Shown here: one piece after another, positions 1-64,000 of the stretch | How positions within the stretch are numbered: position 1 is the first letter of the stretch | Layout: each line of letters opens with the position of its first letter | Notes under the pieces: model-generated | Seen by the model: the letters and a program-made list of their open reading frames with translations, nothing else | Told to the model about the DNA's origin: nothing | The model's database searches: none | Position numbers and translations under genes: made by a program | Assembly (NCBI GenBank): GCA_010405405.1 | Contig: MU004235.1 | Coordinates: forward strand, 2,100,506-2,164,505 | Reading direction: 5' to 3' | Source: Microthyrium microscopicum | Lineage: Eukaryota | Length of the DNA: 64,000 nt

Positions 1-177
1 GCAGACCTTGGCACCTCAATTGCATGCCTCACGCCTACAATCTGGCCAGTCACAGATCTACAGCCCAAATTTGACTTGAGCAGGTGTTACTATCAGGTTG
101 GCGGAAGCCTACGCGAAGTTCAATTCGACGGATCTAACTGGAACGTATTGGGATTTGTGCCGTTGACAGGATCGTGA
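1..177 (+). CDS. 3' end of a gene running in from the left; C-terminus resembles a fungal fucose-lectin-like beta-propeller
   Basis: Frame 1 is open from base 1 to TGA at 175-177: ADLGTSIACLTPTIWPVTDLQPKFDLSRCYYQVGGSLREVQFDGSNWNVLGFVPLTGS. GTSIA and R-x-YYQ-x-GG-x-LREV-x-FDG-x2-W resemble propeller blade motifs. Family call is tentative. Confidence 0.5.
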   Translation, partial: ADLGTSIACLTPTIWPVTDLQPKFDLSRCYYQVGGSLREVQFDGSNWNVLGFVPLTGS

Positions 178-908
178 GACGAAATGAAGGGCTTGCAATT
201 CTAACATCCTGCATTAGCGGGCGCGTTGGTCAATCTTTGAAGAATTATAATACTAGATGAAAGATATTTATGCCCAAAACCGGAATCCCGAACGCTGTCA
301 TGTTCAAGCTGCTCTGAATTGCACATCGATTTTGCTCAATGCCAAAACTATGCGCACTTATCCAGCTCACAAAAGCCTTTTAGCTATCCAGCCCCAAATG
401 TTTACCCGATCCATTGTTTCTAGCAATATCTGTGCAGCGGCAATCCCCCGTCTATTACCCAGATTAACCGAGTGGATAAACGGGGGACTTACAAGCTTCA
501 AAAGAAGCAATGCCCCGCCGAACGATATATCAAGAGTCGCCCTATCACAGATTAGCGGCGTGGTTTGCAAAGCCTCCAGTGGACACATAAGTGCCCACAG
601 CGGAAACATTCATTGCTCAAGTTGTTCGTTCAACATTGTACCTCATCCAACACCCTACCGCCCTTAAACCTTGCGTCAGATTGAACTGGTGTCGCAAGTC
701 CATTGTTGGATTAATCACAAAGATTTGACTTTGTATCAGTTCGAAAGAACCGAGTGTCTCTAATCAGGTATCTAGTTAAAGAACCTGAAAAGATAGTCAC
801 CGCCGCCCTCTTGAGACCGCACGACAACGTTATACTCGTAGCAGAACCGCAAGTACCCAACCCGCTTCGAGAGCAGGGATTTGTCAATGACACGAATGTC
901 TGACGCGA

Positions 909-960
909 CCCTCGAAAGGACCGGCAGCCCTCGAAAGGACCGGCGGCCCTCGAAAGGGCC
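909..960. repeat. 19-bp tandem repeat, about 2.7 copies
   Basis: CCCTCGAAAGGACCGGCAG / CCCTCGAAAGGACCGGCGG / CCCTCGAAAGGGCC. Confidence 0.85.
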
Positions 961-1707
961 GCAAGGAGGGAGGAGGAGGATTGCAGTCAGTTGCAAGCTA
1001 AGCTAATCTACGGAGGCTCGTCACGTAGATGAAAATTTGTTGTTGATTGTTGTGGAGTGGTAAAGGAAAGCAGCGGGGAAGGTTTTTGTTTTGAGGCGAC
1101 GAGACGACGAAGGCAAATTTCTCTGTGGGAGGGGCAAATATAGCTTGGACCTTTTTATTGTGATAGTTGAAGGAACAATTGCCAATACTGGCATTTGAGG
1201 AAGGAGCTCACGAGCTGTTGTTGGTCTTAGGCAAGAGCAGCTCAGATGTGGCAGCCGCGACACACAGGTTATGGCAAGCACCAAGGACTTAGCAAATTGC
1301 AAGGCAACTTCTTATTACCAACAGAGAAGCCACCCCATTTCCAACAGTCTAGAGAGCATGCTGTTGCATTTTTCAAGCCTTGCATTGATGTACGAACCTT
1401 TCATAAGGCTAGGAATTTCAGCCTTGTGCTATTTCATCACTGGGCTCTGATTGGACAACCAATATCACAGGGGTTTTATTCCCGATAAGGTTACTATTTC
1501 AGACAGTGTAAGGAAGTAGTCAAAGTCTTGGAATTTAGATTGTCTATAAAGTTAGCTAATCAGTAGGCAGCTTATCTCCCATGGTGGAGAACGGCGAACT
1601 CCGCCTCTTGTGCTCCAGTACTTCTTCTTATTCTTTACCCATCTCGACATCATAACAAGGCTTGCTTCAAGTACATCAGATAATATTGAGGTCGTTGCAA
1701 AAGCAAA

Positions 1708-2711
1708 ATGGGTTCCCAGCCGGTTCAATTCAGCATCCCAACAGTCGATTTATCTACATATCTCCGCGACCCTGAAGCAGAGCAAGCGAATGAAATCGTG
1801 TCAGCCATTAGAGACGCTTGTATCACAAGCGGATTCTTCCAAATAACCGGACATGGCATATCTACAGAGCTGCAGGACGCAGTGTTCAAGAGCGCGGAAG
1901 TCGTATTCAAGCTCCCAGTAGAAGAGAAGATCAAGCTCCAATCGGCCACAGATGGCCGAGGCTACGAAGTAATCGGAGCACAAACACTGGAGGTCGGGAT
2001 GAAGGCAGATCTGAACGAAGTAAACTCCCTATTCACTATGTTGTGCATACATGCATGAATCTAACATTCATGCAGAGTTATTACGTTGGACCAGAAGTTG
2101 CCGTCAAGGAAAGCTACAGGAACTTCCAATATCCCAATGTCTGGCCATCCACTGACCTAATTTCTGAATCTGAATTCAAGGAGCCAGTCCTAGAATACCG
2201 CGAGCAAATGTGCGCCCTCGCCAACATACTAATGAGATGCCTCGCCAAGGGGCTCGGACTAGACCAGCACTTCTTTGACGGCTTCTGCAAGGATCCAATT
2301 GCTAATGTCCGGCTATTGCATTATCCTCCACAGCCAAACCTAGATGACCCCAAACAGCTTGGTGCTGGCGCACACACCGACTTTGGCGCGATCACATTAC
2401 TGATGCAAGATGATATGGGTGGTCTGCAGGTGAGAAAGCAAGATACTGCAGAGTGGATCGATGTAAAACCCAATCGAGATGCATATGTGGTTAATATCGG
2501 AGATATGATGCAGAAGTGGACAAAGGGCGAATATAATAGCAATGTTCATCGGGTCATCAATAGGAGTGGGAAGGAGAGATATTCTGTGCCGTTCTTTTTT
2601 GACGGAAATCTGGATTATGTACTGAGACCATTGGATGGTAGTGAGGATGTCGAGTATACCGTGGAGGAGTTTATGAAGGAGCGGTTTCAAAAGGCATACG
2701 GAACAAAGTGA
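1708..2711 (+). CDS. 2-oxoglutarate/Fe(II)-dependent oxygenase (IPNS-like, DIOX_N + 2OG-FeII_Oxy)
   Basis: Exons 1708-2019 and 2076-2711; intron GTAAAC..CTAAC..CAG at 2020-2075 joins the frames. Motifs IPTVDL, GFFQITGHGI, HTD, HRV and RYSVPFF. Confidence 0.93.
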
Positions 2712-2767
2712 TCACAAAGAGCTATAGATTTATTGCTTCAGCCGAAAGTAACCTTGAAGGCTTTGAT

Positions 2768-4301
2768 TTATGCCGGAAGAGAAGACATTGTATGTAGAGT
2801 CTGCTTACTACGACCTCGTCGCAAGTTCCATATCCAAATCGCATCTACGATCAGTATATCAAAGAAGCTAAAGACAAGACTGCCTCCAAAGACTAAGCTG
2901 TGATACGTCCAGGCATCTTCAGGATGCAATCTCACAACCTGACAAACGATCGCCCATGGCAAAACGTAGCACAGATTGGACACCAAACTCTGATACAGAT
3001 ACCAGCGTGGTTTGGTGGCAAGCAAAACTGTGGCCATTTGAGTTGAGACCGCATAAAAAATGTAGCACCAATCGATGGTCTTCCACATGTGTGCTGTGAT
3101 ATTGGATACTGCGTCCGAGTTGCTAAGATAATGAGCAAATGGTCCAGCTCCCCAAAAGGACAGGAAGAGACATAAAGGGACCTCGACGCAGAGCGCTATG
3201 ACGATTGATATCAAAGCCGATCTGACGATGGCCAGAATTTGTCTCCAGCTTGCGCTGACTTTGTGAGTAGCAGCCCCAACTTCTCGCTGCCACTCGCCCC
3301 AGGCATGGCCGATGAATGTCAAAGCTGTTGCCTCCAAAGTCTGAACAGGAACCATTACCAGTCCCCATCTGATTGTGTTGAAGACACCCCAGGCGGTGGT
3401 ATAGTCCGATCCCATGGCTACGATAGTAGAAACAAGCCAGAGATAGAGTGCATTGCGGACCGCGGACTCTGTCAGTGTGAGAACACCAGGACGAGCCATA
3501 ATTTTCAGTGCCGCCCAACTAGGCTTGACTGTACTGAGATCTCTGGACGCAGTCTTATAGCTGGTTGTATAGAGGAAATAGGCAAGGCCAATCAACGCGC
3601 CTGCCATGTTGCAAGCCAACTGAATGCCTCCCTGAGTGTTGACCGTTGGAGTAGATTTACCGACGTGAAACTTGGAGATTATGAGTAGGTCCAAGACAAT
3701 GTTGACAGCAAACTTGACAGAGCTGATCAATAATGGCACATCTGGCTTATCCAGCGCTCTAGTGGCAGTCGCGACAGCAGTCTCAATGGCAGAGCTGAGG
3801 GAGGAAAAGGCGCTGATTTTGACGTAGGTAATACTGGCCGCTCTGATTTCCACGGGAACAAACCCTTTGGCGAAAGTAGACGCAGCAGATACAAATGCAA
3901 TGCTCATAATTAGGCCCAATAGTGCTTGGATAGCGATCAAGGTATGTGTCAACTGGAGCCGTTCTGAGAGAGTTCGAGAAGCCTTGTCGCCAATAATCAA
4001 CCAGGATGCGCGTGGAAGTCCTTCATTGATGACCTCGGTGATCACGCCAACATACGTATAGACATCAGTTGTCGCTACCATGCTGGAGTCAATATTTGCA
4101 ACCCATAGTTTCGACAGGGTTCCGTAAAGTGCAGGCAAGATGAAAGCTGCAAAATTGAACGCAAACGCTCCTATAAAACTGCTCGAGATCAGATCTGTAT
4201 CGATTTAGAAGTGCCCAGATATTCTCACCTATCGCGACGAATCGGTATCTCATACCAGGGATGGCTTTTGTATAATCCTGTCCTGTTGAGTTCATGCTCA
4301 T
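2768..4301 (-). CDS. MATE-like multi-pass membrane transporter
   Basis: Hydrophobic ORF 2768-4138 with many TM segments ([46 protein letters not shown]). A short first exon from ATG 4301 ([15 protein letters not shown]) joins in frame via a GTATGA..CTAAAT..CAG intron. 5' exon less certain. Confidence 0.75.
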
Positions 4302-5469
4302 GGAAGCCTTCGGCGGTTAGGGAAAGACCTGTAGTCTCGACTTCAACGTCAGTCTTTGGAAGCATCCTGTAGCGGACCTGATCTCGATCAAAGCTGGCCA
4401 TCATACAAGTAGGCCAACCTCTTCACTTATATACTGCTTCTCTGCCATATCCCGATAAAGCGGCAAGCAGAAGATTCGGCACCTGCATCCAAGCAAATGC
4501 AATCGTTTGCAGCAAACTACCCCGCTCATTGAAAATTCTGAAAAGTCCTTTGGTGGCAAGATAGAGAGACGCTTGCTATATTGGATCAGCAAAGTTTCTC
4601 TTTCCTCTAAGGATGTAAGGGATCGATACGAGTTGTCCACTGAGCGCTGGGGCCAAGCGTTTGCCCTTGGCAATTGCTTTCTTTGATGCCCGCCAATGGA
4701 GAGGGTCGGGTGCCCTTTTGGAGTACCCTCGGATCGCGATCCGCAGGTACTCAGAAGGCGTTTTTACTCCCTAGATAGGAATAGCGCGTAAAAGAGTGCA
4801 AGTCGATTTTACTTAGTAAAATTGACTTATACTCTACTTTTACTTCTTATGCTAAGGTATAATTAACCTATTTTAGAATAGCGCTAAGGTTAAAGTAACG
4901 TTAAGTTATTATAAATATTAAAGGGCTATATATTCCTATTCTTCTAGATATAATAAGATTATACTATTTAAATCTATATCTTTTATTAGTAAAGATACTA
5001 AGAACCTAATATACTTAATTCCTCTATACGTATTTAATAGCCTACGCTAATATTGATCCTACGCTAATAGAGTTACTAATAGAGTTAATATTATCTTCTC
5101 TACTACTATTAGAATCTTTTAAGGAATCTTAGAGTAATATAGTAGTAGCTAGTATATAAATTTAGGAGGCTTAGGGCTAAGAATTAACTTAAGATTACTT
5201 ATAGTATACTTAGGACTAGTAGGTTAAGGAATCTTAGCTTCTTAAAGATTAGCACTAGGAACTACTTTAGGAATTAGCGCTAATAAGTAATTATCTAGGT
5301 ACCTTAATACTAATAGCTTAATTTTACTCTTATTAGTATCTTATTACCTAAAATATACGTATACTACCCTTTAGCGTAGGATGCGTTTTAGCTATATCTA
5401 GTACTTTAACTATAGGTTAAAGATATTAGATTAGATAGATAAAAGATAATCTTTGTCTAGTAGTAAATT

Positions 5470-6390
5470 ATGCCCTCTAGAACTATGACCTTTATAGTAG
5501 TGCTAGTAGTAATTAATTATTAAATTAGATAGGTAGATTTTAGATTTAAACTACTTTAGCCTTCTATACTATGATTAGTATTTAGCTTAATAAAGGACTC
5601 TCTTAGGGTACCCTAAAGTGCGTTATTAATAAGGCTATAAAGTAGCGGCAAGATAAAGTTAATAATAAACACTTAAGCTATACTATTCTATATAATGAAA
5701 CTTAATAAGCTCTAGATAGCTTTATTAAGGTATAGGATAGTTATAAAGCACGTTTAAAGGAGAGAGAAGCTATTAAAGAGAAGCTTAAAGTAGGTCGTTT
5801 AGAATCCTTATGAGTTAAAGACGCTTTAGCTATAAGGATAAGTAAGAGAAAGCGCTTCCTAGCTATACCTACTAATATTGTTATTAATAAGGACGATATA
5901 GTAGAAGTTAAGCCTACTAATGAATTAGTTATTAATCTTAATAGTATTAAGGACGAACTAACTAATTAGGCTAAAGATATAGCTTAGCCTAATAAAGATA
6001 TTAAAGAAATTCCTCTTCTAGCATAGATATCTACTTTACTAATAATCTCTAGACCTATAATTACTACTAATAACGTAGTAGCTATAATAGGGGCTTATAA
6101 TTAAATAGCTTAAGTCTATAGGACTTAAAATTACTTTGCTAAAAAGAAGACTATAATAGATGTTATATCTTTTGCTATAGAGGTATTAGCTAATATTAGT
6201 AAAAGGATTAGGCAAAGAGATAATATTAAATAGCGTATTATAAGTAATAATAACGTTAGTAGTAGTAGTAGTAGTAGTAGTAGTAAAGGAGGTAAAGTTA
6301 TAGGCTTAAGGGAAGAGGTAAATAGATTACGCTTAGAAATAATGAAGATAAAGGAGTTATTAAAGAGTCTTATAGACAATAGGCGTTAGT
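5470..6390 (+). pseudogene. RIPped second ORF of the Harbinger element (expected Myb/SANT-like DNA-binding protein)
   Basis: ATGCCCTCT at ~5470 followed by a Glu/Lys codon-rich relic reading frame convergent with the transposase. Two-ORF layout is standard for PIF/Harbinger. Boundaries approximate. Confidence 0.45.
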
Positions 6391-6499
6391 AAGAGTATTT
6401 TAGTATTCTCTATATAATTTAGTAGTAGCGTTAGAATGTAGTTTTTATATAAATCTTATAATAAATACTAAAAGCTTTAAAAGTATATAGAAAGATTAA

Positions 6500-7850
6500 A
6501 TAATTAGCTAACCCTACTCTATTAACTTTCCCTCCTTTAGTAAGAATATCTAACTTTACTTTATAACTTTAATATCTTTAATAAATACTATAACTATTTT
6601 ATACTATTTAAATTGTACTCTTCTAGATAATATACTAGTAGTATAATACTATTAGGACATAAATATTAATATATTATTAGTAGATTAATATTAAATTACG
6701 CGTTAATAATATTACTATAAAAATAGGTTATATAGTTAGTAAGTAAGAATAATACTATTATATACGCTCTAACTAGTATTAATCCTATCTATAGACTAAG
6801 ATAATAATTAGAGGTACCTCTCTTAAATAAATCCTTTATCTTACTAAAATATTACTTAATTAATACTCGCTTTTTAGTAGCTATTTTATTAAAATTCCTT
6901 TAGTATAGTAGAAGGTTTCCTTAGTATAGATTTATTATTAGCTTATTTAAAGGATAAGTGGCGTTACTATAAAGTATATATTTCTAGTAGTTACTAAATA
7001 TCTATATTCTAGGTTAGTATATTATAATAACTTTATAGTTTTATAACTTTAACTAATTATTTAAATGCGATTTAATAGGTTTAATTAAATTAATATTCTA
7101 GGATTGTTTACTATACTAAGATAAGGACTATTAATAGTAAGTATTATTTCGTTAGGAGAATATACTACTTAGAACTTTAAATTATACTTTCCTTTATGTC
7201 CTCTATATAAATATCTCTAGATTTAACCCTCTAGCTTTAAAATATTAATATAGGTACTATTAATATAACCTTAAAATATATCTTAATCGCTATTATGATA
7301 GATTATCTTAGAGTATTATTAGTAGCGCTTAGGCATAATTATAGAGTAGAATTTTAGGTACTTAGAATATTAGAAGTTAAGATATTTAATAGTCTTATTA
7401 AAGTAATCCTTTAGGTATATTATACTTCTACTAAAGCGTTTATAGATATTAAAATAATAATAATTCTAGGATAGCTATATTAGGACTAAATATAATAGGA
7501 AGCAACTTTTCTCTAAAGGATTATATTCCTTTAGTAGCTCTAGATTATTAAGATCTATTAGGTAAGATAATATCCTAATTTTATGCTTTAAAAAGCTATT
7601 ATATACTAATTAGTACTATAGGCATTCTTTAATACTAATCCCTAGTATACTAATATTATAACTACGTCTTAAACTCTAATAGATCTTTAAGACTTTAGTT
7701 AAACTTTATATATTTAATAGAAGCCCTAAATATATATTAGCGTAAGAATTCCCTTATAGTATAATACCTTAATACTAAGATTAGTATTACTACTACTCCT
7801 ATGGTTAGAATTTCTTTATTAGCGTCTATTTTGGGCTATTTTTAGCTTCT
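6500..7850 (-). pseudogene. RIPped Harbinger DDE transposase
   Basis: De-RIPped GDxxY and RVxIExxFG motifs on the minus strand; many TAA/TAG stops. Boundaries approximate. Confidence 0.7.
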
Positions 7851-9031
7851 TTTTAGCTTTAGGGCGTAGATTATTAATAGAAATACTATAAAGTTATAGC
7901 ATAAAAACGTTTATAGGGGCAATTACTATAAGGGCAGTTTCTATGGATTGATATCAGAAGATGTTAGGGGCTAGGCTAATTCGAGCGTAGATCTATAGTG
8001 AAAATCCGTAGTAAATGTGGAGTCGAAATCTCAGGAATTTCACACCCGACCCTCTCCAATTGGCGTGGTCCCATCATCTTCGCTGGCTCCCACGAACGCT
8101 ACTAAATAGTAGGTTCTACATTTGTCATTACATTGGATTAATTCACCAAGTCTGAGCGACCTACATGGGACATAAAGTACTCGATAGCAAAGCGTATCGT
8201 ATGGGAGCCACCAACTAGTTATTTTGTTTACCGGTTAGTTCACGAGCAATAGAGCTATTAAGTCTAGATGTATACATTCCACAGAAATTGTAGAGAGCAT
8301 CACATGCCTTTCCTGGTTGTTTGATGGCAGCAAAGGTGGTACATGAGGTAGCACAAGGCTTCAGCCTTATCGATTGAGTTTGCCGTTTAACGTGTGGTTC
8401 AGCACAGTAACAAGATGCCGTAGTAGCAGCCAATATGTAGTACAAAAGTCAACAATAACTTCCGCAATATGATGAAGCTCGGCAAGAGTTCCGCGAGGTC
8501 AGAGAATCACATACCGTAGGGGAGTACTTGCCGCTAGTCCAATTTGGTACTAGCAAAGTTACACTCGATCGTGGCCAACATCCAACCTCCAACCTTCTCA
8601 TTTACCATCAATGAACATCAAGTCTGGAGAACCTGATCGGTATCTCTAATTAGGATGAACCAATGAATTCCCGCGCATCGCCTTGATGATATTGGAAATC
8701 AGAGGCGCTTGCTGGCGACATTGAAGAAAAACAGAGATGGTCAATTATGATTCATCCTGGCTAAACCGCATTGGGACACCTACTAGCCAATTAGTCTTCA
8801 TTGAGACTCTATTCTCAGTGCTCTCTAAACATCAACGTATATAAGGTCATTAGATCTTGCCGTTGACTATGGAAGGTCACTTGAATCCCGCGTTTTGCTT
8901 TCGCTCCTTCCCGCTACCGCCCGTCTCGACTCGTACACTGCTCATTGACAAACTCTGGTAACTACACGACAAGCCTATATCTCGCTATAGCAGAATTCTT
9001 GGATTCCGAAAAGAGCAATCCGGCCAGCGTC

Positions 9032-10733
9032 ATGTCGACTTCAGTACCGCCGGGGCCGAATGAAGAAAAAGATCATTTCCATGATGCGTTCTTGAACAAT
9101 CCCGAGGATACAAAGTCTATTGCAGCCGCCCCGGAGGATACCAGTGCGTATCCGACTGGCATCACTCTTGCCTTCATCGTTGTGGCTTTGGTTTTGAGCA
9201 TTTTCTTGACCTGTCTCGACATGACCATACTTGCTACAGCCATTCCAAAAATCACAGACGAGTTTCACGGCCTGGACAACATATCCTGGTACAGCTCGGC
9301 CTTCTTTCTGTCCAACGGAGGCTTCCAGTCGACATGGGGGAAAGCATACAAATACTTCCCACTGAAGACTGTCTTCTTGATGTCCGTACTCGTTTTTGAG
9401 GTTGGAAGTTTAGTCTGCGGCGTCGCCCCGAATCCCCTTGCTTTGATCATTGGTCGCGCTATTTGTGGACTAGGAGCTGCTGGAATCGGAACTGGGGCGT
9501 ATACAATCATTGCCTTTGTTGCGCCTCCGCACAAGAGAGCTACGTATATGGGTCTTGTGGGCATGTCCTATGGCATTGCTTCTGCTATCGGTCCTTTGGT
9601 CGGCGGCGCTTTCTCAGACAAGGTTTCATGGCGTTGGTGCTTCTACATCAACCTCCCAATTGGTGGAGTGTCTGCGTTAATCATCATGCTATTCTTCCAC
9701 ACACCTAAAGGCGCTGAGCCAGTTGCTGCCATATGGAAGGAGAAACTTCTTCAAATGGATTTTGTGGGAGTTGCTTTGATTATGGGAGCCCTCATAACCT
9801 ATATCTTGGCCATACAAAATGGTGGACAGTCTCAGGCGTGGAATAGCAGTCTGGTCATTGGTCTGCTTGTCGGATTCGGAGCCATCGTTCTTGTCTTTGT
9901 GCTATGGGAACTATTACAACAAGAGAGGGCTATGATTGTGCCACGTCTATTCAAGAAACGCCAGGTCTTGGTCAGCTCCATGTACACCATGCTCTTTGGA
10001 GGTTCATACTTTCTCATCATTTACGAACTTCCGATATACTTTCAGAGCGTCGATGGAGCCAGTCCGACCTTATCAGGAGTATACAACCTCCCTCTGATAG
10101 TCGCTGTCACAATCTCCATGATCCTATCAGGGTACTTGATAACTCTCACCGGCCTAGCATCACAAATCCAATTGACAGGTGCAGCGATTGCGACTCTAGG
10201 CGCAGGCCTAATCTACACGCTTGACATAGGAAGCTCAGCGGGAAAGTGGATAGGATACCAAATCATTGGCGGTGTTGGTTGGGGTTTTGCTTTCCAAGTC
10301 CCCATAGTCATCGCCCAGAGTGGTGCTAATGCCAACGATATATCGTCCATCACTGCCATTATTCTGTGTAAGTCATCTCATCGAGGCTCTCCTTTTTAGC
10401 TTCACTGACATCAGCTCAGTCTTCCAGAATTTCGGCGGCACCTCATTCACTTCAGCAGCGCAATCGGCGTTCGCCAACCGCTTGATCCAAAATCTACCCA
10501 GACTCGCGCCAAGTGTCGACCCCGCCACGGTGATTTTGACTGGTGCCACTGAGATCCGGAGCGCTTTTTCGGCCGACCAGGTGCCAGGTGTTATTGCGGC
10601 TTACATGACCGGTGTCAAAGCCGCTTATGCGATCTCCATTGCTGGTGCTGGGCTCGCATTCCTGGTGACTTTGGGTAGTCGGTGGAAGAGGCTACATGGG
10701 GATGAAGGGAAGCTGGAGATTGGAGCCGTATAG
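9032..10733 (+). CDS. MFS drug/toxin efflux transporter (DHA2, 14-TM, GliA/AflT-like)
   Basis: Exons 9032-10367 and 10420-10733; intron GTAAGT..CTGAC..CAG. Motifs [36 protein letters not shown] and [13 protein letters not shown]. Confidence 0.93.
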
Positions 10734-12016
10734 GGCCTTTACGAAGTGACATCAATCCAAGATGTTCAGACCAAGATGGTCAGACCCGGTACCTTGGATG
10801 CGCCCAGGCTATTCGATAATATGCTCTAAGCTTCTTCATCTCCAGCTTTGTTTCACAAAAAACCTACAAATCATTCGCCCACTCGCTACTGCCCGTTTGC
10901 GATATGTATTCACGATTGTGGCGTCGCTTTCTTCGCCCCTATATGTCCATGAGTTGAGCTTTCAGCAAAGAAAATGACTGTCCGATTGGCACATTGCGAA
11001 ACCACTTGGCCACATCGCCTGAGGAAATTAGGATCACAACTGCAGTTTCAATACCCAAAATATCAACTTGTCTACTTAAATAGGTGGTTGTGGTGGATAA
11101 GAAAGCCACACGGAAACAAGATCCGGGAATAGAAATCTCATTTCGGGAACTTTTGTTCGGCTTAGAGCATGGGATCTCCTACAGTACTCTAGGTCGAGCA
11201 GACTGAATCACAACATGGACTAGCACCTCGTCATCAAAAGTTCGAGCGGTACGTCGTTGAAGTCACCATTTTGGTTGCAGCACGATAGATACTTGGCTTA
11301 GACCTTTTCCTAATCTGCACACATAGTGTAAGTGGTCAATTGGTTGACAGCATAAATAACGCGCTCAAGTTCAGTGGCTACCATCTACTGCACTTTACAG
11401 CCGGAGGCTTTATTTCTCCCTGAACGCGTAAAAGCGTCAATTCTCTGGGAGCGCGCTCGAAGTTAGCATCTTCTTGTTATGGAATTTGATGGGAGACAAC
11501 GCAGTCAATGGAAGCCCGCCTTTTTTTTGTCAAATCGTTGGTAGACGTTGTTCCTACCTTTCACGGACCTTGGGGTTCCTAGGAGTGCCTGGTGACGTGC
11601 CGTATCAATTAAAAAAAGGGGGAAGATTCTGTTGAAATTTTCCGAGTATTCTCAGAGAGCGCGGTATTCGGTACTTTGGTAAAGGTGGTTGCCCAGGTTA
11701 ACGACTGGCGATAAGGCGCCACAACAGTACTGCTTTGGGAAATCACGATGGTCGAAAAAGAAAACAAGCGATCAGGGGTAGTTCAGCGCGCCAACAAATC
11801 TTCATCCATTTTACAAGCCACCTTGAAGCCATTCAATAATGTCTTGCCCTGCAGACAGCCACAGTCTACAGAGATGCATACTTATTTAAGGGGTGCGCTG
11901 TTAAACCTTAAGTTAAGGTGCAGGAACTGGGTTCACCATCCTTCGATCTGTTGTGTACTGTAGCCATCACTCACTATCAAGGTGCTCAGACCATTTTCAT
12001 TCTTTATATATCCATC

Positions 12017-13626
12017 ATGCATTCGTTTTTAGGCATAATAGCCTCCTTGTCGTTCGTTTCAGCGGCTACAATAGGAGGAGCTCTGTCAAAAAGAGCTTCA
12101 ATTTGTGGGGGTGCTGGAGGCACTGGCTACGACAAAGCCACTCAGGCATATTTCTATCAGGAGGGGCTTTCAACAGTGAGCGCTTGCGGCGCCCATTGCT
12201 TCAATGACAAGACATGCCTTTCTTTCGCGGTTGGTGAAGGCACTTGTTTACACTACAGCGTAGCGGTGTAAGTTGCCCATCAGTTGTGTTCGTGCTACAT
12301 GTAGAAGGAACAAATTGAGAATTCTCTTTGAAATTTGTTCAATGGGAACGCTTCTAACACCTGGCAATGAGCACAAAAACTTCGGTGTACTTTTAGTGAG
12401 AAATACCTAATGAGCATCATAGAGCAGGCAACTTGAACACAAACAGTGGCAGCCCATACACATTCTACGACCGAGCATGCGTTACTGCGACAAGCTCGAC
12501 TCGCTCTTCGACGCAGACGAGCTCAGTTCATTCCTCGACCTCGTCAGCTAGAAAGCCCTCTTCGTCCTCATTAGGCTCTACTCGTTCTACCATATCGTCT
12601 GTTTCAGGGCGTTCTTCATCCCTATCGATTGTCACTCGCTCTTCAACATCTTCGAGCTCGATTCCCAGTTCATCCGCTTCTTGTGGACTAGTTGGCTACG
12701 ATTTGAACAAGCCAGAGTCCTTCATGGACTCCAGTAATGCAGCTTATCGCAGTCTGTCTGGATGCGCGACTTTCGCAAGGCTCAACAACGGGGCATCATT
12801 CGCCTATTCCAGCACAATATGCTACCTTTACTCCAAGCCGGTTGCCGGGAACTTCAAAGCGGATACAAGCTCCCCATACAGATTTTATGACCTTACGTGC
12901 GTGCCTGCCACGTCTTCTTCAGTCAGCAGTAGCGGAACATCGTCCTCTTTGGCCAGTAGCAGCCCCGTGACTTCCTCGGGTTCTATTAGTGCCTCGTCCT
13001 CAGATTTCTCTAGCACGATCTCTTCTACCAGCGGCAGCAGTGATATTTCATCATCCACAACGGCCAGCAGCAGCACTGATGTTTCATCATCAACGACGGC
13101 CAGCAGCTCCGACGTCACCTCATCGACAACAGCATCAAGCTCCAGTGAGACTTCCGTGACCAGCACCACTTCATCACCCGTCAGCAGCGACATATCATCC
13201 AGCATTAGCAGCACAGCCACTACAAGTTCCGACACATCCACCATAACATCCTCGAGCACAATCGACACCTCATCCAGCTCGAGTACAACGGCTACATCCA
13301 CTAGCCCTACTTCATCAGCCGCGCCATCGTGCCTGCCGGGAGCTTTCACCGAGAATGCACAAGGGTCTGGTTGTGAATATGAACCAGGCTTTGAGTATTT
13401 CGCTTTTAATGACTATGCGCTGAGCGATGAAGCATTACCAGACTGCGAAAATTTTTGCATTGCTACCACGGGCTGTGTCACATTTGCCCTGGTTCAGGAC
13501 TTGGCTGAACTTCAGGAAACTTGTTACCTATATGGATTCTCTTTCGATCCAGATAGCTACACCTGCGATGCCCCAGTAACCGAAACAACATTTGTCTACA
13601 CTAATGATTGTCCCACAACTAGCTAG
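12017..13626 (+). CDS. Secreted Ser/Thr-rich protein with three PAN/apple-like Cys domains
   Basis: Exons 12017-12267 and 12423-13626; intron GTAAGT..CTAAT..TAG. Signal peptide MHSFLGIIASLSFVSA and Kex2-like KR. Two homologous domains (CG..GYD..C..C..SFA..C..YS..VAGN..SPY.FYD..C) and a third divergent C-terminal one, separated by S/T linkers. Confidence 0.82.
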
Positions 13627-14388
13627 AGCTTGGTCATTGTAGTAAGAACAGTTTTGATGACATTGAAAGGGTAGATAATCGCATCTAGTGGCTTGTATGG
13701 CGAGTATGATGTTCCGAAGCCTCATAACACGTCTTGCTGCCGTCACTTGGGTGGATATCTGAAGTCTATGCAAAGAAGCGGCTGATCAGTTGTATAAGAT
13801 GATAATATAATTGTAATCGTTGTAATATTAGACACTTGAGCAAAGTCACCCCGTTGACAGAGATGGTATCAAAAGGCATCTTGATTGTGTCTCCTTTGCG
13901 AGCAAACAATTCCGGTTTGTTTGTTGAGGCCAAATAGGTTTAAAAAAAAACAGCACGCTTCTGTCCAAGTGCGATGGCTCCCATGTATCGCGTTTTTTCA
14001 CAAAGTATCTAATGACCAACCGAGCGCGCAGATAGTCGTTAGTATCACCGATTCACATGAGCAAATAAGTATATTCTCATTTGTCAAGTGTGATGGAGGC
14101 CATCGCCGCCCATGAAGAAGTTTGCAATTATATTTGTCACCACTTTGGAGAGCATATATTGATCGTTTGACATTTGGGTACCCGAGTGCTTGCTTACTAT
14201 AGTGTCTGGATCAATCAAGTTCGCATTATTACTTTGTTACGTGGCAACGCCTTCCACGACAGACGGTTCAGGTTAGAATTACTGTCAGGGAGTAGAGCCA
14301 ACAGGACCACACGACCTACCCGTTTCAAATTACTGGCAAGAACTACCACCAGTAAACAAAGACCCATCACCATACCCATCCCCTCGCT

Positions 14389-15075
14389 ATGTCCGATCGC
14401 GAACCGCCAAAAATACTTCATCCTCATCACCAACCGCGTCCCCAGAGCACACACAAAATGCGGTGCCCCGAACCAGCCTGGTTTCACCAGTTTCTCGCGC
14501 TCGGCGAGCCATGGCTCATCGACGTACCCATTAATACCATGCGCGCAACCACCCTCCTCCACCCGGACCAGACTTAACCATCCGGCCAAGCCCTTGCTGC
14601 CATAATCCGCAACTTGCACGGTGGTAGCGGTGTCATCATCGTCTCTCCCTACGCCGCAATCCTCGCACATTGTGCTCCACCAGCCAGCACCATGTTCGAC
14701 GATTTGAGCCTTAACCAGATGCGTACCCGCCAACTGATCAGCGAAGTCAAAGATGCGTATAGATTACTCGGTCAGCAAGGCTTCTTCCCGCCAGAGCAAA
14801 CAGAAGTGCGAGCGGTGCATGCGATCACGTCCGAGCAATATGGAGAGGTACCGCCTGAGCAGCGACTGGCGCACCCGGAGTTGAAAGAGTTGGTGCATGA
14901 TTTGATGGCTCCAAATGGGGATCCACGCTTTGTCGAGGGGATGTACAGCCCATTTCACTTGAACAGTTCTGGGAGATATAGTGAGCAGGGTACATTTGGG
15001 GTGAGAGCTATTGCAAGGGGAAAGACGAGGCCGGTGATGCCGGAAGTGCTCTGCGATGGTGTTGTTTGGAAATGA
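14389..15075 (+). pseudogene. Fungal hypothetical protein interrupted by one in-frame TAA (14575-14577)
   Basis: ORFs 14389-14577 and 14614-15075 share a frame and the intervening codons are open (QT*PSGQALAAIIRNLHGGSGVIIVSPYAAILAHC). The only candidate intron spanning the stop is 67 nt and would shift the frame. Confidence 0.65.
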
Positions 15076-15474
15076 AGGCTTTGAAGGAGATGACGGGAAG
15101 TGCGAATAAAGTACTTGGGTAGTGCTGTCATCGAACGCTTTTGCGTATCAGAAGCATACTTACTTTTTGAAGGATGTCTCTTGCAATGAAAAATAAGATT
15201 TTCACATTTTAGCTCAATGTGTTGTGTTGAAATGATTGAAAAGGGGTTGCAAAAAGGTAAATAAAAAGACGAAGTTGACCCAAGCAGGTGGGGCCGAGGC
15301 TTGATTGGGTCGCCTCATTTATTCTCCAGTCTTTTTGACATTTTATCTCAGTCTATCAACATCATCATACCTTTCTTGATGCTTCAATATTTTACTCAAA
15401 TTGGATGTTGAATAGATCCTCACATCTCTCATGTCTCATCGCTGACCCAAATCTGGTCCGCGCAAACATCTGCC

Positions 15475-15817
15475 ATGGCAAGACTTTCTGGCATACAGAA
15501 AGATGTGATTCATCTATATCGCGCATGTCTCCGAGAAGCAGGACGGAAGCCAATAGTAGGTGGTTTTGTTCTTAACAAGTCTTGTAGACTAATCAAGGTC
15601 GGCTGCAGGAAAATCGGAATAACTTTCGACAGTTCGCAAGGTATGTCATCTAATCTGTTCCTCAGGCAAGTCGAGCTGACACCACTCTAGAGATGAGTTT
15701 CGCAGATATATTGAGGTAGACAGGAAGGACTTTGCGACTATTGAGTATCTGCTGCGAAAAGGAAAACGACAACTCGAAACATACCAAAGCGATGGCATCC
15801 GGAATGTGCATCAATGA
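15475..15817 (+). CDS. SDH6: LYR-motif succinate dehydrogenase assembly factor 1
   Basis: Exons 15475-15555, 15609-15640 and 15691-15817 give MARLSGIQKDVIHLYRACLREAGRKPIENRNNFRQFARDEFRRYIEVDRKDFATIEYLLRKGKRQLETYQSDGIRNVHQ. LSG.QK.V..LYR and F.TIEYLLRKG.RQL are SDHAF1 hallmarks. Confidence 0.9.
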
Positions 15818-16059
15818 TCAAGAACAACTGGTCGACGGACCGACTGCTTCCTACCTCCTAAATGCATCGATTATCCATCGAATACCCTAGAGATTGAAGC
15901 ACCTTCTAGATATGGAGTGCGATGGGCCACACCGTGGTTGATGGGAACGCGCCATTTATTTTGTCGACCCATTGTCTACCTTATTTTGATGATCGTTGAT
16001 TCTCATGTAGTCCTGATTTGGCTTAACTCAACGCTAGCCACTTTAGGTTAGAGCCTACC

Positions 16060-16074
16060 AGAACATTCGAGAAG
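16060..16074 (+). promoter_or_regulatory. Heat shock element (three inverted nGAAn units) upstream of the small HSP; TATAAAA at 16265-16271
   Basis: aGAAc-aTTCg-aGAAg, with a further in-phase GAA at 16081, about 340 bp upstream of the HSP20 ATG. Confidence 0.75.
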
Positions 16075-16406
16075 AGACGAGAAGACTCTGGATTTTACTG
16101 GTCGATAATTAGCAAGCAACAAGGCTCCATTTCAGCCTTTTTACATATCAAGATCAAACATTGGCCACCAAATAGCACCATATAGCTCCTTCCAGCAACG
16201 TCTCGCGTAAGCTGTTTGCCTAATCACTGCTTCCACTCCATTCTGGAATCCTAGTACCATCATGTATAAAACCATATCTTCACTCTCTCCAAGAACATTT
16301 CCCTTCCTCATTACAACATACTCATACCACTCCAGACTCAAGTCCACTCTTCACCATACCACGCCTCATTTCAAACCACAAAATATCTCCACCAAATACC
16401 ATTAAC

Positions 16407-17012
16407 ATGTCTATCTTCTTCCCACGCTTCCAGCAAGAACTCTCCCCAATCTTCCGTCTAGCCGACGAGATTGACCGTTGCTCTCGCCAGCAATCACCCG
16501 CACCAAGCCGTCGTGCCGCCGTCCCACGCTTCGACGTCAAAGAGACCCAAGAAGCTTACGAGCTTACCGGCGAACTTCCCGGCATTGAGCAAGAAGCCGT
16601 CTCCATCGAATGGTCCGACTTTACCACACTCAGCATCAAAGGCCATACCGCCGAGTCCTCCAGCACTACCAACTCCGCCACTGAGACTGAGGCAGAAGTA
16701 TCCGACAACGCATCCACCACATCGGAAGATAGCACGAGCTACCACGCACCTACTGTTGAAGACGAAGGCGCAGACGAGAAGACTACCACTGCTGTAGCCG
16801 AGCCAGCCACACCAGCCGAGACTGTTAAGGCAGAAGCACCAAAGCCAAAGGTCTGGATCAACGAGCGCTATTATGGTAGCTTCCACCGCACATTCAAGTT
16901 CCCTCAACGTGTCGAGCAAGACGAGGTCAAGGCGAGTTTGAAGAACGGTGTTTTGAGCATTGTTGTGCCCAAGAGCAAGGCTCGGGAGCCTCGCAAGATC
17001 AGCATTGCATGA
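16407..17012 (+). CDS. Small heat shock protein (HSP20/alpha-crystallin, fungal Hsp30 type)
   Basis: PRFDVKET..YELTGELPG, ER.YGSFHRTFKFP and VKASLKNGVLSIVVPK; acidic insert typical of fungal Hsp30. Confidence 0.95.
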   Translation: MSIFFPRFQQELSPIFRLADEIDRCSRQQSPAPSRRAAVPRFDVKETQEAYELTGELPGIEQEAVSIEWSDFTTLSIKGHTAESSSTTNSATETEAEVSDNASTTSEDSTSYHAPTVEDEGADEKTTTAVAEPATPAETVKAEAPKPKVWINERYYGSFHRTFKFPQRVEQDEVKASLKNGVLSIVVPKSKAREPRKISIA

Positions 17013-17509
17013 TCAACTAGCAGCACAATGAGCTTTGAACTACATTGCATTGCATGAGCATGGCTAGGAGTTTGGGGCAGCTTTGTTTGGTTACTGGACA
17101 GTCTTTAGAAATACCTAATGAATAGAAACTTGCAACATATATCTTTCTCACATAAACATCTGTGATAATTGCTTTGTGACATTGTAAAGCCTACTTGCAG
17201 CCTTCATAGTTTAAACTGATGTGATGGCTTACACTGGGCATAGCCTATATAGTGGCGTTTGTCGCCAGCCAAAAGTGTGTTGAGCATTCGCACTATGGCA
17301 GCCTTTCTAAACTATATTTCTGTTCCCATACCCCTCGTGTCTGATGAAAATGCCCTTTGCGATCAGATGCTGCATAATTCCATGATTTCCGGGAAGCCCA
17401 TGAACCTCAGCGCAATGTCATCCTGCCGCTCAGTGCCTAAACAAAGCCTTGCAATACGATGAGCACCAACATACCCATGCTTCAATGAGTAGCGCAATTG
17501 ATCAATTCC

Positions 17510-18504
17510 TCAAACCCCATTACTCTCGCCTCCCCGAGCAATCTTGAACAACTCCATTTCCTTGGTGAACTCTCGACTCACTTTATCCAACGTCGTAATG
17601 ATATCAGAACAACACCGAACCACGGCATCCTTTGGTGAGATCCCACCGTCCGTACCGACGCGCAGGATGAAGAGCGGCTTGAGCGGATGTTCGACTTTGT
17701 AGGCGGCGAAAGTGACGTCCTTGTATTTGTGCAGATGTGCAGTCAGGAGGTTGCCAAGCGTGTGGTCCTCTCTATTGAAAGTGAAGACTGCTGTATTGGG
17801 AACACCTGTAGGTGATTAGAAGAGAAATTTACAAGGAGATGTGTATGTGTGTGGAGGGAGTAGGGAGAGGTGAGAGAGTGATAAGGGAGGCTTACGGGTA
17901 TCCATTTTCACTTCGACCTTGTCTTGGCCCTCATCAAGGAGGAAGAGTTCGTGTCTATCTTGCTGGTTAGATTCTGCGAAATCAGAGTGCTTTTCATGTT
18001 GCGCAAGTTTGTTAGTCTCCATCCATGTGGACGAGTGCCAGCGGCGTTGAGGAATTGGGCGAGGCATGGTGGTTGATTTGGTGCGCGAGTGAGCGAGTGA
18101 CTGGGGGATCTCAAGATATGAAAGGTCGGAGTACTAGATCGGGGACTTGGAGTTTGTGCGTTGCTTTTGAAAGAATTGCGCATGTGGGGTGGAAATCTGC
18201 CGACGCACTCTATCTAGAAGAGTAAGATGTAATGAGGTGCTGCGGTAGTTTTGGGTCGCTCCTTCCTTCTGAGTATGGCCCCACTCATTTGATGTTGAAA
18301 TAATGGCAGGTGCGGCCAGTCCCAACTCCAGAATTTCGATGGTTCGTTCCAAGCTCTTTCTTTGTTTCAGAATGCAGTAGAGTACTTTGCGGTATCCAGC
18401 CAGCAACAACGCCATCATGGTGCCAGTATTCAAATGGGAATCGAGTATCGCGGTGACAACAAAGAAACGACATATTGGACTTACCGAGGTGGAGCGTTAG
18501 ACAT
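17510..18504 (-). CDS. RPB11: RNA polymerase II subunit RPB11
   Basis: Exons 18504-18485, 17954-17896 and 17805-17510 (375 nt) give [57 protein letters not shown]. Introns GTAAGT..CTAAC..TAG (530 nt) and GTAAGC..CTAAT..CAG (90 nt). Not in the supplied ORF track as a whole. Confidence 0.92.
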
Positions 18505-20582
18505 GTTTAACCCCTATGAGTTGATACGAAATATGAGATGAACTGGATATCCAAACGGCGATTCGACGCCCAGGTTGATTGATGTTTTGCGCGGTAAATC
18601 TAGATGCAAGATATCAGGCGAAGGAGATGTAGTTGAGCAACGAGTAGCGTCTGGTGGGGAGGCGAAAAGCAGCGAATATGCCCAAAGGCCAGAAAGAGAG
18701 CAGCGGTAAAAGAGGATGATGAGGTAAGGATCGGGTGAAGATATAAATGTAAGATGAATATTGCCAGTGAATGTAATAGTGAAGGAGAACTCTCGCGTGG
18801 CTTGGTAGTCACTGCTGACCTCAGGATTCGGAATGCGCGTTTAACGCGGCTGCGCCACGCGAACATGACTTCCACTTCTCATTGGTCAGTTGATGTTGAA
18901 TTTCTATCAGTTACAGTAACGTTGTCTCTGACTCTATTTACGGAATACCATAGATTGAACTCACAGTTTGATATTTGAGTCTTATTTTCAATTGGTGAAG
19001 TAGTTTGAGAATGGTTTCTCTTAGATAGCGAGCCCAGTTTTTGGTAGTCAATACCTAATGCTATCATCGCCAAGACAGAATATACAGTAGCTTCTAGATT
19101 CTAACTCTCGCGCGGATGTTTTCCTCGTTGCACGCAACTTGTCTCAGAATTCCTCATTTCATGCAGTATATGGTGGGTGAATCTTATGTCAAGCTACTCC
19201 TTTCCCTCTGCCACACAGCGCATGCTATGCGACGATGACGACCACTTATCGTTAACCTTACGCGTAACGAAGACAACTTTGCATGAATCAAATTGAACGC
19301 CATTGTGACATTTGATATTTTCTGGGAGAATGGCAGCCTCTGACATCGTCCATATCCCGGAGCCCCAGTTTTCTCGATGAATCGGCATAAAGTTTGGCGT
19401 CAATGTCAGGCCACAACATGGGATCATGTATCTCCCAATGGGCCATCACCACCTGGTACAAGCTGGTATTATGTTAACAGATGTTGGAAACAGAAGTGGG
19501 AATTAATTACCATGCAAATATTGTTTCCGTTCAATAAGATCTTTGGTAGTTTTGTTTGACCTCCTGTAAAGTCGCTGATAGAAAGGTTAGGAGATTTTAG
19601 AAAGAGCAGTATCAAGATCTGTCGCTCACAATTCTGTCACATCCTCAAGGACCATGTCTGTGAAATGATTAATTAGCTTTGCTTGAGTGCTGCCTCGCTG
19701 CCTTGGGAAAAACTTACTGACGTAGTCGTCAAAGCCGAGAAGCGTGCCGGTAAACTCTACCAATAGTGTCAGACAGCATCATGAGTTTGGTATATGGGTA
19801 AGTATACCTTTTTCACCTTTCATTATAACCCATATTCTCGATCCAACGCATTTGTCGATGAGTTCTGCATTCGTCAGTAGGGATTACAAGCTTCGGACAG
19901 GTACCAACCAAGAGGAAGAAGCTGAGAAGCCATGATATCCAGTAGCTTCAGTATACCGGTGGCTGTAGCCTGGAAGATGGTGTTCTAGACTTTGCAAGAA
20001 GTTGGTTATTGGCGATCCGAGATTTGTTGTGGTCGCATTTGTTGCAAAAGCGACGTTGGAGCCTGAGTAGGCGCGCGCTTAAAGGAGGCAAATGCGAGGA
20101 TCTGCGTGCACCTAGCCCCTTCCAAGGTTAGCGCCAACATTGAACTTTTGGTCCTCCAAACCTCCACTTCAATGTTCACCATTTCCCTTCTGCGATTGAT
20201 CATACACGCCAAATATCCGGACACGGTTCCATTCTTTCCTTTTAGTTGCTGTTGCCTGCGCTTATCTAGGACAATCCCCTTCCTTCATTCGAAACTATTA
20301 TAGGGACATGGATTGCCATGCATCCTCATCGGCGCGTTTTGACTTCAGGATCACTTCCTCGAGTTCTGAAATATCAGGGGAGCCAGGCATTTCATGACGC
20401 TGCTAACATGGACAGATCTTAGTACGTAGTGGTTCTTTCCATTCAGTTACACGCTGACCATTCATAGCAGTTCCAAGTGCTGGGACTGTAGCATACCAAT
20501 TGTATTCTCCGCGCCTCCAGACTCATCGACTCCCGCGACTTCTCTAGTCGACCACCCACAACCCAAAACATGGTCGCCCTCC

Positions 20583-23500
20583 ATGCCAATTATCTTTGCA
20601 GATGCTATTAGCGCCCCTGCATCTTCTTTCTCCACTGATCGCTGGGATCCATGTCCACCATTAGAAAGTCATTTCGGTCTCCGGACCAAACGTCCTATAG
20701 CGCACTCTCCGCCTGCCCCATTATCCCCGCAAATGCAAAAACGATTCATCGGTATAACACCATCCCCGGACGAAGCGACGTCGCGACTGTTATACGAGAG
20801 GCGACTTGCGGGAAATCAAAGAAAGGCTGAAGAAAGCTTTCGGAAAGAAGAAGCAAAAGAAAGGGAGAGACTACGGCGCATAAGAACGGCTGAGAGAGTT
20901 AGAATTATGGAAATGGAGAAACACAAGGTGAAGTCAAGCTTCAAGCACCAAGAGGATGAGAAAAAGTTCGAGTTGGATATGGATAGACTTGTGACTGCCG
21001 AGACGCACGAAGAAAGGAGGAAAGAGGTATTGGAAGATCAGAGGAGACAGCGTCATGAAGCACGAATCCGGATGAATGAGCTTCTGCAAGATCGGAAGAG
21101 AGAGCTTCATGCAGCACGAAACCGAATGAACGAGCTCTCCAACCATTACGCTCCCTTGTTCTTGGAAGTGGTCAACAAATATCAATACCCGAAGCTTATA
21201 CTCTTGTTCAAAAAGCTCAGTAGCAAGTTTCGACAAATTGATCTTGTCATCAAGTTACGACGACTTGGGAAGCGAACCATGAAATCTAAATCGAACCTCA
21301 AAGCCGCTGACTTGGAATTGAACGATATCAAATTTAAAAAGAAGCATCGTCCGATCTATGTCGCCACTTTGCAAACCGAAAACCTGGAAACACAAATTCG
21401 GGCTATATTTTCTTCCATTGAAAAACAGTCTACTGAGCGCAGAATTTTTCTCTCGGCTATGCGTCATGCATACCTCACATGGGTAGACGATGCAGAAATC
21501 CTGGAGCGTGCCATTGAGGATATCAGAAACGACTTGGAAGGGATAAAACTGGATCTAATTCAAGCCCGTGACCAGGGATATTTCGACTTCAAAATCCTTC
21601 TAAGAACAATTTTCGGTAGTTACATGCGGATGGAGAAGCAAATTCAGGACTCATTGCAATCTGTCATAGAAGAATTGGAGAGGAGGAATGACCCTCATTC
21701 TCCGGAGTTAATGCACGTCTCCAAATTACAGGAAGAATACATGATGAAGAATTACTTACAATCTGTGAGCGAGCAACTACACGCAATTCGGAAAGCTTAC
21801 CGACTACGCGTTACGGCCGATTATACGAATCCATCTGGACGACTTCTACCATTGAAAACATTCGTATCCAACATTGGGGCTTTGTTCCCTGATCGCTATC
21901 ACGAATACTGGGCACAGTGGACACCATCAACTCTTGATCCTTCCGTCTGGGCTAAAGCATTTGCTGTCGTGATGCAAACGGAATACATAATGGTAGTCGT
22001 TGAAGCCATGTATCATCTCTTCTGCCCACAGAGAAATGCTTTTCAAAACTCTAAAGCGCTTTCCCATGGTAAAGTAAGGCTAAATCGTGCCTTGCTCGAG
22101 TTCAAACTTGCTGATTGTTCCTCCAAATACTGGGCCACGCTTGACAATTGGGAAATGAAATACAACGAGGGTTTTGCGAGGTTATTTGACGATATTCGGT
22201 CCTTTGATCGCTGCTTACCTAGCAAAGTCCCTGACTATGCTACACGAAGGACAATCTTCCTTCTAAAGTGCCATTCTTCTATCCTTTACACGTCAGCTAC
22301 AGCAGCGAAGAAGAACTTGAGAATCGATACCAATTTAGTCGGAAGTGTACTTAATCGGGCTTTGCTTTTATCGACCGAAGACTACTTTGGCTTTCTCCGA
22401 GCCGTGCAAGAGGAAAGGAAAGAGTTGGAGCGATTCGCAACCCATGGACAAGATTATTCTAAACTGGACTTTCATAGAGAGACTCAGTATGCTCTTCTTG
22501 ACGCAGAACGCGTAGAAGCCTACTTTTCAACGCCGGGGAGTTTTGAAGACCATTGGACGACCCTTGAATCGCGAGGAGATGAGCCCAAACAACCATATCT
22601 CTCTATCATGAGACGTTTGCATCCAGAAATCTCCAAAAGCCTCAGAAGAAGACGCCAAACTGTCTTTACACCTACACGTAGCATAAAGGTGTCTTTATCC
22701 CCCGAAAGCGATGAATGGGATTATTCATGCTCTACCCTATCATTCAGAGGAACATATTCAAGTAGAACGCCTGGTGCCTCTGAACTCATCACAAAACTTT
22801 CTTTAGTACAGCCCTCTGAGCTTGTGAGGCCAACACGCAGCTCTTCCGCTCGTTTCGAATCTCTCAGAACAGCAATCAAAATTGCTTCAAGAAACTTAAC
22901 GCCGGGCAGACCCTTGAACCCCGTTGTACAAAGTTTAGATCTACCAGAAAGTGGAGCTTCCCAAGGCAGACGCAAAATCGGCCGTGCCACTGTCCAGTCA
23001 ACTCGCAATTCTCATGCAAAGATCAAAGATACTACACGTGGCGAGCAGCCTGTCAGTATAGAAACATCTTCACTTAACAATCTGACACAACTTGTCTCTC
23101 GAATGAAAAAGCAATTTAGTTATGGCGCGGGAATCACTCGTGGGGAAGGCTCTCATGCAAAAGATACTGGACGCACCAATCAGCCCGCCCGCTCAGGACC
23201 ATGGACAATTAGCAAGACGCCGCAATATGCGTCCCCAATCACTAAAGTACAAAAAATCAGTATCCGCCGCAAAGTTACCAATGGGGGAAATTTCCCTGTG
23301 CATGCTATATCAACAACCAAAGGACGTAGCAATCAGCACGTAAATCCAACTTCCAAGGCAAAGCTGAACATTATTCGACACTCTAAAAGATCATTTTCCA
23401 CAATGGTCTCAGAACAGCAGAGACTTGGGGATTCCAGAGGTCCGATTACCAATCAAGTCCTGGGTTTTGCATCCCACAAAAAAGTCTCGCGTATCAGAAC

Positions 23501-24953
23501 ACAACTCCATACATCGCAGTCTGGAGCCCAATACAATGATGATGGTCAAGGAGATGCGGTCGCTGGTTCTCATTTACAGGATGAATCGACCCAACGCTCA
23601 GGAATAGAGGAATCCGATGGCCAAGAACAAGTTGATATTGACGAGTTTGGCTTCCACATCTCTGGAGTTCGACTCAAAGCACAACTAGAGAAGAGCAAAG
23701 ACACTACTCCTTCCTTCTCGTATACACTGTACGAGAACGATGATGGCCAACCAGTAAAGCTTCACTATTGCACAAGTTATCAAATGTCGGAACGTGTTTC
23801 TGAATACTTCGTTGGTGAAGAGATTCTGGGATTCGATCTTGAATGGTACCCAAACGCAAATGCCAAAATGAGCTGGAAAGAAAATGTTTCATTGATACAA
23901 ATTGCCTCGCCATCGCGTATTGCTCTATTTCACATCGCCCTACACAAGGGCACTACTCCGGAGGCCGTCATACCTGCCACCCTTCGACAAATATTGGAAT
24001 CGTCCAATGTCATCAAGACAGGCGTTGCCATTCCAAGCGACTGCACACGATTCAGCAAATGGCTCAATATTGATATTCGTGGACAGATGGAACTGAGTCA
24101 TTTCCACAATCAACTCATAAATCGCCGTGCTGCCAACAAGGCTGTATCAAAGGGCTTGATTAGCTTGGCAAACCTAGCAAAAGAGTATTTGCAAATGCCA
24201 TTACAAAAGGGCGAGGTCCGGGTATCCAATTGGCATAAGGCACTCAACTACGAGCAAAGCATATATGCTGCAAATGATGCATATGCATCTTTGTGTCTTT
24301 TCTTTGAACTGGACCAAAGGCGCAAAGCCTTGGATAATCCGCCTGCTCGGCCTGGATTAGCAGAATTGAAACTACCCATAGAACCTTATACACCAGCCAA
24401 GGCAGAAGAGAGCGAAGAAGAAAGCGACTCTGATGTATCTATAGATCTTGACGATTCCAATTGTGAGGTATCAGCAGCTGAACTTGAAAACAGCGATATG
24501 GAAAGCTCAACCTCCAGCATACCCGACTTCCTGGATGCGGATTACAGCTCCCCCTCTTCTCCGCTCGATCCCGACATTGACAATGGTCGGCACACTACAT
24601 CCGTTGATCCCTCTCCTACCCTCCTCTCAGCTTCTTCGCCAAACGAACTCGCGCGCATGGCAGCAGCAATTACCTGGCTTAACACGTATACCTCCTCTCT
24701 CCCCAATTCACGACCGTTGCGCGTTAGCCACCAGAATATGCATTCATACTTTGCATGGCACCATCAAGGTCAGACTCTAGAAAGCATTACTGCGAGTACA
24801 GCGCGGTCGGACTCGTCCATGCTCACGGCGATTGATATTCTGGAGGCGCTGCGTCTGGAAAAGTTGCCATTTGAGCACTCAAACGCAAAAGAAGTGCTGA
24901 TGGCCGTACCACGCGAGATTCGTGGGCGATATCATGTGTTGGGTATCATGTAG
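20583..24953 (+). CDS. DEDD 3'-5' exonuclease (WRN-exo/EXD2-like) with very long N-terminal region; true start probably further upstream
   Basis: 1456-aa ORF; C-terminal Exo I ILGFDLEW, SLIQIAS, Exo II PSDCTRF and Exo III YAANDA. The frame stays open back to a splice acceptor at 20467/20470. Confidence 0.85.
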   Translation: MPIIFADAISAPASSFSTDRWDPCPPLESHFGLRTKRPIAHSPPAPLSPQMQKRFIGITPSPDEATSRLLYERRLAGNQRKAEESFRKEEAKERERLRRIRTAERVRIMEMEKHKVKSSFKHQEDEKKFELDMDRLVTAETHEERRKEVLEDQRRQRHEARIRMNELLQDRKRELHAARNRMNELSNHYAPLFLEVVNKYQYPKLILLFKKLSSKFRQIDLVIKLRRLGKRTMKSKSNLKAADLELNDIKFKKKHRPIYVATLQTENLETQIRAIFSSIEKQSTERRIFLSAMRHAYLTWVDDAEILERAIEDIRNDLEGIKLDLIQARDQGYFDFKILLRTIFGSYMRMEKQIQDSLQSVIEELERRNDPHSPELMHVSKLQEEYMMKNYLQSVSEQLHAIRKAYRLRVTADYTNPSGRLLPLKTFVSNIGALFPDRYHEYWAQWTPSTLDPSVWAKAFAVVMQTEYIMVVVEAMYHLFCPQRNAFQNSKALSHGKVRLNRALLEFKLADCSSKYWATLDNWEMKYNEGFARLFDDIRSFDRCLPSKVPDYATRRTIFLLKCHSSILYTSATAAKKNLRIDTNLVGSVLNRALLLSTEDYFGFLRAVQEERKELERFATHGQDYSKLDFHRETQYALLDAERVEAYFSTPGSFEDHWTTLESRGDEPKQPYLSIMRRLHPEISKSLRRRRQTVFTPTRSIKVSLSPESDEWDYSCSTLSFRGTYSSRTPGASELITKLSLVQPSELVRPTRSSSARFESLRTAIKIASRNLTPGRPLNPVVQSLDLPESGASQGRRKIGRATVQSTRNSHAKIKDTTRGEQPVSIETSSLNNLTQLVSRMKKQFSYGAGITRGEGSHAKDTGRTNQPARSGPWTISKTPQYASPITKVQKISIRRKVTNGGNFPVHAISTTKGRSNQHVNPTSKAKLNIIRHSKRSFSTMVSEQQRLGDSRGPITNQVLGFASHKKVSRIRTQLHTSQSGAQYNDDGQGDAVAGSHLQDESTQRSGIEESDGQEQVDIDEFGFHISGVRLKAQLEKSKDTTPSFSYTLYENDDGQPVKLHYCTSYQMSERVSEYFVGEEILGFDLEWYPNANAKMSWKENVSLIQIASPSRIALFHIALHKGTTPEAVIPATLRQILESSNVIKTGVAIPSDCTRFSKWLNIDIRGQMELSHFHNQLINRRAANKAVSKGLISLANLAKEYLQMPLQKGEVRVSNWHKALNYEQSIYAANDAYASLCLFFELDQRRKALDNPPARPGLAELKLPIEPYTPAKAEESEEESDSDVSIDLDDSNCEVSAAELENSDMESSTSSIPDFLDADYSSPSSPLDPDIDNGRHTTSVDPSPTLLSASSPNELARMAAAITWLNTYTSSLPNSRPLRVSHQNMHSYFAWHHQGQTLESITASTARSDSSMLTAIDILEALRLEKLPFEHSNAKEVLMAVPREIRGRYHVLGIM

Positions 24954-25936
24954 ATATGGCGTTGGTGCACCTGATACACCAGAAAGTATGCACATGCTCA
25001 ATAATGTTTCTGCGAACTAGCCGTTTCTCGGATGATAAATGATAATATTTCTCTACTTCAAATTTCTTGGTCGACTCGAGTTCAAATGATACCCTGTGAA
25101 GTGAAATCTGTACCGATGGTATTGTGTCCTAAGAGATGTACTGGACTGACTTGACCCTATTTTGAAAATATAGTATTGACTATCCATGTCCACACTATAT
25201 TAGCGGTTGCTATAAATATTTCATGCATTGTGCGCAGCAGGAAGATCTACAAACGCCTCGTCTAGAAGTCGGTTCTTAAGACGAATCCTTCCGAAGCTTC
25301 TTATTGGGCGTCCAAAAGCCTCTTTACCCAATCTAAGTCTGCTTGTGCGCCAAGCCTAGAGTTTACTACACGAAGCAGCCAATGAATCTTAACTTCAGCC
25401 GCGTTGGCGCCGTTGGCAACTTGGCCTCTATTCTAACTTTTGGCGTCGGTCCTTCTGCCTACTGTGCCTCCATATCCTTGTTTCTAACAGCAAGTTATGG
25501 TTGGACTCTAGAAAAATGAAACGAAAGGCGCATTTCCAACAACTGCGCAGAACCTGCAATTACACGGGGAATGTTGGTGGAATTGGGGCGGAGCCTGATG
25601 CAGCCTAAAAAATGGTCGAAAGGGACGATTACAGGGTTATTTCTGCCGTTGTTGGCTTGGAAGGAACACGATGACTGGCTCTAAAGAGATCAACTCCTGG
25701 CCATCCTGCATCGTGGTTACACACTAATATCTAGGATTGGTGGTGCTAGCAGCTCGAAAGGATTGGTGCTATGACTGTGCCTCTTTCGTGGCATCGTTGA
25801 TGGCAATATATTTCGCTGATTTATCCCTCAGGAACCTTTGATTTTATCATTCACTCGTTGTCTCCTAATACCCCTACATCAATTCAATCATCACCATATC
25901 ATCAGCTTCCTCAAGTTACTTTAATAATCCACCATC

Positions 25937-26541
25937 ATGAAGTTCATCATTGGCGGACTCCGCTTCTTTCAAGTAGGTACCTCTACCTTATTATTGAGTA
26001 TATTTGCTAACCATGGTAGATTATATTCTCCGCCGTCATTCTTGGACTTTCAATAAACCTCGCCAAAGGACAGGCTGTTGGAAAAGTACCTGCAACTACT
26101 GGCTATGGCTCATTCACCGGAGCATTTGGCATCATTGCTGGTACAATCGGAGTAGCCGCTATCTTTGTCGAGCTACTTGATGGTGTTATCAGTTGGGTTA
26201 TCGACATTCTTGCTGCTCTCATCACTGTGGCCTCTGGAATCGCTTTCACTCTCGCCCTCAAGGGTACCAACTGTGGGAGTGTAGTCACGCTTTATGACAA
26301 GAGTGTATTGAACTGTGGCACAGTCGAATACCAGGGCACCACATTCTGGACATGTGGTGCACAGAACTCGAATGGCAAGGAGGAGATCAAGTCCGCTGTA
26401 GACTCCATCGAGTCTCGATGTCGTATGGCTACGGCTGATGAAGTGTTCATGTACATGACATTTGCCGTTGTGGTTGCAGCATTGGTGGTTTCTTTCATGA
26501 ACAAGAGACGCAAGGGAGCATCGACAAACTACGTTATCTAA
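25937..26541 (+). CDS. MARVEL-like four-TM membrane-associating domain protein
   Basis: Exons 25937-25972 and 26020-26541; intron GTAGGT..CTAAC..TAG. LRFFQIIFSAVILGLS start, C-terminal CRMATAD..F followed by a TM segment and basic tail. Confidence 0.82.
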
Positions 26542-27101
26542 GAGGCCAAGGACATTGATTGTAACCCATGCGATCGAGGATTAATGTACCTAAGCGGGGA
26601 GCTAATATACCCAGGCGAGAAGAGAGAGGGTTGACAAGACACTCACCGGATGTTGAAGTTATGATCTTATGTAAGGAGGAACGATTATTATGGAACCTTT
26701 GTTTGACAATAAGGCTGGGTTTATTGCCCAATGGACATACTACCGACCTCTGTGATGGAAGCAGTATACAACAGTGAATACAACTATTTGAATATACCCA
26801 AGCTCGGATGTGCCAGCCCCTGCCTTCACTGGGCTGGTTGTATCGTGCAAGGGGATGAAGCAATTGTTTTCTGAGCCTCGTCGACCTTTGCTGGTAGATT
26901 AGGTACGTAGGTTGATAGTCCATTTGAGACATCTGTTTTCTTTGTCCATATGTTCTTAGTAATACTGACGTGACGTGACACGATTGATCCCTTCCTTCTC
27001 TAGCCGAGTTTCGACTCCACCTTCTCCAACTTCATCCCCATTGACATCACACATGTCAACAAAACAAATACAGGAGAGCACAAAAACAAATCGACCCAGC
27101 A

Positions 27102-28733
27102 ATGATGCCGCGTACTATTAGACTTGCTACTGCTCAGTCACCATCGCTCTCAACCGTCACTGAAACTTTGGCTGCTCTTCGAACCACCGCTCTGACCGCC
27201 GCACGCTCCGATGTTGCACTCATCCTGTTCCCAGAGGCCTATCTGGGACATTATCCACGCCAATGCACCTTTGGATCAAGTATAGGCTCACGTACTGCCA
27301 TGGGGCGAGAACAATATCTGTCCTATTACCACGGCGCTGTCGACCTAGGCGATACACAGGCTGGTGATGTTGAAGCCTGGGCTCGCCGACAATTGCCAAC
27401 ACCTGAAGGCAGCGATGTACGCGGAGATGGCACCAGAGAAGAGTTGGAAAGGGTTGCCGCAGAGACCGGTCTTGTCATTGTATCTGGTGTGGTCGAGCGC
27501 GCTGGAAGCAGCCTGTTTTGCTCCATTGTATGTGTTGATCCAATCAAGGGTATGCTACCAAACAAGCGACGCAAAGTCATGCCTACTGGCACAGAACGAC
27601 TGGTGTGGGCGCAAGGGGACCCAGCCACTTTGAAAGCCATGCGTGTCACAGTCAAAGGAGTTGAAGTGACGATAGGCATGGCGGTTTGCTGGGAAAACTT
27701 TATGCCCTTATTACGTTATGCGCTATACAAGCAAGGTGTGGATATTTGGCTAGCACCAACAGCTGATGCGAGAGATGGATGGCAAGCTTTGATGCGAACC
27801 ATAGCTATGGAAGGAAGAGCCTGGGTTGTCAGCTCCAATCAAGTGGTTAGACAAAGTCAACTGCCTTCATGGGTCTTTCAGTCTGGCGAAACCGAAGGCA
27901 AGAGGCACCAGGAGCATGTCAAAGAAGCTTCGAGTGAGAAAGAAGATACTAGTGGAAGTCACAAAATCTGCTGGCGCAAACCTGGAAACGATAAAATCGC
28001 TGTGGTTGATATGCCACCAGAGATACCGGACCCTCATTCTATATCAGACGAAACTTCGCACCAACTTCAGCGCTCTCAATCCAGGAGAAAGTCATCGATC
28101 TTGAGAACAGAAGAAGGTCATGAAATATGTATAGGAATGGAAGAAAACGTTGCAGATTTCGAACAAGCAATCGCCGAGACCGACGATCAAGCAATAGAAG
28201 ATCAGCCAGAATCCAAGTCATTAGGCTTGAGGAAAGAGTCCTCGATTGTACCTGTTGAAGAAGGCCATGAGATCTTTTTGTCGCCAACCACTACAAGAGA
28301 TCAAGTCGAGCAACCACGCTCTCCATCGCCTTCATCACAACCTTCTAAACATTCAAAGCGCCGCAAATCATCTGTACTTCCATTCCACGACGGTCACAGC
28401 ATTTGTCTCCCTACAACATCGGATGGAAGTCAAATATTTCCTGCCCACAAAGCGAAAGTCAAGCCTGATCCCTATCTCACTAATTCAACAAGGTATGGAA
28501 CCAAAGCAACAGAGGAAGACGCTTTCGTTTGTCGTGGTGGCTCCTTGATTGTGTCTCCTATGGGCGATGTTGTGCAAGGCCCACTTTGGGAAGCTGAAGG
28601 ATTGCTTATATGGGATGCGGATATGGATGATTGTGTGCGTGGAAAATTAGATTTTGATGCTGTTGGACACTATGCGCGTGGAGATGCATTTGAACTTCGT
28701 GTTAGAGGATTAGACTTGGTACCACCGCCATAG
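27102..28733 (+). CDS. Nitrilase (carbon-nitrogen hydrolase) with large internal low-complexity insert
   Basis: Catalytic triad contexts FPEA (E), RRKVMPT (K) and VCWEN (C); C-terminal GGSLIVSPMG..GKLDFDAVGHYAR. Confidence 0.93.
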   Translation: MMPRTIRLATAQSPSLSTVTETLAALRTTALTAARSDVALILFPEAYLGHYPRQCTFGSSIGSRTAMGREQYLSYYHGAVDLGDTQAGDVEAWARRQLPTPEGSDVRGDGTREELERVAAETGLVIVSGVVERAGSSLFCSIVCVDPIKGMLPNKRRKVMPTGTERLVWAQGDPATLKAMRVTVKGVEVTIGMAVCWENFMPLLRYALYKQGVDIWLAPTADARDGWQALMRTIAMEGRAWVVSSNQVVRQSQLPSWVFQSGETEGKRHQEHVKEASSEKEDTSGSHKICWRKPGNDKIAVVDMPPEIPDPHSISDETSHQLQRSQSRRKSSILRTEEGHEICIGMEENVADFEQAIAETDDQAIEDQPESKSLGLRKESSIVPVEEGHEIFLSPTTTRDQVEQPRSPSPSSQPSKHSKRRKSSVLPFHDGHSICLPTTSDGSQIFPAHKAKVKPDPYLTNSTRYGTKATEEDAFVCRGGSLIVSPMGDVVQGPLWEAEGLLIWDADMDDCVRGKLDFDAVGHYARGDAFELRVRGLDLVPPP

Positions 28734-28879
28734 ATAATCTATAATAACGAATTACAGATAAGCGACAAGTAATCAATTAAAAATTACTAAAGGTGAATTT
28801 GTTTAGCTTCGTGTATTTATTTTAATACTAACTTTTTAGCTTTAATAGATTCTATTAATCTTTTTAAACTTAAAGAAAA

Positions 28880-29962
28880 TATTTTAAAAAATATTTAATA
28901 AAGCTATTTATATTAATAATAATTCTATTTTTAATTAATTTAATAATTTTACTTAAGTTTTTAGTAAAGCTAGTTATACTACGTTACTATCTTAAATAAA
29001 AATAATAAAAATAATAGTTTAAGTACTAAAAAATAATAAAGTAGTTAATAAAGCTATATAAATTAATAATAATTTTATTTTTTATAAATTTAATAACTTT
29101 ACTTAAGTTTTTAGTAAAGCTAATTATACTACATTATTATCTTAAATAAAAGTAATAAAAGTAATAGTTTTAGTACTATAAAGTAATAAAGTAGAATATA
29201 AAGCTATTTATATTAATAAAAAAATTATTTTTAATAGATTTAATAATTTTATTTGAGTTTGTACTAAAGCTAATTATATTACGTTATTATCTTAAATAAA
29301 AGTAATAAAATTAATAGTTTTAGTACTAAAAAGTAATAAAGTAGTTTATAAAGCTATTTATATTTATAAAAAATTTATTCTTAATAAATTTAATAATTTT
29401 ACTTAAGTTTTTACTAAAGCTAATTATAATATATTATTATTTTAAATAAAAGTAATAAAATTAATAGTTCTAGTACTAAAAAGTAATAAAGTAGAATATA
29501 AAGCTATCTATATTAATAAAAAATCTACTTTTAATAAACTTAATAAACTTACTTAAGTTTCTAGTAAAGCTAATTATATTACGCTACTATCTTAAATAAA
29601 AGTAATAAAATTAATAGTTTTAGTACTAAAAAGTAATAAAGTAGAATGTAAAGCTATTTATATTAATAAAAAATTTACTTTTAATAAACTTAATAATTTT
29701 ATTTAAGTTTTTAGTAAAGCTAATTATATTACTTTACTATCTTAAATAAAAGTAATAAAATTAATAGTTTTAGTACTAAAAAGTAATAAAGTAGAATGTA
29801 AAGCTATTTATATTAATAAAAAATTTACTTTTAATAAACTTAATAATTTTACTTAAGTTTTTAGTAAAGCTAATTATATTACTTTACTATTTTAAATAAA
29901 AGTAATAAAATTAATAGTTTTGGTACTTAAAAGTAATAAAGTAGTTAATAAAGCTATTTATA
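28880..29962. repeat. 150-bp AT-rich tandem satellite, left block (~7 units)
   Basis: AAGCTAT recurs at 28901, 29051, 29201, 29351, 29501, 29651, 29801 and 29951, with the whole unit conserved. Confidence 0.92.
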
Positions 29963-32900
29963 GATAAAAAAGAAAAAAGCATTATCGCACTAAAAGATTA
30001 ATTTCTTAGAATTATTCTATAAAACCATTATTATTAGATTCATTTTATTAAGACTATTATAATAGTATAACTTTTAACTAGACGTAAGCAATAGCTGGTA
30101 CTATAGAGATAGATAAAGATTTATAGTAAATAACTATTATTACTATAAAGACTATCTATATTAAAAATAAGATAATATAGAAATAAAAAGATAACCTAAA
30201 ACTACTACTTATAAAAGTATAAAGAAAAATTAAAGTACTATTAAGAGGACTTATATTTAAAGAAGGGAATCTAATATAATTATTTCTTAATTAGCTAATA
30301 GCTAATTTTATATAACACTACGCGTCCTTTATTATAATATAAAACTACGTTAAATAATTAGTATTTTACCTAGCTCTAACTATAAATAAGACCTCTTTAT
30401 TAATATACCTTAAGGCGCGTCTTAACTAAAAACTTAATATAATTATAAAGTAAATTACTAAGATTAAAATAACCTTTAACTCCTAAGTAAAGGTTATAAA
30501 AGGACTTAACTTACTAATTTTTAATTAAAGGGCTCCCTTTATAAGCCTAATAGTCTAAATTAATATTATAAAAGTAGTTAAAAATATATTAAAGGAAGAT
30601 AAGTAGGATAGAGTAAAGCTATTTAAAAAGATTAAAAAAACTATCCTATAGGTAATAACTATTAAGCTACTACCTAGTAAAAATATTAATATTATAGTTA
30701 ATATATAATTAGATAAGGACTATATCTAAAATAGGCTATATTAAGTAAGCTTAAATAAAATCTAGGTTCTATAATAAGACTATTTAATAAAGATCCTAGA
30801 GGCTCTACTTAAACTAGACGTAGCTTATAGTAAGAATATAGATAATAATAAACTAATTAAAGAACTAATTAATAAAAATAAGATAAGATTTAAATACTTA
30901 AAAATAAAAGTAGTTTAGTAGCTCTATAAGAGCGTAAAGCATAAATAAGTAAAAAAAAAACTAGAAAAGTATAAAAAGATATATATTAAAAGATTATTCG
31001 TACTATACTACTTAATAATAATAATAAGAGATAAGATTATTTAAAAGAAGTTTATTATTAAGGCAAAGGAGCTCTTTACTAGATTATATAACCTAAAATA
31101 TACTACTAAATAGTACTTCTATTACTAAGTCTAAGACTATATATAAATAGCTTATATCTAATATAAACTAAACTATAGCAAATATATAAGTAATTATAAT
31201 ACTAAAGACTATACTAAGATAAGCCTAGTTTAATACTCTAACTATAAAAATAATAAGAAAGAAAGAAGAAAAGAGAAAAAGTAAAGCTAAAAATACTATA
31301 TATAATAAAAAAATATATATAAAGTATACTAAACTTACTTTAAGAGTATAAAAGGATTCTAGGTAGTAAATAAAAAATATATAGAATAGATAAAAGTTAT
31401 AATACTTATCTAAATTATACTAATCTAACTTATAGATAATAATAAATATACTATAATAAATAGTATAAAAAAAAGAAAAATAAGAACTAAAAACCCTAGA
31501 AAACTATTAGTATTATAAAAAGTAAAGAATAAAGTATATAATAACCTAGTCTAGGGTACTTAAAGATTAATTATAAGTATATTTAACTTTAATAAAGGTA
31601 ATAATAGCTTATAAACTATAAGAGATAACGCCCTAAAAGACTAATAAGAAAATAACTATAAAAGAGTAGAATAGGCTATAAATAACCCTAGGCTAATCTT
31701 TAATAATAAAATAAACAAAATTTAAATAATAGACTTAGATAAATAATATTAATATTATATAATATAACTATAAGAGGTTAAATAAGAGGAAAGTAAAGCT
31801 ATTCTTTAATATACTAAATAATACTAAGTAACTAATTATAGTAATTTAAGACTCTAAAAGAATTATAAAGCTAAGAGGAATATACTACTTTCTTAGCTAC
31901 GTATTAGTATATAACTAGAATAATTAATTAAGAATATACTTTATAATAAGTAAGATACTTAATATAGGAAACTAGTAAGTAAAATATTATAACTAATTTA
32001 TCTTAATACTATACCTTTAGTATAGGTATATAATACTAATAATTATTAATATATATAGTAAAAGCCTAGTAGCAAGTAACTATAACTATATTACTAAATA
32101 CCTAATACTAATAAAGATAATTAATAAGGTAGAAGAAGAGATTCTATTAATAAAAAACTTTAACTACTACTATTATTAATAAAGAGGTATAATATTAGCT
32201 ACTAAACCCTAAGTAAATACCTTACTCTATAATACAATTAGGTAGAGGCTTTATCTATATATATTAAAAAAAGAACTAACCTATAAGTTACGTAAGGAAA
32301 GAGAAGTAAAAGTAGTAAAAATAGTAATTAACCTTACGTTTCTATCTTAGTTCCTTTAAGAAAGATTAGAGTTCTATAGCCTAATTAATACCTAGGTACT
32401 AATAGAAGATTATATCCTAATACTAATCTAGCTAACCCTAAAATAAAAGAAGTATATACTAAAAGTATAGTATAATATATAAAAACTAAATATAGAATAA
32501 TTTATTAAATATATAAATAATAGCTTATAAGATACTAAAAATATACTAATAAAGGCCCTATATAGAGTAATAATAGAAGTACTAGAGATTTACTATCTAA
32601 AAATAAAACTTTTAAAGTAAGCTTTATATAAGTAGTTACTTATAATTACTTTATTAATATAAAGGAAGTACTACGTAAGACGAAGATATCTCTAAATAAA
32701 GATTAACTAAAATAAATACATATATAAGTTAGTTATAGCCTAACTAAGAAAATCTCTACGCTAAGATAAAATAATATCTTAGTAGACCTTTATAGAAGAG
32801 ATTATAAAGAATTATAAACGCTATAAAAACTATAGCCTATAGAAAATAAGTAAATAAATAAGAGCTAAAGTTAGTAGACTAAAGAAAGACTTATACTTAC

Positions 32901-33396
32901 TAATACTTAGATAGACTACTAGTAATAACTATACCTATAATAACTAAGATAAAGTAGATATACTATTTATAAAGTTCTTTCCTTAAATAGGAGTAATAGA
33001 CCTTAGTAATATAAAGGACGCTATTCTATTTTTAGAACTAAAGATAAACTATAAAATAATAGCAAAAAAGATAGATTACGTAATTAGTAGCCTCCTAAAT
33101 TATAAGGCGATAAGACTTATTAATATACTAAACAAGGTCTTAAAGGCTCTTAGGCTTAAGGCGTAACTAAAAAAAAAGGATAATAATCTAAAACTAATAG
33201 AATTTAGTAAAAGACTAGCACTTATAATTAGCAAAATACTAATAAGTAGTATAATCTTAGAATATTTAAAGTAATTCTATACGCTAATACTAAAAAAGCT
33301 AGACAAGAAAGACTACTTATTACTAGTAGCCTACTAGCTAATTACCCTTAAGAATATAATAATAAAGTTAATTAAAAAGATTATTACTAATAGACT

Positions 33397-33558
33397 TGTT
33401 GGGGGTTGAACCCCCTGAAGCTATGCCCGTTCGGGCTACCCCTGTTGTATATAAACACCTCGATCGAAGAGTCTCTCGACTCTTCTTTCTCTCTAAGTTA
33501 CCTTCCTGTTTAGCAGGCTCACAATATAACTTGTCTCTTCGTTATCTAACCCATAACA
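33397..33558 (+). repeat. 5' LTR of the young Gypsy
   Basis: Identical to 40822-40983; TATATAAA at 33448-33455. Confidence 0.97.
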
Positions 33559-33625
33559 TTAGGTAACTTCAAAACCAACCCCTCTTTTTACCTACTCCCT
33601 CTCCGTCCGTTAATGAACAGCCAGA

Positions 33626-35299
33626 ATGGCAGACCAAGATCCCTCTCGCCCGACGACCGCCAGACGGGATGGAGAAACGTCCTCCGAGGGCTTTACTCGC
33701 GAGAACGTAGAAGCGCACTTTACGTATATCAACCAACAACAGACGGAGCTACGGAACCACCTGGACGCATCCCAGGAGGCAACCAACAACAGCTTGCAAC
33801 GAGTGACGGACAGTATTTCACTGCTCAACGATACGCTCAATTCATCTATCTCGCAATTACGTACAACTACCACCGGTCACGGACAAGCCCTACAACAACT
33901 GAACGGGTTAACTGGCGAAATTCGTACACGATTGAACGAGAATGCGCAACAGATCGCAGCAGTCCGCGCCGAACTCCAGGCCCAAGTCGACAGCCAGAAC
34001 GAACAGCTTGCCAATATCCGTGCCAGTGGCGAGATCCTCGCACAACAAGTGAACAACACCGCCCGCGAGACGCTAACCCAGTGGCAGCAGCAGGAACGGG
34101 AACGACTCCAGAGGGAATCCATGACGCCCGGCACAACTCTTTCTTCGACACCGGCTGCACCCTTTGCTGGAGAAACCTCCGACCACAGCTACCACCCTCC
34201 TCCGATTCCACAAGCCAATCCTCCTCGGACTCCGATCGCGACAGCTGGACCAGCGGCCCCTCCTCCACCTCCTCCGATGAATCCTCCGGCCGCCCAATAT
34301 GAGCCACTCCAACCACCACCGCGAAACCTCCGACCGGCTCTCCCAAACCCGGAACGATATTCACACGAGGACCCGACCCTTTACCCTGGTTTTCGCCAAA
34401 TGATCGAAGCGAAATTGCACATTGATGGACAGATTTACGCGGATGACTACGCCCGAATCCACTATGTGTTCAGCCGGCTTACAGGAGACGCCGCCCAACG
34501 AGTCCTTCCTTGGATCCAGAATCCTACCGGCCACGGCATTACAAGTTTTAGCGAGTTCATGGAACGGATGGACCTTCTCTTCCGTGACCCGCACGAAGAA
34601 ACAAGAGCTTTGGCAAACCTCCAAGGGATCCGGCAAGGAGGCAGAGAATGGAGAATCTTTTGGGCTGAGTTTCAGCAGTATCTCGTCCGTGCTGGAGCAC
34701 AATTTTGGGCCGCCCCTGTCCAGATGCAGTTCTTAGAAAACGCCATGGATTCTAGTCTCAGAACGGCTCTGATTGCTCGTCCCCGGCCTAACAACTTGGA
34801 TGCCTTCGCTCGAGAGGCTTCGGAAACCTGGGATCGAATGGTTCGAGCCCGTACAAGCCATCGCGGCCTAAGAGGCCCAAGCGCTGAAACAAGTGCTCGG
34901 CAGACTCAGCCGTCCAGGAATCAGGACCCCGACGCGATGGAAGGCGTTCAGGTCGGAGCTAGCCAAGCCCAGCGCGACTACCGCAAGCGAAATAACCTTT
35001 GTTTCCGCTGTGGCTCGGCCGATCATGGAATTCGGGACTGCAAACAGGCGCCCCAAGCGTCGTCTGGAAACCAGAATTCCTCCCGCGGCCAAGTTAGCCG
35101 TGGACGAGGACGAGGCAGAGGAGGCTCCACCAGAGGCGGACGCCCACGGGACAACACTGGTAGATTCCAGGCTGGTGCTGCTGACGCCCCGGACGTCCCC
35201 CAGAGTAGCCAGCCGGTGAGGGCTGCTGCTGCTCAGCCAAGAAACGATGACCCTCGTGACGATCTATATGACGTTACTGACGCGGAATCGGAAAACTAG
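33626..35299 (+). CDS. gag: Gypsy Gag (N-terminal coiled coil, capsid, CCHC zinc knuckle, RGG tail)
   Basis: LPNPERY, SRLTGDAAQ, IRQGGR and knuckle CFRCGSADHGIRDC. Confidence 0.93.
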   Translation: MADQDPSRPTTARRDGETSSEGFTRENVEAHFTYINQQQTELRNHLDASQEATNNSLQRVTDSISLLNDTLNSSISQLRTTTTGHGQALQQLNGLTGEIRTRLNENAQQIAAVRAELQAQVDSQNEQLANIRASGEILAQQVNNTARETLTQWQQQERERLQRESMTPGTTLSSTPAAPFAGETSDHSYHPPPIPQANPPRTPIATAGPAAPPPPPPMNPPAAQYEPLQPPPRNLRPALPNPERYSHEDPTLYPGFRQMIEAKLHIDGQIYADDYARIHYVFSRLTGDAAQRVLPWIQNPTGHGITSFSEFMERMDLLFRDPHEETRALANLQGIRQGGREWRIFWAEFQQYLVRAGAQFWAAPVQMQFLENAMDSSLRTALIARPRPNNLDAFAREASETWDRMVRARTSHRGLRGPSAETSARQTQPSRNQDPDAMEGVQVGASQAQRDYRKRNNLCFRCGSADHGIRDCKQAPQASSGNQNSSRGQVSRGRGRGRGGSTRGGRPRDNTGRFQAGAADAPDVPQSSQPVRAAAAQPRNDDPRDDLYDVTDAESEN

Positions 35300-38200
35300 C
35301 AAGCTCAGATCGAAGACGTGATGCTGAGCTAGAAAATCACAAAAATATTGTTTCGGGACGGCGTCGGAAGTTCTTCGCTCGGGATATGGTTACAGAGCCC
35401 TTTTTAATACCTTTGATAGTAAATCAACTTTCTTCGTGCACAGGCTTTGTTGATAGTGGCTGCTTAACCTATTCCCTTGTGAGTCTCCGCTTCGCCCGAA
35501 GACGTAAACTTGAACGCATACCGCTACCTCGGGCGATTCCTATTGAAGGGATAAACGGCGAGGCCGGAGAAATCCGCGAAATGGCGATTATGAAGATCGA
35601 CATTGAAGGCTACGAAGAAACTGTTCGAGCCTTTATAGTGAAAGAGACCCTGGGCCATGATGTGATCCTCGGCCTGCCTTGGATGAAGAAACGGGATGTT
35701 ATTCTCCATGCAAAACCTGAGAAGCTAGTCTTCAACGAAACAGGTCATACGGTTATGAGTCTAAAGACTCCTCGGAAGAAGTATAACCACGCAGCGATCG
35801 GGGCTGCAGCATTTGAGATGCTCGCCCGACAAGCTAGAAAGCAGGCAAGACAGTCTCAAGAAGGCTTAACACCGATCGCACAAGTCTTTGCTGTGAGTCT
35901 TCACGACTTACAAAAAGCCCTTGCTCCAAAGAAGCATGTCGACCCTCGTGGGAAGCTTCCTGAATGGTGTTCGGATTACCTCGACCTCTTTCAAAGAGAG
36001 CTGGCCGATAAACAGCCACCCATCCGAGGCCTTTCCGTAGACCATAAGATTGACCTGATCCCGGACGCCAATGGAAGGGAACCTCAGTTACCTTGGCAGG
36101 CATTATACCCTATGAATCGGGACGAATTGCTAGCCCTTAGAAGAATCCTTAACGATCTACTAGAAAGCGGGTTTATTCGAGTGAGTAACTCGCCCGCTGG
36201 AGCACCGGTTCTCTTCGTTCGCAAAGCAGACGGATCAATTCGGTTTTGTTGTGACTACCGCGCGTTGAATGAGTTGACCGTGAAGGACCGTTACCCCTTG
36301 CCACTCGTCCGTGAGACACTAAATGCCTTAGGAAAGGCACAATGGTTTACTAAGCTGGACGTATCTCAAGCATTCCATAAGATTCGGATACATGAGGGTG
36401 ATGAGTGGAAGACGGCCTTTCGGACACGATATGGCTTATTTGAATGGATGGTGACACCGTTCGGGTTGTCAAATGCTCCAAGCACCTTTCAGAGGTTTAT
36501 CAACTCTGCCCTTCAGGATATCTTGGACGACTACGTTTCCGCATACTTGGACGACGTCTTAATCTTTAGCTCAGGTACTAGGAAGCAACATGAGGCCCAC
36601 GTCCGTGAAGTCCTCGAGCGGCTACGAAAAGCAGGACTCTACCTTGATATCCGGAAGTGTGAATTCGCAACTACTCAGACGACATACCTAGGCTATATTA
36701 TCAAGGCCGGACAAGGAATCTCAATGGACCCGGCTAAAGTTAAAGCAATCCAAGAATGGGAGGCTCCCAAGAACGTTCGTGGAGTTCGAGCTTTCCTTGG
36801 CTTTGCCAACTTCTATCGTAGGTTCATACCGAACTTTCGAACAATTACGGAACCTCTTGTTCGACTTACCCGGAAGGACGTTCCCTTCTCGTTTAAAGAC
36901 CCAGAGAGAGCTGCGTTCGAGGAGCTGAAACAGCTCTTTACCACTGACCAAATGCTAGCCCCATTCGACCACGACAGAGAGACTCTCGTCTATACCGACT
37001 CCTCTGGTTACTCTTCAGGAGCCGTACTAGCACAAAAGGACAAGACAGGCGAGTTTCGACTAGTAGCCTATTTCTCTAAAAAGTACAACTCCGCTCAAAG
37101 TAACTACCCAATCCATGATAAAGAGATGCTCGCAATTATGCTTGCTCTAGAAGAATGGGACTCAGAGCTACGAGCGGTAGAGAAGTTCGAAGTGATATCC
37201 GATCATAAGAACCTAGAGCATTTCATGAAACCACAGAAGCTTACAGAAAGGCACGTCCGATGGTCTATTGAACTTGCAAAGTATAATATGACAATTAAAT
37301 ACCGACCAGGTCCACAGAACGGCGCAGCAGATGGTCTCTCTCGTCGTGAACAAGATATGCCCCAGGACGCGGCCGACGAGAGGATCCAGGCTAGAACTTT
37401 CCAACTGCTTCGTACCCAAGGAGATCAATCACTTAAACCACTACAAGCCTTGCCCGTCCACATTACCGCCCTTCCTATAGCGGTTGAAGACGAATCAGCG
37501 GAGACTCTACTAGCCGACGAAGCTTTGATCCCTAGCTCACTACCACCAACACCGAACGTCCCTGAACTATTAGCAACCCGGTGGGATGAGGCAGTGCGGG
37601 CCGACAATACCTATCAAGTGGCCTATTAAACGATTAAAGCTGGCGGACGGAAGTTTCCCCCATCGATCGCAGGCATCAAAATCTCTGTCCCCGACTGCTC
37701 AATCGATAGCGAGGATCGCCTTCGCTGGAGAGGACGACTATGGATCCCAAACTTGGAACCTCTGCGGACGGCAATACTACAAGCGGCTCATACGTCCTTA
37801 ACCCAAGGCCATCCCGGCCGTGAAGGAACTTACCAAGCTTTACAGCCGCACTTCTTCTGGCCCGGAATTGCGGCCGACACAAGGCGTTTCGTAAGAAATT
37901 GTGGTGTATGTAGCCGATCGAAGGTTAGTCGTGAGCAGAAAAGAGGCTTCCTAAAGCCTTTACCCGTCCCAAACCGACAGTGGCGAGAACTATCTATGGA
38001 TTTTATAACGGACCTCCCTCTATCGAACGGATGCACAATCTTGATGGTTATTACTGATCGGCTAAGTAAAGGAGTAATCCTGATCCCCCTCGCTCGGAGA
38101 GAAGCTGAGGACGTTGCGGCTGTTTTCTTACAACGCGTCTATTCCCTCCATGGTATTCCTGACGCAATTGTCCACGATCGTGACCCAGCATTCGTAGGAG

Positions 38201-39114
38201 ACTTCTGGACGAAGTTCTGCGCGCTACTACGGATAGAGCCACGGCCGTCAACCGCATTTCACCCCCAGACGGATGGCTCTACAGAACGGCGGAACTCGGA
38301 CATTGAAGCCAAAGTACGAATATATACGAATCATGCACAATCGAACTGGTTCTCGCTAATGCCGATACTTCAACTTATGCTTAACTCGCAACGCTCGTCC
38401 GCAACAGAACTCTCACCCTTCTTTCTATCCCACGGCTTTGAAAACTCTGCCTTCTCGGACTTCCCTGAGCAAGCTCCCTTGTCCGAATGGAAGGACACTC
38501 CGAAAGAGAGGGGGGAAGAAGCCGCTCGTACAATTTTAAAAGCCACGGAATGGGCTCGAGATGCTATGACCCTCGCCTAAGAAAGGATGCAGGAACAAGC
38601 CAACCGAACAAGGATCCAAACGCCTAAGTACGAAGTCGGCGATTGGGTCTGGCTAGACCTAAAGAATACCAAGACTAAACGAGCGAAGAAGAAGTTTGAT
38701 CACCGTTACTCTAAGTTCCAAGTCACAAAGGTAGTAAGCTCACATACGATCGCACTGAACACGCCGTGGAGAACCAAGAAATTCCACGTCGACCTACTCA
38801 GACCAGTAACGGACGACCCATTCCCAAGTCAAGACGCTGATGATTCTCATCCACCACCAATCTTAGTTGAGGACTCAGACGGAGAGGAACAAGAGGAGTA
38901 GCCAGTAGAGGAGATTGTGGCCGAAAAATATAAGAAGACAACAAAGGGCAAACTCCGTACAGTCTACGTCGTTAAATGGGTAGGTTATCCAGACACAACG
39001 GAAGAACCGATCGACTTCATCGAACAGTCAGAAGCCTACGTAAAGTGGATAGAGAAGACAAAGCACGTACGAGATGATCATGGAAGATTGGTGCCAAACT
39101 GGTCTATTCTTTAA
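35290..39114 (+). pseudogene. pol: Gypsy Pol (protease, RT, RNase H, integrase, chromodomain) in the -1 frame, with three in-frame stops
   Basis: DSG protease, YLDD RT, TDSS..YPIHDKE RNase H, HHCC and SMDFI..DRD..TER integrase, YVVKWVGYP chromodomain. All fragments share one frame; stops at 37627, 38578 and 38899. Confidence 0.93.
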
Positions 39115-39311
39115 GTACAACTAAGATCAAAAACTAGCCCTCCTGTCATGGTGATCGACTCCGTAGAGACACGATCGGAGGTGCTATCTATAACCCACGC
39201 ACGGAAACACTTTTCTTTTGTCTATACCAAGACCCCCTTTCCTACCGAACAAAACCAGAAAATCACAAAAACACGAGAAAACCAAAGAAACAAGACACGC
39301 CCGACAAACCC

Positions 39312-40213
39312 CTACCACCAAGGAAGATAAACTTGAGTAGTGCCCCGGGGCACAGGAGGACCAAAGTAGACGGTCGATGGTGGAGGATTCTTGTCCTCCT
39401 TGGCGACCTCCTCCTTGTTGTCGCAAGGACACTTCTTACCCGAGCCAACATTGTCATCATGGACGCAGTTCGAACACATGTTGTTGCGAAATCCCGGAAG
39501 CCGAACGCAACCCACATATCGCGGCCAATTCTTTGAATTAGAATAGCCAACGCAACGAGTACAACGCTGCTCCTTACGAGTCTTATTCCGCTTGTTTTTG
39601 GCAGGGAATTGTAGGATACCCGCACGATGAATACCCAAGGCTTCAAGATAACCAGCCCGGCCACTAGTCAACTGAATCGTGCTAAGGGAGCTCTGACGAA
39701 TCATAATGCCACGAACGTTGGGCTGCGAATCATTAGTGAACCCCTCAGAGGAGGCGTTCAACAAGTCAAGACGCTCGTTAGAGGAGTTGGGAGGATAGTC
39801 GGCCATGGTATGAAGGGCCTTACTCTACGAACACGTTAGCATGAATCAAGAAAGGCTAGAGAAGTACGTATGGTCTGGTTAATGCAAAGTGCCTTGAATA
39901 AAGCACAGTTTTGCAGATCGCGGTAGTCAATAACCACGTACACCTTCTTGTGTTGGAGAGTGGTCGGCAGACGGGGACGAGGGTTATGAATGATATCGTT
40001 CTGGTAACGAAGTGGGACTTGGTTGAGAAGGCAAAGGCCCTTATTCACGTTGTTCTGGCAGGCCTTACGCATAGCTACCTCGTGCGTAGTAGGCGGACGA
40101 GGTTGAGGAGCATTGCGGTTGACAACGTACACATGAGGAGGGGCAACGGCAACGAGGATACGACCGTTGAAGCCAACAGTATTGTCAAAAGCGTTGACAA
40201 TTGGGGCAGCCAT
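39312..40213 (-). CDS. Antisense cargo gene of the Gypsy element; C-terminal Cys-rich DUF3716-like domain; predicted spliced
   Basis: ORFs 39836-40219 and 39312-39806 join in frame via predicted introns 39941-39893 (GTACGT..AAG) and 39867-39825 (GTACTT..GCTAAC..TAG). Motif CTRC-x10-YVGCVRLPGFRNNMCSNC-x11-CPC. Confidence 0.62.
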
Positions 40214-40260
40214 CTCCATACGGTTAGCAAGGCTACAGCCATCATGACGAACAACTTACC

Positions 40261-40297
<37 letters not shown>

Positions 40298-40310
40298 AGT
40301 TGATTGATTG
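40261..40310. repeat. (TGAT)n microsatellite in the predicted 5' UTR of the antisense gene
   Basis: About 12 near-perfect TGAT units. Confidence 0.9.
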
Positions 40311-40821
40311 GGCAAGGAAGAAGAAACTTGATGAGGACTGATCGGAAGAGAAGAAGCTTGTTCGAAGTGTGATGAAGGAAGAATGGTTAACTCTGCGGAA
40401 CGACATTGCTTTATACCCTCCGAACGTACAGGCAGAAGCACAGTGACTTAACCGCAGTTACGTTCTTCCGATCTCATCCCTTGATGTCGTGATAGAGCTC
40501 TGACCGAGCATGAACAAGACGACCCGCCAATCAAGCAACCTTCACGGGATCACGACCGAAAAGAACCAACATTACACGCCAAGAAAGGGGCCTTACACCC
40601 AGAATTCAGTCCAAAACAGGCAAAACATTAGTACGGAACCAATGGTTGACGACCTGAGCTTTACATTTCACACCCAAAAGTGAACGCACAGATCTGTGCG
40701 TTGCAAACGGAAGCTCCGTCGCGAACCGCGAGAACGGCAAGCGTCGGACACAGCCAGATAAGATCAGGATCTCACGATCGACTTGGTGTTTTGGCCAGAA
40801 TTTTTTGGACGGGGGGGGTAA

Positions 40822-40983
40822 TGTTGGGGGTTGAACCCCCTGAAGCTATGCCCGTTCGGGCTACCCCTGTTGTATATAAACACCTCGATCGAAGAGTCTC
40901 TCGACTCTTCTTTCTCTCTAAGTTACCTTCCTGTTTAGCAGGCTCACAATATAACTTGTCTCTTCGTTATCTAACCCATAACA
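40822..40983 (+). repeat. 3' LTR of the young Gypsy
   Basis: Identical to the 5' LTR; followed by TSD AGACT. Confidence 0.97.
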
Positions 40984-41823
40984 AGACTTACCTAACTTAT
41001 AAAGAATAACGATCTACTATCCTAGAACTAAATAAGAACTAGAGTAAGGTAGTTAACGCTAATAATAATATAGCTCCTAAAGAGTACTATTAAGGTAGCG
41101 TAAAAAAGAAACATAAGAACTATAATATTAATACTTAGCCTTAACTTTTAAAGAATATATAATAATATTAATCTAAGGAAGCTCTTCTATATCCTAAAAA
41201 TAAAGAGAATCTCCTAGTAGCTAATTAATATAGTAATAAGCTTTATTACTAATTATATAACCTAAATCATATTTACTAAGTACTAAAACCTAATAATAAT
41301 AACTAATATAAAAATCTTTTAGGAATTTTTCCTCTTACTTATTCTCTTTCTCTTCTTTATATTAAAACTACTAGAATACTTCTAGGATATAAGTAATAAT
41401 ATCTTTAGATTTAGCTTTATAAATAATACTATATTAGTTATATAGGATAATACTACCTAAAAAAACTATATAAGACTAGAAAAGGCTTACTAAAAGTACG
41501 CTAACTAAATAAATAAGTATAGAGTAAAGTTTACTCTTAATAAGTATTAAGTAATATACTTTACTTAGAATATTTACTACTTAGAAGTAGACTTATAATC
41601 TATAGTAATAATAAATAGTATATCTACTAAGCTTATACTAGAGAGTATTAAAGTACTAAGTATATAAGTAAATAAAAAAATAAACTAAAAAGACTATATT
41701 AAAAAGACTAGAACTAAAGGATTTAAGTAAATAGTAATACTTTTAAGAATAGCGTAGTTAAAATAAAGACTAATCTTTAGAAAGATAAAGCTTCTTTATA
41801 TAGCAATTATTAGGCTAACCTTT

Positions 41824-44800
41824 TATTAGAGATTAAGGTTATAGAGTAGGTAAGAAGGTTATAAGATACTTAAATAGATTAGATATATAGAAATAGGAAT
41901 AGGAGTAATTACTAAGGAACTATAAGGAGATTCCTTAGCTTCTATCTTATTACCTAGGAACCTTTAAGGTTCCTCTCTAAGCTAGAGTAGTCTATCTATA
42001 AGCTAAGGTACCTTAGAGGTATACTTAGCTACTAATTATAATAGTTAGGAACTTATTAGTTCTCTTAACTATAGAATATACTAAAGCTAAAGAAGTAGCT
42101 TTATTAGCTTCTAATAGCTATTAGGCTAAGGTACTTAGGCTATAATGTCTATCTTAGAGAGTTTATTAGGTTTAATTCCTAATATTATTCCCCTAATAAG
42201 GACCTAAACGTCCTTATAGGTCTTTAAAGAGTTAACTACATTTTAATAGTACTAATATACTTTAGAGTATATTATATTGTAATAGTATAAACTACTTAGC
42301 TACTATCTAGCTAGCTAGATAATAATCTTAGTAAATCTTAGTAAATTTATTATTAGTTTTAAACGTTACTTAAAGGGGTACTCCTTAAATAACGATTTAT
42401 AAAGCTAAATATTACTATTAAGTACTTATTTAGGTTTATTTAGGTTCGTTAAGAACTTAGGCGTTTTTAAGTTCCCTTAGGCTATTGTCTTAAGCCTACT
42501 TAATCTATAGGTTATTACCTACTAAGGGTGACTTCCCTCTTTAGAATCTTTACCTATAATAAGGATTAATATTAAAGCTTTCCTTAATAGGAAGCACTTA
42601 ATAAAGTAAGTATTTACTCTCTACTAACCTAATTAGGTAGGAGGGTATTAAATAAGATATATTTAATCTTATAATTGTATACTTCTTCTAATTCTTTTTT
42701 ATTCTACTTTTATAGAATTAAGGTATATACTTAAGTAAACCTTAGCTAATTAAGTAAAGCTAACCTTTATAAATAGAGTTATAGTATAAGGATAAGTCCT
42801 AGCTAATAGTCTTAATATTTTACTAGTAGCTTCTTTATAAATCTACTTAGTATACTTTATACTCTTTTATACCTATTCTCTCTAATAGCTACTATAAAGG
42901 ATAAAGTAGGAGCTAATAAGGCTCTAAATAGACCTAGTTTATCTCTATCTAACGCCTTTAAGGTCTCTAAGGATGCTTCTAAGGTCTCTAAGGATATTAT
43001 TATTTTACTAAAGACTTTAATTGCTAGTATTATAAAACTAGCTAATTCCTTTAATACTAATACTACTAAAAAGGTAACTAATAAGGTTAAATTCGTTAAT
43101 AGTACCTAAATTAATGCTAATGATAACTATATTAAACTATTAAGTTTAGGCTACTTTTCTTTAAAGTCTTCTAAATCTAAGGAAATTAAAAAGGATATTA
43201 TCTAGACTAAGAAGAAGGGAAAAGCTTCTAAGCATAATTATAATAATAAATCTAAACCTTCTTAGCCTAACGTAAAGTAAATATATAATAATAGTATTAT
43301 ATATATTAATAAGGCTTAGGCTTAGTTTAAATTATACTAGACCTCTCTTATCTATAATATATTAATTAATTATAGTTAGTTAGGTAGTAAACGTTTTCTA
43401 TATAACTTTAATAATAATAAGATAGAACTATTTAACGTAGATAAGTCTATTCTATATAAGAATAAGGCTAAGTTAATTATTAAATAGTTTCTTATACTTA
43501 ATCTATATTAATAATATACTAAAGTATACGCTAAAACCTTCTTATATACTAATTTAAAGAATTAGTACTATATAGCTTCTAAGAACTACGTATTAGCCTT
43601 TAAGGTTTAAGATAATTACTACTATATAACCTATAAGACTACTAAGTCTTATTAATAGTGTCTTAAGATAAGTTATTCCTAATTAATTTAATTTAAATCT
43701 AATTATTACTAATTGTTTCTTAGGTTATCCTTTATAAGAAGGGTATTACTAAGGATCTCTTTTAGAAGCATTATAATATAATAAAGGTCTATATACTTTA
43801 TTAATAAACCTATAATAGCAATCTAAGTAAGTATAATATAAGTTAGCTCCTTTATACTAAAAAGGTAGTTTATATTACTAATAAGAACGTTATAGAGACT
43901 ATTTAGACGTAAGTAAACTCTCTTATTATACTTAGGTTTAAACTAACATAAATAGGTATATCTATATTAATACTATAAATAATACCTTCCCTTTATATTT
44001 TAGTATTACTAAGAGTAAATATAATAGTATCTATATAATGCTAGTATATTATAGAAATAGTAAAAAGGTCCTTATAACTAAGAAGGCTACTTATTACTTT
44101 AAAGTAGCTCTACTTAGAGCTATTATTAGTATTGCTTATATTAAGTACTATAATAACCTTTACGTCTATTATTATAGGTTTAAACTATTTATAAATAGTA
44201 ACTAGAAGGATATAAGTACTTTAATTGCATTACTTAGATTCTAACTAACTCTATTCTAGGTTATAGGTACTTTATTATATTAAATTAGTAATCTTACTAA
44301 CGTCGTAAAGATACTTACTTCTTAGTAAGCTAATAGTACTAAAAAAAAGGAGAAGGCTTCTAACGTAAGTTAGTTTATAACCCTTTAGAGCTAGATTAAT
44401 AAGTATAAGCTTAGAATAAATAAGTAGGTAGTTCTTTATTACTATCTAGTTATAATAAGTTAGATTAATTCTAAGAATAATAATTTAGAGTCTAAAGAGT
44501 TTAAAGAGTTTAAAGAGTAGATATAGCATTTAGTAGATATATTTAGTATTAAGTTAATACGTTTAGTATCTAATAAGTAAGGTTAGTTATATTTTAGGTT
44601 TATTATAAGTTATTTATTAGTATTTAGTAGCTATTAGATTCTATTTAAACTAATTTATATAAATAGTATAAGATAGTTTCTTTTAATAAAATACTTTCTT
44701 AAATTTTTAAGTTCTTTTTTATAAACCTAGATAGTACTTAAGGGTATATCTTTATAAACCTAAAATCGTTATTTTAAGGTATTTAAAAGATACCTCTTTA

Positions 44801-47800
44801 AGAGTTAATAAGTAAAGCTAAAGTAATACTAATAGTTTTAGGTTTAGGTTTAAAATTAGTTCTATGTCTAGTTCTAAATTTTCTTTAAGTCTTTTTTATT
44901 TAGACTATATTTATATATATATTTATAGGAACCTATTTATTCTAAAGTATTATAATAGTATTATCTAGGTACTATTTAGTTTTATCTAAATAGGCTTATC
45001 TTAATTATAAGTAAGGTAAATTATTATTATACGTTTATATATGCTATAAAGTAACTACGCTTTTATACTTATTCTCTCTATAAAAAGAGGCTTATTCTAA
45101 GTCTTATTATAATCGTTTTAGTCTACCTAGCCCTCTCTTAGCTAGTATAGGTTTAGTAAGTACTAAAGGCTTCTTTAGATATCCTTTTAGCTTCTTAGGC
45201 TCTAGATAAGATTTATTTAAGTTAAGTTATTCTAAGTCGTATTTAGTTACTTTTATTAGAGCTAATTTAGCTAGGAAGATATCCTTTTTCTTTAATTTCT
45301 CTTAGTAGCGCTTTAGCATAACTAAGGAGAGATTATTAGTAAGTTTCTAGTTTACTTTAGACGTAAAGTAGTTCTTCTACTTTACTTTATAGTAATAGGT
45401 ATTATCTTTATTAACCTTATATCTAATAATATCTTTAACTTTATAGTAATTAGTTTCTTTAGAGTTTAAGGTTTCCTAAGGTAAGACTATTTACTATAGG
45501 AAGTATATATTAGGTATATATTATTATAATAAGGAAATATAGAAGACGTTATAAACTAGAGCGCCTTTAGGTAGATTAATATAGTACGTATTATAGTTAA
45601 TAACCTCTATTACTTTAAAGGAGCTTATATACTTAATATCTAGTTTCTTTTTAGACTTAGCTATTTTAATATTCTTTATATTAAGTAGAACTTAGTTATT
45701 TACCTTTAGGGTAACGTTCTTATAGCCTTTATTATAGTATTTAGCTTATAGGGTTTAAACGTTCTTTAGATAGGCCTAAAGAGCTTTCTAGAAAAATAGA
45801 ATATATTCTACTAGTTTCTTTACGTTAGAAGTAGTACTTATTAGGTACTCTTTAGATACTTTTAGTACGTATAGGTATTTACTTATATATGCTATAAATA
45901 GAGTAATACTAGTTAAGCTATATATACTATTATTATATATAAACTTAGTAGAATTAAGCTTTTTAGCCTAATTATTCTACTCTTAGCTATAGTAGATATA
46001 TAAATAGTACTTAATCTCTTAGTTTTAACGCTTTATTTACTTATCTATCTAGGGTTAGAATATAGTAGATAGCTTTTATTAGATCCCTAAGTAGTAGAGA
46101 AATATATTCTAGAACTTAGAGATAAATATAGAGCTTCTATTAAATATAATTATATTTAGTACGCTATAGAGTTATACTACCTTATATAAGAAGAGCTTAG
46201 TAAGATTATTTATGTCTATATCTTTATAATAAGGTACATAATAAGCTATTTTAGTTAGTTTATAAATAACTACTATAATAGAGTTATATAGCTACCCTTA
46301 GAAGATGCTTAAGAGTAAGTTAGTAATAAAATTAACTATAATATCTTCCTAGAAGGCTATTAGTACTAGTAGGGGTAGAAAGAGCTTATTTTAGCCTTAT
46401 TTAATAGATATATTTTATTTATACTCTAAATAGGCTATATAGTACTCTTAGATATTCTTATTAATATTATCCTAAGTATAATAGCGTTAAATCTTCTTTA
46501 ACGTCTTATATTAGCCTTTATAGCTTCCTTCTAAAGGGTTATTATAAAAATATTAGAGGACTTAGACTTTGTTATTCTCTATAGTAACCTCTATTTATAG
46601 ATAGGTCTATTTATCTTCTATTAGCTTAGTAGGGAAGCTATTAAGTATATCTAACGTAGTAATAATATCTACTTTCTAAGAATTATTTCTTAGGTACTAT
46701 AATAAGGTACTAATAGATATAACTAAGATAGTAATAAACTTAGTTAGGTCTTTATTAGGCTTAGGGGCCTTAGATAGTTATAGTTTGTCTTAGATAAGGT
46801 TTAATAAGGTATCTATAGTTCTTTTCTATTCTATATTACTTAAGGAGACGTAGTCTAGTCTTTATAAGAGTCTATTTATAGGGTTTATCTTCCTTAGATA
46901 GTACTTAACGTTAAACTTAAACTTAGTAAGGAAATCTATCTATCTTATATATATAGTAAAGACATTTTAGGATATATTAAGTAAATAGAGGTTTATATAA
47001 TTTATTAAGACTAAGAACTTTAGAATATTATATAGGTACTTATAAAAGACTCTTATAGAGTTAATAATAGCTAAGAACTCCTATTATAGGGTCCTATAGT
47101 AACTCTTAGGTCTTAATAGCTTCCTTAAGTAGAACGCTATAGGTTACTATTAGCTCTCTTAGCCTAGCTTAGTTTACTTTTAGCTTAAAATACTATAGAT
47201 TGCTTGCTTAAAGGTATCTATCTCTAGATAGGTTTCTAATATAGGATTATAGTAAGTAAAGATTAGTATATATATAAAGATAGCCTTTAGGTTATTAAAG
47301 AATTAAATAGCTTTAGGAGAGAGGTTAATAGGAACTAATTCTTTATTACGTAGCTATTAGCCTTTTAGGGCCTGTCTTAAAAGCTTCTTAGTTAAAGAGT
47401 TTAATAGGGAAGTAATATAAGAGAAGTTAGTAATGAAACGTTAATAGTAGTTTATAAAGCTAATAAACTTTCTTACTTAGTATATATTATATAGTATTAG
47501 CTAATCTATAACTATTATAATTTATTCTAGTTCTACTATAGTATTATTTAGGGTTATAACGTACCTAAGGTACTTAGTTTAGTCTATATAGAAGCTATAC
47601 TTTAATAGCTTAGTATATAATTTAAATTTAATAAGTCTTTTAAGTATCTTCTTTATATATTTAATATAATTTTCTTTATTCTTAGAGAAGATAAGGATGT
47701 CGTTAAGGTAGATAATATAAGTTACGTTAATAAGGCTATGTAGGGCTTAATTAATATACGCTTAGAAGGTAGTAAAAGTATTAGTAAGCCTAAAGGATAT

Positions 47801-50561
47801 TACTTAGTACTTAAAGGACTTATATTTAGTTTAGAATGCTATCTTTTACTTATTATTAGTATAAATATAGATATAATAGTATACTTTATAAAGGTCTAGG
47901 CTTATAAAGAGCTTAGCTCTTAATAGTTAGTTTAATAACTCTTTAATTAGTAGTAGAGTATAGTAGTTTTTAACTATAATATTATTTAAGTCTTTATAGT
48001 CTATATATAGATATAAGGTACTATCCTTTTTCTTTATAAAGATAATTAAGGCTCTAGTAGGAGATTAAGATTTATAGATAAATCTCCTCTTAAGATTTCT
48101 CTTAAGGTATTTACGTAGAACGACTAGTTTTGCTTTTAATAGGCTATAAATAGGTTAATAGGGTATAGTTATACCTAGCTTAAGGTTAATAGCTAGGTCC
48201 TATAGACTATATTCTACTAAATTCTATATTTTATTCTTACTAAAGGCCTCTATAAGCTTCTTATAATAATATAGTAAGTCTTATAAGTTAATATAGTCTA
48301 ACAACCTTACTAGATACTTAAAGAGCTAAGTAGATCTATCTTAACTTAATTAGAGTAGTTTCTCTAGAGAGATAGAGCTAATCTTACTATAGTAGTTATC
48401 TTCTAGATAAATAAAGGATAAAGTCTTAGCTTTAAAGTCTAATAAGGGGTTCTAGTTCTTAAGCTAGAGTATCTTTATAATAATTATATAGTATAGTAAG
48501 TCTATAATATAAAATAATACCTTATTAGTCTTTAAGATCCTATTAGAGTTAACTATTATTACTTTAGTAGTTACTACTTTATAGATAGTTATAGGCGTAC
48601 TATTTAGGTACTTAGCTAACTCCTCTAGGAGATAATATATCTCTAATTAAAGCTTCTTAGCTAAGGCATAGTCTATAATATTAAAATAGGCCCTACTATT
48701 AATTATTACGCTTTATAGCGTATAATCTTAGCTTACTTAATTCTAAGTAGTTCCTTATAGAATAATTTGGCGCAATTTCTTTAATTAGTATACCTTCTTA
48801 TCTAGAATCTTCTTATTTCTTACTACCTCTAGGACCTAAGTAATAATAACTTTATAAAAGTTGCTAGGGAGGTTAAGGACTAGATTATTTATAATAGAAG
48901 CTATAAGGTCTTAGTTAGCTACTTTATAGCTTAGTCTTTTTCTTTAATTCTCTTTAGCTTTAGGTTAGGGTAGTTATAGGCTATATAGCCTACCTTAGCA
49001 TAATTTTAGTACTTACCTTTACTAAGGTTACTAAGAAATAGCTATTTAACTTTAGGCGTTACGTTATTTTTTAGTTTATTTAGCTTTAAAGCCTTATTAG
49101 AAGGGCTTAGTCTAGACTTTTTTAACTTATTCCTTTAGGAACCTTATTAAGTCTTATCCTTTAGATCTATAGACGTTAAACGCTATTTAGAGGATTTGCT
49201 ATTTTTAGTATCTTTTTTAGAAATAGTTAGTGTCTTTTAGTTACTAATAGGTTTTAAGTACTTTAAAATATATTAAGATAAGGCTTCTTTAGCTATCTTA
49301 ACTATATAGTCTAGGTTAAAGATTATATTATTTCTAAGATAAGTAGATAGTCTATTACTAAAGAATAATAGGCAAATTAATATATTATTAATTTTATACT
49401 TATAAAAAAGAGGTATAAGCTTGTTAAAGTATTCTTAGAAGGTCTTTTCCTCTATTATAGTAGTTAAGAAGCTCTAAAAGGCCTTATAACGCTTCTTAAT
49501 AGGCGGACTAAGGAGTTTAAGGGCCTATTGTTCTATAAGGGCTTACGTAGGTTTATATTAGTCTAGTTTAGTTAGCTAGGTCTAGAAATTAACGTAATTA
49601 TCTTAAGTTAGTTGTATAACCTTCTTATTAAGGTAATTATAGGCTTAGAGGATTGCTAGGTATAGGTTCTTTTTGTATTTCTTTATAGTAAGTATATTAG
49701 TTATATTAAAGACTTAATCCTTATACTCTTATAGACTTTTAGCTTTATATATTTATAGTTTATTACTACTATAAGCTAGTTTAGAGTTATTATATTTAAT
49801 ATAGGCTAAAATAGCTAGGCTAGCGTTATATTAACCCTATTTATTAATCTATTTAACTAAGTAGAGTTTTCTATATTTATAAGCTACTTTTATTGCTTTA
49901 AGTTATTTAATTTTAAGTATGTTATATATTTGCTATATTTTAGCTTGTAGCTATTTTAGCGTCTCTTTTATATTTGCTACTAGTTCTAGATGAGCTTATT
50001 CTATATTAGTAAGGTTACTTATAGGGCTACTTAGTCCTACTAGGGTTAGTGTAGCTATATTTAGTATAACTAGATTTAGTCTAGCTAGTTTCGCTCTAGG
50101 GGCCTTATCCTTAGGTTTTATTAGTTTATTACTTATAACTAATTATAGTGTTTTAAAGGAAAAGCTTTATAGGTACTCTATTAGTAAGAAGCAATTATAA
50201 TATTAGAAATTAAAGTTATAGAGTAGGTAAGAAGGTTATAAGATACTTAAATAGATTAGGCATATAGAAACGAGGATAGAAGTAATTGCTAAGGAACTAT
50301 AAAGGGATTCCTTAGCCTCTATCTTATTACTTAGGAACCTCTAAGGTTCCTCTTTAAGCTAGAGTAGTCTATCTATAAGTTAAGGTACCTTAGAGGTACG
50401 CTTAGCTACTAATTATAATAGTTAGGAACCTATTAGTTCTCTTAACTATAGAATGTACTAAAGCTAAAGAAGTAGCTCTGCTAGCTTCTAATAGCTATTA
50501 GGCTAAGGCACTTAGGCTATAATGCTTATCTTAGAGAGTCCGTTAGGTTTAATTCCTAATA
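41824..50561 (-). mobile_element. Heavily RIPped Ty3/Gypsy chromovirus of a second family (8738 bp)
   Basis: 361-bp direct repeats 41824-42184 and 50201-50561; TSD CCTTT (41819-41823 and 50562-50566); LINE sequence resumes exactly relative to copy B. Minus-strand relics: CCHC knuckle ~48975-49015, IYL(D)DILIFS ~47700, RNase H THDQEFLAI ~47080, chromodomain VKWKNY ~45375. Confidence 0.9.
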
Positions 50562-53434
50562 CCTTTATATATAGAGTATAAGTATAAGGTCTAAGATTAC
50601 TATTCTTTAAAGCACTAAAGGATTATTATAAACTACTAATAGTAATTTAGAATAATATACTCTATAAAATAATAAAAGAGTACTAAAGAACTCTTATTAC
50701 TTTATTAAATAAGAAAATAAGAGTTAAACTATTCTAAATAAACGCTATAATTTTAATAGAGAAATATACTAATAAGAATAAAGACTTAATAGTAATATAA
50801 AAGATAAGCAAAATTATTACTAAAGTATACTAAGTAAACTTTCTAAAGAACTAGAGAATACCTTCTTAACAATAATAACTAAGAAGCTTAGTAATGCTTA
50901 AACTAGTATAAATATATATAACTAAGGTTATAGCTTAAGAAGTTAATATACTAAAGTAATAAAAAAAGAAATTAAAAATAAAATAGAAGTAAGATACTAA
51001 CTATAGATAAATAATATAATTAATAAATAATATGCTATAAAAAGAGAAGAAAGTAAAAACTAAACTAGAGTTAGAGATATCTTTAATTAAGATATATTAC
51101 TATAAGCTCTAGATAAATACTTAGATATAGCTTATAAGGACGTAATAATATACTACTATAGTATAGAGAATATTATAAAGTAACTAATTAATTAAGCTCT
51201 ATAATAGTCTTAATAAAGTATAAGTAATAACGCTCTTTCTTATATAATTAAAAGTTATTAAACTTAATAATTAGCTATATAGTGTATAAGTACTAATAGT
51301 TTTTCTACTATAGTACCTATATAGTTACTAGTAATAAATAGTTTACTATATACTACTAAACTACCTATAATATTATAGAGAAAAATTATTAAAATAAGTA
51401 ATAATACTAAATAAGGCTTATATATTCTTTAATCTAAAAAATACTTAGGTAGTAGCTAAATAGCTACTAAAGAGCAAAACTCTTTAGTAATTTAGGCTAA
51501 CTAAAAAGATTATAGAAATAGACCTTAAGGCGTATAAAGAACTACTAAGACTTAAGGATTTTATAAATAACTAATTATAATACTATAATACTAATAAGCT
51601 AGTAATATATAATTATAAAGAAAATAGCTAAGTCTAGAAATATAATTAATTTTATTTTATATTTATTTACTACTTTTTATTAAATAATACTACTATTTTA
51701 CTTAATAACTAAGATATCTCTACTAATAAATTTATTTTTATACTTTAAACGTAAAGCTTTAGTAAGATAGCTTATAAGTAAGCTAAATTAGTAGCTAATA
51801 TAGCTATATTAACCTTTAGCTTCTTTTTTTTTTATTACGTTAGTAAGGCTATAGTAAAAGTAAACTAGGCTCTATAGCTAGTAAACTTACTTACTAAACC
51901 CTTTATAATCTTTACTTACTTAATAGCCTCCTTATCTATACTTAATAATATATACTCCTTAATACCCTAATAAGGGTTAACTAAGTTAGCTATTATTTTA
52001 TTAAAGATACGTTAAAGATACTTACTTTACTCTTTTAACTCTACTAGTACCTTATTATAATATTAAAAAAGGTAGAAGATTAAAAGTAAAGATATACTTA
52101 TAGCTTTATACTTAGAATATTACTCTTTATAATAAGAATAAAAATACTAGCTAAGGCTAGCCTAACTATAAATATAGGTAATTACTATAGTAGGCATATT
52201 AAGATTAATTAAATATTTACTATTAAGTAACTTTATATAATAGTATAATACTTAGAGATAGTATAGATAGATTCTTATACTAAGAATATATATAGTCTAT
52301 ATTATAATAGTTAATACTATATATAAAAAGATATTAAAAGACTTATAATAGAAGCTAAGATAGAACTAGCTAATTTTATGTCTAAGAATAAAGTAGTATT
52401 TTTAATATCTATAAATAAAGTAGTTTTTATCTTCTTTAAAGATAATAAAAAAGAGATACTTATAAGTATAAGATATTTATTAAATACTTAAAAGTAAGAG
52501 AAAAAGAAAGAAGGAAAGCCTATAGAAGACTTATTCTTAAAAAAAGAATTAGGAAGAATAGGAAATATAATAAAAACTTAAAAAAGAAGAAATAACTAAA
52601 ACTATATAGATTTAAAATATTTTATACTCTAGAGGTAGACTATATAGACTACTAGAAACTTAGAGATAGCTATTTAGTAGCCTATTATATAATATTAAAG
52701 AGCGTAGATTAATAAGGAAAACTTAGTTAAGGAATATTATAAGTACTTTACTTAATAGATATTAAAAGAGAGGACTTAATATAGCTAAGAGACGCTATAA
52801 TACTAAAGCCTATTAAGGGTAGAAATTAATTATAAAAACTTAAGAATATATATTATATATGCTTATTATAAAACTATATAGAAAGTTAACTATATAAAGA
52901 TAATAGCTATAAGCCTTTAGAAAGGAGAAGATTAATAGAAACTTATTAAACTATAATAATAAAACTTAATAATAAGGTAATACTAAATAGAAATAAGCGC
53001 TAAAAAGCTAAATCTAACTTATTCTAAGAAATGCTATAGTCTTAAGTAATTAGGTAATAAATAAGTCTTAAAAGAAAAATTAGTAATAAAGATAGTATTA
53101 AGGATTAAGATTTTAGTACGTAATATAGAATCTATATAACGTATAGTATACTTAAGCTATATAGAGCCTTTAGTAATTAGTAACTACTAGTTACTTACTA
53201 TATTAACTTACTAACTAGAATTCTTTTAGTAAGCTTTATAGTTTATAGAGAGATAATATAAGTTCTTCTATTTAGAAGTAGTAGACTAAGAGGATATTAT
53301 AATAATATTAGAATAAGGCTGCTAGAAGGCAACTAAAGGAATACTATAGGTTTTCCTATAAGGGTTTTTCTAAAAGTAAGAGTAGTATCTATATAGCCTA
53401 TTAGCGTAGCTAAAAGATAATAAATAAGATTTAT

Positions 53435-53565
53435 ATAAAGCTATTTATATTAATAAAAAATTTATTTTTAATAATTTTAATAATTTTACTTAAGTTTTTA
53501 CTAAAGCTAATTATAATACGTTACTATCTTAAACAAAAGTAATAAAATTAATAGTTTTAGTATTA
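53435..53565. repeat. Single partial 150-bp satellite unit trapped between the two LINEs
   Basis: Nearly identical to the unit at ~60878-61005 (e.g. TTATAATACGTTACTATCTTAAACAAAAGT) and in the same orientation as both flanking arrays. Confidence 0.9.
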
Positions 53566-56500
53566 TATATAAATCTTGTTTATTGTCTTTTAGCTACGCT
53601 AATAGGCTATATAGATGCTACTCTTACTTTTAGAAAAACCTTTGTAGGGAAACTTATAGTATTTCTTTAGTCGCCTTTTAGTAGCCTTATTTTATTATTA
53701 TTATAATACTTTCTTAGTTTACTGCTTTTAAATAGAAGGACTTATATTATCTTTCTATAAACTATAAGCCTACTAAAGGAATTCTAATTAGTAGGTTAAT
53801 ATAGTAGGTAACTAGTAGTTACTAACTACTAGGGGCCCTATATAGCTTAAGTATACTATATATTATATAGATCTTATGCTATGTACTAGAATTTTAATCC
53901 TTAATATTATTCTTATTACTAGTTTTCTTTTTAAGACTTATTTATTACTTAATTGCTTAAGGCTATAGCGTCTCTTAGAATAGGTTAGATTTAGCTTCTT
54001 AGTGCCTATTTCTATTTAGTATTGCCTTATTATTAAGTTTTGCTATTATAGTTTAATAAGTTCTTATTAATCTTTCTCTTCTTAGGGGCTTATAGCTATT
54101 ATCTTTATATAGTTAACTTTCTATATAGTTTTATAATAGGTATATATAATACGTATTTCTAAGTTTTTATAATTAATTTTTGCCCTTAATAGGCTCTAGT
54201 ATTGCTATAGCTCTTAACTATATTAAGTCCTCTTTTTTAATACCTATTAAGTAGGGTATCTATAATACTCTTTAGCTAAGTTTTCTTTATTAATCTATAC
54301 TCTTTAATACTATATAATAGGCTACTAAATAGCTACCTCTAAGTTTTTAGTAGTCTATATAGTTTACCTCTAGGGTATAAAGTATTTTAAATCTATATAG
54401 TTTTAGTTACTTCTTCCTCTCTAAGTTTTTATTATACCTTTTACTCTTTTTAATTTCTCTTCTAAGAATAAGTTCTTTATAGGCTTTCTTTTCTTCTCTT
54501 CTTTATATCTTTAAGCACTTAGTAAATGTCTTACGCCTATAGGTATCTTTCTTCTATTATTTTTAAAGAAGGCAAAAACTACTTTATCTATAGACGTTAA
54601 AAATACTACTTTATTCTTAGATATAAAATTAGCTAGTTTTATTCTAGCTCTTATTATAAGTTTTTTAGTATTTTTTCGTATATAGTATTAATTATTATAA
54701 TATAGACTATATATACTCCTAGCGTAAGAATCTATCTACGCTATTTTTAAGTATTATACTATTACGTAGAGTTACTTAATAATAAGTACTTAATTAGTCT
54801 TAGTATACTTATTATAGTAATTATCTATATTTATAGTTAAGCTAGCCCTAGCTAGTATTCTTACTCTTATTATAAAGAATAACGTTCTAAGTATAAGGCT
54901 ATAAGTATATTCTTACTCTTAATTTTTTACCTTTTTTAATATTATAGTAAGATATTAGTAGAGTTAAAGGAGTAGAATAAGTACCTTTAATACGCTTTTA
55001 ATAAGATAATAGCTAACCTAGTTAACTCTTATTAAAGTATTAAAGAGTATATATTATTAAATATAGATAAGGAGACTACTAAGTAGGTAGAGGTTATAAA
55101 AGGTTTAGTAAGTAAGTTTGCTAGCTATAGGGCCTAGTTTATTTCTATTATAGCCTTACTAGCGTAGTAAAAGAAAAAGAAGCTAAAGATTAATATAGCT
55201 ATACTAGCTATTAATTTAGCTTACTTATAAGCTATTTTATTAGAGCTTTACGCTTAAAGCGTAAAGATAAATTTATTAGTAAAGATATTCTAGTTATTAA
55301 GTAGAGTAGTAGTATTATTTAATAAAAAGTAGTAGATAGATATAGAATAAAATTAATTATATTCCTAGACTTAGCTATTTCCTTTATAATTATATATTAC
55401 TAGCCTATTAGTACTATAGTATTATAGTTAATTATTTATAAGATCTTTAAGTCTTAGTAGTTCTCTACGTGCCTTAAGGTCTATTTTTATAATCTTTTTA
55501 GTTAGCCTAAATTACTAAAGAGCTTTACTCTTTAGTAGCTATCTAGCTACTACTTAGGCATTCCTTAGATTAGAGAGTATATAGGCCTTATTTAGTATTA
55601 TTACTTATTCTAGTAATCTTTCTTTATAATATTATAAGTAGTTTAGTAGTATATAGTAAATCATTTATTACTAGTAACTATATAGGCACTATAGTAGAGA
55701 GATTATTAGTATTTATACGCTATATAGCTAGTTATTAAGTCTAATAACTTCTAATTATATAAAGAAGAGCGCTATTACTTATACTTTATTAAGACTATTA
55801 TAAAGCTTAATTAGTTAGTTACTCTATAACGTTCTCTACGCTATAGTAGTATATTATTACGTCCTTATAAGCTATATCTAAGTATCTATCTAGAGCCTAT
55901 AGTAATATGCCCTAATTAAGAATATCTTTAGCTCTAGTTTAGTTTTTACCTCCTTCTTCTTCTATAGCGTACTATCTATTAATTACGTTACTTACTTATA
56001 GTTAGTATCCTACTTTTACTTTATCTCTAATCTCTTCTTTTATTACTTTAGCGCGTTAACTTCTTAAGTTATAACCTTAGTTACGCGTATCTATACTAGT
56101 TTAAGTATTACTAAGCTTCTTAGTTATTATTACTAGGGAGGTATCCTTTAATTCCTTAGAAGGTTTGCCTAGTATACTTTAGTAATAATTTTGCTTATCT
56201 TTTATATTACTATTAAGTCTTTATTCTTATTAGTATATTCTTTTACTAAGACTATAGCGTTTATCTAGAGTAGTTTAACTCTTATTTCCTTATTTAATAA
56301 AGTAATAGAAGTTCTTTAGTACTCTCTTATTATCTTGTAGAGTATATTATTCTAAACTGCTGCTAGTAGTTTATAACGATCCTTTAGCGCCTTAAGGAAT
56401 AGTAATCTTAGACTTTATATTTACGCTCTATATATAAGGGTTAGCCTAACGACTACTATATAAAGGAGCTTTATCTTTCTAAAGACTAGTCTCTATCTTA

Positions 56501-59500
56501 ACTGCGCTATTCTTAAAAGTACTACTACTTACTTAAATCCTTTAGTTCTAGTCTTTTTAATATAGTCTTTCTAGTTTATTCTTCTATCTACTTATATACT
56601 TAGTATCCTAATACTCTTTAGCATAAGCTTAGTAGATATATTGTCTACTATTATTATAAATTATAAGTCTGCTTTTAAGTAGTAGATGTTCTAAGTAAAG
56701 TACATTACTTAGTACTTATTAGGGGCGAACTTTGCGCTATATCTAGTTACCTAGTTAATATACTTCTAGTAAGCCTCTTCTAGTCTCGTATAGTTCTCTT
56801 AAATAGTATCGCCCTATATAACTAATATAGTGTTATCTATAAACCTAAATCTAAAGACGTTATTACTTACGTTCTAAAAGTATTTTAGTAGTTCTAATAT
56901 AAAGAAGAGGAAAAGGATAAGTAAGAAGAGAGATCCCTAGAGGATTCTTATATTAGTTATTATTACTAGGCTCTAGTACCTAGTAAATACAATTTAGGTT
57001 ATACGATTAGTAGCAAAGCTTGCTACTATGTTAATTAGCTACTAGGGGACTCTCTTTATCTCTAGGATATAAAGGAGTCTCCTTAGATTAACGTTATTAT
57101 ACGCTCTTTAAAAATTAAGGCTAAGTACTAACACTATAGCTCTTATGTTTTTCTTCTATGCTACTTTAATAGTACTCCTTAGAAGCTATATTACTATTAG
57201 CGTTAACTACCCTACCTTAGCTTCTATCTAGTTCCAAGGTAGTAGGTTATTATCTTCTATAAGTTAGGTAAGTCTATTAGCAATAATCTTTTTAACTAGC
57301 TTTACTATAGCATTCTTAAGGGCGATTAGTTAGTAGGCTAATAGTAGCAAGTAGTCTTTCTTGCTTAGCTTTTTTAGTACTAGCGTATAGGATTACTTTA
57401 GGTATTCTAAGATTATATTACTTATTAGCATTTCGCTAATTATAAGTACTAGTCTTTTACTAAATTTTATTAGTTTTAGATTATTATCCTTCTTTTTAGG
57501 CTATGCCTTAAGCCTAAGAGCCTTTAGGACCTTATTTAGTATATTAATAGGTCCTATTGCCTTACAATTTAGGAGGCTACTAATTGCGTAATCTATCTCT
57601 TCTATTATTACTTTATAGTCTATCTTTAGTTCTAAGAGTAAGATAGCATCCTTTATATTGCTTAGGTTTATTGCCCTAGTTTAAGGGAAAAACTTTATAG
57701 ATAGTATATTTACCTTGCCTTAGTTATTATAAATATAGTTATTACTAGTTATCTATCTAAGTACTAATAAGTATAGGTCTTCTCTTAGTTTACTAGCTTT
57801 AGCTCTTATCTATTTACTTATTTTCTATAGGCCTTAGTTCTTATAGCGCTTATAATCCTTTATAATCTCTCCTATAAAGGTCTACTAGGATACTACTTTA
57901 TCTTAGCGTAGAGATTTCCTTAGCTAGGCTATAACTAATTTATATACGTACTTATCTTAGTTATTTCTTATCTAGAGGTATCTTTTCCTTGTATAGCGCT
58001 TCCTTTATATTAGTAAAGTAGTTATAAGTAACTACCTATATAAAGCTTACTTTAAGGGTTTTACTTTTAGGTAGTAAATCTCTAGTACTTCTATTATTAC
58101 TCTATATAGAGCCTCTATTAGTATATTTTTAGTATCCTATAAGCTATTATTTATATATTTAATAAATTATTCTATATCTAGTTTTTATATATTATACTAT
58201 ACTTTTAGTATATACTTTTCTTATTCTAGGGTAAGCTAGATTAGTATTAAGATATAATCTTCTATTAGTACCTAAGTATTAACTAGGCTATAGAACTCTA
58301 GTCTTTCTTAAAGAAATTAGGATATAAACGTAAGGTTAATTATTATCTCTACTACTCTTACTTTCCTTTCCTTATATAACCTATAGGTTAGCTCTTCTTT
58401 TAGTATACCTAAGTAGAGTCTCTACTAAATTATATCGTAGAGTAAGATATTTGCTTAGAGTTTAGTAGCTAATACTACGCTTCTCTATTAATAGTAGTAG
58501 TAGTTAAAGTCTTCTACTAATAGAATCTCTCTTTCTGCCTTATTAATTACCTTTATTAGTATTAAGCGTTTAGCGATATAGTTATAGTTACTTACTACTA
58601 GGTCTTTACTATATATATTAATAATTATTAGTATTATATACTTACGCTAAAAGTATAGTATTAAGACAAATTAGTTATAATATTTTATTTACTAGTTCTT
58701 TATATTAAGCGCCTTACTTATTATAAAGTATACTCTTAATTAATTATCCTAGTTATATACTAAAGTATAGTTAAAGGAGTAGTATATCCTTCCTAGCTTT
58801 ATAATTCCTCTAGGGTCTTAGACTACTATAATTAGTTACTTAATATTATCTAGTAAATTAAAGAATAGCCTTGCTTCTCTCTTATTTAATCTCTTATAGT
58901 TATATTATATAATATTAATACTATTTATCTAAGTCTATTATTTAGATTTTACTTATTTTATTACTAGAGGTTAGCCTAGGGTTATCTATAGCCTATTCTA
59001 CTTTCTTATAGTTATTCTCTTATTAATCTTCTAGGGCGCTATCTCTTATAGTTTATAAGTTATTATTACCTCTATTAAAGTTAAATATACTTATAATTAA
59101 TCTCTAAGTACCTTAGACTAGGTTATTACGTATCTTATCCTTTACCTCTTATAATACTAATAATCTTCTAGGGTTCTTAGTTCTTACTTTTCTTTTCTTT
59201 ATACTATTTACTATAGTATATTTATTATTATTTATAAGCTAAATTAATATAATTTAGGTAGGTATTATAGCTCTTATCTATTCTATATATCTTTTATTCG
59301 CTACTTAGAATCCTTTTATACTCTTAAAGTAGGTTTAGTATACTTTATATGTATTCTTTTGCTATATATAGTATTCTTAGCTTTACTCTTTTTCTCTTCT
59401 TCTTTCTCTCTTATCGTCTTTATAGTTAGAATACTAGATTAGGCTTATCTTAGTATAGTTCTTAGTATTATAATTACTTACATATTTGCTATAGTTTAGT

Positions 59501-60692
59501 TTATACTAAGTATAAGCTATTTATATATAGCCCTAGACTTAGTAGTAGAAGTATTATTTAGTAGTATATTTTAGGTTATATAATCTAGTAAAGAGCTCCT
59601 TTACCCTAATAATAAACTTCTTCTAGATAACCTTATCTCTTATTACTATTATTAGGTAGTATAGTATAAGTAATTCCTTAGTATATACTTTTCTATGCTT
59701 TTCTAGTTCTTCTTTTGCTTATTTATACTCTATACCTTTATAAAGCTATTAGACTACTCCTATCTTTAGGTATTTAAACCTTATCTTATTTCTATTAACT
59801 AGTTCTTTAATTAGTTTACTATTATCTATATTCTTGCCGTAAACTACGTCTAGTTTAAGTAGAGCTCCTAGGATCTCTACTAAATAGTCTTATTATAGGA
59901 TCTAGACCTTATCTAAGCTTACCTAGCGTAGCCTATTTTAAATATAGTTCTTATCTAATTATATATTAACTATAATGTTAACGTTCTTGCTAGGTAGTAG
60001 CCTAATAGCTATTACCTATAGGATGGTTTCCTTAATCTTTTTAAATAGCTTTACCCTATCTCGCTTATCTTCCTTTAATATATTTTTAACTACTTTTGTA
60101 ATATTAATTTAGACTATTAAGCTTGTAAAGGGGGCCCTTTAGTTAAGAATTAGTAGGTTAGGTTCTTTCGTAACCTTTGCTTAGGAGTTAAGGGTTATTT
60201 TAATCTTAGTAATCTGCTTTATAATTATATTAAGTTTTTAGTTAAGATGCGCCTTAAGGCGCGTTAGCAGAGGGGCCTTATTTATAGTTAGAGCTAGGTA
60301 GAATACTAGTTATTTAATATAGTCTTATGCTATAACGAAGGACGCGTAGTATTATATAAAATTAGCTATTAGCTAGTTAAGGAATAGTTATATTAGATCC
60401 CTTTCTTTAGATATAAGTCCTCCTAATAGTACTTTGATTCCTCTCTATGCTCCTATAAGTAGTAGTTTTAGATCGTCTTTTCATTTCTATATTGCCTCGT
60501 TTTTAATATAGGTAGCCTCTATAGTAATAATAGCTGTCTACTATAAATCTTTATTTATCTTTATAGCGCTAGTCATTACTTACGTCTAGTTAAAAGTTAT
60601 ACCATTGTAATAGTCTTAATAAGATGAATCTAATGATAATGGTTTTATAGAATAATTCTAAGAAATTAATCTTTCGGTGCGATGATGCTTCT
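53566..60692 (-). mobile_element. RIPped Tad-like LINE, copy B (7127 bp, uninterrupted)
   Basis: TSD TAGTTTTAGTATTA at 53552-53565 and 60693-60706; reverse complement is colinear with copy A; GF(A)D(D)T RT motif at ~56830-56847. Confidence 0.88.
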
Positions 60693-61900
60693 TAGTTTTA
60701 GTATTAAAAAGTAATAAAATAGTTAATAAAGCTATAAAAATTAACAAAAATTCAATTTTTAATATTTTTAATACTTTTATTTAAGTTTTTACTAAAGCTA
60801 ATTATATTACTTTACTATTTTAAATAAAAGTAATAAAATTAATAGTTTTGGTACTTAAAAGTAATAAAGTAGTTAATAAAGCTATTTATATTAATAAAAA
60901 AATTATTTTTAATAATTTTAATAATTTTACTTAAGTTTTTACTAAAGCTAATTATAATACGTTACTATCTTAAACAAAAGTAATAAAATTAATAGTTTTA
61001 GTATTAAAAAGTAATAAAATAGTTAATAAAGCTATAAAAATTAACAAAAATTCAATTTTTAATATTTTTAATACTTTTATTTAAGTTTTTACTAAAGCTA
61101 ATTATAATATGCTACTATTTTAAATAAAAGTAATAAAATTAATAGTTTAGTGTTAAAAAGTAATAAAGTAGTTAATAAAGCTATTTATATTTAGTAATAA
61201 AAATTCTATTTTTAATAATTTTAATAATTTTATTTAAGTTTTTAATAAAGTTTATTATATTATATTACTATCTTAAATATAAATAATAAAAATAATAGTT
61301 TTCGTACTTAAAAGTAATAAAGTAGTTAATAAAGCTATTTATATTAATAATAATCTTATTTTTAATATACTTTATAAATTTATTTAAGTTCTTAGTAAAG
61401 CTAATTATAATACGTTACTATTTTAAATAAAAGTAATAAAACTAATACTAAAAAATAATAAAGTAGTTTATAAGGCTATTTATCATACTATTACCTCTAT
61501 TTTTAATAAAATTAATAGTTTTACTTAAGTTTTTAATAGAGCTAGTTATATTAAATTACTTTCTTAAATAAAAGTAATAAAACTAATAGTTTTAGTAGTA
61601 TTAATAATAAAGTAGTTTAATTGAATATTTATATTAATAATAACTCTATTCTTAATAAATTTAATAATATTATTTAAGATCTTCCACCTAGATGTAGAAT
61701 ATTATTACGTTTTTGACACCCCCTTATATATTAAATTTACAGATATCGACTAATCATAAAAGAATAGCATCTAGTTTTACTTTTAATAAAGATATAAATA
61801 TTAATAATAATTCTATTTTCAATAAATATGATAGTTTTATTTAGAACTTTAACGTAGTATAATATTTATAACTTCATTAAAAGTAAAAAACTATTAATTT
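60693..61900. repeat. 150-bp satellite, right block (~6-7 units, degenerating rightwards)
   Basis: AAAGCTAT recurs at ~60728, 60878, 61028, 61177 and 61331; same unit and strand as the left block. Confidence 0.88.
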
Positions 61901-63074
61901 TATTAAAGCTTTCTTATTTTAGCTCTCCCTAGATCTTTCCGCGTTGGCCAGAGTTCAATTAGCGCATACGAATAATGATGGGATGGGAGATATTGCTATC
62001 GTACCAATAATTACCTTGTACAACTCTTCGAATGATTCCAGCTTATAATCTTCCAGAGGACCATTGTAAAGCGTTTGGAAGAAACCTACCCGCAATCATC
62101 GTCTCAAAAGAACGTTCCATACACTTTAGCAATGGTTTGCTAAGAACTCCCTGCCGGGTTTTTCACAAGTCAGTCTGGTCTGAAGTTTTTTTTGGAGTAA
62201 GGAACATAAATAGAAAGTGGCGCGAAGCTCCTGCTGCCAATGGGAACATCTCCGGCAGAACTCCAAGTCAGCAACATGTCAAGTATTGAATGAACATGGA
62301 CGTGCAAGACACAACTTGAAGAACAGCCACTGGGTCGTTGTTCTTCAAGAATAAATCCATGTTATGCACTTTGGTGATACTGCTAGAACTGAAATTTTTT
62401 CAACGCATTTCTCCTCCCTTGCAGCTTAGAGATACACAGTCAAAGGTACTCACGGAGTCAGTGGGTTTTGTTGTGTCGAAACAGGCCGACAACGGCGGGC
62501 AAACTCCGATAGACGAGCTTGCACCTCAAAATACACCTTTAAGTGGCGGCTAATGTGGTCGGGCTTCACATTGGGGCTTGTTGGCAGATGACACGCCCGG
62601 TGCCGACTTGCTTGCTTGTTTCAATCGCCTGTTTCAACTGCTGGTGTCAAAGTGCAAACTAGGAAACTGAAGTCAAAGCAGTCCATTCATATAGCACACA
62701 GTTACTGAAGCATGTGCCAGGTTGTAAATACGGAGCAGGCCTTGGGAGATGGGTCATAGGGCGCTTGTGTTAAACCCCACTGACAATGTGCTTGAACAAG
62801 GAGCTTTTCGGCATTTATTTAGACTAATACCTGTGTACAACAATTCCATGCCAGCGTCATCCTCTGCCTTTCCAGTGAAATGTTTTTGTTGTAGTATCGT
62901 TTCAACGTCCCAACTGAATAGAAGAATTTGCAGTCGGACTTTGCTGCAAGGCGGTTGAGAAATGTTCAAAAGGGACAGCATGATGAGCTCAGCTGCCGGC
63001 TGCATATAAGAGGGCACTGTCCGGTCAGCCATTAGATTACATTCCTTCATCTTCAAATCTTGTCATTTGGCACC

Positions 63075-63886
63075 ATGCATCTTATACTCACAGGCGCGAC
63101 GGGTCTTTGTGGCTCTGGAGTATTAGACGCCATGCTGCGTCGTACTGATATCTCTCGGATAACGATACTGAGTCGTCGTCCTGTTGCAATGGCCACAGAT
63201 CGCAAAGATCCTAGAGTGAATGTTGTCTTGCACTCCAACTTCGAAGAATACGACAAGGAATTACTCCAACAGCTCAAAGGAGCAGCAGGATGTGTTTGGG
63301 CGCTTGGTATCAGTCAAACTCAAGTCAGCAAGGAGTACTTCACCCCGTTGGCCTCGCCTACAGTCTTGAACTGACTTTACAAAGGGACTATGTGAAGATA
63401 ACCAAGACCTTTACAATGGCGGCTGCAGAGGCATTCCAGGCTATCGAAACTGAAAATGGCAAACCTTTCAACTTCGTTTACGTCTCAGGGCTTGGAGCAA
63501 CATTGACTCCTGGTCGCTTCACTCCAATATTTGGCCGAGTCAAGGGAGAAACCGAGCTGGCCCTCGCAGAACTGCGAAAGAAGAATCCTAGTTTTCACGC
63601 GATGTCGATGAGGCCAGGAGGTATTGATAGCACTGGACACGATGCTATTAATCCCTATGTTCCCAAGCTACGTCTCTTTGAAGGCACGGTTATCACTTTA
63701 CTAGGCCCTGCATTGCGGGTGGCTTTGAAGAGCAGTTGGAGCCCAACGCCACTCCTTGGTCAGTTTCTCGTACAGATGGCTATGGGTGAGAGAGACGACA
63801 TCAAAGGTGCTGGTGTTGAGAAGGTTGGAGAACTGCCTATCATTGAGAACTCTGCATTTCGTCGTGTACTTGATGAATCCCAATAA
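63075..63886 (+). CDS. NAD(P)-binding Rossmann-fold protein (atypical SDR / nucleoside-diphosphate-sugar epimerase-like)
   Basis: Exons 63075-63334 and 63385-63886; intron GTACTT..CTGAC..AAG. Motifs LILTGATGLCG, GCVWALGISQ, FVYVSG, FGRVKGETE and RPGGI. Confidence 0.9.
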
Positions 63887-64000
63887 ATCTTCCTGATGCC
63901 AACAAGAAGCTAGTAGTATTTGATGTCTCCAGGCTGAAGTGATCAAGCATGCATGCTGTCCGGCCCATGAATTGTTGTTTCATGTCTTTTCACGCTTTTT

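Follow-up and report, generated by a model that had tools for sequence, protein, structure and literature searches.

A probable intron-split antisense gene with a DUF3716-like cysteine cluster in a Ty3/gypsy chromovirus of Microthyrium microscopicum

A Ty3/gypsy chromovirus with an antisense region between pol and the 3′ LTR

Border alignment within the window (the whole 64-kb stretch of Microthyrium microscopicum DNA that was analysed) delimits a Ty3/gypsy element at 33397–40983 (Table 1). The insertion is complete, with two LTRs of 162 nt that are 100% identical and a 5-bp target-site duplication (TSD), AGACT. Pfam matches to gag, protease, reverse transcriptase (RT), RNase H and integrase follow one another in Ty3/gypsy order along 33617–38577, with the pol frame at −1 relative to gag (RVT_1, E 1e-40; RT_RNaseH, E 5.5e-31; Integrase_H2C2, E 8.5e-17; rve, E 2e-8). 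A putative chromodomain lies at the C-terminus of the integrase (38902–39111); its match to Pfam Chromo (E 4e-5) scores 23.9 bits, somewhat below the cut-off (25.1).

We take the element for a Ty3/gypsy chromovirus, present here as a copy without intact pol. The pol frame, which terminates with TAA at 39112–39114, is interrupted by three in-frame stops (TAA at 37627–37629, TAA at 38578–38580 and TAG at 38899–38901), the letters of which are also found in contigs of sequencing runs X1, X5 and X2. Since the pol of the present copy is broken, an antisense gene cannot now serve an autonomous element. We discounted A-to-I editing or read-through as a rescue of the stops, since TAA accounts for two of them.

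Some 1.7 kb separate the pol stop from the polypurine tract (PPT; 39114 to 40807), as the initial annotation of this locus had stated, and every sequence feature that it listed is present. On the minus strand of this interval, a TATAAA box, which would act as the core promoter, is followed by an (ATCA)n microsatellite of 12.5 copies that presumably belongs to the leader; contigs of runs X1, X2 and X5 break off on either side of this array. The motif order of a candidate 5′-UTR intron is found as described, with GTAAGT at 40259–40254, GCTAAC at 40228–40223 and a GAG acceptor ending at 40214, and the leader has no upstream ATGs other than the two that fall within it (40245 and 40242). The earliest in-frame methionine of ORF A is at 40219 and the next at 40213, directly after this candidate intron. 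In ORF B, the cysteine pattern reported initially is reproduced in the translation, as seven cysteines and one histidine, and is directly preceded by a basic patch which, judged from the translation, looks like a nuclear localisation signal.

Table 1. Features of the element and of its predicted antisense gene (positions in the window)
Feature	Position	Strand	Evidence
TSD AGACT, left copy	33392–33396	.	alignment of LTR borders
5′ LTR, 162 nt, TG...CA ends (TGTT...AACA)	33397–33558	+	100% identity to 40822–40983
gag frame, one CCHC knuckle	33617–35299	+	Retrotrans_gag E 1.7e-6; zf-CCHC E 0.049
pol: protease, RT, RNase H, integrase, SH3-like, chromodomain	35281–39114	+	Pfam
ORF B, predicted last coding exon, 170 codons plus TAG stop at 39312–39314	39312–39824	-	codon periodicity, strand model
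Cys cluster CxxC-x14-C-x10-CxxCxH-x9-CxC (7 Cys, 1 His), DUF3716-like	39423–39563	-	translation, Pfam
K/R-rich basic patch of 12 residues, abutting the Cys cluster	39564–39599	-	translation
Intron zone	39825–39943	-	3 in-frame models
ORF A, 139 codons, stop to stop	39836–40255	-	
Predicted first coding exon, 92 codons from Met at 40219	39944–40219	-	codon periodicity, strand model
Candidate 5′-UTR intron GTAAGT...GCTAAC...GAG	40214–40259	-	sequence
(ATCA)n microsatellite, presumed leader, 12.5 units (plus-strand TGAT array)	40261–40310	-	TRF
TATAAA, candidate core promoter (function inferred)	40410–40415	-	sequence
Polypurine tract GGACGGGGGGGG	40807–40818	+	read from sequence
3′ LTR	40822–40983	+	identical to 5′ LTR
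TSD AGACT, right copy	40984–40988	.	LTR border alignment

Coding evidence on the minus strand

ORF length on its own is weak evidence of a gene, whereas the codon periodicity is convincing. In 2000 dinucleotide-preserving shuffles of 39115–40821, a frame of 170 codons was attained 145 times, and both ORF sizes were attained together 30 times. Adenine occupies the third codon position in 12 of the 126 codons scored in ORF A (p 5e-5), in 10 of 170 in ORF B (p 2.6e-9) and in 6 of 92 in the first coding exon, with values of 27–32% at positions 1 and 2 of both ORFs. The A-poor phase starts near 40220, stops near 39320, and switches between 39920 and 39850, which is where the intron is placed. The periodicity of ORF B ranks first among the 39 ORFs of at least 120 codons in the window, and p ≤ 5e-5 did not occur in any of 2000 random regions generated under a Markov-1 model.

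Strand codon models, whether trained on seven host genes, on gag-pol or on the two together, likewise favour the minus strand as sense (log2 LR: first exon, +9.6 to +19.9; ORF B, +13.7 to +20.6); as a control, all 12 known genes were positive on leave-one-out. Per codon, the antisense strand scores (~0.1–0.2) are lower than those of 11 of the 12 known genes (0.18–0.50). Third-position usage in the antisense frames (A 6–10%, T ~40%) resembles neither that of the window's host genes (A 19–31%) nor that of gag-pol (A 23–36%). A protein-coding gene, split by an intron, very probably occupies the minus strand between pol and the 3′ LTR.

The initial annotation had argued further that the antisense ORFs remain open while pol has three stops. 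The three stops are indeed there, but the argument carries little weight: three hits in ~5.5 kb predict ~0.5 hits in ~0.8 kb, so that the ORFs would stay open about six times in ten.

The intron between ORF A and ORF B

Three models join the two frames. Two of them posit a single intron of 119 nt, running in frame either from GTGTAC (39943) to TAG (39825) or, shifted by 2 nt, from GTACGT (39941) to GAG (39823), with a candidate branch site, GCTAAC, at 39840–39835. The third is the arrangement proposed originally, in which two introns (39941–39893 and 39867–39825) flank a micro-exon of 25 nt. The claimed union of the ORFs into a protein of ~270 residues holds to the extent that this join is in frame and gives 271 codons; one 119-nt intron nevertheless fits better, and the two-intron form is less likely. 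The micro-exon is disfavoured because its third-position A statistics argue against coding (A in 4 of 9 codons; LR 72 for non-coding). If the intron zone is read through, A is found at 6 of 35 third positions (LR 9 for non-coding).

Each model is flawed, GTGTAC being a weak donor, GAG a weak acceptor, and introns of 43–49 nt very short. A survey of host introns in the window yielded six candidates from seven rows, of 52–155 nt, a number too small to set a length limit. Contigs of four sequencing runs hold no joint across the proposed introns; such contigs drop rare forms, and so say nothing on splicing. Those of run X2, which is RNA only by guess, cover the antisense region unspliced.

Likeness of the cysteine cluster to DUF3716

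The C-terminal cysteine cluster is the only part of the predicted protein with a database echo, namely DUF3716, the spacing of whose cysteines we presume it to resemble. A Pfam search, a check of the kind that the initial annotation had proposed for the spliced protein, gave ORF B a match to PF12511 below the gathering cut-off (14.5 bits against 22; E 0.034), in which residues 84–132 align to positions 11–56 of the 59 in the profile. ORF B matched no other Pfam family. Of five control frames taken from this region, one produced an unrelated match (E 0.068), so that the Pfam match, taken alone, stands at noise level.

A second line of evidence comes from Atlas, a language-model search, in which DUF3716 clusters account for 19 of the 30 nearest to ORF B. 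PF12511 is present in 90–100% of the members of these clusters; the score was 0.91, with 197 of 256 features shared, and the ‘recognition’ value was 1934, below the strong-evidence level for Atlas scores. ORF A had no Atlas match. The proposed likeness to DUF3716 gains from the Atlas neighbours and from DUF3716 being the sole Pfam family matched, but falls short of the Pfam cut-off, and the comparison is suggestive of membership for ORF B but no proof of it. Structure prediction, another of the checks envisaged, gave an unusable model (AlphaFold2 on ORF B without an alignment; mean pLDDT 35, pTM 0.13).

Homologues and further copies

Searches with ORF B found no homologue among proteins of near length, none among longer proteins at E up to 10, and none when the cysteine region alone was the query. 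For ORF A, a query of 126 residues after the first methionine found no credible homologue among 1.84 billion representatives; one match at E 9e-4 was rejected, as it was to a repetitive protein with unrelated Pfam echoes. PDB sequences gave 0 matches at E up to 10, and NCBIfam held nothing relevant. A metagenome scan with ORF B returned 62 pattern matches, 0 of which were confirmed. The integrase scan of metagenomes gave a single locus, which was rejected, its frames being bacterial-looking and without a retroelement.

A blastn search of the window for other copies recovered the two LTRs only, and a RIP-blind purine/pyrimidine alignment of the window found nothing matching the accessory region; the latter did place a distant gypsy relic at ~45.5–48.7 kb. 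These searches brought to light no second element with the antisense gene. Among the sequencing runs, X1 and X5 contain RIP-type variant contigs over parts of the accessory region; the X5 contigs, which show C>T and G>A changes, cover parts of 39038–39535, 39785–40033 and 40532–40780. A loose end at 39306 differs from the window only by five transitions in 24 letters. Degraded members of the family thus appear to have the accessory region as well, at least in part; contig depths here are not copy numbers.

A predicted nuclear zinc protein and alternative explanations

We lean, at slightly better than an even chance, towards an accessory gene, read antisense, whose product is probably a nuclear zinc protein that binds DNA. 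A TATA promoter near 40415 would drive such a gene, and removal of a probable 46-nt leader intron would take out two upstream ATGs. A 92-codon exon would be joined to one of 170 codons, likely via one 119-nt intron, to give a product of ~262 residues in which a basic patch precedes a DUF3716-like cluster of seven cysteines and one histidine. We read this product as a small nuclear zinc protein that may bind DNA; by analogy, its target could be the DNA or chromatin of the element itself, with a part in transcription control, silencing or targeting. Antisense introns oppose the genomic RNA and cannot be spliced from it, so that they are copied at each retrotransposition cycle. What we describe is a well-formed prediction from one copy with a broken pol, and not a demonstrated system.

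The gene might instead be a passenger, that is, a host DUF3716-type gene captured together with its promoter and introns and carried without a role in the element. This is unlikely, but has points in its favour: DUF3716 genes are ordinary fungal host genes, sometimes strain-specific (PMC5225507, accessible part), and gene capture is named among the origins of such ORFs in a review of plant elements (PMC7264820, accessible part). The codon usage of the antisense frames, which differs from that of gag-pol, cuts both ways, as it also differs from that of the seven host genes of the window. Moreover, degraded copies appear to carry parts of the region, so that any capture would be neither recent nor unique to the present copy.

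We accord little probability to the explanation that the antisense transcript itself is what matters, in that it would pair with the genomic RNA at its 3′ end and feed RNA silencing, with the protein secondary or not made. By geometry, ~1.1 kb of the genomic RNA would find its full complement in the antisense RNA, and the same possibility has been raised for plant antisense ORFs (PMC7264820, in its available sections), but a three-base periodicity confined to the two ORFs, with a phase switch at the intron, is left unaccounted for.

Slimmer still is the prospect that the 3′ region is non-coding and its frames are open by chance, without any gene. A 170-codon ORF did arise in 145 of 2000 shuffles, the homologue searches of both ORFs were empty, and the sub-threshold Pfam match is accompanied by control frames with similar E-values. 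Chance frames would, however, have to account for a periodicity (p 2.6e-9) attained in 0 of 2000 random regions, for strand models that favour the minus strand, for two methods (Pfam and Atlas) that point to one fungal family, and for promoter and splice signals in the expected places. Least probable, and very much so, is a fragment of another mobile element nested behind pol, for instance a DUF3716 DNA transposon like REP9 of Zymoseptoria, which carries two DUF3716 genes (PMC8232023, accessible part): the 1.7-kb region lacks bounding terminal inverted repeats and flanking direct repeats, holds no transposase-like frame (Pfam, all long frames), and is continuous with the rest of the element in GC content and RIP indices.

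Relation to known accessory genes and DUF3716 proteins

Considered as an antisense accessory gene, the locus has one fungal precedent. The premise of the initial annotation, that canonical fungal chromoviruses encode only gag and pol, was overstated: Boty-like elements of Botrytis and Sclerotinia are reported to carry brtn, an antisense gene between pol and the 3′ LTR (PMC8365987 and PMC7264820, accessible parts). Botrytis brtn was described by Zhao et al. 2011 (Virology 417:248, as cited in the available text of PMC8365987, PMC7264820 and PMC4227169). By their location past pol and ahead of the 3′ LTR, and by their opposite orientation, the present ORFs correspond to the aORF-3R class, which includes Boty brtn. 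In contrast with Boty brtn, they lie in an element with 162-nt LTRs, and ORF A and ORF B are without resemblance in the protein collections searched. In the literature consulted, brtn was the only fungal antisense-gene precedent found, and no LTR retrotransposon was found to be reported with a DUF3716 gene, although an ORF drawing in the supplement of PMC8365987 may bear on this. If expressed and conserved, the Microthyrium gene would, next to brtn, represent a second kind of antisense accessory gene among fungal retrotransposons; its domain-like module would provide an experimental handle on the role of such genes.

In plants, antisense ORFs (aORFs) between pol and the 3′ LTR are known from maize Grande (gene23), rice RIRE2, Silene Retand and Phaseolus PvRetro13, and are like the Microthyrium gene in position and orientation (PMC7264820, accessible part). 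For maize Grande gene23, a promoter of its own and a nuclear product are described, and a regulatory role or dsRNA production has been proposed (PMC7264820, same sections). The plant systems, however, belong to non-chromovirus Tat/Retand lineages, and their proteins are described, in the sections of that review available, as without clear database similarity (PMC7264820). The Microthyrium gene, unlike the plant aORFs, has a Cys-rich DUF3716-like module and predicted introns.

A fungal mobile element with DUF3716-type accessory genes, as is suggested here, is found in REP9 of Zymoseptoria tritici, a class II (IS3EU-like) transposon with the DUF3716 genes REP9-1 and REP9-2; altered expression of REP9-1 changes pycnidia formation (PMC8232023, accessible part). 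REP9 is a DNA transposon whose DUF3716 annotation is above threshold, whereas the Microthyrium element is a retrotransposon for which membership is suggested. If the Microthyrium gene is expressed and conserved, the uncharacterised fungal domain DUF3716 would be linked to mobile elements of two classes, which could help to account for its patchy, strain-specific spread.

A bolder reading, speculative and quite unlikely in our estimation, would make DUF3716 a DNA-binding zinc module repeatedly recruited by mobile elements of Pezizomycotina. On this reading, the module would have been taken up here by an LTR retrotransposon, as a spliced antisense gene, and in Zymoseptoria by a DNA transposon; the protein would work on the chromatin of its own element, for instance to shield it from heterochromatin silencing or RIP, or would steer integration; and the patchy, strain-specific spread of DUF3716 in fungi would be partly transposon-driven.

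In favour of DNA binding, a recombinant protein of Neurospora NCU05718 directly bound double-stranded TTAGGG repeats (PMC4650311, accessible part), and its orthologue in Fusarium graminearum, PSC58, carries DUF3716 (PMC10776026, accessible part). NCU05718 is the only DUF3716-family member with a tested activity that we found. NCU05718 and PSC58, which may share a domain family with the Microthyrium protein, differ from its gene in being host genes that are not borne by a transposable element, and the DNA-binding part of NCU05718 is not mapped to DUF3716. Should the Microthyrium gene be expressed and conserved, a testable activity would be sequence-specific DNA binding near the LTR of the element or at repeats.

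Two further systems offer parallels. HBZ of HTLV-1, a nuclear factor, is the product of a retroelement's spliced antisense gene. In Arabidopsis, VANC of VANDAL21 is a DNA-binding factor, encoded by a transposable element, that counters the silencing of its own family. The likeness of both to the Microthyrium gene would be one of way of working and not of sequence, with hosts and element classes that differ.

The element and its probable antisense gene

The region 33397–40983 is a complete LTR retrotransposon of the Ty3/gypsy type, probably a chromovirus. Between pol and the 3′ LTR it carries a split minus-strand gene that is statistically coding and is accompanied by promoter-like and splice-like signals. 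The LTRs are the sole long direct repeat within 32500–42000; they are 100% identical and AGACT, a 5-bp target-site duplication, lies on either side of the pair. The pol chromodomain scores near the Pfam threshold, and pol is interrupted by three in-frame stops (TAA 37627–37629, TAA 38578–38580 and TAG 38899–38901). Each is derivable by one CpA-to-TpA (RIP-type) change, from CAA, CAA, and CAG or TGG, respectively, and all lie between Pfam domains (RNase H/integrase, integrase core/SH3-like and SH3-like/chromodomain).

Approximately 1.7 kb separates the pol stop from the purine tract. The initial annotation placed here a spliced, Cys-rich antisense gene, and the sequence features that it listed were all found at their positions. 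The probable gene is made of two minus-strand frames, ORF A and ORF B; the latter ends in CxxC-x14-C-x10-CxxCxH-x9-CxC, with a 12-residue K/R-rich patch just before. A 15-nt inverted repeat of 87% complementarity (40566–40580 with 40813–40827, the PPT/LTR junction; 232 nt apart) may be due to chance.

Features of the element, of its antisense gene and of the neighbouring host sequence
Feature	Position	Strand	Remarks
LTR pair	33397–33558 and 40822–40983		162 nt, TGTT...AACA ends
gag frame	33617–35299	+	Retrotrans_gag E 1.7e-6; one CCHC knuckle (Pfam)
pol frame	35281–39114	+	−1 phase; protease, RT (E 1e-40), RNase H, integrase zinc and core, SH3-like (Pfam)
pol stop	39112–39114
Purine tract	40807–40818
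TATAAA	40415–40410	−
Tetranucleotide array, (ATCA)n	40261–40310	−	12.5 units
GTAAGT donor	40259	−
GCTAAC	40228	−
GAG acceptor	ends 40214	−
ORF A	39836–40255	−	first Met 40219
ORF B	39312–39824	−
Two-intron model (initial annotation)		−	49-nt and 43-nt introns, 25-nt exon between; 271 codons; weak: introns very short, micro-exon
Single intron A	GTGTAC (39943) to TAG (39825)	−	119 nt; 262 codons; weak: donor GTGTAC
Single intron B	GTACGT (39941) to next AG (39823)	−	119 nt; 262 codons; weak: acceptor GAG
2OG-oxygenase-like host frame	1812–2711		by eye
Transporter-like host frame	2768–4204	−	by eye
Transporter-like host frame	8885–10399		by eye
Ser/Thr-rich host frame	12400–13626		by eye
Small-heat-shock-like host frame	16224–17012		by eye
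1507-codon host frame	20430–24953		by eye
Nitrilase-like host frame	27045–28733		by eye

Evidence for coding

ORF length by itself is not a persuasive argument for a gene: amongst 2000 dinucleotide-preserving shuffles of 39115–40821, the longest ORF reached at least 170 codons in 145, and both ORF sizes (170 and 139 or more) occurred in 30. Codon-position composition is much stronger evidence. Adenine occupies the third position in 12 of 126 codons of ORF A (chi-square p 5e-5) and 10 of 170 of ORF B (p 2.6e-9), with 27–32% A at positions 1 and 2. A sliding window traces the A-poor phase from near 40220 to near 39320, with a switch of frame between 39920 and 39850, the exact stretch where the ORFs must join. 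By periodicity, ORF B heads the 39 stop-to-stop ORFs of at least 120 codons in the window and ORF A comes fourth. When the region was randomised 2000 times under a Markov-1 model, p ≤ 5e-5 was never attained by either of the two longest ORFs of a version. An antisense RNA could pair with the genomic RNA and act as dsRNA, although such a role leaves the codon periodicity unexplained.

Because periodicity does not separate a sense frame from its exact antisense register (in the same ranking, second place goes to the plus-strand shadow of ORF A), codon models trained on seven host genes, on gag-pol, or on both were scored against their own reverse complements. All three favour the minus strand, with +9.6, +19.9 and +12.6 bits, respectively, for exon 1 (39944–40219, the coding part of ORF A), and +18.6, +13.7 and +20.6 bits for ORF B. 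Leave-one-out control gave positive scores for 12/12 known genes; the per-codon scores of the antisense exons (~0.1–0.2) are below those of most known genes. From the periodicity and strand scores together we conclude that ORFs A and B are, or recently were, translated minus-strand exons, and the antisense gene is probably real. The observations of the initial annotation are confirmed and its interpretation holds in part: the gene and its link to DUF3716 are probable, the intron model and the argument from open ORFs beside a dead pol fare less well, and the functions that it proposed are candidates.

Third positions of the antisense gene (39315–40219) hold 6–10% A and about 40% T, a usage seen neither in the window's seven host genes (A 19–31%) nor in gag-pol (A 23–36%); selection on translation, a foreign origin and silent C-to-T drift are candidate causes.

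Predicted splicing

Three predicted gene models are in frame, including the two-intron model of the initial annotation. In the micro-exon of that model, however, 4 of 9 third positions are A, versus 6.1% in the two exons (likelihood ratio 72 for non-coding), and the model needs revision. Extension of ORF A as far as its stop adds third-position A in 6 of 35 codons (likelihood ratio 9 for non-coding). Since micro-exon and read-through both score non-coding, we prefer a single predicted 119-nt intron; variants A and B, which have in common the branch GCTAAC at 39840–39835, are equally eligible. A candidate leader intron (40259–40214) is plausible: the presumed leader has just two upstream ATGs (40245 and 40242), both within that intron, and these start an out-of-frame ORF overlapping the gene start. 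Introns opposed to the genomic RNA cannot be spliced from it, and hence survive reverse transcription.

Probable relation to DUF3716

The sole Pfam match of ORF B is DUF3716 (PF12511), as the initial annotation had anticipated, albeit at 14.5 bits, below the cut-off of 22 (E 0.034; residues 84–132, profile positions 11–56 of 59). Taken alone this E-value is near noise, as five control frames of the same region gave one unrelated Pfam match at E 0.068. In an ESM Atlas feature search, 19 of 30 matches were clusters with PF12511 in 90–100% of members, all Ascomycota-dominated; the score was 0.91 (197/256 features shared), at a recognition value (1934) under the level where scores count as strong. 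Agreement between two different methods on one fungus-specific family among about 25,000 is informative. The DUF3716 link is probable, if below formal thresholds, and we regard homology of ORF B to the family as fairly likely. Protein-collection and ESM Atlas searches gave no related family or credible homologue for ORF A, the searched collections (including PDB sequences) contained no protein similar to ORF B, and AlphaFold2 on ORF B without an alignment returned no usable fold (pLDDT 35).

Possible function and known systems

The basic patch, together with eight Cys/His ligands that could coordinate two zinc ions, suggests that the product would be a nuclear zinc protein. It may bind DNA, with transcription control, protection from silencing, or targeting as candidate roles for the element. 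Conceptual analogies are offered by HBZ (HTLV-1) and VANC (VANDAL21).

Recombinant NCU05718 of Neurospora, linked to DUF3716 by PMC10776026, is reported to bind double-stranded TTAGGG repeats directly (PMC4650311); our literature search found no other DUF3716-linked protein with tested activity. The antisense layout is already known: the plant elements Grande, RIRE2, Retand and PvRetro13 likewise have an antisense ORF between pol and the 3′ LTR, according to a review, which ascribes to Grande gene23 its own promoter and a nuclear product, and gives Boty, in Botrytis and Sclerotinia, as an example outside plants (PMC7264820). The Boty gene brtn (Zhao et al. 2011, as cited in PMC8365987 and PMC4227169) is reported to have the same layout. 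Mobile elements with DUF3716 genes are known as well: REP9 of Zymoseptoria tritici is described as having two, one affecting pycnidia formation (PMC8232023); REP9, in contrast to the present element, is a DNA transposon. The available portion of 'LTR Retrotransposons in Fungi', a survey, reports additional domains only in complex nested elements (PMC3248453). In the literature searched on DUF3716/PF12511 and on extra ORFs of fungal LTR elements, no published case of an LTR retrotransposon with a DUF3716-like gene was found.

Other copies and genomic setting

Neither blastn nor a RIP-blind purine/pyrimidine alignment revealed a second copy within the 64-kb window. Contigs of public sequencing runs were aligned to 33560–41000. 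Runs X1 and X5 (organism A, possibly the source) and X2 (organism B, another study) match the internal region (33560/33573 to 40251, 6.7 kb) without a single difference, and the three pol stops are present under both organism labels; X6 (organism C) gave seven pieces at least 99% alike, with one T>C difference. The labels A, B and C may denote strains, synonyms or species. In every run the assembly is interrupted at the (ATCA)n array (40252–40312).

X1 and X5 also contain many further short contigs, 88–95% alike, whose listed differences are all of the C>T or G>A type (5 and 8 places). Parts of 39038–39535, 39785–40033 and 40532–40780 are covered by some of these contigs, and a loose contig end at 39306 has five transitions in 24 letters versus the window. 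Older RIP-mutated family copies thus appear to hold at least parts of the region, which argues against its capture by the present copy alone. The initial annotation had also contrasted the open ORFs with the three stops of pol; this argument is weak, as about 0.5 disruptions would be expected in the antisense gene at the rate of pol.

A distant, heavily RIP-mutated minus-strand gypsy relic (~45500–48700) is collinear with the element from RT to integrase, one 710-nt segment being 75% alike when written in two-letter code; purine/pyrimidine alignment detected no counterpart of the accessory region beside it.

The element lies in a GC-poor block (~20–25% GC) with extreme RIP indices (TpA/ApT 1.67–1.8; (CpA+TpG)/(ApC+GpT) 0.07–0.18). 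Its own indices (0.90 and 0.98, respectively) are intermediate between these flanks and the host genes (0.67–0.73 and 1.35–1.40). The host frames at 1812–28733, on the gene-rich side, were named by eye from translations. AT-rich blocks at 5000–8000, 29000–33390 and 41000–62000 (13–30% GC; TpA/ApT 1.66–1.80, (CpA+TpG)/(ApC+GpT) 0.07–0.18) interleave with gene-bearing blocks of 44–51% GC.
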